Below, in pieces: positions 1 to 64,000 of a stretch of 64,000 bases of DNA. Every line of letters starts with the position of its first letter. Positions within the stretch are counted from its first letter, which is position 1. Position numbers and translations under genes: made by a program. Under the pieces are notes generated by a model, which had not been told where the DNA came from, searched no databases, and saw only the letters and a program-made list of their open reading frames with translations. Source of the DNA: Candidatus Alistipes avistercoris (lineage in GTDB: Bacteria; Bacteroidota; Bacteroidia; Bacteroidales; Rikenellaceae); contig DXEE01000037.1 in NCBI GenBank assembly GCA_019115075.1, positions 5,097 through 69,096 on the forward strand, in the 5' to 3' direction.

Positions 1-1
1 C

Positions 2-541
2 GAGAAGATCGCGCAGGCTGCGCGCAAGGCGGGTTTCGACGTGTGCGACGACTTCCGCAAGCTGGCCTCCAAAGCCACGAGCGGGGATGCCGCGGCTCTT
101 GCACAGCGGCTTATGGACCGCTATGAGGCCGGTGGGATCGACCGCGCCGTGCTGGTCTACACCCATTTCCATTCGATGGGACACCAGGAGCCCCGGCAGG
201 AGGTCTTCCTTCCGGCGGATTTTTCGGATCTGCACGGAGCCGCGGGTACCGCTTCGGAGCACGCCGAGGAGCAGCCCTCCCGGTCGGATGCGCATCCCGA
301 CTATATTTACGAACCCGACCCGCGGACGCTGCTCGAGGAGCTGCTGCCCTATACGTTGCGGATGCGGATCTTCGAGGTGCTGCTCGACAGCGCGACGGCC
401 GAGCATGCGGCCCGCATGATCGCCATGCAGACCGCCACGGACAACGCGCAAGAGCTTCTGGGCGACCTTACGCTGACCTACAACAAACGCCGTCAGCAGG
501 CCATCACCGACGAGTTGGCGGATATCATGCAGGCGGAGTGA
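2..541 (+). CDS. atpG: F0F1 ATP synthase gamma subunit, C-terminal part (5' end lies outside the window)
   Basis: The frame is open from the window edge. The C-terminus (AARMIAMQTATDNAQELLGDLTLTYNKRRQQAITDELADI) is the conserved gamma-subunit C-terminal helix. A hairpin plus T-tract follows. Confidence 0.85.
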   Translation, partial: EKIAQAARKAGFDVCDDFRKLASKATSGDAAALAQRLMDRYEAGGIDRAVLVYTHFHSMGHQEPRQEVFLPADFSDLHGAAGTASEHAEEQPSRSDAHPDYIYEPDPRTLLEELLPYTLRMRIFEVLLDSATAEHAARMIAMQTATDNAQELLGDLTLTYNKRRQQAITDELADIMQAE

Positions 542-562
542 TTGCTTCCCGATGAAGAGATG

Positions 563-597
563 ACGGGACCCGGACGTTTGGACGGGTCCCGTTTTTT
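563..597 (+). terminator. intrinsic terminator after atpG
   Basis: ACGGGACCC (563-571) pairs with GGGTCCCGT (584-592) and is followed by a T6 run. Confidence 0.6.
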
Positions 598-694
598 GAG
601 TATCTTTGCCGTGCGGTTTCCGGTCGGAGGGCCTTCCGGCCTCGGAAAGCGCGGCCCGGACACTCTGTCCGGTGCGGTAGCGAATATCGGAACT

Positions 695-1765
695 ATGACG
701 GACGAACTGAAGAAGAAACATCGGATTTTGCGCAGGCGCAGGGTCCGCAACATCGTGTTGAACCTGATCTGCCTCGCTCTGGCCGGATCGGGGCTGTGGT
801 GGACGGCAAGCTATTTCTGGCGTTACGTGCGCTACGAGGTGACCAACGATGCCTTTGTCGATCAGTATGTTGCGCCGCTCAACATCCGTGTCTCGGGATA
901 CATCCGCGAGGTCCGCTTCCGCGAACACCAGTTCGTGCACCGTGGCGACACGCTGCTGGTGCTCGACGACCGCGAGTACCAGATCCGCGTGAAGGAGGCC
1001 GAGGCCGCAATGCTCGATGCCGAGGGGTCGCGCGAGGTGCTGCATGCCGGCATCGAGACCTCCGAGAACAACATCGCCGTGCAGGAGGCCAACATCGCCG
1101 AGGCGCGGGCCACGCTCTGGCAGCTGGAGCAGGACTATCACCGTTTCGAGCGCCTGTTGGCGCAGGAGTCGGTCTCGGAGCAGCAGTTCGAGCAGAAGAA
1201 GGCCGCCTACGAGGCCGCACAGGCCCGCTACGATGCGCTCGTGAGCCAGCGCCGGGCGGCCCGTTCACAGTATGCCGAGACCAGCCGCCGGCGCACCGGG
1301 GCCGAAGCGGCCATCCTGCGCAGCGAGGCCGATCTGGACCTTGCGCGGCTGAACCTCTCCTACACCGTGCTCACGGCCCCCTACGACGGTTACATGGGGC
1401 GCCGTACCCTCGAGCCGGGGCAGTACGTGCAGGCCGGACAGACGATCTCCTACCTGGTCCGCAGCGAGGAGAAGTGGATCACGGCCAACTACAAGGAGAC
1501 GCAGATCATCCACATCTTCATCGGACAGGAGGTCCGCGTAAAGGTCGATGCTCTCCCGGGACGGGTCTTCCGCGGCCGCGTATCGGCCATCTCGGAGGCC
1601 ACCGGATCGAAATATTCGCTCGTCCCGACCGACAATTCGGCCGGCAACTTCGTGAAGGTCCAGCAGCGCATTCCCGTGCGGATCGAGCTCGAAGGGGTCT
1701 CGCGTGAGGATATGGCCCTGCTGCGCGCGGGCATGATGGTCGAAACCGAAGCCCTCCGGCGATGA
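695..1765 (+). CDS. HlyD/EmrA-family membrane fusion protein of an efflux pump
   Basis: ORF 542..1765 trimmed to the ATG at 695 (MTDELKKKHRILRRRR followed by one TM helix). It has a long Ala/Glu/Gln coiled-coil middle and a beta-barrel C-terminus typical of HlyD_D23-type proteins. Its stop overlaps the next start (ATGA at 1762-1765). Confidence 0.85.
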   Translation: MTDELKKKHRILRRRRVRNIVLNLICLALAGSGLWWTASYFWRYVRYEVTNDAFVDQYVAPLNIRVSGYIREVRFREHQFVHRGDTLLVLDDREYQIRVKEAEAAMLDAEGSREVLHAGIETSENNIAVQEANIAEARATLWQLEQDYHRFERLLAQESVSEQQFEQKKAAYEAAQARYDALVSQRRAARSQYAETSRRRTGAEAAILRSEADLDLARLNLSYTVLTAPYDGYMGRRTLEPGQYVQAGQTISYLVRSEEKWITANYKETQIIHIFIGQEVRVKVDALPGRVFRGRVSAISEATGSKYSLVPTDNSAGNFVKVQQRIPVRIELEGVSREDMALLRAGMMVETEALRR

Positions 1766-3366
1766 CCGACGTGCGGCAGCTCGGACTTCCGGTCCGCAAG
1801 TGGGTTCCCGACTGGCTCGGGCTGGTGACGACCTTCTCGGTCATCCTGCCGGTCATCCTGCTCAACGGCTCCTACACGGGCAGCATGCTCGAGGTCTCCT
1901 ATACGCTCGGCACCAATTCCGAGGACATCACGATGGGCTACTATGCCGCCTCGGCCGGCATGGCCATCGCCTACCCGATCATTCCGAAAATACTCGATGC
2001 CTTCTCCAGCAAGACGCTCATTCTCTGCGACCTTGTGCTGCAGTTCGTGCTGAGTTGGATATGTGCCGCGTCGAAACATTCCGACATCCTGATCGTCTGC
2101 AGCTTCGTGATCGGCTTCCTGAAGGGGTTCCTCATGCTGTGGTTCATCCGCCATGCACAGAAGATCTTCAGCCCGCGCAACGTCCGCAGCGAGTTCTACT
2201 CCTATTTCTACCCGCTGACCTACGGCGGCGGACAGCTCTCGATCCTCATCACGGCGCAGCTGGCCTACCACTACGACTGGAAGTACATGTACTACTTCAT
2301 GATGACCCTCATTCTGGTGGCCATCCTCTTCGTGGCGGTCTGCTTCCGCCACGACCGGACCAACCGCACGGTGCCGCTCCGCGAGCTGCACGTGCGTGAG
2401 ATGATGCTCATCTCGGCCGGACTGCTCATGCTGATGTATGTGCTCAACTACGGCAAGGTGCTCGACTGGATGTCCTCGCCCAAGATCTGCATCTACATCG
2501 TTCTGGCGCCGATGCTGATCGCCTTCTTCGTCTGGTACCAGTACCACGCCGAGCGGCCCTATGTCAATCTGGCGCCGCTCTACCAGCCCAAGGCCATCGT
2601 CGGGTACCTCTACATGATGCTCGTCATGTTCTTCAGCACCTCCACTACGCTGCTGACCAACTTCCTCACGACGATTCTCCGTGTGGACAGTTCGCATACC
2701 TATTCGCTCTACGTCTGGCTTCTGCCCGGTTATCTGCTCGGGGCCTTCATCTGCTTCTGGTGGTTCCGCTGGCAGCGGTGGCGTTTCCGCTTCCTGATTG
2801 CCGGGGGCATGGCCTGTTTCGCCTTCTTCTTCGGGTATCTCTATTTCATCCTCTCGCCCGACACGACCTACGAGATGCTCTACCTGCCGATCTTCATCCG
2901 GGGACTGGGCATGCTCACGCTCATCATCGCCTTCGCGCTGTTCGTCGTCGAGGACCTCAACCCGAAGTTCCTGCTCATGAACGCCTTCTTCCTCATCACG
3001 TTCCGTTCGGTGCTGGCTCCGATCATGGCCACGTCGTTCTACAGCAATACGCTTTACCGGCTGGAACAGAAGTACATGCATTCGCTGGTCGAGACGGTGA
3101 CGATGGCCGATCCTTTGGCTGCCTCGCGTTACGGCGAGTCGTTCGGTGCGGCTCTGGCCGGCGGGCACAGCTACGGCGATGCCGTGCAGATGGCCACCTA
3201 TTCGCTCAATACGACCCTGCAGCAGCAGGCCCTGCTGCTCTCGCTCAAGGAGATGCTGGGGGTGTTGTTTGTCGTGGCGCTGGTCATTGCGGTCATTTCG
3301 CGCTTCATCCCCTTCCACAAGACGCTGCGCGTCACCTTTGCCCGCACGGGCGACGATATGGTCTGA
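1762..3366 (+). CDS. MFS transporter, DHA2/EmrB-like drug efflux permease
   Basis: 534-aa polytopic protein with about 14 hydrophobic helices, translationally coupled to the HlyD gene. This is the classic EmrA-EmrB arrangement. Confidence 0.8.
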   Translation: MTDVRQLGLPVRKWVPDWLGLVTTFSVILPVILLNGSYTGSMLEVSYTLGTNSEDITMGYYAASAGMAIAYPIIPKILDAFSSKTLILCDLVLQFVLSWICAASKHSDILIVCSFVIGFLKGFLMLWFIRHAQKIFSPRNVRSEFYSYFYPLTYGGGQLSILITAQLAYHYDWKYMYYFMMTLILVAILFVAVCFRHDRTNRTVPLRELHVREMMLISAGLLMLMYVLNYGKVLDWMSSPKICIYIVLAPMLIAFFVWYQYHAERPYVNLAPLYQPKAIVGYLYMMLVMFFSTSTTLLTNFLTTILRVDSSHTYSLYVWLLPGYLLGAFICFWWFRWQRWRFRFLIAGGMACFAFFFGYLYFILSPDTTYEMLYLPIFIRGLGMLTLIIAFALFVVEDLNPKFLLMNAFFLITFRSVLAPIMATSFYSNTLYRLEQKYMHSLVETVTMADPLAASRYGESFGAALAGGHSYGDAVQMATYSLNTTLQQQALLLSLKEMLGVLFVVALVIAVISRFIPFHKTLRVTFARTGDDMV

Positions 3367-3404
3367 CCTGTGCACGTTTCGGCCCATGTGCGGGATGATC
3401 GGCA

Positions 3405-3438
3405 AAACGCCCCGGTTCGTGTACGAACCGGGGCGTTT
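3405..3438. terminator. bidirectional hairpin terminator between the convergent MFS and nrdG genes
   Basis: AAACGCCCCGGTTCG (3405-3419) / loop TGTA / CGAACCGGGGCGTTT (3424-3438). Perfect 15-bp stem. Confidence 0.6.
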
Positions 3439-3458
3439 CTTTCCTGTGGCGGGGAGGC

Positions 3459-3950
3459 TCACCTGTTGCGGCGGAAGCGGGCCGTGATGTCGCTCATCGT
3501 GCCGTCCGGTGCGATCCGGTAGAGCCGCTGGTTGGTCGTCGGGGCGGTCAGCGGACCGAGCGCCTCGATCCAGGGGCCCAGCTTGACGTAGTCGAACCGG
3601 GTGAGATCGAACCCCTCGGGGAGGCGTTCGCGTCCCGAGTACCACGCGGTGCGCAGCGCCGGACAGCTCCGGCGGACCGTTTCGGCCAGCCGGGCGATCT
3701 CGTGCGGCGCGGCATCGCCGCCCATGAAACAGACGCAGGTCACCGAGCGCCCGTAGCGGTCGAGCAGCCCCTGCAGCGCCTCCGCATCGAGCCTCTCGCC
3801 CCCGTCGCGCTGCAGGTGGGGGCTGTGGCAGCCCGGGCAGCGGTTCGGGCAGTTGGTGATGTTGATCGCCAGCGTCGTTTCGTCGGGAATCTCGGCGAAG
3901 ACGATGTCGAAGTTGTGGTAGCGGACCATCACCCTACTCCGCTTTGGCAT
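3459..3950 (-). CDS. nrdG: anaerobic ribonucleoside-triphosphate reductase activating protein (radical SAM)
   Basis: CPNRCPGCHSPHL cysteine motif, small size (163 aa), and its start overlaps the end of nrdD. Confidence 0.9.
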   Translation of the reverse strand: MPKRSRVMVRYHNFDIVFAEIPDETTLAINITNCPNRCPGCHSPHLQRDGGERLDAEALQGLLDRYGRSVTCVCFMGGDAAPHEIARLAETVRRSCPALRTAWYSGRERLPEGFDLTRFDYVKLGPWIEALGPLTAPTTNQRLYRIAPDGTMSDITARFRRNR

Positions 3951-6027
3951 AATAGCGCCGCGAGGCCTCCTGCTGGCGGGCCGCCGAGAAGTTCGAGACG
4001 CGCTTCATGTAGCCGATCACGCGGGTCAGGTAGTCCAGGTCGTGCGAGTGGCACGAAGGGCACTCCTTCAGGTAGCGCTTGTCGATGTGCCCGCAGGCGT
4101 TGCATACGGTGTTCGGGATGTTGAACGTGAAGTAGTTGCAACCCTCCTGCGCCGCTACGCGCAGCAGGTGGCGGTACTGCTCCTTCGAGAGGTGGTCTTC
4201 GAGGTTCATGTGCAGCGCCGAGCCGCCCGTGAGGTGTTCGATGTAGCGGCATCCGTGCAGGCGGAACTTGTCGATGATGTTCAGCGAGTCGTCCTCGACC
4301 ACATAGAAATAGGAGTTGTAGCAGTCGCGCGGCACGGCATAGCCGTCCTCGCGGTCCCACTTGGCGTGTTTCACGCCGACGTTCTCCGCCGGGATCATCT
4401 CGCAGTTGAACATCAGCTCCTTCGAGCGGTACTTGCGGTTGTAGCGTTCGATCAGCCCCAGCACGTCCTGCACGAAGGCGGCGTAGTCGTCGTTGTCGCT
4501 GATGGGGATGCCGAGGAACTCGGCGGCCTCGACCAGACCGTTTACGCCGATGGTGAGGTATTGGCGCGAGAGGTTGATGTACCCCGCATCGAACAGCGGA
4601 AGCATGCCCTTGGCCTGCAGGCGCTTGAGGTTCTCGTTGTAGGCCGTCTGCACCTTGTGCACCAGGTCGGTCACCTCCTCGAGGTAGGTTAGGTAGTGCA
4701 TGCCGTTGCGGGCGGCGTGCTGCACGCAGCGGTTCAGGTTGATCGTCAGCACGCTCTTCGATCCGGTCGAGACGCCGCCCGCTCCGAGCGTGTAGCTGAA
4801 GCCGTTGTCCTGGATCTCGTTGCGCAGGCGGCAGCACGACGAGAGCGAGTCGGCGTTGTCGCTGATGTAGGTGAAGAACGAGTGCCCCTCGGCGTACATT
4901 TCGGCCGTGAAGTCGCCCCATTCGCGGTCCATGACGTCGCCGTCGCGTGTCAGCAGGGCCATCGTCTCGACCGGGAAGGTCAGCACGGTCCGGGTCCGTT
5001 CGCGGTTGAACCACTTCATGAAACGCTTCTGCAGCCACGAAAGCGACTCCCAGTGGGGCTGTGAACCGTCCGGGAAGCGGAATTCGCCGAAGAGCGACTC
5101 GAAGTAGAAACGGTCGTAATAGGCCACGTTCCAGAAGACGGCCTGGAAGTTGCGGGCGCCCGTCGGCTGGTTGATCGAGTAGACGATCTGTTCGAAACAG
5201 TCGGTGATCACCTTGTCGATCGTGCGGCGCTTGCGCGAGAGATCCACCACCTCGTCGGCGCGCAGGTAGTAGTCCTCGCCGTACTCCTGTTCGATGAAGT
5301 AGTTCATGTACATGAGGAACTCGGGCGTGGCACAGGCTCCCGAGAGCATCGACGAGACGATGAATACCATGTTCACGAAGCCGCCGCAGAACGACTTGAG
5401 GTTCGTCGGGCGGGTCGAGTTGCCGCCGATCGACAGCGTGCCGTTGAGCAGCCACGGGTACATCGTGATCGAGGCGCAGTAGTTGGCCATCGACGTCTCG
5501 TCGTTCTTGTAGATGAAGTGGTTGCGCAGCAGGTAGAGGTACTTGTCGGCCAGCTCCTTGCCGTACATCTCGCGGATGCGGTCGGTGAGCAGGCGGCGGT
5601 TGAGCCGGATGAAGTTCTGTTTGGGCAGCTCGCCGATGAGTGTGGCGATGTTCTTGTTCTCGACGTTGGCGTTGGCGTCGTATTTCGATCCCGTTGCCGG
5701 GTTCTTCGCATCGCAGTAGTCGATCAGGAAGTTGAGCTTTTCGCGGTCCTCGCGGTCTTCGGTGTGTTTCTGGCGGTAGAGCATGTAGCTCTTGGCCACG
5801 GCGAAGTAGTGCTCGGCCATGAGGGCCACCTCGACCTGGTTCTGGATCTCCTCGACGCTCATGCCGTCGGCGATGTGCACGCGGCTCAGGACGGACGTCA
5901 GGTCGTCGTCGGTGGCGTAGCCGCCCACCGAGAGGAATGCCTTGCTGATCGCGCGTTTGATCTTTTCCACCGAGAACGGCTCGCGCTTGCCGTCGCGTTT
6001 GACGATTTGGAGTTCCGAGATGCCCAT
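3934..6027 (-). CDS. nrdD: anaerobic (class III) ribonucleoside-triphosphate reductase
   Basis: ORF 3934..6096 trimmed to MGISELQIVKRDGKREPF (ATP-cone start). It has a C-terminal Zn-ribbon (CNACGH...CPSCHS) and a glycyl-radical motif (TRVIGYMKRV). Confidence 0.9.
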   Translation of the reverse strand: MGISELQIVKRDGKREPFSVEKIKRAISKAFLSVGGYATDDDLTSVLSRVHIADGMSVEEIQNQVEVALMAEHYFAVAKSYMLYRQKHTEDREDREKLNFLIDYCDAKNPATGSKYDANANVENKNIATLIGELPKQNFIRLNRRLLTDRIREMYGKELADKYLYLLRNHFIYKNDETSMANYCASITMYPWLLNGTLSIGGNSTRPTNLKSFCGGFVNMVFIVSSMLSGACATPEFLMYMNYFIEQEYGEDYYLRADEVVDLSRKRRTIDKVITDCFEQIVYSINQPTGARNFQAVFWNVAYYDRFYFESLFGEFRFPDGSQPHWESLSWLQKRFMKWFNRERTRTVLTFPVETMALLTRDGDVMDREWGDFTAEMYAEGHSFFTYISDNADSLSSCCRLRNEIQDNGFSYTLGAGGVSTGSKSVLTINLNRCVQHAARNGMHYLTYLEEVTDLVHKVQTAYNENLKRLQAKGMLPLFDAGYINLSRQYLTIGVNGLVEAAEFLGIPISDNDDYAAFVQDVLGLIERYNRKYRSKELMFNCEMIPAENVGVKHAKWDREDGYAVPRDCYNSYFYVVEDDSLNIIDKFRLHGCRYIEHLTGGSALHMNLEDHLSKEQYRHLLRVAAQEGCNYFTFNIPNTVCNACGHIDKRYLKECPSCHSHDLDYLTRVIGYMKRVSNFSAARQQEASRRYYAKAE

Positions 6028-6189
6028 AATAAGCCCACTGTTTAGTTTGTTGTTCAGTCGTTTTCCGAGGGTGCGAAGCCCTGCCCTTTCCCGCACGGCG
6101 GAGCGTGTGCGGCAAAGCGCGGAGTTCGGCCTCTGGTATGTCCGGTTTAAGCAGTTTTCGGGCGCCGTTCCTTATCCCCGAGGTTCGGA

Positions 6190-6370
6190 GCCTCATCCGG
6201 CAAGGCAGGTCTTCTGGCTCGCTCCCTCCGCATGCCTTCCCGTCCCGGCGGGACAGTGGCTCAAGAGTATGCGGTCGTTCACGGAGCTTACAGCTACGGG
6301 AATAGCCCCTGATTCGCACAGGTGTTCCCTTTTGATCCCGGGCCGGCAGCCGCCGGCGGGGAACCTTGCT
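6190..6370 (-). promoter_or_regulatory. cobalamin (B12) riboswitch in the nrdDG leader
   Basis: The minus strand reads AAAAGGGAACACCTGTGCGAATCAGGGGCTATTCCCGTAGCTGTAAGC ... GAGCCACTGTCCCGCCGGGACGGGAAGGC ... GCGAGCCAGAAGACCTGCC. These are the conserved GGGAA/GGUG core, the GCCACUG element and the B12 box (6220-6204). Confidence 0.85.
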
Positions 6371-6375
6371 CGATG

Positions 6376-6383
6376 CAAATATA
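6376..6383 (-). promoter_or_regulatory. Bacteroidota -7 promoter box (TATATTTG) for the riboswitch-nrdDG transcript
   Basis: Exact TAnnTTTG match on the minus strand, immediately upstream of the first riboswitch helix. Confidence 0.45.
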
Positions 6384-6606
6384 GGCGATGTTTTTCATTC
6401 GGACGAGCGCCCCGGTTGTTTTTCATGAACATTTTATCGACAAAAAAACGCGGGGAACTGCAAGTCCCTCGCGTCGTGTCGGTTGGCGTTCGGCACCCCG
6501 GCAGACCTCCGGAATTCCGCCCTGCCGGCGGGCGCAGGAAGCGAAACGGATCCTCTTCGGTCCTGTTTTTTCGGCCTTCGGGAGGATACTCTTGGACTCA
6601 AATTGC

Positions 6607-6614
6607 TATCTTTG
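6607..6614 (+). promoter_or_regulatory. Bacteroidota -7 promoter box (TATCTTTG) upstream of the lipoprotein gene
   Basis: Exact TAnnTTTG match about 50 nt upstream of the ATG at 6663. Confidence 0.4.
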
Positions 6615-6662
6615 TCGAAATTCCGTTTCAGACGGAATGCTAACCGTAAAAAAAGAGGATCC

Positions 6663-7304
6663 ATGAAGAGATTTTGGATGTTTTGGTGTGCGGCTCTGTG
6701 TGTGGCAGGAACCTCCTGCACATCCGGGCCGTCGGCCGACAAACTGGTCGGCGTGTGGTTGGAGCCCATTCCCGGTATGGACGGGTTCCAGGGAATGGCT
6801 CTGTCAGCCGACGGTACTGCACGGTCGGTCAATATGGCGACGCTCGAGTACGATCGCTGGCAGTTGCTCGGCCGGCAGTTGGTGCTTGCGGGAAAGAGCA
6901 TCGGCAACGGGCAGACGCTCGAGTTTGCCGATACGCTCGACATCGTGCGCGTCGATGCCGACAGCCTGATTCTTGGCCGCGGTGACGGACGTCGGGCCTA
7001 CAGCCGTGCGGCGGACGCCTTCGATGCCGAACCCGAAAACGAAACGCATGTGGTTCTGGAGGGTACGGTGACCTTTGCTCCCGAGGTGCGGACATTCCGT
7101 GCCGCAGGCGATTCGACCACCTTCTGGCTGATCGACGAGTCGGGCTGCCTCGAGCAGCGCTTCGTGGAGTCGGGTCGTGCCGAATGGACGGTCGGCGCCG
7201 AGCTGGAACTGTGCCCCGTGGACAAGTCCGTGGCCGAGTTTGCGGCCGATTACGACGGGGCCTACCGCGTGGTGCGGATCCTGCGGCTGGACGAGGCCGA
7301 GTAA
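6663..7304 (+). CDS. hypothetical lipoprotein (lipocalin-like N-terminal region)
   Basis: ORF trimmed to MKRFWMFWCAALCVAGTSC (signal peptide plus lipobox Cys). A GVW motif follows, as in lipocalin-like lipoproteins. No specific family recognised. Confidence 0.6.
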   Translation: MKRFWMFWCAALCVAGTSCTSGPSADKLVGVWLEPIPGMDGFQGMALSADGTARSVNMATLEYDRWQLLGRQLVLAGKSIGNGQTLEFADTLDIVRVDADSLILGRGDGRRAYSRAADAFDAEPENETHVVLEGTVTFAPEVRTFRAAGDSTTFWLIDESGCLEQRFVESGRAEWTVGAELELCPVDKSVAEFAADYDGAYRVVRILRLDEAE

Positions 7305-7319
7305 TTCAGCCCGTTTCGG

Positions 7320-7841
7320 TCATTGGGCGTGCAGCGCCGGACCTTCAGAAGTGAGGTGCAGCCGTATTTCCGGACTGCTCTTTTCGAGACGCTCGTTCAG
7401 CAGGACGAGCGTCTCGTCGTTTCGGCGCAGCAAGTGGATTGTTTCGTCTTTGTCCGCCGCAATCAATTGCCAGACCGTGGCATTGTTGTCCCCTGCCATG
7501 CCGCGCAGGGTAAAACGGCGTCCCGAGCAACTGTCCACGCGGCACTCGCCTGCCGCAAGACGAGTAGTGACCGAGAGCGAGAAATGTCCGTCTCCGCTGT
7601 GTTCGCGGCTGCGGATCGTGAGCCGGTATTTCTGCGGCATGCCGGATTCGGATACATAGGTGCGGACCTCCATCCGTCCCAAAGCGGAGTCAGCATCGGA
7701 CAGCGGCATGCATGCCGCTGTCGGGGTACGGTACTCCGTGCTGTGCTGCCTGGGGGTGTTCCGGCATCCGGCCGCGGCAAGCAGCCCCGTGGCGGTTACG
7801 GTCACATAGAAGAACCGGCGAATCGTATGTGTATGTCTCAT
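7320..7841 (-). CDS. hypothetical lipoprotein (possibly NlpE-N-like)
   Basis: ORF trimmed to MRHTHTIRRFFYVTVTATGLLAAAGC (lipobox). It starts 13 nt downstream of the mscS stop, so it is probably co-transcribed. Confidence 0.5.
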   Translation of the reverse strand: MRHTHTIRRFFYVTVTATGLLAAAGCRNTPRQHSTEYRTPTAACMPLSDADSALGRMEVRTYVSESGMPQKYRLTIRSREHSGDGHFSLSVTTRLAAGECRVDSCSGRRFTLRGMAGDNNATVWQLIAADKDETIHLLRRNDETLVLLNERLEKSSPEIRLHLTSEGPALHAQ

Positions 7842-7854
7842 GTCAGGGGCATTG

Positions 7855-9066
7855 TCATTCGTTTCTGGATCTTGCCGCACTACCCTCTTCCGTGTGGAAG
7901 TCGCGGCCGGCGGGACGCTGGTAGACGGCAAGCCCGAATTCGGGCAGCGTGGCGAGCAGGTGGTCGAACAGTGCGCTTTGGATCCGCTCGTAGGCGGTCC
8001 ATTCGGTGTCGGCCGTGAAGCAGTAGACCTCGATGGGGATGCCCTCGGTCGTCGGCTGCAGCATGCGGACCATCTGGAGCAGGTCCTGCCGGATCTCCTG
8101 CCGCCCCTTGAGGTAGTGCATCAGGTATCCCCGGAATACCCGGAGATTGACCGCCTCTTCGTCGGGTTCCTCGTCCCCGATGTAGCCGAGACTGCGGAAA
8201 CGTGCGATCTCCTCTGCCGTGCAGCGCCGTACGGTCCGGGCATCGATCGCTATGGAGCGTTTGATGCGCCGTCCGCCGCATTCGCGCATGCCGCGCCAGT
8301 TCTGGAAAGAGTCGCTGACCAGCGCATAGGGCGGGATCGTCGTGATTGTCTTGTCGAAATTCTGCACCTTGACCGTCGTCAGCGAGACTTCGGTCACGTA
8401 GCCGTCGGCGCCGTATTTCGACATCGTGATCCAGTCGCCGGGACGCAGCATGTCGTTGGCCGAGAGCTGTACGCCCGCCACCAACCCCAGGATGCTGTCG
8501 CGGAAGATGAGCATCAGGACGGCGGCCGAAGCTCCGAGTCCGGCCAGGATCGACGTGGCGTCGCGGTCGATCAGGATGCTGATAATCAGGATGCCGCCGA
8601 TGCAGACGGCGATGAGTTTGAACATCTGGTAGATGCCTTTCAGCGGCCGGTTGCGGAGCGTTTCGTGTTCGTTCGAGATTTCGTAGAGCGTGTTGAGAAA
8701 CGAGCGCACGAGCACGAGCGCGGCGACGATCAGGTAGATGAGCGAGCCCTTGCGGAGGATCGACAGCAGGACGGGCTGGTCGGGAAAGGCTACGGGCAGC
8801 AGGACATACCAGATCAGCGGAGGCAGCAGCCGGCAGAGGTCGTGCATGATCTCGTCCTTGAACAGGTGGTCGTCCCACGTCACTTTGGTTTGGCTGCTGA
8901 TCTTCTGGAGGGCCGGGATGACCAGCCGGCGGAACAGCACGGCCGTGAGCCACGAGAGCAGCAGGATGCCGGCAAGGACAATCGCTTGTGTCTGCCAGGT
9001 GATCTGTTCCGTCAGTCCGACCTGCCGGAGCAGTTCCGCGATGGGTTCGACGTATTGGTTTTCCAT
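7855..9066 (-). CDS. mechanosensitive ion channel, MscS family
   Basis: N-terminal TM helices followed by the MscS beta-domain signature (LAGLGASAAVLMLIFRDSILGLVAGVQLSANDMLRPGDWI...GYVTEVSLTTVKVQNFDKT). Confidence 0.85.
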   Translation of the reverse strand: MENQYVEPIAELLRQVGLTEQITWQTQAIVLAGILLLSWLTAVLFRRLVIPALQKISSQTKVTWDDHLFKDEIMHDLCRLLPPLIWYVLLPVAFPDQPVLLSILRKGSLIYLIVAALVLVRSFLNTLYEISNEHETLRNRPLKGIYQMFKLIAVCIGGILIISILIDRDATSILAGLGASAAVLMLIFRDSILGLVAGVQLSANDMLRPGDWITMSKYGADGYVTEVSLTTVKVQNFDKTITTIPPYALVSDSFQNWRGMRECGGRRIKRSIAIDARTVRRCTAEEIARFRSLGYIGDEEPDEEAVNLRVFRGYLMHYLKGRQEIRQDLLQMVRMLQPTTEGIPIEVYCFTADTEWTAYERIQSALFDHLLATLPEFGLAVYQRPAGRDFHTEEGSAARSRNE

Positions 9067-9171
9067 GATTCGGTCGTTTTTCGGTGCGGCGTATGCCGTG
9101 GTTCCTCATGCAAAGATAGTGAGAATATCCGAAGTCGGCGCCGCAGGGGCCAAAAGATGTCGTCCTGACGC

Positions 9172-9210
9172 AAAAACGGCCGCATCCCTTCCGAAACAGG
9201 TGCGGCCGTT
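9172..9210 (-). terminator. intrinsic terminator after the phosphatase gene
   Basis: 10-bp stem, AACGGCCGCA (9175-9184) / TGCGGCCGTT (9201-9210). On the minus strand a short T run follows. Confidence 0.45.
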
Positions 9211-9228
9211 CTCTTTCCCGAGGCCGGG

Positions 9229-9951
9229 TCACAGACCGTCGGAGTCGCGGCAGAGTGCCGTCAGTGCCGTACAGATTTTCCGCGACAACCGGAAACCGCG
9301 GATGCGGTCACAGACAGCCTTTCGGTGGATATCGGTGCCTGCAGCGTTGTAGAACCCCTGCTCCAGAAGCCATCCGGCACACTCCATCGCCCGCTTTCCG
9401 TACATGCCGGCCAATGTGAAGAGGTCGAGCTGGAAGCGAACCCCGGCTTCGTGCAGCCGTCTGTAATCCTTACGTGACATGTAGACATACCGCTCGGGGT
9501 GTGCCAGCAACGGATAATATCCGCGCGAGCGGATCCGGCAAAGCGTCCCCTCGAGGTCCAGCGGAGGATTGAAATAGGAGGTCTCGACCAACAGGTGGTT
9601 ACCGCGTCGTCCGATCGGCAGCAGGTCGTTGCCGTCGAGCCGCTCGTCGAACAGGTTGTCCAGCATGTGTTCTGCCGCCAGGTGGAGTTCGATCCGTCCG
9701 GAATATGCCGTCCGCAACTCTTCGAATTTGCGCTTCAGGCTCTCCGGGGTGTTCGGCATGTCCTCCATGATGTGCGGCGTGAGCCACACGGTCTTCATGC
9801 CGAGCGCTTCGTATCCGTGCAGGATCTCCAGAGCCTCCTCCACACTGCGCACGCCGTCGTCCACGGCAGGCAGGATGTGCGAGTGCCAGTCGGTAAAACC
9901 CTCGAAGAGTCCGCTTTCGGCGAGGGAACAGGAGCGGGTGAAGGGCCACAT
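9229..9951 (-). CDS. PHP-family protein-tyrosine phosphatase (CpsB/YwqE type)
   Basis: FTDWHSHILPAVDDG, LAHPERY and AGTDIH metal-binding motifs of the CpsB/CapC PHP phosphatases. It lies directly downstream of a Wzc-type kinase. Confidence 0.85.
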   Translation of the reverse strand: MWPFTRSCSLAESGLFEGFTDWHSHILPAVDDGVRSVEEALEILHGYEALGMKTVWLTPHIMEDMPNTPESLKRKFEELRTAYSGRIELHLAAEHMLDNLFDERLDGNDLLPIGRRGNHLLVETSYFNPPLDLEGTLCRIRSRGYYPLLAHPERYVYMSRKDYRRLHEAGVRFQLDLFTLAGMYGKRAMECAGWLLEQGFYNAAGTDIHRKAVCDRIRGFRLSRKICTALTALCRDSDGL

Positions 9952-9963
9952 GTGCGGTCGGGG

Positions 9964-12375
9964 CTACTTCTTCGATCCGGAGTCGTAGTGGTAGCCGTAT
10001 CCGTAGTGGTAACCGTAGCGGTTGCCGTATCCGTAGTAGCCGGACCGACCGTCGGTACCGTTCAGGATCAGTGCCATGTTCTTGAACTTCTTCTCCCGGT
10101 AGATGTTCTCCAGTACGGACAGCATGCTGCGTTCGAGCAGCCCTGCGCGTACGACGAAGAGGGTGCGGTCGGCAACCTTCTCGATGATGTGCGTGTCGGC
10201 TACCACCTCGATCGGCGGGCAGTCGATCAGTATGTAGTCGTAGACGGTGCGCAGGTGTGCGATGAGCTCCCCGAACCGGCTCTCTTCGAGCAGTTCCGTC
10301 GGGTTGGGCGGAATCGTGCCGACAGGCAGGATGTTCAGATTCTCGTACTCCTTGTCGCGCACGAGAATCTCCTCCACCTTGTCGGTACGGAACCCGAGGT
10401 AGTCGCTCAGTCCGTGCCGCGGCGAGCCGACATAGGCCGATGTGGATCCGTGGCGCAGGTCGCCGTCGATGACCAGCACGCGGCGTCCCTTGATGGCCAG
10501 GCTCATGGCGATGTTCATCGCCAGGAACGACTTGCCGCTTCCCGGGTTGAACGACGTGAGTATGATGACGTTCGATTTCTCGCTTTTCCCGACGACGAAT
10601 TCAAGGTTGGTACGCAATACGCGGAATGCCTCGTTGATTACGTCGCGTTTGCCTTCGCGGACGACAATCGGATCGGCCGCAGGCTCTCTTTTTTTCTTCT
10701 TCCCGAACAGCACCCGGCCGTTGTCTCCCCATTGCGGGATTTCGCCGAGGAACGGCAGCGGGAGTTTCTCGACGTCCTTGCGCCCGCGGATCCGGGTGTT
10801 CATCACCTCCCTGAGGAAGATCACGCCCACGGGGATGAGCAGTCCGATGACAAAAGCCACGGCGAGGATGTTGCGTCGTACGGGCGTTGTCGGCACCATG
10901 CTCCCGCTCGGCGGAGTGATCACCCGCGTGTTGTAGGCCGTGAAGGCCTGCGAGAGCTCGTTCTCCTCGCGCTTCTGCAGCAGGAAGAGGTAGAGGGCCT
11001 CCTTGACCTTCTGCTGGCGTTCCACCGAGAGCAGGTATTTGGCCTGCGAGGGGTTGGCGGCGATGCGCGCCGTGGTCTTCTGCTCGTTCTGCTGCAGGCT
11101 GGCGATCTGCGTGTTGAGCGTGAGGATCTGGTTGTCGATCGAGGTGATGATCGCCCGGCGCATCTCCGAGAGTGCCTGATCCATATCCACGACCAGCGGG
11201 TTCTGCGTGCTGGAGTTGGCCACCAGGCTGTTGCGCTGAAGCAGTTTGGTGTTGTACTCCGATATCTGCGATTCGATGTTGGTGCTCTCGATTCCCGAGT
11301 TGGCCGGCAGCAGCTGTGTCCTGTTGTTCTCGTCGGAGAGGTAGTTCCGTACGTAGCGGGTCATGTAGAGCTGGTTGCTCAGAGCCATGATCTGGGCATT
11401 GGTCTCGCTGCTCTGCGCCATGTAGAGGCTCGAGGCGGCCTGCACGTCGGGCAGGAGGTTTTCGCTCTTGTAGGTGGAGATGTTCTCGTCCACATTGCCC
11501 AGTTCCCGCTCGATGACGCCCAGACGCTCGTTGATGAACATCGAGGTCGAGACGGCGATCTGGTTCTTGTCCCTTACCCAGTTCTCGTTGTATACCGAGA
11601 TCATGGTGTTCAGTACGTCCTCGGCCCGTTGCGTGGAGACGTCGCGGAAGGTAAGGTCGATGGCCGAAGCCTTCTTGTCGCTCAGGGCGACGGTCAGATT
11701 ACCCGAGTAGCTGCCGACGGCTCCGTAGAGTCCCGTCCGGGAGACCTTCAACTGACAACCTCGGTCGATGTCGTAATAGGGCGTCGGAGTGATCTCGACC
11801 CGTCCCAGCGGCGTTGTCAGCGTGTCGGTGAGGTTGCCCTTGATGACCTTCTCCGAGGGGATCTCTTCACCGTTGCGGACGAACTCCGACAACTCTACCT
11901 CACCGCCCGGGCGTACCTTGAGGGTGAAGCGGGCCGATTCGTTCTCCGTCAGTTCGGGCAGCGAGACGGTCAGGGGCAGCGAGGCCCCGTATGCCACGCG
12001 GTCCTGGAAACGTCCGGGAATATGGTAGTTCATGTCCAGGTGCAGCCGCTTTACGACCTCGAGCATGATCGAGGGCGACTGGAGTACGAGCAGCTCGTTG
12101 TTTACGTTTGTGGTGGTCTGGAAGAGTCCGAGGTCCCCGAACGATTCGACATCGGAGGCCAGCGACTGCCCCTTGGTGTTCTCCTTGATGAGCAGCGTGG
12201 CCGAGCGGGTGTAGACCGAGGGGGTCTTCAGCAGGTAGAGGAATGCCAGGCTCAGGGTGACCAGCAGCGAGAGTATGAACCATTTCCATTTGGCCAGGCA
12301 AAGGTAGAGCAGGTCCTTGATCTGAATGGAATCGTCCATCGGTTCGGCGGGGGACGTATTCTGGGTCATTTCCAT
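9964..12375 (-). CDS. wzc: polysaccharide co-polymerase / BY-kinase (Wzc type), copy 1
   Basis: Wzz-like N-terminus with two TM helices and a coiled-coil periplasmic region. Also has Walker A (SFNPGSGKSF) and a C-terminal Tyr cluster (YYGYGNRYGYHYGYGYHYD). Confidence 0.9.
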   Translation of the reverse strand: MEMTQNTSPAEPMDDSIQIKDLLYLCLAKWKWFILSLLVTLSLAFLYLLKTPSVYTRSATLLIKENTKGQSLASDVESFGDLGLFQTTTNVNNELLVLQSPSIMLEVVKRLHLDMNYHIPGRFQDRVAYGASLPLTVSLPELTENESARFTLKVRPGGEVELSEFVRNGEEIPSEKVIKGNLTDTLTTPLGRVEITPTPYYDIDRGCQLKVSRTGLYGAVGSYSGNLTVALSDKKASAIDLTFRDVSTQRAEDVLNTMISVYNENWVRDKNQIAVSTSMFINERLGVIERELGNVDENISTYKSENLLPDVQAASSLYMAQSSETNAQIMALSNQLYMTRYVRNYLSDENNRTQLLPANSGIESTNIESQISEYNTKLLQRNSLVANSSTQNPLVVDMDQALSEMRRAIITSIDNQILTLNTQIASLQQNEQKTTARIAANPSQAKYLLSVERQQKVKEALYLFLLQKREENELSQAFTAYNTRVITPPSGSMVPTTPVRRNILAVAFVIGLLIPVGVIFLREVMNTRIRGRKDVEKLPLPFLGEIPQWGDNGRVLFGKKKKREPAADPIVVREGKRDVINEAFRVLRTNLEFVVGKSEKSNVIILTSFNPGSGKSFLAMNIAMSLAIKGRRVLVIDGDLRHGSTSAYVGSPRHGLSDYLGFRTDKVEEILVRDKEYENLNILPVGTIPPNPTELLEESRFGELIAHLRTVYDYILIDCPPIEVVADTHIIEKVADRTLFVVRAGLLERSMLSVLENIYREKKFKNMALILNGTDGRSGYYGYGNRYGYHYGYGYHYDSGSKK

Positions 12376-12421
12376 ATGGTACGGTTGCTTCTTTTTTTGT
12401 TCTTGGGGTTTTGTTGTTCGG

Positions 12422-13237
12422 TTATTTGACGAAAAGGACCGTCACGGTGGTGATCAGCGAGACGAGCGACATCCAGAAGGTGGCCGAGAGTACGTTGTTG
12501 CCGTTCACCGTGGACTGGCGGGCCCGCATCGAGTTCGGTTCGACGTATACGACATCGTCCTGCTGCAGGTAGTATACCGGCGAGTTGTAGAGTTGCTCGG
12601 CCGACCGCAGATCGACGCCGTAGACGCGTTGCTGCCCCTCCACCTCGCGCAGGACGAGCACCTTGTCCCGCTTGCCGAAGATGGTCATGTCGCCGGCCAT
12701 GCTGAGGGCTTCCAGCAGCGTGATGTAGTCCTTGTCGATGCTGTATCGTCCGGGATTTGCCACTTCGCCGAGCACCGAGACGGTGAGGTTCATGAATTCG
12801 ACCGTCACGACCGGATCCTTGATGAGGTTCTGGCTGATGAGTTCGCTTTTGATGTGTGCGGCGATCTCCTCGCGGGTCATGCCGGCCACGTAGACACTGC
12901 CCAGCACGGGAAAGTCGATCGTGCCGTCCTGACGGACCGTATAGCCCGAGATCCCCTGGGAAGAGGAGCCGGCACCTGAATTTTTGGTACCCAGTTGCCG
13001 GGATACGATCGGCAGGTTGAACAGGTCGGCCAGAAGCGGGTCCTTGCTGTTCACGATAATCGAGATCTTGTCTTCGGGCTGTACCTTGACGGTGACCGGG
13101 GTTATCCCCTGGGTGATCTGTTCTCCGGGGCGGACATCCTGAAAATAGGTGATTCGTTCGGTTGAGGCGCACGAACTCAATAGTGCGGCGAGAGAGAACA
13201 TCAGCAGAAAGGCAGGGATTTTCATAATCGAATTCAT
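12422..13237 (-). CDS. wza: outer-membrane polysaccharide export protein (Wza / Poly_export + SLBB), copy 1
   Basis: Signal peptide with Cys (LLSSCAS), then Poly_export-like and SLBB-like sequence (PGRYSIDKDYITLLEALSMAGDMT). Confidence 0.85.
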   Translation of the reverse strand: MNSIMKIPAFLLMFSLAALLSSCASTERITYFQDVRPGEQITQGITPVTVKVQPEDKISIIVNSKDPLLADLFNLPIVSRQLGTKNSGAGSSSQGISGYTVRQDGTIDFPVLGSVYVAGMTREEIAAHIKSELISQNLIKDPVVTVEFMNLTVSVLGEVANPGRYSIDKDYITLLEALSMAGDMTIFGKRDKVLVLREVEGQQRVYGVDLRSAEQLYNSPVYYLQQDDVVYVEPNSMRARQSTVNGNNVLSATFWMSLVSLITTVTVLFVK

Positions 13238-13704
13238 TTCAGGATTAAAACGGATCGACGCTCAAATAAGAAAATATGTGGTTGTTGCATGCAAAACTTC
13301 TGTTTGTGGCTCCGTGTCGGGATGCTGTCGGATTATCCGTCTGAGAGTCTGTAATATCTGGTTTTGTCGAAACCTATATTCCGTTCCTGTATGCACCAAT
13401 AATCCATGCTGTCCGAACTGTCATCAGCACTCATTGTTTGCATATCCTTTCTCTCGGGGGATCCTTATGGCACACCCTTCCGGCGGGCTGCAGTATGCCG
13501 ACGGGCCAAAAGTATCACTTTTCGTGCAGAATAACAAATATTTTGGATAAAATCCGGACGTTTCGCAATGTGCCGATGCGATTGTCGTGCCTGGAAAAAG
13601 ATGGCGCGAATCGGATGTTTGGATGAACGGGCCGTGTGTTTCAGATGTGGAAAAGGTTATTCCGTGCGGCTGAGATCCGGACTTGCATTCCGGCGGCAAC
13701 AAAC

Positions 13705-13734
13705 GAAAAAAGGAGAATCGAAATCGATTCTCCT
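13705..13734 (-). terminator. intrinsic terminator closing the S24-ABC unit
   Basis: AGGAGAATCG (13711-13720) / CGATTCTCCT (13725-13734). On the minus strand a T5 run (13710-13706) follows. It sits 65 nt after the ABC transporter stop. Confidence 0.65.
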
Positions 13735-13798
13735 TCGGATTTCGTTCCCGGTCGGATGCCGGCCCTCGTCCAGCCGTGCGGTTGCCGCTCGGAAGAGC

Positions 13799-15457
13799 TC
13801 ATCGGGTTCGGTCCGATTTTCTTATCCGGATTACCGAATTGCAGAAACGTGCGACCGTATCCCGGTGGGTTACCAGGATAAGCGTCTTTCCATGCAGCCT
13901 GAGGGCGAGGCGCTGCAGGAGCATCTGTTCGGTCGGTTCGTCGAGTGCCGAGGTCGGTTCGTCCAGCAGCAGAATGCCTCCGGGGCGAAGCAGTCCCCGG
14001 GCAATGGCGATGCGTTGTGCCTGTCCTTCACTGAGGCCTGCGCCCTGTTCGCCGCACCGTGTGTTCAGCCCGTCGGGCAGGGACAGAACAAAATCCGCTG
14101 CTGCGGAGTGCAGTGCGGTTTCCATCTGCTCTTCCGTGGCCTGCGGGTTCCCCATCCGCAGATTGTCGCGTATGGTCCCGCTCATCAACGTGTTGCCCTG
14201 CGGTACGTAGGACAGGTTGCATCGTGTGAGCGGAGAGGCGCCTGCTTCACGGGTTGCGTCATAGAATCGGATGGAACCCTTGTCCGGTTGGAGCAGGGCG
14301 AGAATCAACCGGATCAACGTACTTTTCCCGGCACCGGTTTCCCCGATGACGGCAGTCATGCTGCCCGGGGGAAAATCGTGTGAGAAATCGTCGAGTACGA
14401 TCCGACTGCTGCCCGGATAGGTATAGGAAAGGTGCTCGATGCGGATTCCTGGAGTGTGGCTGAGCCGCTGTCGGGTGCCATGCTCTTCCAGCTGTAGAAA
14501 GGTCAGTTCCGCCAGGCGTTCTGCAGCGGTGAAAACCCGGACGAATGCGGGAATATGGCGGCTCAAATCCACCATCGGCCGCTGGATCTGTGCGACCAGT
14601 TGGAGAAATGCCGCCATCATGCCGAACGTCACGGACCCGTCACGCAATCCGAATACGCCCCACAGCAGGGCTGCGGCATAACCGGCCATGAAACCTGCCT
14701 GGACCATCGCCCGGGAGAAGATCGAGAAATCGGTGCGTCGCATGACCCGCTCTTGCAGGTTCGACTGCAGTTCCGTGAGGCGGGCGATGGCCTGTTCCGT
14801 ATATTCGAGCGTGCGGATTAGGATGCGGTGTTGCAGGTGCTCCTGCATGTGGCTCTGGATGGCGCTGTCCGTGTCGCGGATCTCGTGCGACATCCGGCGC
14901 ATCCGCCTCATGTAGCTTTTGCTGAAGAGCAGGGCGACGGGCATGATGAAGACCAGTATGCCGGCCAGGCGCACATCCAGCCGCGCAAGGAAAAACAGAG
15001 CCCCTCCCAACTGGAAAACGGTAATGAAAACGGCGGGAACGGTTCGGCTCAGGGCATCGGTGACGGTCGCCACGTCTTCCTCCAGCCGGTTGAGCAGGTC
15101 TCCCGTATGGAGGGCCTCCCGACCCGACCAGCGGCTCTCCATCAGGTGGATGAACAGGCGGCGATGCAATTCGTTGCGGAGGCTGATCTCCGTGCGGGCA
15201 GCCAGACGGGCTCTTGCCGCCGAGAGCAGTAGCTGGGCGGTAAGACTGCATGCCAGCCATCCCGTGTATGTGGACAGACCGTCGTCCGAAGGCCCGGTGG
15301 CGATATCGATCAGGTGTTTGCACACGTATACGAAAAACAGGGAGACGCCGACATGCAGCACTCCCGTCGATATGCAACCGACGACCGACAGCCGAAACCC
15401 TTCGGATGCGTGCCACAGCCATTTGGCGCACTCCCGTATCCGTATCGACGCCCTCAT
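13799..15457 (-). CDS. ABC exporter, fused permease + ATPase
   Basis: Six-helix N-terminal TMD, Walker A (GETGAGKST), signature (LSEGQAQRIAIARG) and Walker B (ILLLDEPTSALD). Trimmed to the ATG at 15457, which overlaps the S24 peptidase stop (ATGA). No C39 peptidase domain. Confidence 0.85.
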   Translation of the reverse strand: MRASIRIRECAKWLWHASEGFRLSVVGCISTGVLHVGVSLFFVYVCKHLIDIATGPSDDGLSTYTGWLACSLTAQLLLSAARARLAARTEISLRNELHRRLFIHLMESRWSGREALHTGDLLNRLEEDVATVTDALSRTVPAVFITVFQLGGALFFLARLDVRLAGILVFIMPVALLFSKSYMRRMRRMSHEIRDTDSAIQSHMQEHLQHRILIRTLEYTEQAIARLTELQSNLQERVMRRTDFSIFSRAMVQAGFMAGYAAALLWGVFGLRDGSVTFGMMAAFLQLVAQIQRPMVDLSRHIPAFVRVFTAAERLAELTFLQLEEHGTRQRLSHTPGIRIEHLSYTYPGSSRIVLDDFSHDFPPGSMTAVIGETGAGKSTLIRLILALLQPDKGSIRFYDATREAGASPLTRCNLSYVPQGNTLMSGTIRDNLRMGNPQATEEQMETALHSAAADFVLSLPDGLNTRCGEQGAGLSEGQAQRIAIARGLLRPGGILLLDEPTSALDEPTEQMLLQRLALRLHGKTLILVTHRDTVARFCNSVIRIRKSDRTR

Positions 15458-15933
15458 GGATTGCCTGTCGTTTTTGCAGTCTGTCGTCTCATCAGCCGTC
15501 GGCATATGAACAGCAATTCCCTCCGTACCGGCAGCAGCAATCTCCAGACCGTAGCTCGAAACCTTTCCGGGCGGGATGAACAGTCTATCGCACGGCCGTT
15601 GCGGATGATGCGTACAACCGTTGCCAGCACCTCATCCTTGCGGCACTGTTCCACGGCTTGGAGGTTGCTGTCTCCCATCAGCGCAAGGCGCTCCCCTTCT
15701 ATCTGATAGATACGATGCAGTATATAACCTTTCGAGTGCAGCCGAACCAGTACGATATCCCCTGCCGCAATCCGTCCGACCCTGTGTAGCACCACCTGGT
15801 CGCGGCCGTTGGCAATGAAAGGAAACATGCTGTCCCCGCTGGCCCGCAGTGTAACGGACTCTCCTTCGGATAACAGTTTGAGACACTCCTCGAGAAAGAG
15901 GCTATTGTCCAGCAGAAGTTTTTCAGCCTGCAT
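15454..15933 (-). CDS. S24 (LexA/signal-peptidase-like) family serine peptidase
   Basis: RASGDSMFPFI nucleophile motif plus a downstream SKGYILHRI Lys region. The start is set at the ATG at 15933 because the longer ORF (to 16011) runs through a perfect 14-bp hairpin. Confidence 0.7.
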   Translation of the reverse strand: MQAEKLLLDNSLFLEECLKLLSEGESVTLRASGDSMFPFIANGRDQVVLHRVGRIAAGDIVLVRLHSKGYILHRIYQIEGERLALMGDSNLQAVEQCRKDEVLATVVRIIRNGRAIDCSSRPERFRATVWRLLLPVRRELLFICRRLMRRQTAKTTGNP

Positions 15934-15969
15934 TTTCCGGTGTGAGCTTGAAGACCGGGGGCCGATCCG

Positions 15970-16006
15970 GAAACTCCCCTTTTCATGATCCGAAAAGGGG
16001 AGTTTC
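15970..16006 (-). other. perfect 14-bp stem-loop between ompA and the S24 peptidase gene
   Basis: GAAACTCCCCTTTT (15970-15983) / 9-nt loop / AAAAGGGGAGTTTC (15993-16006). No flanking T-tract, so its function is undetermined. Confidence 0.5.
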
Positions 16007-16078
16007 AGCATGCGGACCGGACAGGAGGATATCCGGCAGCCGGGCTTTCGGCCGCCGGACAGGCTCCGGTACCTTTGG

Positions 16079-17275
16079 TTATTTCTTGTTTCGGGTGATC
16101 ACGGCACGGCTCATGCTCGGATCGTCATAGAACATGTTTCCGACTCCGCCCTTGTATTCGATCTCGAGTTGCGACTTGTTCACTCCGAACTCCTTGACCA
16201 GACACTTGTATACGGCTTCGGCGCGGGCCTTGCTTAACCGGTCGTTGCCTTTCTCGCTGCCCGTGCCGGCGTCGGCATATCCGGTGATCGTATATACGGC
16301 CGACGGATCGCCCTGCTTGATGACTTCGGCCATCATGCCGAGATTGACGCGGGCTTCGTTCGAGAGATCGCTTCTGTCGATCTGGAACGTCACCAGATTG
16401 GCCGATGCGATCTGTTTTACGATGATCTGCGCCTCTTGCTGGTTGCCCTTGGCAAGAGCCTCCTCCAGTCGGGCGTTCTCCTCGCTCAGTTTCTCCAAAC
16501 GCTCACGCATGGCATTGATCTGCCCGGCATTGTACACCGTGCGGGTCACTTTTTTGCTGCGGTTCCACCCACGGGGCTTGATCTTGTAGGAGAACCCGAT
16601 GGTTGCAGCCAGCAGGCCTTCGCCGCTGCGGCCTCCCGATTCCCCGTCGAACTCGTCGCTGACGAGCGTGCCGCGGATATCCAGGTTCAGGTCCCAACCG
16701 GCGCTGAGACGGAATGTGTTCAGTACACCGATGTGTCCCGAGGCATCGACCCGTTTGGGATCCTGCGTCGCTTTCATCAGACCTACGCCGGCGTAGGGAA
16801 TGCAGTTGTAGAATCTGTTCTCCTTGTATCCGCTGATGATGTTGGAGAAGTTGAACATGGCGTCGAGATGGAAGTTGTAGTAATTGAACTTCGACTTGTA
16901 GAGGCCCTCGCCCCATCCGTCTACCTGCTCACCGGTCGAATGTGCCGCTCCCCAGCGGGTGGCTCCCTTGATGGAGAGTCCGTTGTATCCGAACCGTACG
17001 CCGATATCGGGCGAGAACCACTTGCCGATGGCTATGTCGAGGGCCGGGGAGAGCCGTTGTCCGAACGGTATCTGCTTGTCGTGGTCGCCGAAGAAGATCT
17101 GTGCGCCGCCGCCTACGCTGACTACCCAGTTGCTCCAGAATCCGTTTGTCTCGACCTTGTGTTTGTCCGTGCTGTATTCCACGGTTTCCGTGATCTCGGC
17201 ATCCTGCTCCGTTTGAGCGTATACCGAACCTGCAGCCACAAGAAAGAGGACTGCCAATAGTATTTTCTTGTTCAT
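16079..17275 (-). CDS. OmpA-family outer-membrane protein (beta-barrel + coiled coil + OmpA_C)
   Basis: Signal peptide (MNKKILLAVLFLVAAGSVYAQ), aromatic-rich barrel region, coiled coil (MRERLEKLSEENARLEEALAK) and a C-terminal OmpA-like peptidoglycan-binding domain (TITGYADAGTGSEKGNDRLSKARAEAV). Confidence 0.85.
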   Translation of the reverse strand: MNKKILLAVLFLVAAGSVYAQTEQDAEITETVEYSTDKHKVETNGFWSNWVVSVGGGAQIFFGDHDKQIPFGQRLSPALDIAIGKWFSPDIGVRFGYNGLSIKGATRWGAAHSTGEQVDGWGEGLYKSKFNYYNFHLDAMFNFSNIISGYKENRFYNCIPYAGVGLMKATQDPKRVDASGHIGVLNTFRLSAGWDLNLDIRGTLVSDEFDGESGGRSGEGLLAATIGFSYKIKPRGWNRSKKVTRTVYNAGQINAMRERLEKLSEENARLEEALAKGNQQEAQIIVKQIASANLVTFQIDRSDLSNEARVNLGMMAEVIKQGDPSAVYTITGYADAGTGSEKGNDRLSKARAEAVYKCLVKEFGVNKSQLEIEYKGGVGNMFYDDPSMSRAVITRNKK

Positions 17276-17360
17276 GTCAAATCGTTTTTGGAACTTCCGT
17301 CCTGCCCCGGGCCGTTATCGGAGGCCCGGAGCGGGAACGGAAGTGAGTCAGATTTCCGAA

Positions 17361-19424
17361 TCAGTTGGTTTTGCGCTGCATCCGGTATTTGTAGTTGTTG
17401 TCGATGATGGCCTGAGGCAGCAGGTCGCCGTAAACCGTATAGCCTGTGTAGTCCTGGCAAACACGGTCGCCCACATAATCCAGCAGTACGATGCCAGTGG
17501 ATCCCGGGGTGCGGTTCTCGTTCATCAGGTAGTTGTATACCGGAAGGTTTACCTCCTGTCCCAGACGTGCATAGGCCGACGAAATGGCCGACCCTCCGGC
17601 GTATCCGGAGCAGTGGTTGATCGTCCAGACGTGGGAGCCCTTTGCCGCCTCGTCGCGGGCGAGATCCAGATATCTCTCCACCGATGCGATTTTGGCGGAG
17701 ATGGATGCATCGACGTTGGACTCGTTGTTTACCTCATAGTAATTCTGGCAATAGAGGATCCAGTCCGTGTGGTGTCCCCACTGGTCGTTCCCGTAATCGA
17801 CATACTGCTCTTTCAGATAGGCCTGCTGGGTGCCCTCCGCATGCGAACCGGGGAAACCGGAAACGAACATCATGCCCGACGGGGCGGTATTGGTGAAATA
17901 GCCATCCGGGTCAGTCCCCTGGTTGGGCCGCATGATGCTCAGAATCTTGCCCCGTGCTTCGCCTATGGTGAGGTCTTTCTTGCAGAGCGACCGCGGCAAT
18001 GCATGGCTCGTGTAGGTCGAGGTTCCCACAAAGTTGTTCATCGCCTTGTTGAACCGACTTTCGGCATTTATTACGGCAAGCCTTTCAGACTCCCATCTTA
18101 TGATGGTTATGATAAATTCTCCGGGATGCTCATTTAGGAACGTATTAAAGGCCTCATATACTTCCTTAAGATCGATATTGCAACTTGCTACACCATGGTA
18201 AATGGGAAGGGCATTGTCGTTTTCCACCAAAAACATCGAAGCCGCCGGTCTTAAATCAAAGCAGCGGATACCCATCTCCAGCTGTTCGGCAATCGTTCGG
18301 GTCTGGCACTTGCCGGAGCTCAGATCGCACGCTCTTGTTGCGGCATCGTGCGTACCCGGGATGGAGAGTTGCGATACATAGATGTCGTCGTCCAGCGGAG
18401 TCATCCAGAGGTTGCCCGTTGCCTCCGTGGGGAACCACGGCAGGGTCAGCTTGGTTTTCGAGCCGGCAGCCAGGTTGATGGGGTTTCCGTTTGCATCCAT
18501 ATTGCCGCCGATGGTTACCTCCTGTACCGTTTCGCCGGTTGCATGGACACGGACCGTTACGGGGTTCTCCGCATCGATAGGCAGCGGCGGCAGGAAGACG
18601 GTGAGCGTAACGGACTGTCCTGCTTCCAGGTCGATGTGGTAATTGTCGCCCTGCTTGACCCGGACGAATGTTGTCTCGGTGTGAGAGACTCCGGTATTGC
18701 CCGCGTTTACGATCGTCCCGTTGGCTATGTCGTACTGGAATTTGCCCTGTCCTGCATCGGGTGACTGCACGTTGTTGTTGATGATGCTGATACCCGTTAT
18801 GGTGACGGTCTCCATGTTGGTGGTTTCACGGCCGCGGACCGTCACTTTGAGCGTGGTCATGATCGGATCGAAGTGCAGCGGCACCTCGTCGATCGGTGTG
18901 GTGGCGAGATGGGCGACCATGTAGGCATTGGTCATGTCGGGAGTACCCATATAGTTTCCGTTTCCGTCGGGCGTTGTGGGAAGCTCGCAGACCTGGTCCA
19001 GATTGATGCTGAACGAGGCGATTCCGTCAGCGACGCTTACCTTGTTGTTGTCTGCGGGATAGACGGCGAAAAAGTTGTGGGTGATGTTGTCTCCGCCCCA
19101 GGCCAATCCTGATTCATTGTACTGAAGCTTGCCTGCATGCTCCTTGTCGGGATCAATCGACTTGATTACCGTGTAGTCGGCCTGTTTCACATCTTCGGCC
19201 TCGTTGCAGAAGATCCGGATCTTGTCCCCGTTGTTCCAGTTGATCTGGAACTCGTTCTCATCATCGTACTCGGTGCGTGTCGTTGTATTGCTCAATGCGA
19301 AGTTCACGGTTGCACCGCTGGTCGGTTTGTTGCCATGTCCGTTGTCAAGATCATCGCTGGAGCATCCGCTGAAGGCTCCGGCGATTGCCAATCCTGCACA
19401 CAGGACTCCAAAATACTGTTTCAT
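17361..19424 (-). CDS. surface lipoprotein: fimbrillin-like N-terminal half fused to a PI-PLC X-domain (PLC-like phosphodiesterase)
   Basis: Trimmed to MKQYFGVLCAGLAIAGAFSGCSSDD (lipobox). The N-terminal half is typical of Bacteroidales fimbrillin-like proteins. The C-terminal half carries LSIPGTHDAATRA...IRCFDLRPA, the PI-PLC X-box catalytic signature. Confidence 0.75.
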   Translation of the reverse strand: MKQYFGVLCAGLAIAGAFSGCSSDDLDNGHGNKPTSGATVNFALSNTTTRTEYDDENEFQINWNNGDKIRIFCNEAEDVKQADYTVIKSIDPDKEHAGKLQYNESGLAWGGDNITHNFFAVYPADNNKVSVADGIASFSINLDQVCELPTTPDGNGNYMGTPDMTNAYMVAHLATTPIDEVPLHFDPIMTTLKVTVRGRETTNMETVTITGISIINNNVQSPDAGQGKFQYDIANGTIVNAGNTGVSHTETTFVRVKQGDNYHIDLEAGQSVTLTVFLPPLPIDAENPVTVRVHATGETVQEVTIGGNMDANGNPINLAAGSKTKLTLPWFPTEATGNLWMTPLDDDIYVSQLSIPGTHDAATRACDLSSGKCQTRTIAEQLEMGIRCFDLRPAASMFLVENDNALPIYHGVASCNIDLKEVYEAFNTFLNEHPGEFIITIIRWESERLAVINAESRFNKAMNNFVGTSTYTSHALPRSLCKKDLTIGEARGKILSIMRPNQGTDPDGYFTNTAPSGMMFVSGFPGSHAEGTQQAYLKEQYVDYGNDQWGHHTDWILYCQNYYEVNNESNVDASISAKIASVERYLDLARDEAAKGSHVWTINHCSGYAGGSAISSAYARLGQEVNLPVYNYLMNENRTPGSTGIVLLDYVGDRVCQDYTGYTVYGDLLPQAIIDNNYKYRMQRKTN

Positions 19425-19447
19425 GTCCAATCGTTTTTCGTTGTTAC

Positions 19448-19627
19448 TTAATCCCATGAATCCAACTCGAACGAACCCCCATTCTCCTGTTGGTTGATAT
19501 CGACATTGGCTTTTTCGTCGTCCTGGACGACTTTGTCCTTGGAGGAGGCACAGATGCCGCTTTCCAGGCTTACCTGAGTCCTCGTGGTCCGCGGAGACTC
19601 GTACGTTCCGTTTTTCTTTTTTTCCAT
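19448..19627 (-). CDS. small hydrophilic acidic protein (59 aa), hypothetical
   Basis: MEKKKNGTYESPRTTRTQVSLESGICASSKDKVVQDDEKANVDINQQENGGSFELDSWD. It is preceded by a strikingly AT-rich 63-nt spacer, its third codon positions look GC-biased like neighbouring genes, and it stops 23 nt before the lipoprotein ATG. No homolog recognised. Confidence 0.35.
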   Translation of the reverse strand: MEKKKNGTYESPRTTRTQVSLESGICASSKDKVVQDDEKANVDINQQENGGSFELDSWD

Positions 19628-19690
19628 TGTGAATAAAAATAAAGAGTTGATATGAATTGAGTTAATTGAGTTGATCATGCATTTGCCGGA

Positions 19691-22030
19691 TCATTTTTTT
19701 TTCGATTTTTTCCCGTATCCGTACCCATATCCGTAACGTCCGTAACCGTAACCGGTCCGGGTCGGATCGACTCCGTTGAGTACCAGGGCCATGTTTTTCA
19801 GTTTCCTGCCTTCGTACATGGCTTCGATGTCGGGCAGCTGGCGCCGGTCGAGCCGTCCTGCCCGAATGACGAAGATCGTCAGATCGGCGATGCGGTTGGC
19901 GATGCTGGCATCGGCAATGATACCGACCGGGACGTTGTCGGCGATGATCAGGTCGTAGCGGCTGCGCAGCGCGTCGAACAGTTCGTCCAGACGGCTGTCC
20001 ATCAACAGTTCGGCCGGGTTGGGAGCCGTTGCGCCGAACGATATGACATCGAAATGTTCGCGGTGCTGGATGATTTCGTCCACCGTCACCGACGGATCAG
20101 CCAGGTAATTGGTGACTCCCGTCCTGCGGATCCCGAAATGACGGCTCAACGTGCCCTTCCGGATGTCCAGATCGACAAGCACCTCCCGCTTTTTGGCATA
20201 GACGAAACTCATGGCCAGATTGCTGGCGATGAAGGTTTTGCCGGCGCCCTCGTTGAACGAGGTGAATGTGATGACCTGCGATGGCCGGTCCTTGCGCGAC
20301 ATGAAGGCCATGTTGGTCCTTAGAACGCGGAATGCTTCAGCCACGATACCGTCCTCGTCCGTTTTGTCGGTGTCGGCATCTCCTCTTTTCCGGCGTTTGC
20401 CTGCTTCGCGGTCCAACGGAATCTCGCCGAGAAAGGGTACGCTCAGCGCCTTTTCGACCTCCTTGCGGCTGCGGACCCGTGTGTCCATGAAAAGTACGGT
20501 CAGACACGATACTCCCGGAATGGCCAGTCCGACGATCAGACCCAGCAGCAGAATGCGGTTGCGGTTGGGCGATATCGGCTGCGTACTGCCTTCGGCTCCG
20601 TCGATGACGCGGGCGTTGTTGTCGGCCATCGCCTGCGACAGGGCATTCTCCTCGCGTTTGTTGAGCAGGTACAGATACAGGGTCTCCTTGATCTTTTGCT
20701 GCCGTTCGATGGAGAGCATCTGACGCTCTTTGGTCGGGATGGAGGTCACGCGGTCCTGCGCCTGCAGTTCGCGGCTTTGTGCGTCGTTGCGTTTTACGTT
20801 CAGCGTCACGATCATGTTGTCCACGGCGCGGATGATGTTCTGCTTCATGGCCCGCAGGGAGTTGTTCAGTTCCTGGACGACCGGGTTGTTTTCGCTGCTG
20901 TCATCCACCAGAGCGTCGCGTTTGAGTTTGGCCGTATTGTAGAGACTGATCTGGCTCTCGATGTTCATGTCGCCGATTCCCGTGTTGGAAGGGATCAGGT
21001 CGGTGTCCTTGGTCGGATCGGTCAGGTAGTCCTTGATGAATTGGGCCAGACGGAGCTGCGTCTCCAGTTCCAGGGCGTCGATGCTGTATTTTTGCGATTC
21101 GGTCATGTACATCCCCGCCGACGAGGCGATGTCTACGATCTGGTTCCGCTGTTTGAACGACTCGAGGTCTGACTCCACGCTGCCCAGTTCGCTCTCGATG
21201 ATGATCAGACGCTCGTTGATGAAATCGGCCGTATTGATCGCCACCTGGTTCTTGTCCCGTATGGCCTCTTCGTTATAGACGAAGATGAGCGTGTTGAGTA
21301 CATCTTCGGCCCGGGCCGCCGAGTTGTCCTTCAGGGCAAGGGTGAGGATGGATGACTCCTCCTCTTCCTGCTGTATTCCCAGAGCTCCCCGGTAATAGTT
21401 CACCATCGACTCCAATGAGAACTTGCGGACCCGGATGGGGATGTTCTGCCAGGAGGCTCCGTAGTAATTGGTCGGTGTTGCGACGACGCGCATTCCTTTG
21501 CTGATCTCCACCGTGTCGTTCAGGGAAACGGTACGGCTGGTTCCGTCGCCGATTCCGGAGCATTCGGACAGCTCGACCGTGTTTTTGTCCTTCGGGGTTA
21601 CGGTCAGAGAGAACCGCTGTTCGGGCAGGGCGTCCGGGAAACTCAGAAGTACGGGCGACTGGGTGTAGAGTTCATTGAGGCGCAATCCCTCCTCGACCTG
21701 ATAACTCACATCGGCATGGAGGCGCTGCACCACCTCGCGCATAAGCTTCTTGGAGCGGAACTGCAGGATTTCGTTGGCGACGTTCACTTTATTGATGATG
21801 TTGTCGAAACGGTCCAGTCCCGTGGTGGAGGTTTTGTTGGACGGGTCCTTGATGATGACGGTCGCCGAACGGTAGTAGACGAAAGGCGAACGGGCGTAGT
21901 TGAACCATGCGATCCCGACGCATACGGCGATCGACAGGGCGAACCATCTCCATTTGGAGACAAGGTATACGATCAGGTCCATCAGGTTGAGACCCTGATC
22001 GTTCCCAGCGGTTGAGGTGTTGGTCTGCAT
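19691..22030 (-). CDS. wzc: polysaccharide co-polymerase / BY-kinase (Wzc type), copy 2
   Basis: Same architecture as copy 1: Walker A (SFNEGAGKTF) and a C-terminal Tyr cluster (GYGYGRYGYGYGYG). Confidence 0.9.
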   Translation of the reverse strand: MQTNTSTAGNDQGLNLMDLIVYLVSKWRWFALSIAVCVGIAWFNYARSPFVYYRSATVIIKDPSNKTSTTGLDRFDNIINKVNVANEILQFRSKKLMREVVQRLHADVSYQVEEGLRLNELYTQSPVLLSFPDALPEQRFSLTVTPKDKNTVELSECSGIGDGTSRTVSLNDTVEISKGMRVVATPTNYYGASWQNIPIRVRKFSLESMVNYYRGALGIQQEEEESSILTLALKDNSAARAEDVLNTLIFVYNEEAIRDKNQVAINTADFINERLIIIESELGSVESDLESFKQRNQIVDIASSAGMYMTESQKYSIDALELETQLRLAQFIKDYLTDPTKDTDLIPSNTGIGDMNIESQISLYNTAKLKRDALVDDSSENNPVVQELNNSLRAMKQNIIRAVDNMIVTLNVKRNDAQSRELQAQDRVTSIPTKERQMLSIERQQKIKETLYLYLLNKREENALSQAMADNNARVIDGAEGSTQPISPNRNRILLLGLIVGLAIPGVSCLTVLFMDTRVRSRKEVEKALSVPFLGEIPLDREAGKRRKRGDADTDKTDEDGIVAEAFRVLRTNMAFMSRKDRPSQVITFTSFNEGAGKTFIASNLAMSFVYAKKREVLVDLDIRKGTLSRHFGIRRTGVTNYLADPSVTVDEIIQHREHFDVISFGATAPNPAELLMDSRLDELFDALRSRYDLIIADNVPVGIIADASIANRIADLTIFVIRAGRLDRRQLPDIEAMYEGRKLKNMALVLNGVDPTRTGYGYGRYGYGYGYGKKSKKK

Positions 22031-22049
22031 CTTTCAGAACATTTGTCCG

Positions 22050-22850
22050 TTATTTGAGTACCCACAGGATGGAGCATACGGCCGTTATGACGGACAGCAG
22101 CGTGCGTCCGATCTCCCAGCCCCGGCTCTGGGTGTCTCTGCGGTAGTATTTCTTGTCCATCTCCACATAGACGATGTCGTTTTGCTGGAGATAGAAACAG
22201 GGGGAGTCGAAGATTTCCCGGCTGCGCAGGTCGTGCATGAAGATCTGCCGGCCTCCGTCCATTTCGCGGATGACAGCCACCCGGTCCACCCGGGCTTTCG
22301 AGGTCAGGTCTCCGGCTTTGGCGATGGCTTCGAGCAGCGTCACCCGGTCTCCGTCGGCCGTGAAGGTGCCGTTGTGTCCGACTGCCCCCATGACGGTGTA
22401 TCTGAAATTCAGGAATTCGATCGATACCAACGGATCCTTCATGTAGTTGCCCTCTTCGATCCGGGTTTTGATCAGGTCCCGGACCTCGCTGACCGTCATG
22501 CCGTCCACGTGCAGTTTGCCCAGGATGGGAAAGTCGATGTCGCCCTCCACGTCCACGCGGTATCCGGTCTCCCGCACCTTGCTCGGCGATTCGGTGTTCA
22601 CGTCGCCGTCGGCACCCACGCGGAAGGTTTCGCCGTAGATGTTGAACGGGATGGCAAGTTCGGGATTCTTGCAGCTCACCGTGATGCTCAGCCGGTCGTC
22701 CCGGTGAATGGTGGCCTCATACCGGGTGTCGATGGGATAGTTCTCCCCCACCTGCATGTCCTGCAGATAGACGTAGTTTTTGCGCGAGCAGGAGGGTGCC
22801 AGCAGCAATACGACAAGCAGGCTTGCCCATAGGCAGAATGATTTGTTCAT
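22050..22850 (-). CDS. wza: outer-membrane polysaccharide export protein (Wza type), copy 2
   Basis: Lipoprotein-type signal (LLLAPSCS) and Poly_export/SLBB-like sequence (GTFTADGDRVTLLEAIAKAGDLT). Confidence 0.85.
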   Translation of the reverse strand: MNKSFCLWASLLVVLLLAPSCSRKNYVYLQDMQVGENYPIDTRYEATIHRDDRLSITVSCKNPELAIPFNIYGETFRVGADGDVNTESPSKVRETGYRVDVEGDIDFPILGKLHVDGMTVSEVRDLIKTRIEEGNYMKDPLVSIEFLNFRYTVMGAVGHNGTFTADGDRVTLLEAIAKAGDLTSKARVDRVAVIREMDGGRQIFMHDLRSREIFDSPCFYLQQNDIVYVEMDKKYYRRDTQSRGWEIGRTLLSVITAVCSILWVLK

Positions 22851-22858
22851 GTTTTATT

Positions 22859-23773
22859 TCAGTGTTGTTGTTTCATTGGTTGCCGGATCTTGAGCAGGCT
22901 CCGGTAGCAAAGGATGGCCGCATCGCTGTCCGGACGGCATTCGAGTATGCCGGTCGGCACGCGTTCGGCCAGGCGTACCAGCGTATCGTAGAGGCGAGCC
23001 CGCAGATCCTGATCCTGGCTGATGACCGAACACCCCGGATAGAGGGCGACGAAAGCGTCGGCTCCTTCCTGCCTGTGGAACCTGTTCTCCGGGGCCTGGA
23101 TCAGCCGCACCATGCCGCCGATGGGGAAACTCTGCGGTTTGTAGCAAGGGGTCTTCCCACTCCATGGGGTTCCGTGGGCGTAGGCCGTATCGCCCTGGAT
23201 GCGGATGGTCGGATTGTCGTCGTTGAGCAGTTCGGTGCCGGGCAGATGGCGTAGCCAGAGAGCCGAGTGGGTGCTTTTCCCCGTACCGCTTCGCCCCATG
23301 AAGAGAAAGGCCTCGCCGTTCCGGGATACGGCCGATGCATGGAATGCCAGTGCGTCGTGGTAGAGAATGGCCTGTGAATAGGCGATCCGCAGCAGCGAGG
23401 AGAGTACGTGTCCGGCATCTTCGTCCCGTGGAGAGATTCCGATCCGGATTTGTGTGAAGGAGTTGTCGGCCCGCATGACATGGTCCTGCCCGTCCGGCCT
23501 GGTACGCAGCCTGACTTCGTATTGTCCGGCCCGGAAGAAGAGGCGTACCGATCCCAGGTCATTGACCGTCTCCTCCAGCAACGAACCGGTCTCCTCTTCC
23601 CGACAAGTCTCGGAGTTGGTGCCGACCGTACATGCGAACAGTTGCGGTGTGCCTTTCCGCGGATTGCAGGCAAACGGCCTGAAGGAAGGCAGCAGGGCCC
23701 CGGCGTCCCACCCTTCCGGAAGTTGCACGGACAGGATGAATCCGGCTATGCAGAAACGGAGCGTTTTCATCAT
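22859..23773 (-). CDS. HPr-kinase-related P-loop kinase (HprK C-terminal-domain-like)
   Basis: FHASAVSRNGEAFLFMGRSGTGKSTHSALWL P-loop followed by ELLNDDNP, as in the HprK/P catalytic domain. Trimmed to the ATG at 23773, overlapping the upstream stop (ATGATGA). Confidence 0.75.
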   Translation of the reverse strand: MMKTLRFCIAGFILSVQLPEGWDAGALLPSFRPFACNPRKGTPQLFACTVGTNSETCREEETGSLLEETVNDLGSVRLFFRAGQYEVRLRTRPDGQDHVMRADNSFTQIRIGISPRDEDAGHVLSSLLRIAYSQAILYHDALAFHASAVSRNGEAFLFMGRSGTGKSTHSALWLRHLPGTELLNDDNPTIRIQGDTAYAHGTPWSGKTPCYKPQSFPIGGMVRLIQAPENRFHRQEGADAFVALYPGCSVISQDQDLRARLYDTLVRLAERVPTGILECRPDSDAAILCYRSLLKIRQPMKQQH

Positions 23774-24867
23774 CCGAGTTGTCCTTTGGCCAGATCCGCA
23801 AAGATCCAGAATGCCTCTTTGGGAGCGTATGCGGCTGCAAAACGCAGGTTTCGGCAGAACGAACGGGCCGTATGCATTTTGTGTATCCAACCGGGCCGGC
23901 CGCCTGTCTCCCTGTCCGACCGGTACTGGCCGAAGTTGCCGCCCTTCCATACGATGTCGAGCAGAACACGAGCATCCGGTGCCGTCTCTTCATAAGGCAG
24001 ACAGGCGGCCGGGAGCCCGAGACAATCCACCAGAAAGGCGTGCAACAGCGGATTCCATCGGGCAAGGCCCCATCTCCGGCAATAGTTCTTCATCTCCTCG
24101 GGGTTCACCTCCCGGTGCAACCGGTAGCAGGCTCGCGCCATGTCGCACAGTTGCCGCAGCCCGATTCCCCTGCCCAACGTGTGTTTGAGAATATGCAGGT
24201 CCAGAAGCAGCAGGTTCAGAAACGGGGAGGGAACCGTCATCGGCTCCAATTCCTGCGCGAGCCGCATGTGGATACAGCCCTTTGTGCGGGCCAGTTTATC
24301 CGCTTCGTGTTGCAGGAACGGATTGTGCAGATCCAACAGGCGTACATGATGTTCGACCTCCAGACCGTGCCAGAGGTAGAAGATGCTCCGGTCCGGCATC
24401 TTGCGAATCCGTATTCCGTTCTGCCGCACGAGCTGTTCGGCTCGTTTGGCCGCCTCCGGATCCTGAAAGCACAGGTCGATGTCTCCGCATTCACGCAGCA
24501 AGGGGGATTCGTAGAGACAGGCCACACCCTGCCCTTTCTGCAGAACAGGGTCGATTCCCTGGGCCCGGAATTCGCCGTAGAGCTCCGAGAGCGCGCGATT
24601 CATCTCCAGATTCCTGCGCTCGATGGCATCCACTCTTGCCGTCCAACGGATCAGCAGGGAGTCTGTCGGCAGCATCGTATCGGGCAGATACTGCATTCCC
24701 CGGAACACGATACCCGTTACGGTTTGTCGTCGGGCCTGCCGGAACAGCTTTTCCCACTCGTCGTCCGACAGGGGGAAACATGCGGGGTCGTCTATTTCGC
24801 GCTCCCACAGCCCCGAACGCAGAATGGCCAGCAATGCGGTATGTATTTTCCTTTCCGGTGCGTCCAT
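23770..24867 (-). CDS. uncharacterised nucleotidyltransferase family protein (NTP_transf_5-like)
   Basis: GDIDLCF (GxDxD-type pol-beta NTase motif) in a protein of about 365 aa. The sequence resembles the PF14907-type proteins that accompany PqqD/HprK-like genes. Trimmed to MDAPERK at 24867. Confidence 0.7.
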   Translation of the reverse strand: MDAPERKIHTALLAILRSGLWEREIDDPACFPLSDDEWEKLFRQARRQTVTGIVFRGMQYLPDTMLPTDSLLIRWTARVDAIERRNLEMNRALSELYGEFRAQGIDPVLQKGQGVACLYESPLLRECGDIDLCFQDPEAAKRAEQLVRQNGIRIRKMPDRSIFYLWHGLEVEHHVRLLDLHNPFLQHEADKLARTKGCIHMRLAQELEPMTVPSPFLNLLLLDLHILKHTLGRGIGLRQLCDMARACYRLHREVNPEEMKNYCRRWGLARWNPLLHAFLVDCLGLPAACLPYEETAPDARVLLDIVWKGGNFGQYRSDRETGGRPGWIHKMHTARSFCRNLRFAAAYAPKEAFWIFADLAKGQLG

Positions 24868-24887
24868 TGGCTCTCCTCCGACCGGAA

Positions 24888-25169
24888 TCAATCGATAAGA
24901 CCGAACGTCCGCCATTCGGACAATTGCCGCTCCACGTCTCGGAGGGCCGTGTCGGGATCGACTCCGAACGTCCGGCTCAACCGGTCCGTCAGCTCCTCCG
25001 TCGTACAACCGTCCTCCGCTATCTGTTCCCACAGCCAGGCAGCCGTGCGGTTCAGGCTGTATACGTTGCTCATGTTCACATTTCCGGCGCAGGCTTCAAC
25101 GATCATGTATTGATTGCCGATCCTGCGCAACATCAATCCGGCTTTTGCGCGTATCCTGCTCGAAGTCAT
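24888..25169 (-). CDS. PqqD-family protein (RiPP recognition element-like)
   Basis: 93 aa. LRRIGNQYMIVEA...VYSLNRTAAWLWEQI...TEELTDRLSRTFGVDPDTALRDVERQLSEW matches the PqqD winged-helix pattern. Confidence 0.75.
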   Translation of the reverse strand: MTSSRIRAKAGLMLRRIGNQYMIVEACAGNVNMSNVYSLNRTAAWLWEQIAEDGCTTEELTDRLSRTFGVDPDTALRDVERQLSEWRTFGLID

Positions 25170-25175
25170 TGCCTT

Positions 25176-25850
25176 TTAGAATTTCTTCCCCGAGAGAATC
25201 GAAACGACCGTCAGGTAGATGATCTTCAGGTCCAGCCAGAAGGTGCGGTTGTAGAGATAGTCCAGATCCATCCTGAGGCGTTCGAGCATCTTGTCCATTG
25301 TATCGGTATACCCGTTGTACAACGTGGCGAGGGAGAAGAGCCCGGGACGCAGCCGGTACAGCAGTTCGTAGTTGGCGTTGATGGACGTAATCTGGTCCAC
25401 GAAGAACTTGCGTTCGGGACGGGGGCCCACAAAACTCATTTTGCCGGTCAGGACGTTCCACAGTTGAGGCAGCTCGTCCAGATGATGTTCGCGCAGGAAT
25501 CGTCCGATGCGGGTGAGCCGTTCGTCGTCCTTCCTGCACAGAACGGGATGTCCGTCCTGTTCCGAGGAGACCTCCATCGAGCGGAATTTGTAGAGCGTGA
25601 ACGGCCGGCCTCCGTATCCGATCCGCTCCTGTTTGAATATGGCCGGACCTCCGTCTTCGTGTTTGATCAACAGATAGATGGCTGCAAACGCGGGCGAAAA
25701 TACGATCAGTCCCAGTATGCTGCCGAACAGGTCGAACGAACGTTTGGCGAAAGCAGCCCACTTCGTCATCTCGCCTCGGTGGCGGCAATCGCGGGCGGTC
25801 AAGCCTACGTCAATGGCCTCGACGATGAATTTTGTCGAATCACTTCTCAT
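25176..25850 (-). CDS. undecaprenyl-phosphate sugar phosphotransferase (Bac_transf, initiating enzyme)
   Basis: FKRSFDLFGSILGLIVFSP...GPAIFKQERIGYGGRPFTLYKFRSM...LDELPQLWNVLTGKMSFVGPRP. The true start may be the internal MTKW at 25769. Confidence 0.9.
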   Translation of the reverse strand: MRSDSTKFIVEAIDVGLTARDCRHRGEMTKWAAFAKRSFDLFGSILGLIVFSPAFAAIYLLIKHEDGGPAIFKQERIGYGGRPFTLYKFRSMEVSSEQDGHPVLCRKDDERLTRIGRFLREHHLDELPQLWNVLTGKMSFVGPRPERKFFVDQITSINANYELLYRLRPGLFSLATLYNGYTDTMDKMLERLRMDLDYLYNRTFWLDLKIIYLTVVSILSGKKF

Positions 25851-26958
25851 AACGATATAGTTTTAAACAATTCTCGATCATCCGTTTTTTTGAAAACAAC
25901 GTGTTGTAGCGCTCCCGGGCCCCCGACGCATAGCGTCGGTATGCCGCTTCATCCTCCATGATGGTTTCGATGGCTTTGGCCAGCTCCTGCGGGTTGCCCG
26001 GTGTGACATTGAGCCCCGACTCTCCGTGGGCATTGACCCAGGAGACTCCCGACCGGGGGATCCTGGTGGCAACGACGGGTTTGCCGCAGGACATGGCCTC
26101 GATCTGTACGATGCCGAACGCCTCGGTTTTCTGCACACTGCTCAGACAGAATACATCACAAGCCCCGTAATAGGAGGACAGTTCTTCATCGGCGATGCGG
26201 CCGAGCAGTTCGACCTTCCCCTGCAGTCCCAGGTTGTCAATCTCTTTTTCCAGGGGGTCTCTCAGGGGACCCGAACCGCCGATCAGCACGACATAGTCGT
26301 CGTTCAGATACCTGGCGGCAGCCACCAGATGGCGGAATCCTTTGTAGGCGACCAGCCGGCCCAGCGAAAAGACAATCTTCCGATTCCCGTAGCGGGTCCT
26401 GATCTTCTGCACGGCCTCGGGATCGGGCCGTATCGGATCCGTGCCTATGGGCAGGCAGACGGTCTTGGCCCGCACCTTGCGCAGAGAGGGCGATCCGTCC
26501 AGGTATGCGGGCGAGGTGCCCACAATCAGGTCGGCCCGGCGCAACAGCCAGGATTGCAACGGTTTGTAGAACTTCAGCAGAAACCGTTGCTTCTGGATGT
26601 CGCTGTGCCAGTGCAGGATCACCCGACCCCGGTAGTTTGACAGGAACAGAGCGAGACCGGCCATCGGATCGGGGTGGTGCACGTGGATGACGTGATACGT
26701 CCCGCAGGTTTTTCGCAGGGTGCGGATCATGGCCGGGGAGATCATTGTCGATGCCGCCTTGAACCAGCTGCGGCAGCAAATGATCCGGGCGTGTTCGTTT
26801 ACGGGGATGATGCCGCCGGAGCCCGTTGCTGCGGCGCACATCATGTCACAGTCTACATCTTGTTCGGACAACCCGATCATCAAATCGTACGCAACCTTCT
26901 CCACCCCACCGAGAATCGGATAAAATTTGCCCAACTGCAGAACTTTCGGATTCTTCAT
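25840..26958 (-). CDS. glycosyltransferase family 4
   Basis: Trimmed to MKNPKVLQLGKFYPILGGVEKV. Carries the GT-B EX7E region (TEAFGIVQIEAMSCGKPVVAT). Confidence 0.85.
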   Translation of the reverse strand: MKNPKVLQLGKFYPILGGVEKVAYDLMIGLSEQDVDCDMMCAAATGSGGIIPVNEHARIICCRSWFKAASTMISPAMIRTLRKTCGTYHVIHVHHPDPMAGLALFLSNYRGRVILHWHSDIQKQRFLLKFYKPLQSWLLRRADLIVGTSPAYLDGSPSLRKVRAKTVCLPIGTDPIRPDPEAVQKIRTRYGNRKIVFSLGRLVAYKGFRHLVAAARYLNDDYVVLIGGSGPLRDPLEKEIDNLGLQGKVELLGRIADEELSSYYGACDVFCLSSVQKTEAFGIVQIEAMSCGKPVVATRIPRSGVSWVNAHGESGLNVTPGNPQELAKAIETIMEDEAAYRRYASGARERYNTLFSKKRMIENCLKLYRYEK

Positions 26959-27019
26959 AGAGCATTTCCTGATTGGAACAAATGGACGATATCGGTTCGG
27001 AACGTCAGCAGCGGTTCCG

Positions 27020-28075
27020 CTATTCAGCCTTTCTCGGTTTGCCTCCGGCAACCAGGGCCCGATGGGTTGCGATTACTTCCGGGTGGTTGCGGCGGATATA
27101 TCCGCTCACGCTGTTGTAGGTCAGCCCCAGCCGTGCGGCAATGGATTTCAGGTCTTCGGTCGTAGAACCGTACAGACGGATCGCTTCGGCATATTTCTCC
27201 TTGCTGCGGAGCAACAGGCGCCGTCCCTGTTCGTTCCGCATCATGCCCTGTTGTTCGGCCAGTTCGGGTTCGTGCTTGTGCAGGTATTCGCGGAAAACCT
27301 CCGGATGCAGACCGAACTCTGCGGCCGCTTTCGCAACCGAACGGGGGTGTTTCTTGAGGCTTTCGATCGCAGCCTCGTATTTTGCGGCAACGGTTTTCAT
27401 CCGTCGCCGCACGTTGTGCAGATCGACCGGCTCATCCGTTTCGGAAGATATTCCCGAACGATCCAGAACCAGATCCATGTGCCACTTGTGCAGGTAGGCG
27501 CACAGACCGCTCGGCGAAACGCCCGTTTTTCGGGCGATCTCCTTCATGGTTAGTGTCGTATCCCTGCAAAGGATAAATGCTTGCGCATATTTTTCCAGGG
27601 TCTTCGGATAAGGTACGTACCTGTGTCCGTTGCCGGACAGTTCGCCGTAAGCCTTTCGCTCCTTCTCCTGGGCCTTTTTTCGAACCTGCCGTTTCCGCTT
27701 GAGCAGATCATGGTGGTAGAAGCGGAGGTGTTGCCCGAATCCTCCCGATGAGACCCCGCACAATGCGGCGATCTCCGAAATACTCAGATCGCTGGTTTCG
27801 TACAGCTTGACGGCATCGGCATACTGTTTTTCGTATTTCGGCAGTAATCCTCGGGGGGTGTTGTCGTTGATTCCCATCCAGCGGCGCACCTCCTCCCGCC
27901 AGACGAGCGTCTGTGGAAAGTGCACCCGCATGAAGTTGGCCAGGGCCGGGCCTTTCAAACCGAATTTCCGGGCTACCTGCGACAGATTGCAGTCGATGTA
28001 GTCCATCGATCCGCACGCCGATACGGCATCCTTGTACTTCGCGTACGCATCCATCCGTACACCTTCCGTCTTCAT
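27020..28075 (-). CDS. protein made of five tandem helix-turn-helix-like repeats (hypothetical regulator)
   Basis: Five 60-75-aa repeats, each of the form YAxAIxLYxxTxLSxxEIAxxxGVSxxxfxxYLxxxHxxL. Examples: YADAVKLYETSDLSISEIAALCGVSSGGFGQHLRFYH and YAEAIRLYGSTTEDLKSIAARLGLTYNSVSGYIRRNH. No family recognised. Confidence 0.6.
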   Translation of the reverse strand: MKTEGVRMDAYAKYKDAVSACGSMDYIDCNLSQVARKFGLKGPALANFMRVHFPQTLVWREEVRRWMGINDNTPRGLLPKYEKQYADAVKLYETSDLSISEIAALCGVSSGGFGQHLRFYHHDLLKRKRQVRKKAQEKERKAYGELSGNGHRYVPYPKTLEKYAQAFILCRDTTLTMKEIARKTGVSPSGLCAYLHKWHMDLVLDRSGISSETDEPVDLHNVRRRMKTVAAKYEAAIESLKKHPRSVAKAAAEFGLHPEVFREYLHKHEPELAEQQGMMRNEQGRRLLLRSKEKYAEAIRLYGSTTEDLKSIAARLGLTYNSVSGYIRRNHPEVIATHRALVAGGKPRKAE

Positions 28076-28152
28076 GGCTCACGAAATCGGGTCTTGGTCC
28101 CGATGTTGCGGTTGATACAGGGCGTTTCCGCCCGTGCGGCTGGGCGCGGCAG

Positions 28153-29391
28153 TCAGCCGCGCATCATCAGTTCGTCGTACAAATCGAGGTATTCCGCATA
28201 GCGGTCCTCCTTGTTGAAATGCTTCAGGGCGTACGCGCGGCAGTGGGTTCGGACAAGTTCTCTTCGCTGTTGCCGCATGTTGCGTGCCGCCTCCAGAAGA
28301 CCTCTGCAGTCTCCCTGTTCCACGATGCGGCCGGTATCTTCCGTGACGGCTTCGACACTTCCTCCGGTTCGGTAGGTCACCACGGGAGTCCCGCAGGCGA
28401 TTGCCTCCATATTGACCGTGGGATAATTGTCCTGCCAGGTAGGGTTGATGAAGACATCCGCCGTGGAATAGAGTTCGGCCAACTGCCGGATGTGCTCCGT
28501 GCGGGGAATCCCGACGATGTTGCGGGGCAACCGTCTTTTTTCGGCCGGTTTGATCCCGACCAGTACGATGAGTTCGTCGTCGTTCAGCATCCGGGCCATG
28601 TGCAGAAAATCGTCCAGTCCCTTTTCCCGGCTCCAGATGCTGGCCACTCCCAGCAGGATGTGCTTCTCCCCGAGGCCGTATCGCTCTCTGACCTCCCGGG
28701 TTTCCCGCATCCGGAATACTTCGGTGTCGATTCCGTTGTGGATCATGCGGAAATCGTATCCTGCGAGAAACGATCTCTGCATCTCCGCTCCGATCCATTC
28801 GGATACCGGCACGACGGTCAGCCTGTTCCGGGGCATGGAGGTGAATGCCGCCCGTTTGTCCCGGAAATTTTTCCGGCTCCGGTCTGCCAGCAGACTTGTC
28901 GGAAATTCGCGGCGTTGGGGGCAGTCGTGGCATTCGGTCTGCCACCTGTCGCATGCGGCATATGAATAATAATAGCAGTGTCCGGTGTAGAGCCAGCAGT
29001 CGTGTACGGTCCATACCACGGGAATGCCGCTCCGCGACAGATAGTCGAACAATACCCGGTAATTGAGGAAATAGCCGTGTATGTTGTGTATGTGTACGAC
29101 ATCCGGGCGGATCTGCTCGATCTGCCGGATGAACTGTTTTGTCGCTCCGGTCGAGGCCAGACCGTGACGGTCCAGCATCCGGGTCTGGATGCCGTGCCAG
29201 CAGGTGCTCCACGCATTGCCCACGGGAATGAGTTGCGACAGGCAGGAGGGGTTGCCGCCATCCCGTCCCTTGGCGTATGCAATGCAGCTTCTCCAGCCGT
29301 GACGCATCGCCAGTTCGCCGATCTCCTGCATGATGCGGCCCGTCGAGGTGGAGATCCTCACCACGGGGTTGATCTGAAGCAATGTTTTCAT
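28153..29391 (-). CDS. glycosyltransferase family 4
   Basis: Trimmed to MKTLLQINPVV, whose ATG overlaps the upstream stop. GT-B fold motifs (DVFINPTWQDNYPTVNMEAIACGTPVVT). Confidence 0.85.
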   Translation of the reverse strand: MKTLLQINPVVRISTSTGRIMQEIGELAMRHGWRSCIAYAKGRDGGNPSCLSQLIPVGNAWSTCWHGIQTRMLDRHGLASTGATKQFIRQIEQIRPDVVHIHNIHGYFLNYRVLFDYLSRSGIPVVWTVHDCWLYTGHCYYYSYAACDRWQTECHDCPQRREFPTSLLADRSRKNFRDKRAAFTSMPRNRLTVVPVSEWIGAEMQRSFLAGYDFRMIHNGIDTEVFRMRETREVRERYGLGEKHILLGVASIWSREKGLDDFLHMARMLNDDELIVLVGIKPAEKRRLPRNIVGIPRTEHIRQLAELYSTADVFINPTWQDNYPTVNMEAIACGTPVVTYRTGGSVEAVTEDTGRIVEQGDCRGLLEAARNMRQQRRELVRTHCRAYALKHFNKEDRYAEYLDLYDELMMRG

Positions 29392-30527
29392 GCTCGGGTG
29401 ATTGATGCGAACAGGCGGGACCATCGACCCATGACCGCCTCTTCGGCGTAGGTGTCCGTTATTTTGCGTGCATGCCGCGACATCCGTTTTCTTCGGTCGT
29501 CGTCTCCCATTACCTCCATCAGGGCATCGGCCAGACCCGCAATGTCGCCGTCGGCTACCAGGAACCCGTTTTCGCCCTGGCGGATGATGTCTTTCGGTCC
29601 GCATTTGCAGTCGAACGAAACGACCGGCAGTCCGCATGCCATCCCCTCGATCATGACCATGGGCAAGCCCTCATAGTGCGACGTTGTGACAATCAGCGAG
29701 CTTCGGGCGTATTCCTCGCCGATGCGGCCGGTCGGCCGGTGGATGCAGGCCGTTTGAGTGAGCCCCCGTTTCTTGATGATCCCCTGCAACATGTCGTGCC
29801 ACTCGCCCTGACCGAAGATGTCGAGATGCCAGTCGGAGAATCGGCCGCTTTTCTGTACGATGTCCCACGCCCAGAGTAGCCGGTCGAACCCTTTTTGATA
29901 GTCCAGACGCCCGACGGCAATCACCCGGTGTGCGGATCCGTCCGAAAGATGCGAAGACAGGTTTGTGACGGCATTGGGGATCACCTCCAGATTAGGCAGC
30001 GTCCCCCAATAGCCGCGGTCCTCCTCGGTCAGTACGACAAACCGGTCGAATCGCCGCACGATGCGCTCGTCCTGCCGGGTCCGCCACCGGTCGATGAGCC
30101 CGAGCACTCCCTTGCGGCCGTATTGCAGGCGGAAAAACTTGCAGAAGTGCAGTTCGAGCACCTTTTTGCTTCCGTCCCTAATATCGGGAATGAACGAGGA
30201 TTCCGACGGGTAGAGCGAAACTACGATATCCGCCCGCTCCCGCATGAGCAGTTCCTTCAGCCTTTGGCGGTGTATCCGGCGCCGCTTCAGGTACCCGAGG
30301 ATTTTCCCGGCCGGGCGTTTGGCGTTGTCGTCGGAATAGTTGATGCCCAGATCCACGCAACGGACCTGTTCCGGGAACGGATAGAAGGCCGGACGTGCCT
30401 GCTGGTCCGTGGTTACAATGAGAATCTGCCAATCGGTGTGACGGGTCCAGTATGTCACTTTGTTCCACAGGACCCGTTCCATCCCTCCGGGGTTGCAGAT
30501 GGAGTGTATGCAGTAGATGAGTTTCAT
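29388..30527 (-). CDS. glycosyltransferase family 4
   Basis: SLIVTTSHYEGLPMVMIEGMACGLPVVSFD EX7E-type motif. Overlaps the neighbouring genes by 4 nt at both ends. Confidence 0.85.
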   Translation of the reverse strand: MKLIYCIHSICNPGGMERVLWNKVTYWTRHTDWQILIVTTDQQARPAFYPFPEQVRCVDLGINYSDDNAKRPAGKILGYLKRRRIHRQRLKELLMRERADIVVSLYPSESSFIPDIRDGSKKVLELHFCKFFRLQYGRKGVLGLIDRWRTRQDERIVRRFDRFVVLTEEDRGYWGTLPNLEVIPNAVTNLSSHLSDGSAHRVIAVGRLDYQKGFDRLLWAWDIVQKSGRFSDWHLDIFGQGEWHDMLQGIIKKRGLTQTACIHRPTGRIGEEYARSSLIVTTSHYEGLPMVMIEGMACGLPVVSFDCKCGPKDIIRQGENGFLVADGDIAGLADALMEVMGDDDRRKRMSRHARKITDTYAEEAVMGRWSRLFASITRA

Positions 30528-31840
30528 GATTGCCGGTATTCTTCCGCGAACTGCCGTTGTTCGTACACCCTATCCTCCTCCCCGTCCATACAGAGGAACA
30601 GGGCGAAGACCAGAAACAGATCGGTCGAGACCTTGAACCAGACGGCGAAATTCAGCAATACGATCATGGCGAACAGGCTTCGGTACGAGACGAACCGTTT
30701 CATGCAGGTTCGTCCGGCCTTGCCGATGAACAGGGCGAAGACCGAGAGGCCCGCTATGCCGAAATAGTAGATAAAGCGCAGGTAGCCCACGTCCGTGTTC
30801 TTGTAGAATCCATGCCATTCGGGACCGACATAATAGGGCTCCTCCTCGTTCGGGTTGTTGAAATAGCCGTCTCCGATCAACCAGGTTTGCGCGTTGTCGG
30901 GAAAGACATACATGTTCTTCAGCACCTCATTCGAGTGGACGTCCCATGTTCCCCGTTCGGCCAGACTGAAAAATCCCTCGAAGCCGAACCGGAGGTTCTC
31001 CCGGAAGGCCGTGTCGGTCCGGTATGCGTATGCCACCACGAGGATGGATGCTGCCAGGATGCCGAAAAACCAGTTGTACAGCCGTTTCATCCCGGTGGAC
31101 AGTCGCAGGTTGTGGATCCGGGAGGCATACGGCAGGTAGCACAGGGCGGCGATTGCGCCCACCGATGTCGTTCGCGAGATCATGTTTCCGATGACGGTGA
31201 TGAGAACGAATGCCGTCATATACCACCCCAGGCTGCCGTGCCTGCCCCTCTCCGCGCTTTTTGTCAGCAGCGGGACAATCATGATCAGTGCGGCCGAAAA
31301 ACGGGATCCGGCCACATCCAGACTTGCCCCGATTCCGTAGATGCGGTCCTCCATCTTTCCCATGAAACCCGTACTTCCGAGAAAACCGTCCACGAAGTGT
31401 TTCAGGGGAGGATACTGGTCCATTGCCAGTGCGATCAGGCATTGTGCGGCGCATACGGCGATCAGGTAGTTGCATGTCAGCCCTACGGAGATTCCTCCAT
31501 GAAGCCCTCTGATGGCGCAGATCACCACATAGGCGCCCGATACCCATACCCACATCGATACGAGGTAGGTCGCATAGGTGTAGTCGTGCGTGTCGTTCCA
31601 TACGACGGCGATGAACCCGATCAAAGAGACGGCCCCGGCCCACAGGGAGAGCTTGAAGAAGTCCCAGTCGATCCGCGACTCCTGCTTCCGTGCCAGCCGG
31701 AATGCCAGCAGCACCAGCCCGAACCCGGCCATGGCCATTTTGGTATTGACTCCCGGCAGGAACGAGAACTCGAACGGAAAGAAGTAGAAGCTGGTCAGAA
31801 TGGTTGTCAGGACCATCCCGCCCTTTTTCAGTATCCACAT
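30524..31840 (-). CDS. wzy: O-antigen/capsule repeat-unit polymerase (Wzy-like, O-antigen ligase family)
   Basis: 438-aa protein with 10 or more hydrophobic helices and a large loop, located inside a glycosyltransferase operon that also has a Wzx flippase. Confidence 0.7.
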   Translation of the reverse strand: MWILKKGGMVLTTILTSFYFFPFEFSFLPGVNTKMAMAGFGLVLLAFRLARKQESRIDWDFFKLSLWAGAVSLIGFIAVVWNDTHDYTYATYLVSMWVWVSGAYVVICAIRGLHGGISVGLTCNYLIAVCAAQCLIALAMDQYPPLKHFVDGFLGSTGFMGKMEDRIYGIGASLDVAGSRFSAALIMIVPLLTKSAERGRHGSLGWYMTAFVLITVIGNMISRTTSVGAIAALCYLPYASRIHNLRLSTGMKRLYNWFFGILAASILVVAYAYRTDTAFRENLRFGFEGFFSLAERGTWDVHSNEVLKNMYVFPDNAQTWLIGDGYFNNPNEEEPYYVGPEWHGFYKNTDVGYLRFIYYFGIAGLSVFALFIGKAGRTCMKRFVSYRSLFAMIVLLNFAVWFKVSTDLFLVFALFLCMDGEEDRVYEQRQFAEEYRQS

Positions 31841-31847
31841 GATGCCA

Positions 31848-32840
31848 TCAACGGTATATCAACCCGTATACGAGGCGATGCACGTACCGGTAATAGAGGC
31901 GGACGGCCCAGAACTGTCGCTTCCAGGCCAGCCATTGCAGGCAACGGCTGCGCAGCGACAACGCGCTGTTGCGCATGATATACCGGTTCGCCTCCGGGTA
32001 CCAGGACTGCCACAATGCATGCTTTCGGGGATCGTCGCTGATCAGAAACGGGAATTTGACATCCAGTTTGAAGAACGCCAGCTCTTTTTCCAGCCGGTTG
32101 CCGAAGAGCCTGCAGAGGTCTTCGGTCAGCAGGCTTACGTTGTGTCGCAGTTCTTCCAGGTGCTTGTCCGAGTAGGTCTTGCTGAAGGCACTGCCGTTCA
32201 GCTGGACGTAGTGATAGAAGGCCTGTGGCAGGCAGGTAACTTTCCGGGCCCGTGCGAAGAGCCGCATCATCGTCATGTCCTCTCCCATGCCGTAACCGGC
32301 CGGGAACCGGATTTGGTGCTCTTCGTAAAGCCTGCGCCGCACGAGCTTGTTCCAGACGTTGAATTTCATCACCCCGCTCAGCATGCCTTTCAAGGCATCG
32401 AAGGGCGTGGCATAATCCGGCTGTTTCATGTACCGCTCGTTTTTTTCGAACGACAGCCACCAGTCGCACCAGACGATGTCGGCATCGGCGGCGGCCGCTG
32501 CCCGGTAGAGCTGATCGAGCATTTCGCGATCGACGAAATCGTCGCTGTCGCAGTGAAATACATATTCACCGCGGGCTGCGGCCAGTCCGCTGTTGCGTGC
32601 CGCCGGGAGACCGAGGTTCTTTTCGTGTCGGACCAGCTTCACCTGCCCGTTCCGTTCCGGGTGGCGGGCGATCTCTTCCTGCAGCAGCCGGAAACTGTCA
32701 TCGGGCGATGCGTCGTCCACGAAAATGAACTCGGCTTCTGCCAGGGTCTGTTCCAGCAGCGACCGGGCGCAGCGGACGATGAACCGCTCGACCCTGTATA
32801 TAGGGACGATGACCGAAACCTTACAGGACTCTCTTTCCAT
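31848..32840 (-). CDS. glycosyltransferase family 2
   Basis: VSVIVPIYRVERFIVRCARSLLEQT...FVDDASPD...HCDSDD motifs. Confidence 0.85.
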   Translation of the reverse strand: MERESCKVSVIVPIYRVERFIVRCARSLLEQTLAEAEFIFVDDASPDDSFRLLQEEIARHPERNGQVKLVRHEKNLGLPAARNSGLAAARGEYVFHCDSDDFVDREMLDQLYRAAAAADADIVWCDWWLSFEKNERYMKQPDYATPFDALKGMLSGVMKFNVWNKLVRRRLYEEHQIRFPAGYGMGEDMTMMRLFARARKVTCLPQAFYHYVQLNGSAFSKTYSDKHLEELRHNVSLLTEDLCRLFGNRLEKELAFFKLDVKFPFLISDDPRKHALWQSWYPEANRYIMRNSALSLRSRCLQWLAWKRQFWAVRLYYRYVHRLVYGLIYR

Positions 32841-33759
32841 ATACGAAGTATCTCAGCAGCACCTTGATCCGTTTCCACAGCGTGAGCTGGTCCAGTATGT
32901 TCAGCCGGTGATAGAAAAAGTCGAAATAGAATCCGGCGTCGAAAAAGGGTGACCGGCGGTAATATTCCCACCAGATGTCGAAGTTGATGCAGTATTGTCT
33001 CCAGGGCTTGTGCCCGTTGTAATGGATTGTCCCGCGGGTCAATGCCGCATCGATCTCCTCCTGACTCCACTGTTCGGAGAGAGTGGTCCGGTTGTGGACC
33101 GCAGCCTGCGTGATCCATGTGGAGAGGCAGAACTCGGGAGGCAGGTACCGGATCTTTCCCCTGCATGCGATGTTCAGGATGTCCATGTCCTGAAACCGGA
33201 AGTTCCGTCGGGCCAACTCCTTCCATACGGGAACCAGGTTGTCCTTCCTGATCTTGGCATTGTTGAGGATCAGATTTCCCGAGTAGATGATCTTTTCCGG
33301 ATCCAGTTCCAGAGTCTTTTCGTAGTATTTCTTGTATTCGGAAACCGCATGCGAAAGGGCATTCACGCCGGCAACATAGCAATTCGTCAGATCGGTTCCC
33401 GAATAGAAACCGGAAAGGTCCGTTCGGAAAATCACATCTACATCCGAATAGATCACCTTGTCGTATTCGGGAATCAGCTCGGGAATCAGCAGCCGGTAAT
33501 AGGCAGGAGTTGTTATGCCCCGGATCTCGAAGGCTCCGTCAAATGTATCGCCTACACTCCGGTATCGGATCCGGCAGTTCGGATAGAACCCGGGTATGCG
33601 GTCCAACTCCGCCCGTTCCAGCTGTTCCTTTTGCGCATGCAGAATAAAGATATCGTAAAAGGTATCCTCCCGTGCATGCATCATCAGCGAGGAGATGCAG
33701 ACACAGGCCGGCAGAATCAGGTTGTTGTCGAAGGCGAAGACAATGGGTACCGTATTCAT
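32821..33759 (-). CDS. glycosyltransferase family 8
   Basis: PIVFAFDNNLILPACVCISSLM...YDKVIYSDVDVIF (DxD)...HYNGHKPW, typical of GT8 LPS glycosyltransferases. Confidence 0.8.
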   Translation of the reverse strand: MNTVPIVFAFDNNLILPACVCISSLMMHAREDTFYDIFILHAQKEQLERAELDRIPGFYPNCRIRYRSVGDTFDGAFEIRGITTPAYYRLLIPELIPEYDKVIYSDVDVIFRTDLSGFYSGTDLTNCYVAGVNALSHAVSEYKKYYEKTLELDPEKIIYSGNLILNNAKIRKDNLVPVWKELARRNFRFQDMDILNIACRGKIRYLPPEFCLSTWITQAAVHNRTTLSEQWSQEEIDAALTRGTIHYNGHKPWRQYCINFDIWWEYYRRSPFFDAGFYFDFFYHRLNILDQLTLWKRIKVLLRYFVYGKRVL

Positions 33760-33763
33760 GGTG

Positions 33764-34855
33764 TCATGGCCTTTTCAAAAGATTCCGATACGTGGCGATC
33801 AATCGTCCGGCATTCGCGTCCAGTCTGAAATTGGCGGCATGGATCCGCGAGTTGTCGCCGAATCGGGTCCGCAGGCCGGAGTCCGTGATCAACTTCAATA
33901 TGGCCAGAGCCAATTCGTCGGGATCTCCTTGTGGTGTCAGGATCCCGTTGTATCCGGGAATGCATGCCTCCGAAATGCCGCCGACATCGGACCCGATTAC
34001 GGGAAGCCCGTACATCAGGGCTTCCATGATGCTCAACGAGATGGCCTCGCTCCTCGACGGTTGCAGGTACACATCCGTCATGGACAGAAAGTCATCGATG
34101 TCGTTGCGGATTCCGACGGACAGAAAACGGTCTGATACGTTCCAAACCTCCGTTATGGCCCGGAACTTCTCGTCTTCCGACTCATTCAGACCGATGATGA
34201 TGATCCTGAAGTCCGGAAGGTCATTTCTCCCTTTTAACAGGCAAACGGCTTGAGCCAGAACGTCGAATCCTTTTACATGTATGTCAAACCCGATGGACGT
34301 CAGCACCAGACATTCTGCGGGGATGTTGAGGTCCGCCTTCATGTTTTTGTTGCGGATCTCTTTTTTGCCCACTCCGAGGTAGGAGACGGTGAATTTGGGA
34401 GAATCCCCTATTTTTGAGACCAGTCTCTTTCTGACCCCTTCGCTTACCGAGGTGACGAGATCCAATGACCGGTAGCACAGTTTCGTGGCCAGCCGCATGA
34501 GCGGATTCTCGTACAAATATTCGCAATGCTGTGTCAGCAACTGTTTCGTGTGGGGAAGAAACAGTCTGACGGGTAGAAACAGAACGTATACCGTGAACCC
34601 GAAATGGTAATGCACGATCTCCGGCCGCTCCCGCCGGATGATCCGGTATGTCTGCCAGCAACGTTGCAGGATGTTTCCATGCACGGTGTAGATTCCGGCG
34701 TGGCGGCGTTCCAGCTCGTTGCGGTAGGTTTCGGGCTGCGGTGTGTTGTTGTAAACTACGGAGAGTTCGACCCCCTGATCCAGCAGTTCGATGAAGAATT
34801 TCTCCATTCCGCCGTATTTGGTCGAATACATGCCAGTGACCTGCAGAACTTTCAT
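33764..34855 (-). CDS. glycosyltransferase family 4
   Basis: Trimmed to MKVLQVTGMYSTKYGGMEKF, whose ATG overlaps the upstream stop. Carries LQPSRSEAISLSIMEALMYGLPVIGSDVGG. Confidence 0.85.
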   Translation of the reverse strand: MKVLQVTGMYSTKYGGMEKFFIELLDQGVELSVVYNNTPQPETYRNELERRHAGIYTVHGNILQRCWQTYRIIRRERPEIVHYHFGFTVYVLFLPVRLFLPHTKQLLTQHCEYLYENPLMRLATKLCYRSLDLVTSVSEGVRKRLVSKIGDSPKFTVSYLGVGKKEIRNKNMKADLNIPAECLVLTSIGFDIHVKGFDVLAQAVCLLKGRNDLPDFRIIIIGLNESEDEKFRAITEVWNVSDRFLSVGIRNDIDDFLSMTDVYLQPSRSEAISLSIMEALMYGLPVIGSDVGGISEACIPGYNGILTPQGDPDELALAILKLITDSGLRTRFGDNSRIHAANFRLDANAGRLIATYRNLLKRP

Positions 34856-35916
34856 GGGCGCGGACCTTGAATCGTTCGTTGCGGGAAACGGATCATCCTT
34901 TTCGCCCTTTTCAGCAGCCAGTGCCGCAACCGGGCCAGCCGCAATCGGCTCCGAAGTATCCGAATCCCCCAGGTTGCCGGCAGAAGGCAGATCGGAGCCC
35001 ATGCAAAGGTCGTGTTTCCGGACAATCTTTTTGCGGTTTCTCTTCTTCTTTCTTCCATGTCATACTCTTTCAGAATCCGTTTGCGATGAACATAATATTC
35101 ATCCAGTGACAGATAGCTGAGTGAGAGGTAAAACAGGAAGAGGCTCTTGCCTGCAAGGAATCTTTTCAGCCGGGGTTCTTCGACAGTTTCCGACAAGGAC
35201 CCGATCCGACTGCCTATGGCCAGCATGTCTCCGATGCGCCGGGGGGCAAAACGGTTCGATGCACTCTCCGCATGGACGGTATAGGCATAGAACTGCTCGT
35301 CGGACAGGTACATGCAGCGGTATTCATTCACCAACAGCCGGGACAGAAATTCCATGTCTTCCAGAAATATCCTCCCTGTTTCAAACCTCAACGTCCCGAT
35401 TGCCGATCTTTTGAACAGAATGAGCCACAGGAAGAACTCTCCGTGGATGGCGTATTCCAAAAATTCATAGGAACCGATAATCCGATCGGTATATGGTTTG
35501 CTCCTGTTGGATACACGAACCCGGTAAAGTGGACGGTTCGACCCGTCCACTGCCAGGTATTCGCCCCGGAGCATGTCGAGCCCATTGTTTTTTGCAATTC
35601 CGTACAGCCGTTCCAGAGCCTTGTCCGTTACCCAATAGTCGTCGGCGTCCGCAAAAATCACATATTCGCCCGTCGCCTGATCCAGGCCGAGGTTGCGGGC
35701 CGAACTGACCCCTCCGTTCTCCTGGTGCAATACCTTTATCCGGTTGTCCCGGACGGCATATTCGTCGCAGATCGCCCCCGAGCGGTCCGTGCTTCCGTCA
35801 TCGACCAACAACAGTTCGATGTCGGTGAAGCTTTGTGACAGGATGCTCTTAAGACACCGTTCGAGATAGGACTCCGTATTGTAGACCGGGATGATGACCG
35901 AGATTGCGGGTTTCAT
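34852..35916 (-). CDS. glycosyltransferase family 2
   Basis: ISVIIPVYNTESYLERCLKSILSQS...LVDDGSTD...FADADD motifs. Confidence 0.85.
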   Translation of the reverse strand: MKPAISVIIPVYNTESYLERCLKSILSQSFTDIELLLVDDGSTDRSGAICDEYAVRDNRIKVLHQENGGVSSARNLGLDQATGEYVIFADADDYWVTDKALERLYGIAKNNGLDMLRGEYLAVDGSNRPLYRVRVSNRSKPYTDRIIGSYEFLEYAIHGEFFLWLILFKRSAIGTLRFETGRIFLEDMEFLSRLLVNEYRCMYLSDEQFYAYTVHAESASNRFAPRRIGDMLAIGSRIGSLSETVEEPRLKRFLAGKSLFLFYLSLSYLSLDEYYVHRKRILKEYDMEERRRETAKRLSGNTTFAWAPICLLPATWGIRILRSRLRLARLRHWLLKRAKRMIRFPQRTIQGPRP

Positions 35917-35921
35917 GGCGG

Positions 35922-37019
35922 TTACGGCACCAGAGCCTGTTTTAAAAACGCGAGCGATTCCTCCCTGCAGGCCTGCAACCGGTCATTTACCGGGCCGTAA
36001 TCGATCGGGGATACTCCGTCAGGATCGCTATCCGCCGGAACCATCCTCTCCTCCAGCCCCGCTCTTTCCAACAAGGATCGAATCCGGTTGTCCCGTCTGC
36101 CGCCTGTGCAGGGTACCGCAAACTGCTTTTCGAACAACAGTGAGAAGGCAGTCCCGTGGAAGGAGGATGTCACGACCCATGAGGCGCCCTTGATGTATCC
36201 CAGAAAAACCCCGACGGACAATGTCTGTTTCAGGTGTCTGTTCAGGACCGAGTCGCCCGACGATACGACCTCCACAAGTTTCAGACTCCTTGCTTTCGCC
36301 ATGCGTTCCGCATAGCGAACCATCGCCTCGTCCCGTCCCAGTTGAAAGAGCAGCAGATACGGTCTCGTCTCACCTGCCGATCGGATCAGGGGGGCAAAAA
36401 CCGGTTTTCCGGCCAATAATACCGGGTCCAGGACAGTGGCTGCCTTTGTGCCGAAACTCTCCCTGAAGAGCTCCTGCAGGGACTGTTCGCGGCAGCCGAC
36501 GGCATGGAACCGGCGCGCTATGCCCTCCAATGCAGTGCGGTCCTGCTCCTCCAGGTAGGAATTGTCTCCGACGCTTGCCGCATAGGCGATCAGTTTCCTG
36601 CCTGCCGCCTCCCGAAAATCACCGGCATAGACCGGGTCGATGCCGTGGGTGATGCGGGGATTCCATATCTGATCGCTGCCGAAAACGAATGCATCCCAAT
36701 CCGTCCCTGCCGGGCCGTTGCTCTTCTGCAATGGGCGCAGACGCAGCCTGTTCAGTATGAATTTAGAGAACTGCCTGTTCCTTTTCCACCGAATCGGTGC
36801 AACGAGACAGGCTCGGATGCAGCTCTTCAGGTATCCCGCCACGGATCGGCCTTTGGGCTCATATTTGAAGGCCTTGTAGGGCATCGTCAGATATTTCGGA
36901 CGATAATCCACCACGTATGCCTCGTGCCCCATGCGACGCAGCACCTCCTGCAGTGCATGGGCCTGCAGTACGGCGCCGAAGTTTGCTGCACAGTGGAAGG
37001 TGAGAATACCGATTTTCAT
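35922..37019 (-). CDS. polysaccharide pyruvyl transferase family protein
   Basis: Trimmed to MKIGILTFHCAANFGAVLQAHALQ, whose ATG overlaps the upstream stop. Also has GSDQIWNP and a C-terminal SSFHGTAFS motif typical of PS_pyruv_trans. Confidence 0.8.
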   Translation of the reverse strand: MKIGILTFHCAANFGAVLQAHALQEVLRRMGHEAYVVDYRPKYLTMPYKAFKYEPKGRSVAGYLKSCIRACLVAPIRWKRNRQFSKFILNRLRLRPLQKSNGPAGTDWDAFVFGSDQIWNPRITHGIDPVYAGDFREAAGRKLIAYAASVGDNSYLEEQDRTALEGIARRFHAVGCREQSLQELFRESFGTKAATVLDPVLLAGKPVFAPLIRSAGETRPYLLLFQLGRDEAMVRYAERMAKARSLKLVEVVSSGDSVLNRHLKQTLSVGVFLGYIKGASWVVTSSFHGTAFSLLFEKQFAVPCTGGRRDNRIRSLLERAGLEERMVPADSDPDGVSPIDYGPVNDRLQACREESLAFLKQALVP

Positions 37020-38170
37020 CGTTCGTAAAGATGGCGTTTCACGCTTTGCAGCAGCCTGCGGATTTTGGCGCGGAAGGCCAGGTCGCCGTATTTTTTGCCT
37101 GCGTATGGAAAACCGTACCGGATGAAATCCGCTTCGAACTGATGCCGCAGCGGATGAATGGGTGTCGGGTGCTGCAGGTTCGGCTGCATGGCCGATTCCA
37201 GGGTTGTCGGTATATAGTCCGTTTCGGTCCTGATCCGGCTGAAGAGCCGTTTGCCTTTTTCCGTATTGATCAGGAGCAGGGAGACACCCCGGTTGTCCGC
37301 ATTGAATCCGGCATCGACCTTTTCCCAACCCCAAAAGTCCCCGATCGTCAGGTCGGACGGGCGTTGCTGACAGGCGAACGGACAGACCCCGCAGGAGAGC
37401 CGGAACATGATGGCCTTGTTGAACAGATCCGTATATGTCCTTCGGATTGCTTTTCCTTTCGGAAAGAGGATCGACTCTTCGTGTGCCGACCAGCCGAGGC
37501 GTGATTTGTCCCGGAAATCGACTGCCAAAGCCTGTTCTCCCTGCCTGTGTTCGACGTAGGCCAGGTAGTCGCGCCATACGTAGGGCGCCGGGACGCCGTG
37601 GCAGACCAGATCGACCAGCCACAATTTCTCGGTCGGAGCATGTTGCAGATCCAAGACGGACCGAAGACCGGCCGTTTGGCACGGTGTGCCGGAGAACAAT
37701 ACGTGCCGACCCTGTTCCAGATCCGCCCTTACCTGGGCGAAAACATTTCCCGGGTCGCTCTGGACGTATTTGCTGCCTTTGAATTCATCCCGTTCTTTCG
37801 GGGTTGCTGCCCGTTTGTGCACCACACGGAAATGATCGGCATAACCTGCTCCGTATACGGTTCCTCCCTGGGCCAGTATCCAATCCGACAATGCGATAAA
37901 AACGGCCCCGCTCCGGCTGGTTACCATCTCCTCTCTTCGTTTGTGCCGAACGGCATACACCTCCGGGAGTGTTGCGGCATCCCTGCTGGGGGTGTCCGTC
38001 CGGAAGGGACATGCCTGTTCGCACAGCCCGCATCCGATGCAGCGGTCGGTATCCACCTGGGGATAAAGAAACCCCAATCCGTCCGGGTGCATCGAAATGG
38101 CACTTCGCGGACAAACGTGCATGCATGCCGAGCATCCGCTGCATTGGGCCTTATCTTCGATTCTGATCAT
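37016..38170 (-). CDS. F420H2-dehydrogenase/FrhB-like 4Fe-4S protein (partner of the pyruvyl transferase)
   Basis: Two ferredoxin-type cysteine clusters (CSGCSACMHVCP, CIGCGLCEQACP) followed by FrhB_FdhB-like sequence. Confidence 0.75.
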   Translation of the reverse strand: MIRIEDKAQCSGCSACMHVCPRSAISMHPDGLGFLYPQVDTDRCIGCGLCEQACPFRTDTPSRDAATLPEVYAVRHKRREEMVTSRSGAVFIALSDWILAQGGTVYGAGYADHFRVVHKRAATPKERDEFKGSKYVQSDPGNVFAQVRADLEQGRHVLFSGTPCQTAGLRSVLDLQHAPTEKLWLVDLVCHGVPAPYVWRDYLAYVEHRQGEQALAVDFRDKSRLGWSAHEESILFPKGKAIRRTYTDLFNKAIMFRLSCGVCPFACQQRPSDLTIGDFWGWEKVDAGFNADNRGVSLLLINTEKGKRLFSRIRTETDYIPTTLESAMQPNLQHPTPIHPLRHQFEADFIRYGFPYAGKKYGDLAFRAKIRRLLQSVKRHLYER

Positions 38171-39710
38171 GTCGGAAACACTTGTGCCACAGCACTACGG
38201 CTTTCGATTTCAGGAACAGTCGCTCTCGCGGGGTACAGCCCGTATAATAGATCGCCAGCGACGAGCAGACCGCGGCCGCAAAGCAAACGCAGAGGAAACG
38301 CAGCGTCCCGTCGGGCATGCGCACACGCAGCAAAACCGGAATAGCCGCTGCTGCCGAAGTCACGAGCAGCACGTTGAGACAGACTCTGCGCAGGTAGCGC
38401 AAGACCGGCAATCCCGTCATGGAGCGCAGGAAGACCAGGCGCAGGAGCAGGCAGCATATGGAGATTCCCCATGCGACGATCAGTGTGGATTCCGGTTGGA
38501 AACCGAGTTTCAGGAACAGATACGACAACGGAAAGTTCATCAGCATCATGCCGCCCACGGCCAACTGGTAATTCCGAATGCGGCCCGTGGCCGACTGCAG
38601 GTTGATCAGCGTGTTGGAGAGTATGTCGCAGAGGGTCACCAGCAATATCAGGCGGACGAAACCGGCCGTGTGTGCCGGGTAGCTCTGCAGCCAGACTTTC
38701 AGTACGAACTCCGTTTCGAGCAGTACCGGCAGCGCCGGTATCAGCAGGATGTAGTACGAGAACCTCGATCCCCACTCCACCAGCGAGAACGTATATTCCC
38801 GGTCTCCTGCGGCGTATGATTTCGTGATCTGCGGGTTGAGGGCGACCATGAAATTGTTCGAGAACGATGCCAGCACGTTGTTCACCGTGGTCGCGATTCC
38901 GCGGGCGGCGTTGATGGCCGGGCCGATGAACAGGTTAAGCAGGATATTGACTCCCTGATCCTTCAACAGCCCGGCCGTGCATCCGATGAAGTTCCAACCG
39001 GCAAACGAACTCATTGCCCTCCAGTAGCGGGAATCGAAGTGCGGACCGATCCGGCATTCGGAGAAGTTTCTCCGGCAATATCTCCAGTAGAGCAACTGGA
39101 TCAGACAACCTTCGCTGCACAGGAGCAATGCATAGGCGATCAGTCGGTCGAAGGACCATCCTGTCCAAGCGACGAACAGAACCGAAAACAGCCTGAGAAT
39201 GATGTCCAGAATGCCGATACCGGCAAATGCTGACATCCGCTCGTGTGAGATGATGGAGGCGATGAACGGGACACTCCACAGATTGAATACGAAAGTCAAT
39301 ATGGAGGCCTGGAGCACCCAGTTGGCGGCCTCGATCCGGGCGGGAGGGATGGTCATGCGGGTATTCAGAAACCAGACCCCGACGGTTTCGGCCAGCAGGA
39401 CGATGACCCCGGAGAGAACCAGATGGATGCTCAGCGAGGTCGAGAAGATCCGTCGGAGCCCCTCTTCGTTCCCCTTGCCCAACTCGAAGGTCAGGAAACG
39501 GCTGACCGACGAGGACAGCGAGGCGGAAACCATTGAGAACATGGCCACCATGCCGCCGACAACGTTGTATATGCCGTAGTCCTCCACCCCCAGCGCCCGC
39601 AGGACCACACGCGATGTGTACAGCGAGACCAGCATGCCGAACAGCATGCGGACATACAGCATCAGGGTGTTTTTGGCAATACGCCGCGTATTCTCCGCTT
39701 GTGCCGTCAT
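38151..39710 (-). CDS. wzx: oligosaccharide flippase (Wzx / PST family)
   Basis: 519-aa polytopic protein. The N-terminus (RRIAKNTLMLYVRMLFGMLVSLYTSRVVLRALGVEDYGIYNVVGG) is typical of polysaccharide transporters. Confidence 0.85.
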   Translation of the reverse strand: MTAQAENTRRIAKNTLMLYVRMLFGMLVSLYTSRVVLRALGVEDYGIYNVVGGMVAMFSMVSASLSSSVSRFLTFELGKGNEEGLRRIFSTSLSIHLVLSGVIVLLAETVGVWFLNTRMTIPPARIEAANWVLQASILTFVFNLWSVPFIASIISHERMSAFAGIGILDIILRLFSVLFVAWTGWSFDRLIAYALLLCSEGCLIQLLYWRYCRRNFSECRIGPHFDSRYWRAMSSFAGWNFIGCTAGLLKDQGVNILLNLFIGPAINAARGIATTVNNVLASFSNNFMVALNPQITKSYAAGDREYTFSLVEWGSRFSYYILLIPALPVLLETEFVLKVWLQSYPAHTAGFVRLILLVTLCDILSNTLINLQSATGRIRNYQLAVGGMMLMNFPLSYLFLKLGFQPESTLIVAWGISICCLLLRLVFLRSMTGLPVLRYLRRVCLNVLLVTSAAAAIPVLLRVRMPDGTLRFLCVCFAAAVCSSLAIYYTGCTPRERLFLKSKAVVLWHKCFRHDQNRR

Positions 39711-40138
39711 CTGCCGAATATCCGTTTCCAGAATGGCGATTTCCGCTGCTCGTATCTCTCCCCTATTTCGTACAAATAGTTTTCATAGCTCCACCGGTTG
39801 TGCACCATTTCGTATATGGCGCCCCAGTCGGGAAGCCCTCCCATGTTGCAGTCGTCTATATATAGGTCGGCCCTTAGTTTGCGGCAGGGGCATGTCTGTT
39901 CCTTGCGGATCCGTTCGTCGGGATGGTTGGCATTGACGGCATAGAACTCCAACCCTCGTTCACGGCAGAACGCCACCGCCTCCTCGAGCAGTCCCCCCTC
40001 GCGGACGGTCCACAGGATCAAAAGATGGTGTTCCTCCTGCAGCCTCTTCAGGGTGTCGATGGCAAAAGGAACCTCTTTCCCGATTCGGGGGTATCTGTGT
40101 TGGACGATCGTTCCGTCGAAATCCACAGCAATAACCAT
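39707..40138 (-). CDS. small HAD-superfamily-like hydrolase (BT0820-like)
   Basis: MVIAVDFDGTIV (DxDxT nucleophile motif), 143 aa. Sits in the position downstream of upxY. Confidence 0.6.
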   Translation of the reverse strand: MVIAVDFDGTIVQHRYPRIGKEVPFAIDTLKRLQEEHHLLILWTVREGGLLEEAVAFCRERGLEFYAVNANHPDERIRKEQTCPCRKLRADLYIDDCNMGGLPDWGAIYEMVHNRWSYENYLYEIGERYEQRKSPFWKRIFGR

Positions 40139-40163
40139 ATCTCCTTGTCGTTTGGTCGGGACG

Positions 40164-40733
40164 CTATTTTTTCAGCAGTTCGATGAATTCGGCCTGTACC
40201 TCGACCGAGACGATCAGCAGATTGGGCAACTCGACGAACAGCCGTCTGGTTCGTGCGCCCTGCATTTTCTGCAACCGGCCCTCCAGTCCGTTGAACGGTC
40301 CGCCGATGATGCGTACACTTCGTCCTACCATGTCTGGCGTAATCTCCCTTGGGGTGTAATAACATGGATTTTCCGAGGATGCAACGGCCTGCATGAACCT
40401 GTTCATGTCCGTATCGTCCACCGTCATCGGCGAACGGTGGCCGTCTCTGAGGAAACGGTATTGCAAGGTCCCGATCCTTTCCACGATCGGGTCCAGAATT
40501 CGGCGTCGCTCATGTACGAAAAGCAGATCCTGCATGAAAGGCACCCTTTGGGGGATCCGCTTACCCTGACGTACGACCAGTTTCCATACCATCGGAGTGA
40601 AGATTTCGATCTTCATGTCGCCGAGGAGTTTGTACGCGGGCAGTTTGGCGTTGCATCTTTTGAGATCGCGCATGACATACCATTGGCGCTGGTCCGCAAT
40701 CTCGGCGCCAGGTACTACCTTTCCCGTTTCCAT
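40164..40733 (-). CDS. upxY: UpxY-family (NusG-like) transcription antiterminator
   Basis: RQWYVMRDLK NGN-type start and a C-terminal KOW-like region (GRSVRIIGGPFNGLEGRLQKM). It is the first gene of the polysaccharide operon, as in Bacteroides capsule loci. Confidence 0.85.
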   Translation of the reverse strand: METGKVVPGAEIADQRQWYVMRDLKRCNAKLPAYKLLGDMKIEIFTPMVWKLVVRQGKRIPQRVPFMQDLLFVHERRRILDPIVERIGTLQYRFLRDGHRSPMTVDDTDMNRFMQAVASSENPCYYTPREITPDMVGRSVRIIGGPFNGLEGRLQKMQGARTRRLFVELPNLLIVSVEVQAEFIELLKK

Positions 40734-40930
40734 ATCGTCCTGAACAGGGGCTGTAAATTCCCACCGGTTCGACAGAAGACAATCCCTCTACTCCTGCATG
40801 TGATGTTAATTTACTGTATCACATGCAATTACACTCGACACGTCCAGAACTTCAACCGGTCTATCAAACACCCCGCGCATGTTGTTCGGCCACCCATATG
40901 GGGGCCTTTTTCCGTAGAACGGGGTTGATT

Positions 40931-40947
40931 GTCTCCTAAAAGGAGAC
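40931..40947. repeat. inverted-repeat arm L (GTCTCCTAAAAGGAGAC)
   Basis: The reverse complement of 41082-41098 matches 16/17. The arm is itself a 7-bp palindrome with an AAA centre. Confidence 0.7.
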
Positions 40948-41081
40948 GATCTTTTTTGTTAATGTCTAATTAATAAACAGTTATGCTGTATTTTGTCATG
41001 CAGTCGGACTGTGATGGGATAAAAAAAAGAATTTATGTGGCATGAAACGAATTTATTTTATTATATTTACACCCAAAATAT

Positions 41082-41098
41082 GTCTCCTTTTAGGAGAT
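41082..41098. repeat. inverted-repeat arm R (GTCTCCTTTTAGGAGAT)
   Basis: Inverted copy of 40931-40947. It lies about 40 nt downstream of the recombinase stop and may double as its weak terminator. Confidence 0.7.
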
Positions 41099-41137
41099 GG
41101 GGCTATGTTGTTAAAATATTTCACAATTAAGGCTTTT

Positions 41138-42337
41138 TCATAAGCCTTCCAATATTTTCCTGTTGGCACGGTCTACCTCGAAGGATTTGATGGAGTCCAG
41201 ATAGATCTGTGTCGTTGCCTCCGAGTCGTGACCGAGCCCTTCGCTGATGATGGAGAGGGGGATCTCTTTCTTTCGTGCAATGGTGGCCCAACTGTGCCGG
41301 CTGTAATAAAGAGACAGGGGGACCGACAATTCTGCCAATACCGCGATGTCTTTCAGCCGCCTGTTGATTCTCATCATCTGATTCTGGTATTGCCGGCGTT
41401 CGCTTCCGTCTTCGCGGATGATAATCGGCAGAAGATATTGTGTCGGGTTGTGTCGGTATTTTTCAAGGATCTCCTGCATCTGCATGGTCCATTCGACTGT
41501 AAGCTGTTGTCCTGTTTTTTTTCGGCGATAAGTCAGATATCCGTTTTTCAGATCTTTTTTTTTGAGGTAGGCCATGTCGATGAATGACATGCCGCGTGTG
41601 CAGAAACTGAAGATGAACATGTCCCGGGCGAAATCCAAAGCCGGCGTCCGGGATAGTTCCAGTTCCTTTATCCTTTTGATCTCTTCGAATGTGAGGCTTC
41701 TTTTGGCCGTCTTGTCCATTCCGCAGTATACGTGCCTGAAGGGACGACGATCCCGGGTGAGCCCCTTTTCGACCGCCTGTCTGTAATTCGTGCGCAAGAT
41801 TCTCATGTAGAACGAGCTTGTATTCCGGGACAATCCGCGGCTGGCCATTTCGGCCTCGTATGATTCCATCAGTTCGGAATCGATCATGTCGAAGGTGAGA
41901 TCCATCCCCTTGCGGAAACGCATGAAACTGTTGAGCGTGGCCTGATAGGTCTCGCAGGAGCGTACCTTGCCCAACCGGTCCTTATGCCGGATCTGTGCAC
42001 GGATGAAATTGAATACACTGGGGGCTGTTGTTTGCAGGTCGCTTTTTTTTGTGCCGTTCACGCTTTTCTGGCGGTGTTCCACGGCTTTGTCCAGTTCATT
42101 GGCCAACCGTTTGAGCCGTTGCAGTTCCTGTTCCACATTCAAACGGATGCTGGCCAACTGTTCATGGCGGAGGTTGTAGCCCAGGACAGTCCCGATTCGG
42201 TCTTGATCGGCCGGGCAAGCCCCATACGGGCAATCGTGTCCATCCCGTATTTTGCCGGTTATCTGCTCATGAATCAACTGATACATCACCGGTTCGGTTT
42301 TGTCGGGGGCCGTCGATGGTCTGAACTTAGTTTTCAT
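41138..42337 (-). CDS. tyrosine-type site-specific recombinase/integrase (Bacteroidota Arm-DNA-bind + SAM-like + catalytic domains)
   Basis: C-terminal catalytic residues in context: YYSRHSWATIA...ISEGLGHDSEATTQIYL (R...HxxR...Y pattern). SAM-like N-terminal domain (SCETYQATLNSFMRF). Confidence 0.85.
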   Translation of the reverse strand: MKTKFRPSTAPDKTEPVMYQLIHEQITGKIRDGHDCPYGACPADQDRIGTVLGYNLRHEQLASIRLNVEQELQRLKRLANELDKAVEHRQKSVNGTKKSDLQTTAPSVFNFIRAQIRHKDRLGKVRSCETYQATLNSFMRFRKGMDLTFDMIDSELMESYEAEMASRGLSRNTSSFYMRILRTNYRQAVEKGLTRDRRPFRHVYCGMDKTAKRSLTFEEIKRIKELELSRTPALDFARDMFIFSFCTRGMSFIDMAYLKKKDLKNGYLTYRRKKTGQQLTVEWTMQMQEILEKYRHNPTQYLLPIIIREDGSERRQYQNQMMRINRRLKDIAVLAELSVPLSLYYSRHSWATIARKKEIPLSIISEGLGHDSEATTQIYLDSIKSFEVDRANRKILEGL

Positions 42338-42815
42338 GGGTGTGGTGCTTTTTTGTTATTTATCCGTTCTGTCGCCTGTCCACAGCCTGGCTTTTCCTGG
42401 CTTGAATCCCAGCGGTCGGGTGTGTTTCTTTCGTACGGGATATGTGCCGTCTCCGTGCATGACGGACATGTCGGGCCCGGGCAACTGCCTGTTTCGGCTT
42501 TTACGTCAGATATGGATCGGAAAACGATATAGATGTCAGAAGCCGAAAGTAAGATGATTTGATATCATCCGCAAACACCCGTTCATTCCACTCATCCCCC
42601 TCCTCCCCGTCACACACGGAGTTTCGCTTTGGCCTGGAATTGCCTTTGACCTGTTCCTGGTCAGACAACCGGTCAAAATTACGCAAAATTGGATTAAATT
42701 CCCGAATTGCCCCTCCCCTTTCGAAAGACATGCAGACTCCGTTCCCGGATTGTATGGAAGCCAGGGCTCGGGAGAGCCGGGCCGGAACCTGTGTGGGCGG
42801 ACGGATCCGGAGTTA

Positions 42816-42857
42816 CAAAAAAAGACACCTTATGTACGATCGATACACAAGGTGTCT
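42816..42857 (-). terminator. intrinsic terminator after tRNA-Gly
   Basis: AGACACCTT (42823-42831) / AAGGTGTCT (42849-42857). On the minus strand a T7 run follows. Confidence 0.6.
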
Positions 42858-42884
42858 TTCCCTGCCGGCTTTCCGGCTTTGTCG

Positions 42885-42957
42885 AGCGAAAAACGGGACT
42901 CGAACCCGCGACCCTCAGCTTGGGAAGCTGATGCTCTACCAACTGAGCTATTTTCGC
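42885..42957 (-). tRNA. tRNA-Gly (anticodon CCC)
   Basis: The minus strand reads GCGAAAATAGCTCAGTTGGTAGAGCATCAGCTTCCCAAGCTGAGGGTCGCGGGTTCGAGTCCCGTTTTTCGCT. A cloverleaf can be drawn by hand: anticodon stem TCAGC/GCTGA with loop TTCCCAA. CCA is not encoded. Confidence 0.9.
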
Positions 42958-43022
42958 AATTCGGAGTACAAAGTTACTCCGCTTTTTCGAATTCGCAAAT
43001 CTTGCGCCCGAAAAAATGCGGG

Positions 43023-44930
43023 CTACCCCACTATTTTTTTCAGCGACGCCAGGTTGCGGGGATTCTTCAGGGACTTCCCTTCGGGTGAATAGAGGTAGTC
43101 GATCCGGTCGCGGAAGTGCTCCTCGACCTTGCTGCGTACCACCTTCATCGTGCTGTTCACCAGTCCGTTCTGCTCCGTGAACGGCTCGTCCACAATGGCC
43201 AGTCCGGCCGGCAGCCAACGCTCGGGGAACTCGCCGGCATAGGCGCCTTGGCCCCGGTATCGGTCGATCTCCGCGCCGATGATTTCGGCCGCGGCCTCCG
43301 CCCGTCCGTCTTCGGCCACTCCGCGGGCCGCCAGCTCGCGCAGCAGGGCCTCGCGGTTCGGCACCACGATGGCCCCCGTGAAGGGGTTCTGGTTGTTGTG
43401 TATGAGGATCTGGTCGATGTAGGGCGACTTGTCCACGATCGCCTCCTCCATTCCTTCGGGACTGTATTTCTCGCCGTCCGAGGCGATCAGCAGGCTCTTG
43501 AACCGCCCCAGCACATAGAGAAACTCATCCTCGGAGACATAACCCATGTCGCCCGTGTGGAGCCATCCGTCGCGTACGGTCTCGGCCGTAGCCTCGGGGT
43601 TCTTCCAGTATCCCGCCATGACGTTCTCACCGCGGATGACGATCTCTCCCTTCGTACCGCGGGGCACCTCGTTCCCTTCCTCGTCGAGGATCTTCAGGTC
43701 GAGCGGGATGAGGATCTTGCCCGACGAACCGAAGCGGTGCCAGTGGTGTTTGGGCGAGTTGGTCGAGATGACGGGCGTCGCCTCCGAGAGTCCGTATCCC
43801 TGAAACATCGGGATGCCGATGGCGTAGAAGAAGCGCTGGAGCTCCGTATCGAGCAGGGCGCCCCCGCCGACGAAGAACTCCATGCAGCCGCCGAACGCCT
43901 CGCGGACCTTGCTGAACAGCAGGGCGTCGAAGATGCCGACCACCGGGGCGAGCAGGATCCGCCATCCGCGGCCCCTGCCGTATCCGTCCTGATTGTAGAC
44001 ATAGGCCGTGCGGAGCGCCAGGCGGAAGAGCCGCTCCGTGAAACGGCCCTTGGCGCGTATCGAGCTCTCGATGTTCTTGCGGAAGTTCTTGGCCAGCGCC
44101 GGCACCGACAGCAGGAAGTGCGGCTGCACCTCGCGGATGTTCTGCGGGATGTTCTTGAGCGTCTCCATCGGCGTGGCGCCGATCTGCACCGTGGCTACCG
44201 AGGCGCCGCAGGCGATCATGATGTAGAAGCCGACGACGTGCGCGAAGCAGTGGTCGAGCGGCAGGATGATGAGCGTGCGGTAGTGCGACGGGATGTCGAT
44301 GCGCGAGAGCGACTGCTCGACGTTGGCCGTGTAGTTGCGGTGCGTGAGCACGACCCCCTTCGGATCGGCTGTCGTGCCGGAGGTGTAGGTGATCGTGGCG
44401 TAGTCGTCGTTGCGGATCGCCTGCCCGATTGCCATGAACTCCTCGCGGTGTTCGGCCAGATAGTCGCGTCCGAGCCGCTTGAGGGTCCCGAAGGCCGTTT
44501 CGCCCGGTTCGAGGGGCAAGTGCCCGAAGACGATGATGTGTTCCACCCCCGGAATCTCGTGGCGGATGCGGCGGATCTTCGGCAGCTGGTATTTCGAGAC
44601 GAAGAGCGCCTTGACCTCGGCGTGGCGCAGGCGGAAGAGCAGGTCGTTCGACTCCTCGAGCTTGACCGAGAGCGGCACGCTGATCGCCCCGGCGTAGAAG
44701 AGTCCCAGTTCGGAGATGATCCATGCGTTGCACCCCTCGGAGAGGATCGCCACCTTGTCCCCGGGGCGGATGCCCAGCGAGGCGAGCCCGGCGCCGACCT
44801 CGAGCGCCTGCTCGCGGGTTTCGGCATAGGTCGTGGGCTCGAACTTGCGGTGGCGCTTCTCGAGCAGGAAGGTCTTGGCTCCGTAGCGTGCGACGGAGGA
44901 TTCGAACAGGTCGATGATGGTCTTCTTCAT
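43023..44930 (-). CDS. long-chain-fatty-acid--CoA ligase (AMP-dependent synthetase)
   Basis: AMP-binding motif (ITYTSGTTADPKGVVLTHRN) and the later GWLHTGDMGY...RFKSLL motif. Confidence 0.85.
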   Translation of the reverse strand: MKKTIIDLFESSVARYGAKTFLLEKRHRKFEPTTYAETREQALEVGAGLASLGIRPGDKVAILSEGCNAWIISELGLFYAGAISVPLSVKLEESNDLLFRLRHAEVKALFVSKYQLPKIRRIRHEIPGVEHIIVFGHLPLEPGETAFGTLKRLGRDYLAEHREEFMAIGQAIRNDDYATITYTSGTTADPKGVVLTHRNYTANVEQSLSRIDIPSHYRTLIILPLDHCFAHVVGFYIMIACGASVATVQIGATPMETLKNIPQNIREVQPHFLLSVPALAKNFRKNIESSIRAKGRFTERLFRLALRTAYVYNQDGYGRGRGWRILLAPVVGIFDALLFSKVREAFGGCMEFFVGGGALLDTELQRFFYAIGIPMFQGYGLSEATPVISTNSPKHHWHRFGSSGKILIPLDLKILDEEGNEVPRGTKGEIVIRGENVMAGYWKNPEATAETVRDGWLHTGDMGYVSEDEFLYVLGRFKSLLIASDGEKYSPEGMEEAIVDKSPYIDQILIHNNQNPFTGAIVVPNREALLRELAARGVAEDGRAEAAAEIIGAEIDRYRGQGAYAGEFPERWLPAGLAIVDEPFTEQNGLVNSTMKVVRSKVEEHFRDRIDYLYSPEGKSLKNPRNLASLKKIVG

Positions 44931-44966
44931 GGTCTTGGGGTTCGTGAGTCCGCTACCGGCGGCGGG

Positions 44967-46757
<1,791 letters not shown>

Positions 46758-46901
46758 GAATTCGCGAGCAAAAATACGTGCAAATATACGAAATATATTT
46801 TGAATTCCGCGAAGCCTTCGCCGGGAGCCGTGCGGCGCAGGTCTGCGGCAGAGATTCTAAAGAATTTTATTTTCGGGCTTGCTCTTTTGGACCGAAATAC
46901 C

Positions 46902-46909
46902 TATCTTTG
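46902..46909 (+). promoter_or_regulatory. Bacteroidota -7 promoter box (TATCTTTG) for lysA
   Basis: Exact TAnnTTTG match 37 nt upstream of the ATG at 46946. Confidence 0.4.
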
Positions 46910-46945
46910 CCCCTCAACAGGTTATAAGTTAGTCAGGTATATAAG

Positions 46946-48109
46946 ATGTTAAGCAGACAAATCGCATCCAGGCTCCGGGGCTACGAGACCCCGTTCTATC
47001 TCTACGACATGGCGCTGCTGCGTCAGACGCTCGAAAGCGTGGTGTACGAATCGAACAAATACGGCTACAAGGTCCACTACGCCATCAAGGCCAACTACGA
47101 CGACCACCTGCTGGCGATCATCCGCGAGTACGGGCTGGGCATCGACTGTGCCTCGGGCAACGAGTTGCGCAAGGCCGTCGAGGCGGGTTTCGCCCCCGAA
47201 GGCATCGTCTATGCCGGCGTGGGCAAGCGGGACAAGGAGCTCCGCTATGCGATCGAACAAGGCATCATGGCCATCAACTGCGAGTCGATCGGCGAGCTGG
47301 AGGTTGTCGATGCCCTTTCCGCCGAGGCGGGCTGCGTGACCGACGTGGCGCTGCGCATCAACCCCGACATCGACCCCAAGACGAACCACTGCATCGACAC
47401 GGGCCAGGCCGACAGCAAGTTCGGCATCTCCTACGAGGAGGTGCTCGAGCATGCCGCCGAGATCAAGTCGCTTGCCCACATCAACATCGTGGGCATCCAC
47501 CTCCACATCGGCTCGCAGATCCGCGAGCTGCACGTCTTCGAGAACATGTGCAACAAGGTGAACGTCATCGTCGAGAACCTCGAGCGGCTGGGCTTCTCGT
47601 TCCGTTTCGTCGATGTGGGCGGCGGCCTGGGCGTCAATTACGACGTCCCCGAGAACGAGCCGATCCCCAACTTCGCCTCGCTCTTCTCGATCGTCCACAA
47701 CCACCTCCGCGTGGGCGACAAGGAGGTGCACTTCGAGTTCGGCCGGTCGATCGTCGCCGAGTGCGGCGAGCTGATCACCACGGTCCTCTTCAACAAGACC
47801 ACGGCCACGGGCCGCAAGCTGGTGATCGTCGATGCCTCGATGACCGAACTGATCCGCCCGGCGCTCTACGGCTCCTACCACAACATCGAGAACATCACGG
47901 CCGACGAGGAGGCCCCGCGCGACAAGTATACGGTCGTGGGCACGGCCTGCGAATCGACCGACGTCTTCGACCAGAACGTGAGCCTGCGCCGCACGCAGCG
48001 CGGCGATCTGCTGACGATCAAGTCGGCCGGAGCCTACGGCATGTCGATGGCCTCGCGCTACAACCTGCACGATCTTCCGGGGGCGGTCTACAGCGACGAG
48101 ATCAAATAA
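46946..48109 (+). CDS. lysA: diaminopimelate decarboxylase
   Basis: PLP-dependent Orn/DAP/Arg decarboxylase fold: YAIKAN Lys motif, GIHLHIGSQ, and the C-terminal SAGAYGMSMASRYN. Confidence 0.9.
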   Translation: MLSRQIASRLRGYETPFYLYDMALLRQTLESVVYESNKYGYKVHYAIKANYDDHLLAIIREYGLGIDCASGNELRKAVEAGFAPEGIVYAGVGKRDKELRYAIEQGIMAINCESIGELEVVDALSAEAGCVTDVALRINPDIDPKTNHCIDTGQADSKFGISYEEVLEHAAEIKSLAHINIVGIHLHIGSQIRELHVFENMCNKVNVIVENLERLGFSFRFVDVGGGLGVNYDVPENEPIPNFASLFSIVHNHLRVGDKEVHFEFGRSIVAECGELITTVLFNKTTATGRKLVIVDASMTELIRPALYGSYHNIENITADEEAPRDKYTVVGTACESTDVFDQNVSLRRTQRGDLLTIKSAGAYGMSMASRYNLHDLPGAVYSDEIK

Positions 48110-48127
48110 CGACTCCCCAATTGTACC

Positions 48128-48162
48128 GGAAGGCGGCCGCGAGCCGCCTTCCCTGCGTTTTT
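48128..48162 (+). terminator. intrinsic terminator after lysA
   Basis: GGAAGGCGGC (48128-48137) / GCCGCCTTCC (48143-48152), followed by CTGCGTTTTT. Confidence 0.5.
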
Positions 48163-48187
48163 CGGAACCCGAACGAATTTTACTGCC

Positions 48188-49087
48188 ATGTGGTTGTCGC
48201 TTGCCTTTGCCTCGGCCGCGCTGCTCGGCCTCTATGATGCGGCCAAAAAGAAGGCGCTCACCGGGAATGCCGTGCTGCCCGTACTGCTGCTCAACACCTT
48301 TTTCTGTTCGCTCTTTTTCCTGCCGGCGATCCTCTCCGCGGAGTGCGGCTTCGGGTGGTTCGACGGAACGGTGCTCGAATCCTCGTGCGGAACCCTCCGG
48401 GCCCACGGGCTGGTCGTTCTCAAGTCGGCGATCGTCCTCACGTCGTGGATCTTCGGTTACTTCGGCATGAAGCACCTGCCGCTGACGATCGTCGGCCCGA
48501 TCAACGCCACACGCCCGGTCCTGGTGCTCCTCGGCGCCCTGCTGATCTTCGGCGAACGCCTCAACGCCAGCCAGTGGGCCGGAGTCCTTCTGGCGCTCGT
48601 CTCGCTCTTCCTGCTGGGGCGTTCGAGCCGCCGCGAAGGGGTCGATTTTGCGCATAACCGCTGGATTCTCTGCATCGCCGCGGCCGCCCTGACCGGTGCG
48701 GCCAGCGGGCTCTACGACAAATACATCATGACGCGGCTCGACCCGGTCTTCGTGCAGAGCTGGTACAACCTCTACCAGTTCCTGATGATGGCCGTCGTGG
48801 CAGGCATCCTGTGGTGGCCGCGGCGCGGACATACGACCCCTTTCCGCTGGAGCTGGGCCATCCCGTTCATCTCGATCTTCCTCTCGGCCGCCGACTTCGC
48901 CTACCTCTATGCCCTGCGCGATCCCGATGCCATGATCTCCGTCGTCTCGATGATCCGCCGCGGTTCGGTCGTCGTGTCGTTCCTGTGCGGTGCGGCGCTG
49001 TTCCACGAGCGCAACCTGCGCTCGAAAGCCGTCGATCTGGCCTTCATCCTGGTGGGTATGTTCTTTCTCTGGCTGGGATCCCGGTAG
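48188..49087 (+). CDS. EamA/DMT-family transporter
   Basis: 299 aa, 10 predicted helices in two EamA-like halves. Confidence 0.75.
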   Translation: MWLSLAFASAALLGLYDAAKKKALTGNAVLPVLLLNTFFCSLFFLPAILSAECGFGWFDGTVLESSCGTLRAHGLVVLKSAIVLTSWIFGYFGMKHLPLTIVGPINATRPVLVLLGALLIFGERLNASQWAGVLLALVSLFLLGRSSRREGVDFAHNRWILCIAAAALTGAASGLYDKYIMTRLDPVFVQSWYNLYQFLMMAVVAGILWWPRRGHTTPFRWSWAIPFISIFLSAADFAYLYALRDPDAMISVVSMIRRGSVVVSFLCGAALFHERNLRSKAVDLAFILVGMFFLWLGSR

Positions 49088-49114
49088 GCATCCGGCGTGC
49101 TTTGTCCACTTGAA

Positions 49115-49151
49115 GGGAGCGGATGGTTTTGACCGTCCGCTCCCGTTTTTA
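49115..49151 (+). terminator. intrinsic terminator after the EamA gene (convergent with trpB2)
   Basis: GGGAGCGGA (49115-49123) / TCCGCTCCC (49136-49144), followed by GTTTTT. Confidence 0.5.
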
Positions 49152-49167
49152 TTCCCGAAGCAATGCT

Positions 49168-50529
49168 TTAGATGATCTTATCCAACCGGCTGACCGACGC
49201 TGCAATTTCGTCGTCGCCCGGCGTGTAGTCCTTCAATGCGCCGGCCAGATACTGTTCGTAGGCGTAGAGGTCGTTCACGCCGTTGCCCGAGAGGTTGAAG
49301 AGGATGGTTCGGCGGCTCCCCTCCTCGCGGGCCTTCAGCGCTTCGCGGATCGCCGCGGCGATGGCGTGCGTCGATTCCGGGGCCGGGATAATCCCCTCGG
49401 CCTGCGCGAAGAGCACGCCGGCCGCGAGGGTTTCGGTCTGCGGCACCGCCTGCGCCTCGATCAGCCCGTCCTTGAGCAGCTGGCTGACAATCGCCCCGGC
49501 GCCGTGGTAGCGGAGGCCTCCGGCGTGGATCTCCGAGGGCTGGAAGTCATGCCCGAGCGTATACATCGGGATGAGCGGTGTGAAACCCGCCACATCGCCG
49601 AAGTCGTACTGGAACGTCCCGCGTGTCAGTTTCGGGCAGCTCGACGGCTCGACGGCCACCACGCGCACCCGGCTTTCGCCCGTGAGCCTGCGCCGCAGGA
49701 ACGGGAACCCGATTCCGGCGAAGTTGCTCCCGCCGCCGAAACAGCCGATCACGATGTCGGGCTCCTCGCCCGCCATCTCCATCTGCGCGACGGCCTCCTG
49801 TCCGATGACGGTCTGGTGCAGCAGCACGTGGTTCAGCACGCTGCCCAGGCAGTAGCGCGTGTCCCCGGGATGCTGCATCGCTACTTCCACGGCCTCCGAA
49901 ATCGCCAGTCCGAGGCTTCCCGGGCAGCGGGGGTCACGTGCGAGGGCCTCACGCCCCGAGCGGGTATGCGTCGTGGGCGAAGCCAGGCATTCGGCACCCC
50001 ACGTTTTCATCATCAGCCGCCGGTAGGGTTTCTGGTCGTAGCTCACGCGGACCATGAAGACCCGTACGTCGATCCCGAAATGTCGGGCGGCGAATGCGAT
50101 GGCCGATCCCCACTGTCCGGCTCCGGTCTCGGTCGTAAGGTGGCGGATGCCCTGCCGGCTGTTGTAGTAGGCCTGCGGTACGGCGGTGTTGGGCTTGTGT
50201 GATCCGACCGGTGAGACGCTCTCGTTCTTGAAGTAGATGTGTGCCGGGGTGTCGAGCGCCTTTTCGAGGCCTGTGGCGCGCACCAGCGGTGTGGGACGCC
50301 AGATGCGGTAGATTTCGCGCACCTTGTCGGGGATGTCGATGAAGCGCTCCTCGGAGAGCTCCTGTGCGGCGAGCTCCTCGGCGAACAGGGCGGAGAGGTC
50401 CTCGCGCGTAACGGGGCGTCCGGTTGCGGGATGGAGCGGCGGCAGCGGCTTGCGGGGCATGTCTGCCACGATGTTGTACCATTGTGTGGGCATCTGCGCC
50501 TCGGTGAGGCAGAATTTCTTCGTTTTCAT
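49168..50529 (-). CDS. TrpB2-type tryptophan synthase beta-like PLP enzyme
   Basis: Trimmed to [25 protein letters not shown], the typical TrpB2 N-terminus. It has the PLP Lys region ([15 protein letters not shown]) and is not adjacent to other trp genes in this window. Confidence 0.85.
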
Positions 50530-50568
50530 GGTCTTTCTGATTTTGATATGGATGATCTGAAACGGGAA

Positions 50569-50601
50569 AGCCCGCTGTTTACCATTCGTAAACAACGGGC
50601 T
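50569..50601 (-). promoter_or_regulatory. terminator-like hairpin in the trpB2 leader
   Basis: On the minus strand, AGCCCGTTGTTTAC / GAATG / GTAAACAGCGGGCT (13 of 14 positions pair), followed by TTCCCGTTTC. It lies 40 nt upstream of the trpB2 ATG. Confidence 0.4.
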
Positions 50602-50625
50602 TGTGGCTGGTCCGGTCGGGGTCGT

Positions 50626-50709
50626 CTACCTGCACGGCGCATCGCACTCATTGTCCACGAGAGTCAATGAGCGCCACCACCATGCCTGTATGTTCGAAAT
50701 ACGGATCAC
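50626..50709 (-). promoter_or_regulatory. candidate leader peptide ORF with three consecutive Trp codons
   Basis: GTG ATC CGT ATT TCG AAC ATA CAG GCA TGG TGG TGG CGC ... TAG, 27 codons. The TGGTGGTGG run is at 50682-50674. The only in-frame start is GTG, so this call is tentative. Confidence 0.3.
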
Positions 50710-50729
50710 CGCGACGGGTACGTTTCGGA

Positions 50730-50737
50730 CAAATATA
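50730..50737 (-). promoter_or_regulatory. Bacteroidota -7 promoter box (TATATTTG) for the trpB2 leader
   Basis: Exact TAnnTTTG match on the minus strand, about 20 nt upstream of the candidate leader ORF. Confidence 0.4.
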
Positions 50738-50830
50738 GCCGATCTTCCCGGAAAATGCAAATTTTTCCGCCGACAAATCGTCCGGCTCCTATTAATAGAG
50801 GAATTGTTGCCGTTTTTGACGAAAAATCCC

Positions 50831-50838
50831 TATCTTTG
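50831..50838 (+). promoter_or_regulatory. Bacteroidota -7 promoter box (TATCTTTG) for pheT
   Basis: Exact TAnnTTTG match 33 nt upstream of the ATG at 50871. Confidence 0.45.
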
Positions 50839-50870
50839 TCTGATTTTATGAAAACTTCAAATTCAACGAT

Positions 50871-53336
50871 ATGAATATTTCGTACAACTGGCTGAAGCGT
50901 TACCTCGCGACCGACCTGTCGGCCGAAGAGATCGCCCGCATCCTGACGGATATCGGGCTGGAAGTCGAGGGCTTCGAGAAGATCGAGACCATCCGCGGCG
51001 GTTTGCAGGGCGTCGTGGTCGGCGAGGTGCTCACCTGCGTGGACCATCCCGATTCGGACCACCTGCATGTCACGACGGTGGATGTCGGGAGCGGCGAGCC
51101 GCTGCAGATCGTCTGCGGTGCGGCGAACTGCCGCGCGGGCCTCAAGGTAATGTGCGCCACGGTAGGCTCGGTGCTCTACCCCACGGGCAGCGACGAGGAG
51201 TTCAAGATCAAGCGTTCGAAGATCCGCGGCGTCGAGTCGCTGGGCATGCTCTGCGCCGAGGACGAGCTGGGCATCGGCACGGACCACGCCGGCATCATGG
51301 AACTGCCTCAGGAGGCTCCCGTCGGTATGACCGCGAAGGAGTACCTGCACATCGAGGACGACTTCCTGATCGAGATCGGTCTGACGCCCAACCGCGTCGA
51401 TGCCGCCTCGCACATCGGCGTGGCGCGCGACCTGGCAGCCTACCTCCGGGCCCGCGGCGAGCAGGCCGAGGTGCGCTGGCCCGATGTTTCGGCCTTTGCT
51501 CCGGATAACCGCGACCTGGCGGTGCCCGTCCGTGTCGAGTGCCCCGAGGCGGCACCCCGCTATGCGGGCGTCACGGTCCGCGGTTGCAAGATCGGCCCTT
51601 CGCCCGAGTGGATGCAGAACTGCCTGCGTGCCGCCGGCATCAACCCCAAGAACAACCTGGTGGACATCACCAATTTCGTGCTCTTCGAGCTGGGACAGCC
51701 CCTGCACGCCTTCGACCTGGCGAAGATCGAGGGCCGCGAGGTGGTGGTCCGCACGTGCGCCGAGGGTACGCCCTTCGTGACGCTCGACGGCGTGGAGCGC
51801 AAGCTCACGGCGCAGGATCTGATGATCTGCTCGGCCGAGCGCCCGATGTGCATCGCCGGTGTCTTCGGCGGCCTCGACTCGGGCATCAGCGACACGACGA
51901 CCGACGTCTTCATCGAGAGTGCCTACTTCAACCCCGTGTGGGTGCGCAAGACGGCCAAGCGCTTCGGCCTGAACACCGATTCGTCGTTCCGCTTCGAGCG
52001 GGGTGTCGATCCCAACCTGCAGGTCTATGCGGCCAAGCGCGCCGCGCTGCTGATGAAGGAGCTGGCCGGTGGCGAGATCTCGAGCGACATTTCGGACTTC
52101 TATCCCGCGCCGATCGGCGACTTCGTCTTCGACGTCTCGCTGCGCCGGGTCAATATGCTCATCGGTAAGGAGATTCCCGAGCAGACCGTGCGCACGATCC
52201 TCGGGGCCCTCGAGGTGAAGATCCTCGCCGAGCACGACGGCGTGCTGACCGTTTCGGTGCCGCCCTACCGCGTGGACGTGCAGCGTGAGGCCGACCTGGT
52301 GGAGGAGATCCTCCGCATCTACGGCTACAACAACGTCGAGATCCCGACGCGCGTGCGTTCGACGCTCTCCTATGCGCCGCGTCCCGACCGCAACCGCCTG
52401 GTGAACCTCGCCGCCGATTTCCTGACGGCCAACGGTTTCACCGAGATCATGTCCAACTCGCTGACCCGGGGCGCCTACTACGAGGGGCTGACCTCGTGCC
52501 CGGCCGCGCGCTGCGTGCGGATCCTCAATCCGCTGAGCGCCGACCTGAACGTCATGCGCCAGACGCTGCTGTTCAACATGCTGGAGGCCGTGGCGTTGAA
52601 CGCCAACCGCAAGAACGGTGACCTGGAGCTCTACGAGTTCGGCAACTGCTACTTCTACGACGAGGCCCGGCGTTCGGAGGAGAATCCCCTCGCGGCCTAT
52701 TCGGAGGAGTACCGGCTGGCGATCGCCGTGACGGGCGTCGCCACGCCGCAGTCGTGGAACGTGAAACCCGTCCGGGCTTCGTTCTTCACCCTGCGTGCCG
52801 TGGCCGAGAAGCTGCTGCGCCGCTTCGGCATCGACATCTATGCGCTCCAGACCGAGCCGCTGCAGAGCGACCTGTTCGGCGAGGGCCTCTCGATGTCGCT
52901 GGGCGGCAAGGTGCTGCTGCAGATCGGCACCGTGGCTGCGAAGATCCGCCGCATGGTCGATGTCAAGCAGGATGTCTACTACCTGGAGATGAATTTCGAT
53001 GCGCTGGTCAAGTCCACGAAGAAACTCCGTGTGGCCGCCTCGGAACTCTCGAAGTTCCCCGAGGTGAAGCGCGACCTGGCGCTGCTCGTCGATAAGTCGG
53101 TGACCTTTGCGGCGCTCCGCGAGGTGGCTCTGGCCACGGAACGGAAACTGCTGCGCAGCGTGGCGCTCTTCGACGTCTACGAGGGCGACAAACTCCCCGA
53201 GGGGAAGAAGTCCTACGCCCTGAGCTTCGTGCTCGAGGACAAGACCCGCACGCTCGACGAGAAGACGATCGAGCGGGTGATGAGGAACCTCGTCGCGCAG
53301 TTCGAGCAGAAGTGCGGCGCACAGGTCCGCGCCTGA
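50871..53336 (+). CDS. pheT: phenylalanine--tRNA ligase beta subunit
   Basis: MNISYNWLKRYL start, tRNA-binding OB domain, B3/4 and B5 domains, and a C-terminal FDX-ACB domain. 821 aa. Confidence 0.95.
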   Translation: MNISYNWLKRYLATDLSAEEIARILTDIGLEVEGFEKIETIRGGLQGVVVGEVLTCVDHPDSDHLHVTTVDVGSGEPLQIVCGAANCRAGLKVMCATVGSVLYPTGSDEEFKIKRSKIRGVESLGMLCAEDELGIGTDHAGIMELPQEAPVGMTAKEYLHIEDDFLIEIGLTPNRVDAASHIGVARDLAAYLRARGEQAEVRWPDVSAFAPDNRDLAVPVRVECPEAAPRYAGVTVRGCKIGPSPEWMQNCLRAAGINPKNNLVDITNFVLFELGQPLHAFDLAKIEGREVVVRTCAEGTPFVTLDGVERKLTAQDLMICSAERPMCIAGVFGGLDSGISDTTTDVFIESAYFNPVWVRKTAKRFGLNTDSSFRFERGVDPNLQVYAAKRAALLMKELAGGEISSDISDFYPAPIGDFVFDVSLRRVNMLIGKEIPEQTVRTILGALEVKILAEHDGVLTVSVPPYRVDVQREADLVEEILRIYGYNNVEIPTRVRSTLSYAPRPDRNRLVNLAADFLTANGFTEIMSNSLTRGAYYEGLTSCPAARCVRILNPLSADLNVMRQTLLFNMLEAVALNANRKNGDLELYEFGNCYFYDEARRSEENPLAAYSEEYRLAIAVTGVATPQSWNVKPVRASFFTLRAVAEKLLRRFGIDIYALQTEPLQSDLFGEGLSMSLGGKVLLQIGTVAAKIRRMVDVKQDVYYLEMNFDALVKSTKKLRVAASELSKFPEVKRDLALLVDKSVTFAALREVALATERKLLRSVALFDVYEGDKLPEGKKSYALSFVLEDKTRTLDEKTIERVMRNLVAQFEQKCGAQVRA

Positions 53337-53373
53337 TCTGCCCCCGCCCGCCCGGGATGTTCGGGAAGAAAAA

Positions 53374-53405
53374 GGGAGAGGCCTCCTTCGAAGGAGGCCT
53401 CTCCC
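53374..53405. terminator. bidirectional intrinsic terminator between pheT and the GH20 gene
   Basis: Perfect 32-nt palindrome GGGAGAGGCCTCCTTCGAAGGAGGCCTCTCCC, flanked by an A-run upstream and a T6 run downstream. Confidence 0.75.
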
Positions 53406-53434
53406 TTTTTTCTCTATGCTCGCTCCGCCCGGTG

Positions 53435-55597
53435 TCAGAGCACGGGCTTGATCTTCGGGGGCATGATCACCACGAAGGGCGTGCCGTTACCGTGACACGT
53501 CGCCACGACCCGCACGGCCTTCACCGCCCGCGCGGGCTTCAGGATGGCGGCCCCGGCCGCGAGCTCCCCTGCCGGCTCGAAGTGCGCGCCGTCGTACGAT
53601 ACCTCGGCGTAACCGGTGGTGAAGAGGTTTTTGGTCAGGTGACTGTACCCGGTCTGCAGCACCATTTCGCGGCAACGGACCGGTTCCTCGAAAGAGTAGA
53701 GAATCCAGTCGCCCTCGCGGCAGGCGCGCTGCGTGAAGGAGTAGCCCCGATAGCTCTCGGCGTTGGCGAAGGGCAGGCGGCCGCTCTCGGGCATCGACGA
53801 GGTGATCTTCACCCGGGGGGTGATCGTTCGGTAATAGGAACGGTCGGCCACGTAGGGGCTGCGGCCCGTGCCGCGGCGCGTGAAGAAGCGGAAGAGGTGC
53901 GGTCGGTCGGTACGGACGGGACCCGTGTAGCGGAACTCCTCGCCCGGACGGTCGTCGCGCACGTAGAAGATCTCCGACCCGTCGTCGGCAGTCACCGTGC
54001 AGACGCCGTCGCGGCACACTAACCGGGGCGGGAAGAGCCGGTAGCGGATGCCCATGGCCTCCATCCGGGGATAGTGTTTCGTGCGCAGTTCCTCGTAGTA
54101 ACGCTCCCAGCCGTCGCCGTTGCCGCTCCATGCCAGACGCGCCAGGGCACAGACACGCGGGTAGAGCATGTAGTCGAGGTAGTCGGGCCGCTCGGGCTCG
54201 TGGGCCGAGTAGAGCTCGCTCCAGAAGGCCCCCTGCAGCCCCGCGACGTGGCGCCGTTGCTCCTCGCTGAAGCCGACTCCCTCGAGGTCGAACGAGTAGA
54301 CCTTCCGGGCGTCGAAGATCCCGGCCCAGTTGTGTCCGGCCTCCTCGGGCGACTGGCGCATGTCGAAATAGAAGTACTCGCCCGGCATGACGATCGTCGG
54401 ATAACCCTTTGCCGTGGCGTCGAGGCAGGCCCGGGTGTTCTCCCACCCGTGTACGCGGGTGTCGCGCGAGAGGTTGCCTGTGCGTACCGCCTCGTTCCAT
54501 ACGGCCGTGCGCTTGCCGTGGTTCCGCAGGATCGCGGACATCCGCTCCATGAAGCGGTCCTCGAGCCGGTGGGGATCGTCCATCCCCTCGCGGGCCATCA
54601 GCGCCTGGCAGTCCGGGCAGCGTATCCATTGCGACATGTTCACCTCGTCGCCGCCCACGTGCACGTATTCCGACGGGAAGAGGTCGCAGATCTCGCCGAG
54701 GATATCCTCCAGCAGGACGTAGTTCTCCTCGCGGGCCACGCACCAGGCCGAGCGGTCGTCGTATCCGGCCGTGAGCGTGGTGTCGGGCGTGAAGCGGCAG
54801 CGGATCTCGGGATGGAGCGTGGCGATGGTCCGGCTGTGGCCCGGGAGGTCGATCTCGGGGATCATCTCGATGTTGCGCACCGCGGCGTAGCGGATGATCT
54901 CCCGCATCTCGTCCTCCGTGTAGTAGCCGCCGTATTTTTCGTCGAGTTTGCCGTATACGGGTTGGATGGGCGAATCGCCGCCGCGGAATCCGCCCACCTC
55001 GGCCAGTTCGGGGTGCGACTTGATCTCGATGCGCCACCCCTCGTCGTCCACCAGGTGGATGTGCAGCCTGTTGATGTTGTGCCAGGCCAGCAGGTCGATC
55101 TGGCGCTTCAGCGCCTCGGGGGCGATCCACGTGCGGGCGACGTCGAGCATCATGCCGCGGTAGGCAAACTTCGGGGTGTCTTCCCGCACGCCGCACGGCA
55201 GCGTCACGGGCCCCTGCAGCCCTTCGCGGGCATAGATCTCGGGCGGCAGCAGGCGGAAGAGCGCCTGCAGGCCGTTGAACACGCCGCCGTAGTCGGCACC
55301 GCGCACGGTGATGTGGTCGGGCGTGATCTCCAGCCGGTAGCTTTCGGCCGCGGCCTCCGGGGCCGGATCGATCAAAAGCGACAGGACGCCGTCGGCGGCC
55401 GCCTGCCGCTCGACGGGGCATTTGAGGTATTCGGCGGCATATTCCGCCAGCGGGAGCAACCCTTCGTCTGCCACGAGGGTCATGGAGGGTCCGAGCGTGA
55501 ACTCCCCTCCGGTCGGCGTCAGGGGGGCGTCGGCCGGTTGGGCATGGGCCCCGGCTGCAAGGCAGAGGGCAAGGATCGTAAGGCGCAGTTTGGTCAT
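53435..55597 (-). CDS. beta-N-acetylhexosaminidase (GH20) with C-terminal discoidin-like domain
   Basis: Signal peptide, the RLHIHLVDDEGWRIE and YVHVGGDEV catalytic region of GH20, and an extra C-terminal beta-sandwich region. Confidence 0.85.
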   Translation of the reverse strand: MTKLRLTILALCLAAGAHAQPADAPLTPTGGEFTLGPSMTLVADEGLLPLAEYAAEYLKCPVERQAAADGVLSLLIDPAPEAAAESYRLEITPDHITVRGADYGGVFNGLQALFRLLPPEIYAREGLQGPVTLPCGVREDTPKFAYRGMMLDVARTWIAPEALKRQIDLLAWHNINRLHIHLVDDEGWRIEIKSHPELAEVGGFRGGDSPIQPVYGKLDEKYGGYYTEDEMREIIRYAAVRNIEMIPEIDLPGHSRTIATLHPEIRCRFTPDTTLTAGYDDRSAWCVAREENYVLLEDILGEICDLFPSEYVHVGGDEVNMSQWIRCPDCQALMAREGMDDPHRLEDRFMERMSAILRNHGKRTAVWNEAVRTGNLSRDTRVHGWENTRACLDATAKGYPTIVMPGEYFYFDMRQSPEEAGHNWAGIFDARKVYSFDLEGVGFSEEQRRHVAGLQGAFWSELYSAHEPERPDYLDYMLYPRVCALARLAWSGNGDGWERYYEELRTKHYPRMEAMGIRYRLFPPRLVCRDGVCTVTADDGSEIFYVRDDRPGEEFRYTGPVRTDRPHLFRFFTRRGTGRSPYVADRSYYRTITPRVKITSSMPESGRLPFANAESYRGYSFTQRACREGDWILYSFEEPVRCREMVLQTGYSHLTKNLFTTGYAEVSYDGAHFEPAGELAAGAAILKPARAVKAVRVVATCHGNGTPFVVIMPPKIKPVL

Positions 55598-55647
55598 GGG
55601 GCGTGATTTTTTGCTTTTGCAAAGATACGTTTTTCCCGGTGATTTGC

Positions 55648-55655
55648 TAACTTTG
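55648..55655 (+). promoter_or_regulatory. Bacteroidota -7 promoter box (TAACTTTG) for mazG
   Basis: Exact TAnnTTTG match 11 nt upstream of the first ATG (55666). The true start codon may be the ATG at 55678. Confidence 0.35.
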
Positions 55656-55665
55656 CCTGACTGTT

Positions 55666-56463
55666 ATGCAATTTGTCATGGAAGAGAACAAGGAGAAGAA
55701 ACTGGAGGCTGCGGCGCGCCTGCTCGAGGTGATGACTACCCTGCGCCGGGAGTGCCCGTGGGACCGCGAGCAGACGTTCGACTCGCTGCGCAGCAATACG
55801 ATCGAGGAGACCTACGAACTGGCCGACGCCATCACGGCCCACGACATGGAGGCCATCAAGGAGGAGCTGGGCGACCTGCTCCTGCATGTGGTCTTCTACT
55901 CGAAGCTGGGCGAAGAGGCGGGAGCCTTCGATTTCGGCGATGTGGCCAATGCCTTGTGCGACAAGCTGATCTACCGGCATCCGCATGTCTACGGGGAGAT
56001 CCACGCCAACACGCCCGAGGAGGTGCTCTCCAACTGGGAGGCGCTCAAACTGCGCAAGAAGAACCGCAAGAGCGGCACGCTGGGCGGTGTGCCGCGTTCG
56101 CTTCCGGCGCTGGTGAAGGCCTACCGCATGGGCGAGAAGGCCGCCGGCACGGGTTTCGACTGGGAGCACAAGGAGGATGTCTGGGCGAAGGTCCGGGAGG
56201 AGATCGCCGAGGTCGAGAGCGAGATGCGGTCGGGCCGCAAGGCCGACCTCGAGGGGGAGTTCGGCGACCTGTTCTTCGCGCTGGTCAATGCGGCGCGCCT
56301 CTACGGCGTCGATCCCGAATCGGCGCTGGCACGCACGAACGACAAGTTCATGCGCCGCTTCAACTACATGGAGGAACATGCTGCTGCCGAGGGACATGCG
56401 CTGCACGACCTGACACTTGACGAGATGGAGGCACTCTGGCAGCAGGCCAAAACGGAGGAGTGA
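55666..56463 (+). CDS. mazG: nucleoside triphosphate pyrophosphohydrolase MazG
   Basis: Tandem MazG domains: RRECPWDREQTFDSLRSNTIEETYELADAI and EEIAEVESEM...GEFGDLFFALVNAAR. Confidence 0.9.
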   Translation: MQFVMEENKEKKLEAAARLLEVMTTLRRECPWDREQTFDSLRSNTIEETYELADAITAHDMEAIKEELGDLLLHVVFYSKLGEEAGAFDFGDVANALCDKLIYRHPHVYGEIHANTPEEVLSNWEALKLRKKNRKSGTLGGVPRSLPALVKAYRMGEKAAGTGFDWEHKEDVWAKVREEIAEVESEMRSGRKADLEGEFGDLFFALVNAARLYGVDPESALARTNDKFMRRFNYMEEHAAAEGHALHDLTLDEMEALWQQAKTEE

Positions 56464-56615
56464 TCCTGCGACGCTCCCCGGCCTGTATGACATATCTTCG
56501 GCGCCGAGCGGCGTGCCGGCTCGGCCCGGTTGCCGTGCCGATGGGCCTGATCGCGTGAACGGCCGCCGGCGCAAAACGAACGAAACGACGAAGCAAAGAC
56601 AAAAACAGATAAGTT

Positions 56616-57158
56616 ATGGCATTGATCAGAAAAGTACGCGGGCATGAACCCGTGATCGGAGAGAACACCTTTTTGGCCGAGACGGCCGTCGTTCTGGGCG
56701 ATGTGACCATCGGCCGCGACTGCTCGATCTGGTATAACGCCGTGCTGCGCGGCGACGTGAACAAGATCGTCATCGGCGATCGGACGAACATCCAGGACGG
56801 CGTGGTGCTCCATACGATCTACGACAAGGCGAAGCACCCTTCGCAGACGATCATCGGCAACGACGTGTCGGTGGGCCACAACGCCGTGGTGCACGGAGCG
56901 CGGATCGGCGACCACTGCCTGATCGGCATGGGAGCCATCCTGCTCGACAACGCCGTCGTTCCCTCGGGCTGCATCATTGCGGCCGGGGCGCTTGTGCTCT
57001 CTAATGCGCAGCTCGAGCCCAATTCGCTCTATGCCGGCGTGCCGGCCAAGCGCATCCGCGAGGTGACGCCCGAGCAGCGGGACGAGATCGTGCTCCGCAC
57101 GGCCCACGACTACATGCACTATGCGTCGTGGTTCATGGACGAAACGCTCGAGGAGTAA
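56616..57158 (+). CDS. gamma-class carbonic anhydrase-like / hexapeptide-repeat protein
   Basis: Left-handed beta-helix repeats (VLGDVTIGRDCSIWYNAVLRGDVNKIVIGDRTNIQDGVVLH). Confidence 0.8.
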   Translation: MALIRKVRGHEPVIGENTFLAETAVVLGDVTIGRDCSIWYNAVLRGDVNKIVIGDRTNIQDGVVLHTIYDKAKHPSQTIIGNDVSVGHNAVVHGARIGDHCLIGMGAILLDNAVVPSGCIIAAGALVLSNAQLEPNSLYAGVPAKRIREVTPEQRDEIVLRTAHDYMHYASWFMDETLEE

Positions 57159-57170
57159 AAAACGAAGGCC

Positions 57171-58487
57171 ATGCGCGCGTTGTCCCGCTATTCGGACGTG
57201 GTCCTGAACCTGCTGGTCGCCGTGGCGATCAGCCTGGTCGTGAACTTCTCCTACCTGCTGCTGGTGCTCGTCGAACAGAGCAGCGAGACCACCTCGTCGG
57301 GCGGTCCCGGGCATGAGCAGCGGGTGTGGGAGCGGCGCGACGAGGGTCGGCTTGCAGTGCATGCCGACGGGTACGGCTACCTCGTCTATGCGGGCGGCGA
57401 CAGCGTCTATGTGCCGCCGCAGAACCTGCGCTGGCTGGGACTCGAAGACGGCGACCGGATCCGGGCCGACATCCGTCCGTCGCGCCGCTCGGGGGGGCAT
57501 CCCGTGTTGAAGGAGGTGCGGACCCGCAACGGCGAGGAGTTCGACTACAGCCGCCTCTACAACCGTCCGTCGCAGTGGACCGAGCTGCTGCTGCAGCTGC
57601 TCTTCTATCTCTTCATGTCGTTCGTGCTGCTGACGATCCTCACCGATTCCCACCGCCGCTACTCGATGCGCCGCTACATCCGCAGCTGCCTGTGGAGCTG
57701 TGTGGCGGCCGTTGTGCTCTATTGCGTGGCGCCCGTCACGGAGTGGCATTCGGGCCGGGTCGTGCTGAACTTCATGAGCGGGCGGATGTTCGACTACATG
57801 CTGCTGCTCAAGTGTTCGTTCGCACTGGTCGTGTCGCTGCTCTACAGCCGGCTCTATGTGCTCATCTCGCAGCGGCAGCTTGTCGAGGTGGAGAACGAGC
57901 GGCTCAAGAACGAGAACCTCACCACGCGCTACAACATGCTCGTCGGGCAGATCAACCCCCACTTCTTCTTCAACTCGCTCAATTCGCTGGCGATGCTCGT
58001 GCGCGAGAAGCACGACCAGAAGGCCCTGACCTACATCGACCAGCTCTCCTATACGTTCCGTTACATCATCCAGAACGGACAGAGCACGCTCATCACCCTC
58101 GGCGAGGAGCTGAAGTTCGCCGAGGCGTACAGTTACCTCTTTAAAATAAGGTATGCCGACAAGCTCTATTTCGACATCGAGGTCGATCCGGACTACCTCT
58201 GCTGGCGCCTTCCGGCCCTCTCGCTCCAGCCGTTGATCGGCAATGCCGTGAAACACAATACGATCACGCGCAGCAATCCGCTGCATGTCTCGATCCGTGT
58301 CGAAGACGGCCGCCTGGTCGTGTCGAACCCGCTGCGTCCGAAACTCGAGCCCGAACCCTCGACCGGCATCGGACTGGAGAACCTGCGCAACCGCTGGCAG
58401 CTCATCACGGGCCGCGATATCGAAATTGACGACTCCGACGGTACGTTCACCGTGCGGCTGCCGCTCGAACCCCCTGCCGCACGATGA
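57171..58487 (+). CDS. LytS/YpdA-type sensor histidine kinase with a Rho-like OB domain between TM1 and TM2
   Basis: C-terminal His_kinase (PF06580-type) motifs (QINPHFFFNSLNSL, GNAVKHN). There are four TM helices. Residues about 58-125 resemble the Rho RNA-binding OB domain. Confidence 0.8.
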   Translation: MRALSRYSDVVLNLLVAVAISLVVNFSYLLLVLVEQSSETTSSGGPGHEQRVWERRDEGRLAVHADGYGYLVYAGGDSVYVPPQNLRWLGLEDGDRIRADIRPSRRSGGHPVLKEVRTRNGEEFDYSRLYNRPSQWTELLLQLLFYLFMSFVLLTILTDSHRRYSMRRYIRSCLWSCVAAVVLYCVAPVTEWHSGRVVLNFMSGRMFDYMLLLKCSFALVVSLLYSRLYVLISQRQLVEVENERLKNENLTTRYNMLVGQINPHFFFNSLNSLAMLVREKHDQKALTYIDQLSYTFRYIIQNGQSTLITLGEELKFAEAYSYLFKIRYADKLYFDIEVDPDYLCWRLPALSLQPLIGNAVKHNTITRSNPLHVSIRVEDGRLVVSNPLRPKLEPEPSTGIGLENLRNRWQLITGRDIEIDDSDGTFTVRLPLEPPAAR

Positions 58488-59245
58488 AAGCACTCATTAT
58501 CGAAGACGAGACCGCCGCGGCGCTGAACCTTGCCGCCGTATTGCGCCAGGTCGCCCCCGGCGTGGAGGTCGTGGCCACGCTTGAGAGCGTGGCCGAGAGC
58601 GTCGAGTGGCTGCGCGCGAATCCCCAGCCCGACCTGCTGTTCATGGACATCCACCTGGCCGACGGCGACTCGTTCCGCATCTTCAAGTCGGTGGAGGTCA
58701 CCGCACCGGTCGTCTTCACCACGGCCTACGACCAGTATGCGCTCGAGGCCTTCAAGGTGAACAGCATCGATTATCTGCTCAAGCCGATCAATGCCGACGA
58801 CGTGCGGCGTGCGCTCGAGAAGCTGCGGCGGCTCACCTCCGGCGAGCGGCTCGACTACGGCTCGCGCGTGCGGACGATGGCCGCCCGGCAGTCGGAGGAG
58901 GTCTTCCTGGTGCATGTCCGCGATCGGATCATCCCCCTGCGGCGCGATGCGATCGCCTACCTCTACACGGCCAACGAAAAGGTCACGGCCTGCACCTTCG
59001 AGGGGGAGGTCTACCCGATGGACCGCACGCTGGAGGCCTATCAGTCGCAGCTTCCCGAGCACGACTTCTTCCGGGCCAACCGCCAGTTCATCGTCGCGCG
59101 CCGTGCCGTGAAGGAGATCGCCGTGTGGTTCGGCAGCCGACTGACGCTGCACCTTGCGGTCAATACGCCCGAGCGGATCGTCATTTCGAAGGCCCGGGTT
59201 CCCGAATTCAAGGCGTGGCTGCGGGCGGTTCGCCCTGCGGAATAG
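58484..59245 (+). CDS. LytTR-family DNA-binding response regulator
   Basis: Receiver domain (MKALIIEDE...DLLFMDIHLADGDSF) plus a C-terminal LytTR domain. Its start overlaps the kinase stop (ATGA). Confidence 0.9.
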   Translation: MKALIIEDETAAALNLAAVLRQVAPGVEVVATLESVAESVEWLRANPQPDLLFMDIHLADGDSFRIFKSVEVTAPVVFTTAYDQYALEAFKVNSIDYLLKPINADDVRRALEKLRRLTSGERLDYGSRVRTMAARQSEEVFLVHVRDRIIPLRRDAIAYLYTANEKVTACTFEGEVYPMDRTLEAYQSQLPEHDFFRANRQFIVARRAVKEIAVWFGSRLTLHLAVNTPERIVISKARVPEFKAWLRAVRPAE

Positions 59246-59308
59246 GCGGTTCGCCGGGCCGAATGGCCGTTTGGCCGACCTGCCGGTCCGTATTCTGTTT
59301 TTCGGTGC

Positions 59309-59316
59309 TACTTTTG
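59309..59316 (+). promoter_or_regulatory. Bacteroidota -7 promoter box (TACTTTTG)
   Basis: Exact TAnnTTTG match 49 nt upstream of the ATG at 59365. Confidence 0.4.
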
Positions 59317-59364
59317 TATCGGAGATCCCCGAATTAGGAATGTTTCACTAAAAGACAGACAACC

Positions 59365-59931
59365 ATGAAAAAGACGATTTTTGCAGCCGTTGCCGCATTG
59401 TGCCTGATGGCAGGAGAAGCGGTTTTCGCACAGACCGAGTCCGCGTCGGCTCCCGCAGCCGCACCCAAGGAGCGCCCGACGCTCGAACAGATCGCACAGC
59501 GCAAGACCGACCGCATGGCTGAACGGCTCGAATTTACCGATGCCCAGAAAAAGCAGGTCTATGAGATCAACCTCCAGCAGCTGAAGGAGATGGAGGCACA
59601 GCGCGAGGCGATGCGCAAGGCCCGGGAGGCGCGTGCCGAACAGATGAAGTCGATTCTCTCGACCGAGCAGTTCGTCAAGTGGGCGCAGATGCAGCAGCGC
59701 CCGGCCCCGAAACACCATCGGATGCACGGCCCGAAGGCCGGCAAGTCGGGTTGCGGTCCCGCCTGTCCGAAGGCCGGCAAGCCGGCTCCCGAAGGCCTCT
59801 GTCCGCGTGAGGGCCGTCCCTGCCCCGAGGTATGCCCCGAAGCCGGTGAGTGCCCGAAGGCCAACGGCGAAGCGCCCCGCGGCAAGGCCCGTCGCGGTGC
59901 CGTGAAGGCGGCCCAGAATCCCGAGGAGTAG
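59365..59931 (+). CDS. secreted Spy/CpxP-like (DUF4890-type, LTxxQ motifs) protein with Cys/Pro-rich tail
   Basis: Signal peptide, then LEFTDAQKKQV and LSTEQFVKW LTxxQ-like motifs. The C-terminus is CGPACPKAGKPAPEGLCPREGRPCPEVCPEAGECP. Confidence 0.65.
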   Translation: MKKTIFAAVAALCLMAGEAVFAQTESASAPAAAPKERPTLEQIAQRKTDRMAERLEFTDAQKKQVYEINLQQLKEMEAQREAMRKAREARAEQMKSILSTEQFVKWAQMQQRPAPKHHRMHGPKAGKSGCGPACPKAGKPAPEGLCPREGRPCPEVCPEAGECPKANGEAPRGKARRGAVKAAQNPEE

Positions 59932-59970
59932 CAAAATCCGGCAGTTTTTTCCGGAATACGATCCATGCGA

Positions 59971-60004
59971 GGGTGCCGGTCCGGGCGACTGGCACCCTTT
60001 TTTT
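59971..60004 (+). terminator. intrinsic terminator
   Basis: GGGTGCC (59971-59977) / GGCACCC (59991-59997), followed by a T7 run. Confidence 0.6.
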
Positions 60005-60089
60005 GGCGATTCACCCCCTTCGGGGAACAAGATTGCCGCGAAACCGTTAATTTCGCGGGCGCAAGCAAACAAGCAAATACGTTAACCGA

Positions 60090-63035
60090 ATGATGAAAAA
60101 GACACTGCTGACAGCCCTCATGGTGCTGTTTGCCGTTGCCGCCTTCGCACAGAAGGGTTCCGTCACGGCAACGCTCGTGGATGCCGACACCGGCGACGAG
60201 GTGATCGGTGCGGTGCTGACGCTGACTCCCTCGGCGACACCCGACAAGAAACAGTATGCCACGTCGGCCTACAAGGGCCTCATCTCCTTTCCGTCGCTCA
60301 GCTACGGCGAATACGGGCTTTCGATCTCCTTCCTGGGATACAATACGCTCGACACGACCTTCCGCGTGTCGGCCCCGAAGGTGAACCTCGGTGTGCTGCG
60401 CCTCAAGCCGGGCGTGCAGATCGAGACCGTGGTCAAGGAGGTGAAGTCGATGCGTACCTCGCAGAAGGGTGACACGGTGAGCTACAACGCCGGGGCCTTC
60501 AAGGTGACGACCGACGCCGATGTCGAGGGACTGCTCAAGAAGATGCCGGGCATCACCGTCACCGACGGTACGGTCGAGGCCCAGGGCGAGGAGATCAAGA
60601 AGATCTTCGTCGATGGCAAGGAGTTCTTCGGCGAGGATGTGACGACGGCCATCAAGTCGCTGCCGGCCGAGGCCGTGGACCGAGTCGAGGTCTACAACAA
60701 ACTCTCGGATGCGGCCGAGTTCTCCGGTATGGACGACGGCGAGGGATACAAGGCCCTCAACATCGTGACCAAACCGGGCATGCGCCAGGGCCAGTTCGGA
60801 AAACTCTATGCCGGCTACGGTTACGACTCGGAGGCCGAGCCGCACCACAAATACATCGCCGGCGGCAACGTCAATATCTTCTCGGGCGACAGCCGCGTGT
60901 CGGTGATCGGCCTCTTTAACAACGTCAATCAGCAGAACTTCTCGTTCGAGGACATCCTCGGTGTGACGGGCAGCAGCGGTGGCCGCGGCGGCGGTGTGGG
61001 TCAGTACATGATGCGCCCCCAGAGCGGTGTGGCCAAGGTCAATGCCATCGGTCTGAACTATTCGGACACGTGGGGCAAGCGCGACCAGGTGTCGTTCCAG
61101 GGCAGCTACTTCTTCAACAGCACCAACACGACGAACCGTTCGACGGTAGACAAGTGGTACGAGGACCCGATGGCGGTCGATACCCTTTCGACGCTCGGCT
61201 ATTCCGATACGCGGAACTACAACCACCGTTTCAACGGCCGCCTCGAGTGGAAGATCTCGGACAACCAGAACCTGATGATCCGCCCGAGTTTCAGCTACCA
61301 GTCGAACGATCCGTGGAGCACGACGCAGGGCTGGCAGTACGGTGAGAGCGGTTACAGCCGCACGGACAACTACAGCAACAGCCTTTCGAGCGGCTACAAC
61401 CTCCGCACGTCGGCCATCTACCGGGCCAAGCTGGGCAAGGACGGCCGGACGATCACCCTCAACGGCAACGTGAACTATTCGGACCGGACGAACGATTCGG
61501 ATTCGTGGTCGAACCAGTTGGGAAGTCTGCCCGACCGTCCGGCGATCGATCCCGAGACGGGCGAATGGGATCCGACCGACTATTTCCTGCCGCGCTATCT
61601 GCGCAACCTCGCTCCGTCGAGCAGCTACAGCCTCCGCGGTGAGTTCACCTATACGGAACCGGTGGCCAAGTATGCGCAGGTCAGCCTTCAGTACCGTGCT
61701 GCCTATGACCATCAGGAACGCGACAAGCGATCCTACGAGACGGGCAGCGACTTCTCGATCGCCGGGCTTCTGCCCGACCCGACGCTGTCGAATGCCTACG
61801 AGAGCAACTACACCACGCAGCGCGTCGGCCCGGGATTCCGTTATTCGAAGGACCGCAACACGTTCATAGCGAACGTCTACTACCAGCATTCGGTGCTCGA
61901 CGGGCAGGTGACGCAGGGCGCTTCGGAGCAGATCCGGCACTCGTATGACGACTTCACCTACTTCATGATGGGTCAGCTGATGATCAACCGCGAGAATTCG
62001 CTGCGTCTGTTCATCACCTCTTCGACGAGCAATCCCGACGTGACGAGCCTGCAGGGTGTCTACGACCTGGCGGATGCACAGAACATCTCGCACGGCAACC
62101 CGACGCTCAACCCCTCGTACAGCCACCGGATCAACTTCCACTACATCAATTCGAATGTCGAAAAGGGTCGTACGTTCATGTGGATGTTCTCCATGCAGAG
62201 TACGTCGGACTACATCGGCACGCACACCGTACAGAACCCCTCGTTCACGGTCGATGGCGAGACCTACACGCCGAACTTCTATTCGACGCCGGTGAACCTC
62301 GACGGCTACCTGAGCCTGCGGACCCACCTCAGCTACGGTTTCCCGATCGGATTCTTACGCTCGAACTTCAACGTCATGGCGGGTGTGACCTATACCAAGA
62401 CGCCGAGCATGTTTGGCGGTACGGTTGTTCCCGATACGGGTGCCATTACGGGCGGCGAGCGCAACGATACGGAAAACATGGGCTATGACTTCCGTGCCGT
62501 GCTGGGCAGCAACATCTCGGAGAATGTCGATTTCACCCTTTCGTGGAACGGCACCTACAACGAGGCGACCAACTCGCTGAGCAGCGTGAACAGCAAGAAC
62601 CGCTACTTCAACCACACGGCCAGCGGCGACCTGAAGGTCGTCTTCCCGCTGGGCTTCACGCTCACGGCGAGTGCCGCCTACACGCAGTATCTCGGCTTCA
62701 CCAACGACTATAACGACGACTACCTGCTCTGCAACGCCTACATCGGCAAGAAGATTTTCCGGAATCAGCGCGGAGAGATCATGTTCGGCGTAAACGATAT
62801 CTTCAACCAGAACAAGTCGTTCGTGCGGACCACGGGTTCGGGCTGGACACAGAATGCGACCAACAGCGTGATCGGCCGGTATTTCATGGTTCAGTTCTCG
62901 TTCAACCTGCGCCGGTTCGGCAAGAAGGGTTCGACGAACATCAGGGATTATGACGGAGTGGAACCCGATACCCGCCGCCGGGGAATGATGGGGCCCGGCC
63001 CGGGTGGACCCCCTCCGGGATTCGGACACCGTTGA
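60090..63035 (+). CDS. outer-membrane beta-barrel family protein (CarboxypepD_reg-like N-terminus + plug-like region + large barrel)
   Basis: Signal peptide, a SVTATLVDADTGDEVIGAVLTL Ig-like domain, a plug-like region (GITVTDGTVEAQGEEIKKIFVDGKEFFG) and a terminal strand ending FMVQFSFNLRRF. Confidence 0.8.
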   Translation: MMKKTLLTALMVLFAVAAFAQKGSVTATLVDADTGDEVIGAVLTLTPSATPDKKQYATSAYKGLISFPSLSYGEYGLSISFLGYNTLDTTFRVSAPKVNLGVLRLKPGVQIETVVKEVKSMRTSQKGDTVSYNAGAFKVTTDADVEGLLKKMPGITVTDGTVEAQGEEIKKIFVDGKEFFGEDVTTAIKSLPAEAVDRVEVYNKLSDAAEFSGMDDGEGYKALNIVTKPGMRQGQFGKLYAGYGYDSEAEPHHKYIAGGNVNIFSGDSRVSVIGLFNNVNQQNFSFEDILGVTGSSGGRGGGVGQYMMRPQSGVAKVNAIGLNYSDTWGKRDQVSFQGSYFFNSTNTTNRSTVDKWYEDPMAVDTLSTLGYSDTRNYNHRFNGRLEWKISDNQNLMIRPSFSYQSNDPWSTTQGWQYGESGYSRTDNYSNSLSSGYNLRTSAIYRAKLGKDGRTITLNGNVNYSDRTNDSDSWSNQLGSLPDRPAIDPETGEWDPTDYFLPRYLRNLAPSSSYSLRGEFTYTEPVAKYAQVSLQYRAAYDHQERDKRSYETGSDFSIAGLLPDPTLSNAYESNYTTQRVGPGFRYSKDRNTFIANVYYQHSVLDGQVTQGASEQIRHSYDDFTYFMMGQLMINRENSLRLFITSSTSNPDVTSLQGVYDLADAQNISHGNPTLNPSYSHRINFHYINSNVEKGRTFMWMFSMQSTSDYIGTHTVQNPSFTVDGETYTPNFYSTPVNLDGYLSLRTHLSYGFPIGFLRSNFNVMAGVTYTKTPSMFGGTVVPDTGAITGGERNDTENMGYDFRAVLGSNISENVDFTLSWNGTYNEATNSLSSVNSKNRYFNHTASGDLKVVFPLGFTLTASAAYTQYLGFTNDYNDDYLLCNAYIGKKIFRNQRGEIMFGVNDIFNQNKSFVRTTGSGWTQNATNSVIGRYFMVQFSFNLRRFGKKGSTNIRDYDGVEPDTRRRGMMGPGPGGPPPGFGHR

Positions 63036-63055
63036 TCGGGTCCGAATCCGAAAAG

Positions 63056-63089
63056 AGCCGCCGGACAACATGCGTTGTCCGGCGGCTCG
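63056..63089. terminator. hairpin terminator between convergent genes
   Basis: GAGCCGCCGGACAAC / ATGC / GTTGTCCGGCGGCTC. Perfect 15-bp stem. Confidence 0.6.
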
Positions 63090-63247
63090 TTCGTTGTTCG
63101 GGGCACGGCTCGATTGTCCGCTCCTTTCCTGCCTCGTTGGTGCAATCGACGGGGCTTTTGGTGCCTTGCGGGGATTACGGGTTTTCGGCGGAACAGGGTT
63201 TCCCGAGGATTGCAGCTCCTTCGGGTGGCATCCGGTTCCGTAATCCG

Positions 63248-64000
63248 TTATTTGGCCCCTTTGTCTTCGGCGCCCGCAGCCTCTTCGTTGCGCCGGCGTT
63301 GTTCGCGCCGGATGGCCTGGTGGATTCCGATGCAGGCCAGCCCTCCGTATGCGACGGTGAGGATCACCAGCCACTTGATCTCGGCAAAGACCTCCTGAAG
63401 CGAAGCACCCATGGTCTGTATGCGGATGAACCCGTTCACACCGTGGCTGCTCGGCAGCAGTTTGCCCAGGTTGTAGAGCCATTCGGGGATGCCCTCGCGG
63501 GGATACGAGACACCGCTGAGCATCAGCACCGGGATCGAGGTCCAGAGCAGCAGCATGAGCGAGTTCTCTCGGTAGCGGAACAGTGTCGATACGGCGATGC
63601 CCATGGCGATGCAGGCCACAACGTAGAGCGCCGTGAAGAGCGCCACGGCAACCGGTGCGCCGTTCATCGGGAAGTGGAACATCCGGTAGTGGAACGTGAG
63701 GATGTAGGTGCAGGTCAGGGCGTAGATCACGGCGTAGACCAGCCCGCGGCCGAGTACGATCGGCAGCGACGACATGCGCCGCCGCCCCTCGGGGCAGAGC
63801 TTGTAGTAGAGCCCGTGTTCGCGCCATGTTCCACCGATCATGCCGATGCCGATGAGCATCGTCTGCTGGATGATGACCATGATGATGGCCGGCATGACGA
63901 ATGTCCCGTAACCCAGATAGGGGTTGAACAGGTTGTGCGACTCATAGATGACCGGCTGCGTCACGGCCTGTGCCTGCGGGATGTTGGCCCCCTTGGCGAT
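63248..64000 (-). CDS. ABC-2 type transporter permease (5' end outside the window)
   Basis: The frame stays open to the window edge. Multiple TM helices resemble YhhJ/ABC2_membrane family permeases. Confidence 0.7.
   Translation of the reverse strand: MAKGANIPQAQAVTQPVIYESHNLFNPYLGYGTFVMPAIIMVIIQQTMLIGIGMIGGTWREHGLYYKLCPEGRRRMSSLPIVLGRGLVYAVIYALTCTYILTFHYRMFHFPMNGAPVAVALFTALYVVACIAMGIAVSTLFRYRENSLMLLLWTSIPVLMLSGVSYPREGIPEWLYNLGKLLPSSHGVNGFIRIQTMGASLQEVFAEIKWLVILTVAYGGLACIGIHQAIRREQRRRNEEAAGAEDKGAK

Follow-up and report, generated by a model that had tools for sequence, protein, structure and literature searches.

Positions 13799-25169 of the window, the 64,000-nucleotide stretch of Candidatus Alistipes avistercoris contig DXEE01000037.1 analysed here, probably encode the Bacteroidota version of an LPP-type linear phosphorylated RiPP pathway, as a unit co-inherited with its own Wza-Wzc pair. 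The initial annotation knew of no described function for this combination of genes, a statement that is now out of date: this set of five enzyme types plus precursor was published in 2026 as the linear polyphosphorylated peptide (LPP) RiPP family, from Bacillota only and with no biological role given (PMC13381572, Popov et al., Nat Commun 2026). Judging from sequence, a pathway thought to be limited to Bacillota appears to have a Bacteroidota counterpart here, and the interleaving of its genes with their own polysaccharide-export pair offers a handle on what LPP-type peptides do.

Gene order at the end of the capsule operon

The segment is the 3′-terminal part of a capsule operon of Alistipes-like type, in a locus that begins with genes for an integrase, a UpxY/NusG-like protein, a flippase and glycosyltransferases. 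The run of 'ordinary' capsule biosynthesis genes ends with Bac_transf, which lies directly upstream of the peptide module and adjoins PqqD in most loci of the window type. Recomputed coordinates reproduced the reported positions, gaps and overlaps of the ORFs, all on the minus strand (Table 1), and gene calls made independently on the same organism's public contigs gave identical genes; ten ORFs follow the sugar transferase, where eleven had been counted.

Table 1. Features of the segment and its flanks, in minus-strand order
Feature	Coordinates	Strand	Evidence
Bac_transf, initiating phosphoglycosyl transferase	25176..25850	-	PF02397 on the same gene in locus L001
Discrete RiPP recognition element (RRE), PqqD family	24888..25169	-	PF05402, 55.7 bits
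NTP_transf_5 nucleotidyltransferase-fold enzyme (NTase), LppN/PsmN type	23770..24867	-	PF14907, 138 bits
HprK/ScmC-like P-loop serine kinase, LppK/PsmK type	22859..23773	-	PF27840 (ScmC)
Wza2, outer-membrane polysaccharide export protein	22050..22850	-	Poly_export + SLBB
Wzc2, polysaccharide co-polymerase / BY-kinase	19691..22030	-	GNVR + AAA_31, TIGR01007
Candidate precursor peptide, 59 aa, MEKKKNGTYESPRTTRTQVSLESGICASSKDKVVQDDEKANVDINQQENGGSFELDSWD	19448..19627	-	Conservation and leader motif
Lipoprotein, Mfa-like N-terminal part and PI-PLC-X-like phosphodiesterase part	17361..19424	-	PF13149, PF00388
OmpA-family outer-membrane, peptidoglycan-binding protein	16079..17275	-	PF00691, 61 bits
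SpI-like (archaeal/ER-type) leader peptidase, LppS-like (S24)	15454..15933	-	LppS HMM, 48 bits; Pfam S24 (PF00717), 31 bits
MsbA-like half-ABC exporter	13799..15457	-	ABC_membrane + ABC_tran; TIGR02203, 228 bits, under its cut-off
Intrinsic-terminator-like hairpin	13709..13736	-	12-bp stem, then TTTTTTCGTTTGT; 63 nt past the ABC stop

The genes are closely spaced, with 6 nt between Bac_transf and PqqD, 20 nt from there to the NTase gene, a 4-nt overlap between the NTase and HprK-like genes, and 8 and 19 nt before wza2 and wzc2, respectively. Wider gaps follow: 63 nt with 30% G+C between wzc2 and a small ORF, 23 nt from this ORF to the lipoprotein gene, 85 nt to ompA and 145 nt to the S24 gene, which overlaps the ABC gene by 4 nt. 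The 145-nt gap does contain the hairpin described earlier, with a stem of roughly 14 bp and without a T-run. Scanning the minus strand over 12000-27000 revealed no terminator-like site within the unit; the hairpin past the ABC gene scored highest in this range and was the sole strong terminator-like element, in agreement with the previous placing of the first terminator at 13734. This terminator-like element would end the unit.

A complete set of predicted peptide-pathway enzymes

Profile searches bore out the assignments of PqqD, NTP_transf_5, HprK/ScmC-like kinase, S24-type peptidase and ABC exporter, and all five families match models with which the published LPP core is annotated (PqqD, NTP_transf_5, TIGR02228, TIGR02203 and TIGR04249/TIGR04352/TIGR04355). 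The kinase matches the last three models weakly. Its AF2 model (pLDDT 88.9) has a fold like those of PEPCK and L. casei HprK/P, and its Walker A S162-GTGKST and N184-D-D motifs are invariant among relatives. The NTase motif G128-D-I-D131 is likewise invariant, in 46/46 aligned relatives; PsmN activity requires a DxD motif, and PsmK and PsmN mutants at the equivalent catalytic motifs are inactive. The earlier remark that no core enzyme is present holds for a cyclase but misleads, because the class-defining modification of the published LPP family comes from the HprK-like kinase.

LppS is a leader peptidase whose dependence on the RRE is proven and for which S29, H68 and D93 mutants are described (PMC13381572); nine Bacillota LppS sequences were made into an HMM, and the S24 ORF was its sole match in the window (47-48 bits). 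G33, S35, M36, P38, H73, R74, G87, D88 and N90 are invariant across 49 Bacteroidota relatives and the nine LppS, and S35, H73 and D88 are predicted to be the catalytic residues. On this conservation we rejected a LexA-type Ser/Lys enzyme in favour of a Ser/His/Asp signal-peptidase-I-like leader peptidase. The PqqD ORF, again the sole match in the window to the LppB HMM (27 bits), is predicted to bind a YxxP leader, and its nearest relatives are RREs found with the SpI-like peptidases of Paludibacter, Dehalobacter and Ruminococcus. Given their 4-nt overlap, the peptidase and ABC genes appear to be translationally coupled, an arrangement paralleled by the peptidase-ABC fusion protein of Paludibacter (WP_013444635.1).

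Lasso clusters of the paeninodin type also have kinase, NTase, RRE and ABC exporter as their accessory genes, and a non-functional remnant of such a cluster, with cyclase and B2 protease lost, would contain the same genes. We consider such decay very improbable, as an Asn-synthase-like or transglutaminase-like gene is absent from the window and from every Pfam-labelled relative, about 50-80 relatives show no variation in the catalytic motifs, the kinase is encoded in at least 594 stretches of species-representative genomes, and a dedicated non-lasso peptidase is present.

A candidate precursor peptide

The small ORF downstream of wzc2 had been listed without an assignment; the ORF itself stands, and its conserved YxxP leader now marks it as a probable precursor peptide and the likely substrate of the pathway. 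The leader pattern, YxxP...LE...S, is kept in more than 20 loci, with Y9, P12 and E22 invariant and S29 nearly so. A relaxed LppA-motif regular expression matched only these candidate precursor ORFs among 37,182, found solely beside such clusters, and the small ORF was its sole match within the window. Using hhalign, the leader aligned in register with LppA (P = 0.0029), with a profile-profile probability of only 10.8%. The peptide has 180 database relatives, none of them named, including one in Phocaeicola dorei.

Were there no peptide pathway at all, the PqqD/NTase/kinase trio might modify polysaccharide or regulate Wzc, with S24/ABC unrelated and the small ORF a chance or unrelated one. The LppA HMM indeed did not match the peptide (1.9 bits), no precursor was found beside the compact cassettes described below, and even the published LPP family has no final product described. 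Nevertheless, this explanation is improbable in light of the protein-level conservation of the small ORF with its invariant YxxP, a known RRE-binding motif, the homology of S24 to LppS, and the position of S24 and PqqD next to the kinase in most loci.

Linkage to a second Wza-Wzc pair

The trio and the S24/ABC pair had been proposed to form one unit tied to wza/wzc, and comparative genomics supports this from three independent starting points: kinase, Wzc2 and small peptide each led to the same gene set. Across 80 sampled loci, which are the best matches to the window's kinase and phylogenetically non-independent, the kinase occurs together with S24 and PqqD, and often with NTase and ABC too. 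Pedobacter and Sphingobacterium (L034, L041) have the five genes packed into a single compact cassette immediately upstream of wza-wzc, in the order S24-PqqD-NTase-ABC-kinase-Wza-Wzc.

Wzc2 has intact Walker A, A′ and B motifs and a Tyr-rich tail, and its orthologues at 77% identity have the same neighbour genes. The window has another complete set next door, wza1-wzc1-cpsB; Wza2 and Wzc2 are only 37-40% identical to the pair in that set, and kinase-adjacent homologues score higher against copy 2 than against copy 1 (43/46 for Wza, 40/40 for Wzc). These similarities identify Wza2 as the copy with which the peptide genes are co-inherited. An OmpA-family gene recurs downstream of Wzc in 25/80 loci, and the lipoprotein occupies a variable accessory slot, which in L003 is taken by a pair of Mfa-like proteins, in L088 by a CotH-family protein plus an unknown one, and in L091 by still other proteins.

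The same peptide pathway could nonetheless lack any mechanistic link to Wza/Wzc, the cluster merely residing in, and being co-regulated with, the capsule operon; Wza2/Wzc2 would then export polysaccharide only, and the peptide would reach the periplasm or vesicles via the ABC pump alone. Many kinase-S24-PqqD loci, with or without NTase and ABC, have no Wza/Wzc nearby: in about 40% of the sampled loci, kinase, S24 and PqqD are accompanied by neither NTase nor Wza nor Wzc, and four loci have all five cassette genes but no Wzc. On this evidence the peptide core is able to function in the absence of Wza/Wzc, and the Bacillota LPP core does work in a heterologous host that lacks capsule genes. Furthermore, the linked Wza/Wzc is the sole pair of the capsule locus in L088-L090, and in L088 it may thus simply be the capsule exporter.

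Against this stand the interleaved order, kept across families, and the cassette abutting wza-wzc in Sphingobacteriia; the closeness of adjacent Wza/Wzc to copy 2, even in Pedobacter; the separate capsule-export set already present in the window; and the inactivity of LppN without partners from outside the core. NTase presence also tracks the Wza/Wzc pair (NTase versus Wzc, 38/7/2/33; Fisher p = 5e-13, uncorrected for phylogeny). We therefore hold the unlinked version to be possible, and clearly the less likely of the two.

Proposed pathway

For the preferred reading, a peptide pathway co-inherited with its export pair, we infer the following chemistry and coupling to export. Translation of the conserved, motif-bearing 59-aa peptide would be followed by binding of its Y9-x-x-P12 leader to the PqqD-type RRE, as suggested by the LppB-LppA crystal and mutational work. 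The HprK-like kinase, with its characteristic fold and intact catalytic motifs, would then phosphorylate the conserved Ser just past the leader, probably S28/S29, with at least one phosphate, by analogy with LppK and PsmK, and the NTP_transf_5 enzyme, judging from PsmN, would extend the phosphate, most likely with a sugar. The Ser/His/Asp SpI-like peptidase may cut off the leader near L21-E22-S23, a register taken from alignment to the F-E-T cleavage site of LppA, and the core would cross the inner membrane via the coupled ABC exporter. Wzc2/Wza2, OmpA and the variable lipoprotein might finally serve outer-membrane passage or retention, or act on a peptide-borne glycan; this step, based only on co-inheritance, is the least supported.

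Comparison with known systems

Phosphorylated lasso peptide clusters of the paeninodin and pseudomycoidin type (PadeK, PsmK, PsmN) resemble the segment in having a PqqD RRE, an ABC exporter, an HprK-like kinase, which there polyphosphorylates Ser, and an NTP_transf_5 enzyme, without which, in those clusters, no hexose is added to the phosphate. The window differs in having neither lasso cyclase nor B2 cysteine protease; its leader is predicted to be cut by the serine SpI-like peptidase, and a linear product is expected. As in the Wzx/Wzy-dependent Bacteroidales CPS systems with CpsB phosphatase, Wza2 and Wzc2 have standard domains and motifs, whereas they lack an adjacent CpsB and are co-inherited with peptide-pathway genes.

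The closest counterpart is the LPP family, with its reference cluster LppA/K/B/S/D/N of Paenibacillus alginolyticus (PMC13381572). Common to both are the SpI-like Ser/His/Asp peptidase, discrete PqqD RRE, HprK-like kinase, NTP_transf_5 enzyme and MsbA-like ABC exporter, the lack of a cyclase, and a capsule-locus position beside a tyrosine autokinase, as in Bacilli LPP clusters. Both precursors are short, with an N-terminal YxxP...hydrophobic-x-hydrophobic-E leader, then a conserved Ser and a variable tail, often with Trp near its end. However, the leader in the window has one residue fewer, and its predicted cleavage site is followed by the conserved Ser at a distance of about 6 residues, versus 3 in LppA. 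Moreover, PMC13381572 calls LPPs restricted to Bacillota, and the window peptidase (43-70 bits) and RRE (24-37 bits) are nearer to its SSN clusters 4, 9 and 8 (Dehalobacter, Anaerocolumna, Ruminococcus, Paludibacter), listed in Supplementary Data 1 and not analysed there, than to its cluster 1. Finally, the pathway genes of the window do not lie together but alternate with wza, wzc, lipoprotein and ompA, and because their host has a diderm envelope, the pathway would need an outer-membrane step, unlike Bacillota LPP.

Organization of the locus

Recomputing the open reading frames returned exactly the positions, gaps and overlaps given in the initial annotation, with ten ORFs following the initiating sugar transferase, and profile searches backed each of the protein families that it had assigned. 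The gene calls are identical on public contigs of the same organism. Against a G+C content of about 58-60% for the window, the 63-nt gap preceding the small ORF has 30%, and the sole strong terminator-like site on the minus strand lies just past the ABC gene. A sigma-70 promoter scan, which is ill-suited to Bacteroidota promoters, returned 3 sites versus 6.9 in shuffles, that is, fewer. A hairpin with a stem of about 14 bp (GAAACTCCCCTTTTC...AAAAGGGGAGTTTC) and no T-run lies in the 145 nt that separate ompA from the peptidase gene and may have a role in RNA processing or stability within the operon.

The surroundings are those of a typical Bacteroidales capsule locus, in which an integrase and a NusG/UpxY-like gene come first, followed by a flippase, a pyruvyl transferase and glycosyltransferases. 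Between the NusG/UpxY-like gene and the tyrosine-recombinase gene sits a perfect 16-nt inverted repeat flanking 134 nt, both arms of which are themselves small hairpins; it could be an invertible promoter that would make the capsule-plus-peptide operon phase-variable. Also in the neighbourhood are a tRNA gene beside the integrase at the head of the locus, a 351-aa protein encoded amid the glycosyltransferase genes and conserved in the same species (L001 and L084, related contigs), and a cobalamin riboswitch upstream of an ORF of about 720-796 aa that had no Pfam match at E <= 0.001. A complete second export set, wza1-wzc1-cpsB, lies past the terminator and a 561-nt spacer of 49% G+C; its phosphatase gene adjoins this copy 1 only, not the Wza2/Wzc2 pair (copy 2).

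Features of the window and of related loci, with coordinates and best profile matches
Feature	Sequence	Position	Strand	Match or content
ORF downstream of riboswitch	Window	3929-6319
Cobalamin riboswitch	Window	6187-6383	-	113 bits
wza1-wzc1-cpsB	Window	9229-13237	-	cpsB, PHP-type phosphatase
Terminator-like site	Window	13736-13709	-
ABC exporter	Window	13799-15457	-	ABC_membrane + ABC_tran
Peptidase (S24 ORF)	Window	15454-15933	-	Peptidase_S24, 31 bits
Gap with hairpin	Window	15934-16078
OmpA protein	Window		-	OmpA domain
Lipoprotein	Window		-	Mfa_like_1 + PI-PLC-X
Small ORF	Window	19448-19627	-	59 aa
Wzc2	Window	19691-22030	-	GNVR + AAA_31
Wza2	Window	22050-22850	-	Poly_export + SLBB
HprK-like kinase	Window	22859-23773	-	PF27840 (ScmC); weak TIGR04249, TIGR04352, TIGR04355
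NTase	Window	23770-24867	-	PF14907 (NTP_transf_5), 138 bits
RRE (PqqD ORF)	Window	24888-25169	-	PF05402, 55.7 bits
Initiating sugar transferase	Window	25176-25850	-
351-aa protein	Window	27020-28075	-	Several short helix-turn-helix / sigma-70 region-4-like matches
NusG/UpxY-like gene	Window	40164-40733
Inverted repeat	Window	40932-40947 / 41082-41097
Tyrosine recombinase	Window	41138-42337
tRNA gene	Window	42885-42957	-	Rfam, 73.6 bits
Phosphate transporter	L045	11713-14067		PHO4 family
Phosphate transporter	L047	11804-14101		PHO4 family
Slot between peptide gene and ompA	L088	15153-17786		829-aa and CotH-family proteins
35-aa gene call	L091 (Phocaeicola dorei)	9897-10004

A peptidase, RRE and exporter resembling those of LPP systems

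Linear polyphosphorylated peptides (LPPs) are a RiPP family defined in Bacillota by Popov et al. (Nat Commun 2026; PMC13381572), with a core of five proteins: the peptidase LppS, the discrete RRE LppB, the HprK-like kinase LppK, the uncharacterized NTP transferase LppN and the MsbA-like pump LppD. In that work, LppK polyphosphorylates core Ser3 of the precursor in a heterologous host, the cut by LppS after T-1 requires LppB and is lost in the S29A, H68A and D93A mutants, and the authors obtained no activity for LppN; the clusters sit in capsule loci of Bacilli and no biological role was found for them (PMC13381572).

Using HMMs built from the nine LppS, nine LppB and nine LppA sequences of their Supplementary Data 1, we found that the S24 ORF is the only one among 1316 window ORFs to match the LppS model (about 47-48 bits), which also matches 49 S24 ORFs of related loci, and that the PqqD ORF is the only match of the LppB model (27 bits). 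In a joint alignment, G33, S35, M36, P38, H73, R74, G87, D88 and N90 are invariant across the 49 Bacteroidota peptidases and all nine LppS, with S35, H73 and D88 aligned to the LppS catalytic residues. This invariance argues that the window peptidase is, by its sequence, an SpI-type (archaeal/ER-type) Ser/His/Asp enzyme and not a LexA-like Ser/Lys one; its best NCBIfam match is TIGR02228, below the cut-off. Neither the RRE nor the peptidase had a significant match when searched against PDB sequences (TbiB1, E = 0.48; LexA, E = 0.16).

Pairwise scores, which are no phylogeny, did not place either protein in the LPP clades, that is, SSN cluster 1 for the peptidase and the LPP RRE clade for the RRE. 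The peptidase scored 53-70 bits against SSN cluster 4, 43 against cluster 9 and 12-33 against LPP cluster 1, and the RRE 24-37 bits against the RREs of clusters 8, 4 and 9 and 6-19 against LppB. Clusters 4, 9 and 8 are RRE-linked SpI-like systems from Dehalobacter, Anaerocolumna, Ruminococcus and Paludibacter that were listed without analysis (PMC13381572). In Paludibacter the peptidase and ABC pump are fused, which fits the 4-nt overlap of the S24 and ABC genes in the window. The exporter itself scores 228 bits with TIGR02203 and 224 bits with TIGR02204, both below the equivalog cut-offs.

The kinase and the nucleotidyltransferase

An AlphaFold2 model of the kinase (pLDDT 88.9) matches PEP carboxykinases and the HprK/P of L. 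casei, and neither the Walker A motif (S162-G-T-G-K-S-T) nor N184-D-D varies across about 82 relatives. In the NTase, G128-D-I-D131 is invariant in 46 relatives. WP_299101241.1, a protein of 'uncultured Alistipes sp.' that is 95% identical to the kinase, carries the RefSeq name 'phosphoenolpyruvate carboxykinase'; this name is misleading, as it reflects the shared P-loop fold only.

The kinase's top specific matches, though weak, are TIGR04249, TIGR04352 and TIGR04355, and two known systems were considered and rejected on such scores. For the HPr-rel-A system, defined by TIGR04352, TIGR04353 and PF14907, the kinase and the PqqD protein stayed below the equivalog cut-offs, at 22.2 bits for TIGR04352 (cut-off 200) and 24.4 for TIGR04353 (cut-off 35). 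For the SynChlorMet cassette, in which ScmC has radical-SAM/SPASM maturases as partners, the score was 22.9 bits with TIGR04249 (cut-off 125), and no radical-SAM family appeared among the Pfam-scanned window genes.

Distribution and gene neighbourhoods

An alignment of kinase relatives, used to scan a single genome for each species, revealed at least 594 stretches that encode such relatives. From these, 80 loci were fetched and annotated with HMMs made from the window proteins; they come from Bacteroidaceae, Prevotellaceae, Muribaculaceae, Alistipes, 'Cryptobacteroides', Dysgonomonadaceae, Sphingobacterium and Pedobacter, and fall into three layouts. Layout A, that of the window, reads Bac_transf-PqqD-NTase-kinase-Wza-Wzc-small ORF-lipoprotein(s)-OmpA-S24-ABC. 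Layout B is a compact cassette, S24-PqqD-NTase-ABC-kinase, followed directly by Wza-Wzc (L034 from Pedobacter, L041 from Sphingobacterium, and L036 and L040). Layout C comprises kinase-S24-PqqD, with NTase and ABC optional and without Wza/Wzc. Of the 40 loci whose flanks reach 8 kb or more on both sides, 98% encode PqqD and 70% S24; the second figure is too low, because layout A puts the S24 gene near the edge of the flank.

The same gene set lies beside Wzc2 orthologues of 100% and 77% identity and, in Phocaeicola dorei, beside a gene whose product is related to the small peptide. The linkage of the PqqD-NTase-kinase trio to the S24/ABC pair and to wza/wzc, which the initial annotation had proposed from the window, thus recurs elsewhere, with searches by kinase, Wzc2 and peptide in agreement.

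The lipoprotein slot is variable, with a PI-PLC-like protein in the window and two Mfa-like proteins in L003, a related locus. In L088, the locus of the 77%-identity Wzc2 orthologue, the slot is without a PI-PLC-like lipoprotein and, as in L089 and L090, encodes an 829-aa protein with no Pfam match and an 877-aa protein of the CotH family (atypical kinase). At L045 and L047, and probably also L042 and L051, a PHO4-family phosphate transporter of about 770 aa follows kinase-S24-PqqD only; its presence may be relevant to a system that phosphorylates its product, or due to chance.

A Wza/Wzc pair probably inherited with the peptide genes

Wza2 and Wzc2 carry the standard features of an export pair, namely OPX-type Poly_export and SLBB domains and a PCP-2a GNVR plus kinase domain, respectively; the Wzc2 translation contains GAGKT, VLVDLDIRKG and LIIADNVP (Walker A/A'/B) and a Tyr-rich tail, YGYGRYGYGYGYG. 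Their identity to copy 1 is 37% (Wza2) and 40% (Wzc2). As a substitute for a dedicated-clade test with unlinked Wza/Wzc, we compared the scores of kinase-adjacent ORFs against the two copies: all 40 Wzc and 43 of 46 Wza scored far higher against copy 2, those of Pedobacter and Sphingobacterium included. These scores suggest that Wza2/Wzc2 is a pair inherited with the peptide genes. In a protein search with Wzc2, the lowest identity among the best 120 matches was 76%.

Of the loci, 38 have both NTase and Wzc, 7 have NTase only (including two truncated contigs and one distant NTase), 2 have Wzc only and 33 have neither (Fisher p = 5e-13, uncorrected for phylogeny). We considered diverged NTases after PqqD in the Wzc-less loci and rejected them, as Pfam gives unrelated housekeeping genes there (among them PHO4, NrdD, an esterase and a flippase). 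Three observations count against an obligatory coupling to Wza/Wzc: the existence of layout C, four compact five-gene cassettes without Wzc, and L088, where the linked pair is the sole Wza/Wzc of the capsule locus.

A candidate precursor peptide

More than 20 loci have a relative of the small ORF at the corresponding place, and a profile search of the protein database returned 180 relatives at E <= 0.01, none with a Pfam domain and every named one 'hypothetical'. Across an alignment of 22 peptides, Y9, P12 and E22 are invariant and S29 nearly so; the consensus, KKxYExPxTxxTxVELExG[FI][CM]xxS, is followed by a variable acidic or polar tail that mostly ends in W-[DES] or F-[DNE].

The published LppA motif is YxxPxVLxHQxIxFETxxS (PMC13381572). 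The nine-sequence LppA HMM gave the peptide 1.9 bits, which is not significant, and we therefore claim resemblance at the level of the motif, not proven homology. With hhalign, the leaders of LppA and the peptide fall in register (P = 0.0029, with a probability of just 10.8%), aligning the elements KKxYxxP and hydrophobic-x-hydrophobic-E-x with a one-residue deletion. Of 37,182 ORFs in the loci, a relaxed LppA-style pattern matches 19, each of them beside the cluster and on its strand, and the small ORF is its sole match in the window; because the pattern was loosened after the peptides had been seen, this result speaks for specificity, not independence.

Searches within 2.5 kb of the compact cassettes (L034, L036, L040 and L041) and of the Wzc-less loci yielded no convincing precursor gene; that of the compact cassettes is elsewhere or of a different type. 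In L091, a 35-aa gene call overlaps, and lies immediately upstream of, a 65-aa peptide gene; it could encode a further small peptide or be an error of gene calling.

Proposed mechanism and significance

The mechanism that we propose builds on what this analysis establishes, namely that the genes form a set and are inherited together, that motifs are conserved and that the peptidase is homologous to LppS. By analogy, which supplies the phosphorylation site, the sugar chemistry and the cleavage site alike, the RRE would bind the peptide via YxxP, the kinase would phosphorylate a Ser just past the leader, the NTase might add a sugar to the phosphate, and the SpI-like peptidase would cut the leader off near L21-E22-S23. 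The coupled ABC exporter would pump the core out. Wzc2/Wza2, OmpA and the variable lipoprotein may act on the exported product, a role that only their co-inheritance suggests.

A bolder reading, which we consider unlikely, is that the phosphorylated Ser stands in for undecaprenyl phosphate in a soluble, ribosomally synthesized form and primes a glycan, the conjugate being exported by ABC, Wzc2 and Wza2. On the Ser-(poly)phosphate, the NTP_transf_5 enzyme and then the glycosyltransferases of the locus would assemble a sugar or glycan, and the leader would be removed. The ABC pump would join with Wzc2 and Wza2 in a route across the envelope, much as in ABC + PCP + OPX capsule systems, that brings the peptide-phosphate-glycan conjugate to the cell surface, where OmpA and the variable lipoprotein (a PI-PLC-like phosphodiesterase in the window) might tether or release it. 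If true, priming by a RiPP would define a new kind of capsule or surface polymer and would explain both the capsule-locus setting of LPP clusters in two phyla and the silence of LppN outside that context.

The kinase's spread (at least 594 stretches in species-representative genomes) takes in gut Alistipes, Phocaeicola dorei, Prevotella and Muribaculaceae as well as soil Sphingobacterium and Pedobacter, and the tendency of the NTase to accompany the co-inherited Wza/Wzc pair in capsule operons offers a functional lead. In gut Bacteroidales, capsule loci influence how cells resist phages, interact with the immune system and colonize, and a hidden peptide component of these loci would therefore matter. 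Genetically tractable hosts make the identity of the product, the role of the NTase and the capsule-locus setting directly testable.

Relation to known systems

Pseudomycoidin, a related lasso peptide, offers a parallel for the enzymes: PsmK, with a DD motif, polyphosphorylates a C-terminal Ser, and PsmN (NTP_transf_5, with a DxD motif) is required for adding one or two hexoses to the phosphate, its in vitro activity being unproven. A lasso peptide pathway was rejected for our loci, as the Asn-synthetase-like cyclase (C) and the transglutaminase-like leader protease (B2) are absent by Pfam from the window region and related loci. A full-text literature search found no paper linking PqqD, Wzc and Bacteroid*, and searches on LPP terms and the HprK-like kinase found none besides PMC13381572.

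The closest comparison is with the LPPs. The models that label the published LPP core (NTP_transf_5, PqqD, TIGR02228, TIGR02203 and TIGR04249/TIGR04352/TIGR04355 in the supplement of PMC13381572) are the same as those matching the window proteins. LPP systems and the window share an SpI-like Ser/His/Asp peptidase, a discrete PqqD RRE by the peptidase or kinase, an HprK-like kinase, NTP_transf_5 and an MsbA-like ABC exporter, as well as the absence of a macrolactam synthetase and B2 peptidase, neither of which was found among window genes at 9-47 kb or Pfam-labelled relatives. The enzyme logic is thus already known, since 2026 only. What is new is its wide presence in Bacteroidota, against the authors' statement that LPPs are restricted to Bacillota (PMC13381572), together with a distinct candidate precursor family, the sister-clade membership of the peptidase and RRE, and the interleaving with a co-inherited Wza/Wzc pair, OmpA and lipoprotein.

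Follow-up and report, generated by a model that had tools for sequence, protein, structure and literature searches.

Gene content of the locus

The window analysed here (64,000 nt of contig DXEE01000037.1 from Candidatus Alistipes avistercoris) contains a polysaccharide locus with an integrase, a NusG/UpxY-like gene, a Wzx-like gene, a variable glycosyltransferase (GT) block, Bac_transf, Wza and Wzc. Three tightly packed minus-strand genes separate the gene of the initiating sugar transferase from wza2; they encode a PqqD-family leader-binding protein (RRE; 24888..25169), an NTP_transf_5 nucleotidyltransferase-fold enzyme (NTase; 23770..24867), and Kin, a P-loop protein of PEPCK/HprK fold and putative peptide Ser/Thr kinase (22859..23773). 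An initial annotation made from the sequence had placed this trio inside the glycan operon, and its description of the layout was reproduced in all details: Bac_transf (25176..25850, minus strand) is separated from the PqqD ATG at 25169 by a 6-nt gap (25170-25175), the Kin stop codon (22859-22861) lies 8 nt before the wza2 ATG at 22850, and positions 23770-23776 read tcatcat on the plus strand, i.e., ATGATGA on the coding strand, where the NTase TGA and the Kin ATG overlap. The motifs GRSGTGKST and LLNDDNP were likewise located within the Kin ORF, and GDIDLCF within that of the NTase. Mechanically derived ORFs (420 aa and 363 aa) exceed the gene lengths, and the gene calls of public contigs with identical proteins give 93/81 aa for PqqD, 365 aa for the NTase, and 304 aa for Kin. 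Long plus-strand ORFs across the trio were rejected as antisense shadows in GC-rich DNA.

All neighbouring genes considered below are also encoded on the minus strand. On one side of the trio are Bac_transf, a small phosphoglycosyl transferase (PF02397, 203 bits), and a GT4 glycosyltransferase (25840..26958), the most conserved neighbour of the module, with 53-70% identity across all Wza/Wzc-linked loci from Bacteroidales to Elizabethkingia. On the other side are the polysaccharide export protein Wza2 (22050..22850; Poly_export and SLBB domains) and the tyrosine autokinase/co-polymerase Wzc2 (19691..22030; GNVR and AAA_31 domains; TIGR01007, 133.7 bits), followed by a candidate precursor peptide of 59 aa (19448..19627) that belongs to a conserved small-protein family and whose gene is started by gene callers at 19678, giving 76 aa. 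Directly after it come a lipoprotein with Mfa_like_1 (fimbrillin-like) and PI-PLC-X domains (17361..19424), an OmpA-family protein (16079..17275; PF00691), an S24/S26-type peptidase of 159 aa, a putative leader peptidase (15454..15933; PF00717), and an ABC half-transporter of 552 aa, an exporter with ABC_membrane and ABC_tran domains (13799..15457), whose first 4 nt are shared with the end of the peptidase gene. A terminator-like hairpin with a 12-bp stem and a T run (13709..13736), located 63 nt past the ABC stop, outranks all other minus-strand sites in the 12-29 kb interval and closes the transcription unit. Gene overlaps, gaps of 4–20 nt and this one strong terminator past the ABC gene indicate co-transcription, and the trio is part of a larger unit, not the whole of it, with the peptide, lipoprotein, OmpA-family, peptidase and ABC exporter genes sharing its transcription. 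The peptidase and the exporter had been missed in the initial annotation.

Families and folds of the encoded proteins

The labels PqqD-like and NTP_transf_5, proposed beforehand from the sequence, were both borne out by Pfam: the former protein belongs to PF05402 (55.7 bits against a cutoff of 23.4) and the latter to PF14907 (138.7 bits against 31.2). When a profile of 20 PqqD orthologues was compared with the PDB, the lasso B1 proteins TfuB1 (6jx3_B, E 1.1e−7) and TbiB1 (5v1u, E 1.2e−3) were the best matches and ranked above PqqD proper. In NCBIfam, the protein scored below the lasso B1 chaperone models NF033530 (28.8 vs. 70) and NF033536 (18.5 vs. 80) as well as the HPr-rel-A PqqD chaperone TIGR04353 (24.4 vs. 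35). Work on TbiB1 and TfuB1 is said to have shown that such B1 proteins bind leaders carrying a YxxP(xL) motif. In the NTase, 13 orthologues with identities down to 25% share an invariant G128-D129-x-D131 (GDIDL), H225, H229, R238, D242, and GNFG at 310-313, while searches against PDB sequences with the single sequence or a profile gave no meaningful match. An apparent NTase-Kin fusion of 673 aa (P0246) was rejected as a frameshift artefact.

The third label, HprK-like, stood at the level of the superfamily fold and failed at that of curated families. The AF2 model of Kin (pLDDT 88.6) matched PEPCK (E 2e−7) and the C-domains of HprK/P (E 2.5e−5, TM ~0.55) in Foldseek, and H145, GxSGTGKST at 160-168 and LLNDDNP at 182-188 are invariant in 24 homologues, so that the structural match is accompanied by the His, the Walker A motif and the downstream acidic pair of the PEPCK/HprK P-loop superfamily. 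As in HprK/P and ATP-dependent PEPCK, the His precedes Walker A and the DD motif lies downstream, whereas the N-terminal domain of Kin differs. The lasso kinase PsmK requires the DD pair that corresponds to that of Kin (PMC6993621). No match to Pfam Hpr_kinase was found in Kin, the curated kinase models HprK_rel_A (22.6 vs. 200), HprK_rel_B (17.3 vs. 200) and ScmC (23.3 vs. 125) scored far below their cutoffs, and the precomputed Pfam match to PF27840 (ScmC) is weak. ATP-dependent PEPCK (PF01293, TIGR00224) reached 18.3 bits against 26.5 in an alignment of just 40 residues, and Kin has 304 aa as compared with ~530 aa in PEPCK; the name ‘phosphoenolpyruvate carboxykinase’, given by NCBI to a 95%-identical relative, was therefore rejected as an over-annotation.

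The peptidase is a member of the S24/S26 family (PF00717, 31.2 bits against a cutoff of 23.3), its best NCBIfam match is the archaeal-type signal peptidase I, and 33 orthologues retain its motifs G.SM.PF, HR and L.GD.N; the general base would be His rather than Lys. SipW of B. subtilis (tapA-sipW-tasA) is an ER/archaeal-type signal peptidase dedicated to matrix proteins. The peptidase of the window resembles SipW-like enzymes in being small and S26-like, in its Ser...His spacing and GDxN box, and in its location in a surface/matrix operon, but it has no N-terminal membrane anchor, its candidate substrate has no Sec signal peptide, and its gene is translationally coupled to that of the ABC exporter. 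According to NCBIfam, the latter resembles CydCD, MsbA, type I secretion and bacteriocin exporters, and in other members of the phylum its gene is found within the module, between the NTase and Kin. A role as glycan flippase was judged unlikely, since the Wzx-like gene elsewhere in the locus makes the exporter unnecessary for this step and the exporter accompanies the module even where GT genes are lacking.

Distribution of the module and of the peptide family

Kin, the peptidase, PqqD, the NTase and the ABC exporter co-locate in three arrangements in at least 594 species of Bacteroidota, with carriers in Alistipes, Bacteroides, Prevotella, Muribaculaceae, Sphingobacterium, and Elizabethkingia, and such co-location in three gene orders is the signature of a functional module. 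Cultured carriers include Bacteroides mediterraneensis Marseille-P2644, B. caecigallinarum, B. cellulosilyticus DSM 14838 (with a free-standing module), Elizabethkingia meningoseptica and Sphingobacterium spp. The peptidase accompanies Kin in 43 of the 86 loci. Some copies of the module lie within Wza/Wzc loci and others are free-standing. Among 80 species loci, 39 share the order GT4 - Bac_transf - PqqD - NTase - Kin - Wza - Wzc, with proteins that are 31–60% identical, so the arrangement of the trio is not due to chance, and in at least 19 of the 80 loci Kin - peptidase - PqqD are present without Wza, Wzc, GT4 or Bac_transf within 10 kb, many of them with the NTase and/or the ABC gene. The capsule-linked role suggested at the outset is supported in part: the link with capsule loci is real and old (Bacteroidia, Sphingobacteriia, Flavobacteriia), yet not obligatory.

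The initial annotation had left two branches open, a peptide encoded nearby or a glycan, lipid or Wzc target, of which the former is now the better supported. The second branch, in which the trio would have been repurposed to a non-peptide, non-RiPP capsule target by phosphorylating or nucleotidylating a lipid-linked glycan or by controlling Wzc2, appears improbable. The deep conservation of the module in the ‘machinery’ part of the locus (GT4, Bac_transf, Wza, Wzc) across three Bacteroidota classes could reflect direct participation in polysaccharide assembly, enzymes of the HprK/P type combine kinase and phosphorylase activities, and the CpsB-type phosphatase gene that adjoins wza1/wzc1 has no counterpart beside wza2/wzc2, all of which would suit such a role. 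However, the loci without Wza/Wzc within 10 kb (at least 19/80) disfavour Wzc or a glycan intermediate as a universal target, an RRE and an S24/S26 peptidase are peptide-directed by family, and Bac_transf does not keep the same place with respect to the trio (L022, L035, L038). Still far less probable, and already disfavoured, is that the trio is the decayed and functionless remnant of a lasso cluster that lost its cyclase and B2 protease. A B1-like RRE, an HprK-like kinase, NTP_transf_5 and an ABC exporter do form the accessory set of Firmicutes lasso clusters, and neither an Asn-synthase-like lasso cyclase (C) nor a transglutaminase-like B2 protease was found among the called genes of the window (1–49.7 kb) or in the related loci inspected, but Kin homologues form 5733 clusters, at least 594 species are involved, the catalytic motifs of Kin, the NTase and the peptidase are invariant down to 25–35% identity, and the reading frames are all intact and translationally coupled.

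The 59-aa peptide had no family in Pfam or NCBIfam. It is the sole match of its own family over the six frames of the window, and the family comprises 421 representatives in 1.84 billion proteins, all of 53-93 aa. Y9, P12, E22 and S29 are invariant positions and the penultimate residue is Trp; among 262 members, the Tyr is kept in 100%, the Pro and the Glu in 99% each, the Ser in 96%, and the penultimate Trp in 90%. Tyr and Pro are three residues apart and are followed by a strand-like V-x-h-E, the C-terminal end F-x-h-x-W-[DENK] is conserved, and a single member out of 262 ends in Ser.

The peptide gene is paired with that of the lipoprotein, and this pair adjoins the module in 19 of the 25 Bacteroidales-type loci with enough flanking sequence as well as next to free-standing modules that have no Wza/Wzc (L050, L067, L071, L075). 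One further peptide-bearing Bacteroidales-type locus (L021) was caught by the first-round search only. In total, 33 of 86 loci have a family member no more than 10 kb from the module, and four of these loci are free-standing and without capsule genes; the corresponding counts are 1/8 for loci of the Sphingobacteriia/Flavobacteriia type and 4/19 for free-standing ones, and a search of the type B and type C loci for more divergent members (by regular expression and with a broader HMM of 262 sequences) added L065, L067, and L071 only. The adjacency of peptide and module is mainly a feature of the Bacteroidales arrangement. Conversely, all three contigs that were picked by the peptide carry PqqD - NTase - Kin - Wza - Wzc upstream. 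In every peptide-bearing locus the next gene encodes a protein of 500-1100 aa, mostly with a lipoprotein-type N-terminus (the L025 copy, 307 aa, is cut by the contig end), and the OmpA-family gene is kept downstream in 32 of 86 loci. Where the peptide gene is missing near the module, either it lies in another part of the genome or a different substrate is used.

It is possible, though we consider it unlikely, that the module matures and exports another peptide or protein (encoded elsewhere or a segment of a different protein) and that the lipoprotein is the sole functional partner of the 59-aa peptide. In most loci of types B and C, the enzyme set is complete but no family member is detectable within 10 kb, the peptide gene is always coupled to the lipoprotein gene, and the C-terminus F-x-h-x-W-[DENK] does not resemble the target of known lasso kinases. 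Against this, a family as rare as this one recurs within 10 kb of the module in the 33 loci counted above, including the four without capsule genes, and the invariant YxxP fits the type of RRE present.

A candidate peptide maturation pathway and its relation to known systems

Taken as a whole, we assign a probability of about one half to the reading that the trio supplies the core enzymes of a RiPP-like pathway, located inside a capsule/EPS operon, which matures and exports a peptide with a role at the surface or in the capsule. As judged from the gene content, a single transcription unit contains candidates for every part of a generic RiPP system, namely a short precursor with a conserved recognition region, an RRE, modifying enzymes, a protease and an exporter. 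In the proposed sequence, PqqD, as a lasso-B1-type RRE, would bind the conserved N-terminal part of the 59-aa peptide via YxxP, Kin would phosphorylate a Ser/Thr of the bound peptide (with the invariant Ser29 as the obvious candidate), and the NTase may then attach a sugar or a nucleotide-derived group to this phosphate, comparable to PsmN in pseudomycoidin. The S24/S26-type peptidase would cut off the leader, the ABC exporter would carry the product out of the cytoplasm, and the exported product could act together with the fimbrillin-like/PI-PLC-like lipoprotein, the OmpA-family protein and the Wza2/Wzc2 apparatus.

Several lines of evidence argue for this RiPP-like reading: PqqD is a true PF05402 member with a profile nearest to lasso B1 RREs, the peptide has an invariant Tyr and Pro, Kin combines the PEPCK/HprK fold with an invariant His, Walker A and DD, and the NTase keeps GDIDL. 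The co-location of the module genes in three orders, the peptide-lipoprotein pair beside the module and the signs of co-transcription count in its favour as well. The peptide branch of the initial annotation is strengthened as a prediction by the conserved YxxP family of the 59-aa ORF that it had mentioned, a lasso-B1-like PqqD profile, and a putative peptidase and exporter in the same unit. Other observations count against it, since the characterised lasso kinases act on a C-terminal Ser, with which almost no family member ends, the peptide gene is seldom near modules of the Sphingobacteriia/Flavobacteriia type or free-standing ones, Kin and PqqD are far below the cutoffs of all curated RiPP-associated families, and the conservation beside GT4, Wza and Wzc may be read differently, as discussed above.

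The closest parallels are the tailoring and export systems of phosphorylated and phosphoglycosylated lasso peptides, paeninodin (PadeK) and pseudomycoidin (PsmB1, PsmK, PsmN, PsmD), which share with the window a discrete PqqD/B1-type RRE, an HprK-fold kinase with DD, a nucleotidyltransferase (labelled ‘uncharacterised’) with DxD and an ABC exporter, and in which these proteins act on a ribosomal peptide (PMC6993621, PMC8498205). There, HprK-type kinases phosphorylate the lasso precursor and PsmN, whose DxD is essential, then adds hexose(s) to the phosphate (PMC6993621, PMC8498205); Kin and the NTase are likened here to PsmK and PsmN on the basis of published descriptions. In contrast to lasso clusters, the unit of the window has an S24/S26-type peptidase in place of the B2 protease, is found in Bacteroidota, within a Wza/Wzc operon and beside a fimbrillin-like lipoprotein, and its candidate peptide carries the invariant Ser internally and ends with W-[DENK] rather than Ser, unlike lasso precursors. 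Lasso-type tailoring, as RRE-guided Ser phosphorylation plus decoration by an NTase, might by this analogy extend to a pathway that has no cyclase and uses another leader peptidase. An HprK-related P-loop protein with a PqqD chaperone is also known from Haft's HPr-rel-A system (TIGR04352 HprK_rel_A, TIGR04353 PqqD_rel_X) and the SynChlorMet cassette (ScmC, TIGR04249/PF27840), and models of these systems are the best NCBIfam matches of the window proteins, yet at 22–24 bits against cutoffs of 35–200 the latter are non-members, and the window unit has no radical SAM/SPASM partner.

In its general plan, the locus conforms to UpxY-led, Wzx/Wzy-dependent capsule loci of Bacteroidales, with which it has the integrase, NusG/UpxY-like gene, Wzx-like gene, GT block, Bac_transf, Wza and Wzc in common, and it differs from the standard by the peptide-processing module and the peptide-lipoprotein pair inserted in the conserved part. 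A full-text literature search, itself incomplete, found no published description of a PqqD module in Wzc-type Bacteroidota loci, nor of NTP_transf_5. The set of RRE, kinase, NTase, peptidase, exporter and 59-residue peptide in polysaccharide-export operons of Bacteroidota is thus probably undescribed, and it probably modifies and exports a peptide.

Capsules and EPS of Bacteroidota affect gut colonisation, phage resistance and immune interaction, and the usual view of their loci is one of glycosyltransferases and an export apparatus. That hundreds of species keep a peptide-processing module within the invariant portion of these loci suggests that surface polysaccharide biology includes a peptide component or regulator that has so far gone unnoticed. 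A more speculative thought, to which we give little credence, is that the exported peptide carries a Ser-phosphodiester-linked sugar or nucleotide and is a structural part of the surface polymer, either as a primer or anchor between the Wza2/Wzc2-exported polysaccharide and the fimbrillin-like/PI-PLC-like lipoprotein or as a donor-strand-like ligand of the lipoprotein through its C-terminal F-x-h-x-W-D/E. If true, this would amount to a Bacteroidota-specific, peptide-dependent mechanism of capsule attachment or assembly. As for annotation, the 421 representatives define a new small-protein family that is ignored at present, and ‘phosphoenolpyruvate carboxykinase’ is flagged as a recurrent misnomer of Kin relatives.

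The trio genes and their apparent transcription unit

According to the sequence and a mechanical ORF list, every gene in the trio region lies on the minus strand. Only 6 nt separate the stop of the Bac_transf gene (25176-25850, confirmed by Pfam) from the ATG opening a 93-aa ORF (24888-25169) that matches Pfam PqqD with 55.7 bits, and the 365-aa nucleotidyltransferase gene (NTase, 23770-24867; NTP_transf_5, 138.7 bits) begins 20 nt past this ORF, its stop overlapping the start of the 304-aa P-loop protein (Kin, 22859-23773) in ATGATGA at 23770-23776. The wza2 gene (22050-22850, Poly_export/SLBB) follows 8 nt past the end of Kin, and a Wzc-type protein was also confirmed in the region using Pfam and NCBIfam. 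The initial annotation had reported the gaps of 6 and 8 nt, the overlap, the motifs GRSGTGKST and LLNDDNP in Kin and GDIDLCF in the NTase, and the PqqD-like and NTP_transf_5-like labels, all of which were confirmed. Public contigs encoding identical proteins carry the same three genes in gene calls made independently. A 420-aa, GTG-started version of the NTase ORF was discarded as a mechanical extension. The long plus-strand ORFs antisense to the trio at 22.8-25.2 kb (e.g., 23779-25113, up to 444 aa) had no family match and were missing from the public gene calls, and were therefore read as shadows, typical of DNA with a G+C content of 59% such as this.

Farther down the same strand are an S24/S26-type peptidase (15454-15933; PF00717, 31.2 bits; best NCBIfam match archaeal-type signal peptidase I) and an ABC half-transporter (13799-15457) that overlaps, at its start, the stop of the peptidase gene. 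The peptidase motifs G.SM.PF, HR, and L.GD.N are kept across 33 orthologues and, by comparison with S26B enzymes, presumably fit an active Ser/His signal-peptidase-like enzyme. The strongest minus-strand terminator-like site within 12-29 kb, a hairpin (stem of 12 bp, with a T run; 13709-13736), stands 63 nt past the ABC gene. Given this hairpin and the lack of a comparable signal between 25850 and 13799, the trio, wza2, wzc2, peptide, lipoprotein, ompA, peptidase, and ABC genes look like one transcription unit, which the hairpin, followed by a gap of 561 nt, probably separates from wza1/wzc1. The locus holds two Wza/Wzc pairs (9229-13237 vs. 19691-22850): wza1 (12422-13237) and wzc1 (9964-12375) are followed by a CpsB/CapC-type PHP tyrosine phosphatase gene (9229-9951), while no phosphatase gene lies alongside wza2/wzc2, the pair adjoining the trio.

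Fold of Kin and genomic arrangements

Kin passed no curated Pfam or NCBIfam threshold: HprK_rel_A, HprK_rel_B, ScmC, and PEPCK each scored 17-23 bits, with matches confined to the P-loop region, and the precomputed annotation was 'PF27840 ScmC (weak)'. An AlphaFold2 model based on an alignment of 24 homologues was confident (pLDDT 88.6, pTM 0.88) and matched ATP-dependent PEP carboxykinases (E 2e-7) and the HPr kinase/phosphorylase catalytic domain (E 2.5e-5, target TM about 0.55) in the PDB. Invariant across the family are His145, GxSGTGKST (160-168), and LLNDDNP (182-188), the order of His, Walker A, and acidic pair known from HprK/P. In PsmK, a kinase acting on lasso peptides, the DD pair corresponding to that of Kin is essential (PMC6993621). 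With the fold match and conserved motifs on one side and scores below the curated thresholds on the other, the earlier label 'HprK-like' is right only at the fold level, and Kin falls outside HprK/P as well as the named HprK-related families. A 308-aa protein of an uncultured Alistipes (P0241, WP_299101241.1), 95% identical to Kin, bears the RefSeq name 'phosphoenolpyruvate carboxykinase'; this is an over-annotation, likely to propagate, since its likeness to PEPCK ends at the P-loop fold. The match to this Alistipes protein, along with the G+C content of 59%, points to an Alistipes-like Bacteroidales genome as the source of the window. An apparent NTase-Kin fusion of 673 aa in the cluster of the window Kin (P0246, ENA assembly) was rejected as a frameshift or assembly artefact rather than a natural protein, because its linker is an out-of-frame upstream extension of the Kin ORF.

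The Kin family comprises 5733 clusters in the protein collection and occurs in at least 594 species in one-genome-per-species data. The listed carriers are all Bacteroidota with the sole exception of one MAG labelled Rickettsiales, and include Bacteroidaceae, Prevotellaceae, Muribaculaceae, Alistipes, Cryptobacteroides, Dysgonomonadaceae, Sphingobacterium, Pedobacter, and Elizabethkingia. When homologues were mapped from the window onto the 80 returned loci, three arrangements emerged. Type A (39 loci) keeps the order of the window, i.e., GT4, Bac_transf, PqqD, NTase, Kin, Wza, Wzc, while type B (7-8 loci, in Sphingobacteriia, Flavobacteriia, and some Bacteroidales) reads GT4, S24 peptidase, PqqD, NTase, ABC exporter, Kin, Wza, Wzc. 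Type C (at least 19 loci) is free-standing, with Kin, S24 peptidase, and PqqD joined in many loci, not all, by NTase and/or ABC genes, and with Wza, Wzc, GT4, and Bac_transf all absent from the surrounding 10 kb. The trio therefore belongs to a five-gene set, whose two remaining members in the window are the peptidase and the ABC transporter.

No neighbour of the module is better conserved than the GT4 glycosyltransferase (25840-26958, minus strand), whose gene directly precedes Bac_transf: it shows 53-70% identity from Bacteroidales to Sphingobacterium and Elizabethkingia, exceeding the conservation of the trio itself. It is missing from free-standing modules, and in capsule loci it may have a functional tie with the module. 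The deep conservation of the module beside GT4, Wza, and Wzc would suit a trio repurposed toward a glycan, a lipid, or Wzc, but the existence of free-standing modules, and the fact that the PqqD-type leader-binding domain (RRE) and the peptidase are directed at peptides, make this quite improbable.

In some genomes the module or the peptide gene is present in multiple copies, which hints at paralogous systems per genome: locus L056 has peptide genes on both sides (548-760 and 18941-19135), L042 and L056 lie on one contig (two complete type A loci stand on CAXXSS010000001.1), and one MAG holds both L027 and L077.

A peptide family and its likeness to lasso-peptide pathways

A candidate peptide of 59 aa, starting at MEKKK and extended to 76 aa by gene callers, is encoded 63 nt after wzc2 (19448-19627, minus strand), the only copy in all six frames of the window. 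ORFs at the same position in related loci align well with it, and a set of 28 sequences averaging 27% identity shows no variation at Y9, P12, E22, or S29. A profile search of every protein in 1.84 billion representatives yielded 421 members of 53-93 aa, unnamed or 'hypothetical' and without a Pfam or NCBIfam model; in 262 of these peptides the Tyr is conserved in 100%, the Pro in 99%, E22 in 99%, S29 in 96%, and a penultimate Trp in 90%. The next gene always encodes a large protein, mostly one that begins like a lipoprotein; the window protein (17361-19424, minus strand) has a fimbrillin-like Mfa_like_1 and a PI-PLC-X domain. The 'SIPGTHD' motif with its catalytic His is kept in the window and L036 copies, while those of L004, L011, L015, L018, L023, and L082 have SIPGS.../SIPGTAN instead, suggestive of a version that binds without catalysis. 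L004 also encodes a second lipoprotein, whose Exo_endo_phos domain is likewise a phosphodiesterase fold.

Of the 25 type A loci whose downstream sequence reached 9 kb or more, 19 had the peptide (one further type A locus, L021, by the first-round search alone); overall it was detected in 33/86 loci. These include the rearranged Sphingobacterium locus L061 and the free-standing modules L071, L075, L050, and L067, the first being a single string of peptide, lipoprotein, Kin, peptidase, PqqD, and NTase. In reverse, all three contigs picked by the peptide, one of them that of L008, carried PqqD, NTase, Kin, Wza, and Wzc a few kb upstream. One alternative envisaged initially, a peptide substrate encoded nearby, gains support from a conserved peptide in what looks like the same operon, but type B loci stop after wzc with no peptide there, and none was detected within 10 kb in most type C loci. 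This absence is the weak point of the peptide-substrate case; the many loci lacking an adjacent peptide would suit the same machinery acting on another peptide or protein, which we consider unlikely.

A profile of 20 PqqD orthologues matched TfuB1 (E 1.1e-7), TbiB1 (1.2e-3), and another lasso PqqD chaperone (0.011) ahead of the PqqD of PQQ synthesis (0.3), so that lasso B1 proteins are its nearest solved relatives by profile. Lasso B1 proteins bind leaders via a YxxP(xL) motif, a binding mode that the invariant YxxP of the peptide family, with a strand-like V-x-h-E after it, appears to fit. In the lasso clusters of Firmicutes, the precursor is phosphorylated at its C-terminal Ser by an HprK homologue, the phosphate then receives one or two hexoses from PsmN, an 'uncharacterised nucleotidyltransferase', and the product leaves through an ABC transporter (PMC8498205, PMC6993621); ruminal lasso clusters commonly contain HPr kinase, PqqD, and nucleotidyltransferase genes (PMC7533575). 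The module has B1-like, K-like, N-like, and D-like parts, but an S24/S26 peptidase in place of the cyclase and B2 protease, neither of which is annotated in window positions 1-49.7 kb or in related loci, and unlike in lasso substrates a C-terminal Ser occurs in only 1/262 peptides. A dead lasso remnant, which could account for such missing parts, is effectively excluded by the conservation.

As the most likely reading, we give roughly even odds (about 0.5) to a RiPP-like pathway acting on the 59-aa peptide; what is observed are the assignments to families and folds, the conserved motifs, the gene linkage, and the existence of the peptide family. By analogy, PqqD would bind the N-terminal 25-30 residues, Kin would phosphorylate a Ser or Thr (Ser29 being the prime candidate), the NTase would decorate the phosphate, the S24/S26 peptidase would remove the leader, and the ABC exporter would deliver the product to the envelope, where it could act with the lipoprotein, OmpA, and the Wza2/Wzc2 system. 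The parts are of known kinds, while a limited literature search found no description of a cyclase-free pathway with an S24-type peptidase, of the YxxP...S...W-D/E peptide family with a fimbrillin-like lipoprotein, or of phylum-wide residence of the module in the conserved core of Wza/Wzc loci.

Surroundings in the capsule locus

The head of the locus (about 35900-42340) contains, on the minus strand, a tyrosine integrase gene at 41138-42337, a NusG/UpxY-like gene at about 40164-40733, and a 519-aa Wzx-like gene at 38151-39710. Also present there are a 143-aa ORF and a polysaccharide pyruvyl transferase that has a Fer4/FrhB-like protein as its partner. By gene content, this layout is that of a Bacteroidales capsule locus with a putatively pyruvylated glycan. 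Amid the glycosyltransferase genes lies a 351-aa protein of repeated helix-turn-helix units (Sigma70_r4_2-like; 27020-28075, minus strand); L004 has an AAA-ATPase_like/PDDEXK_9 gene at this position, so the slot looks like a variable insertion.
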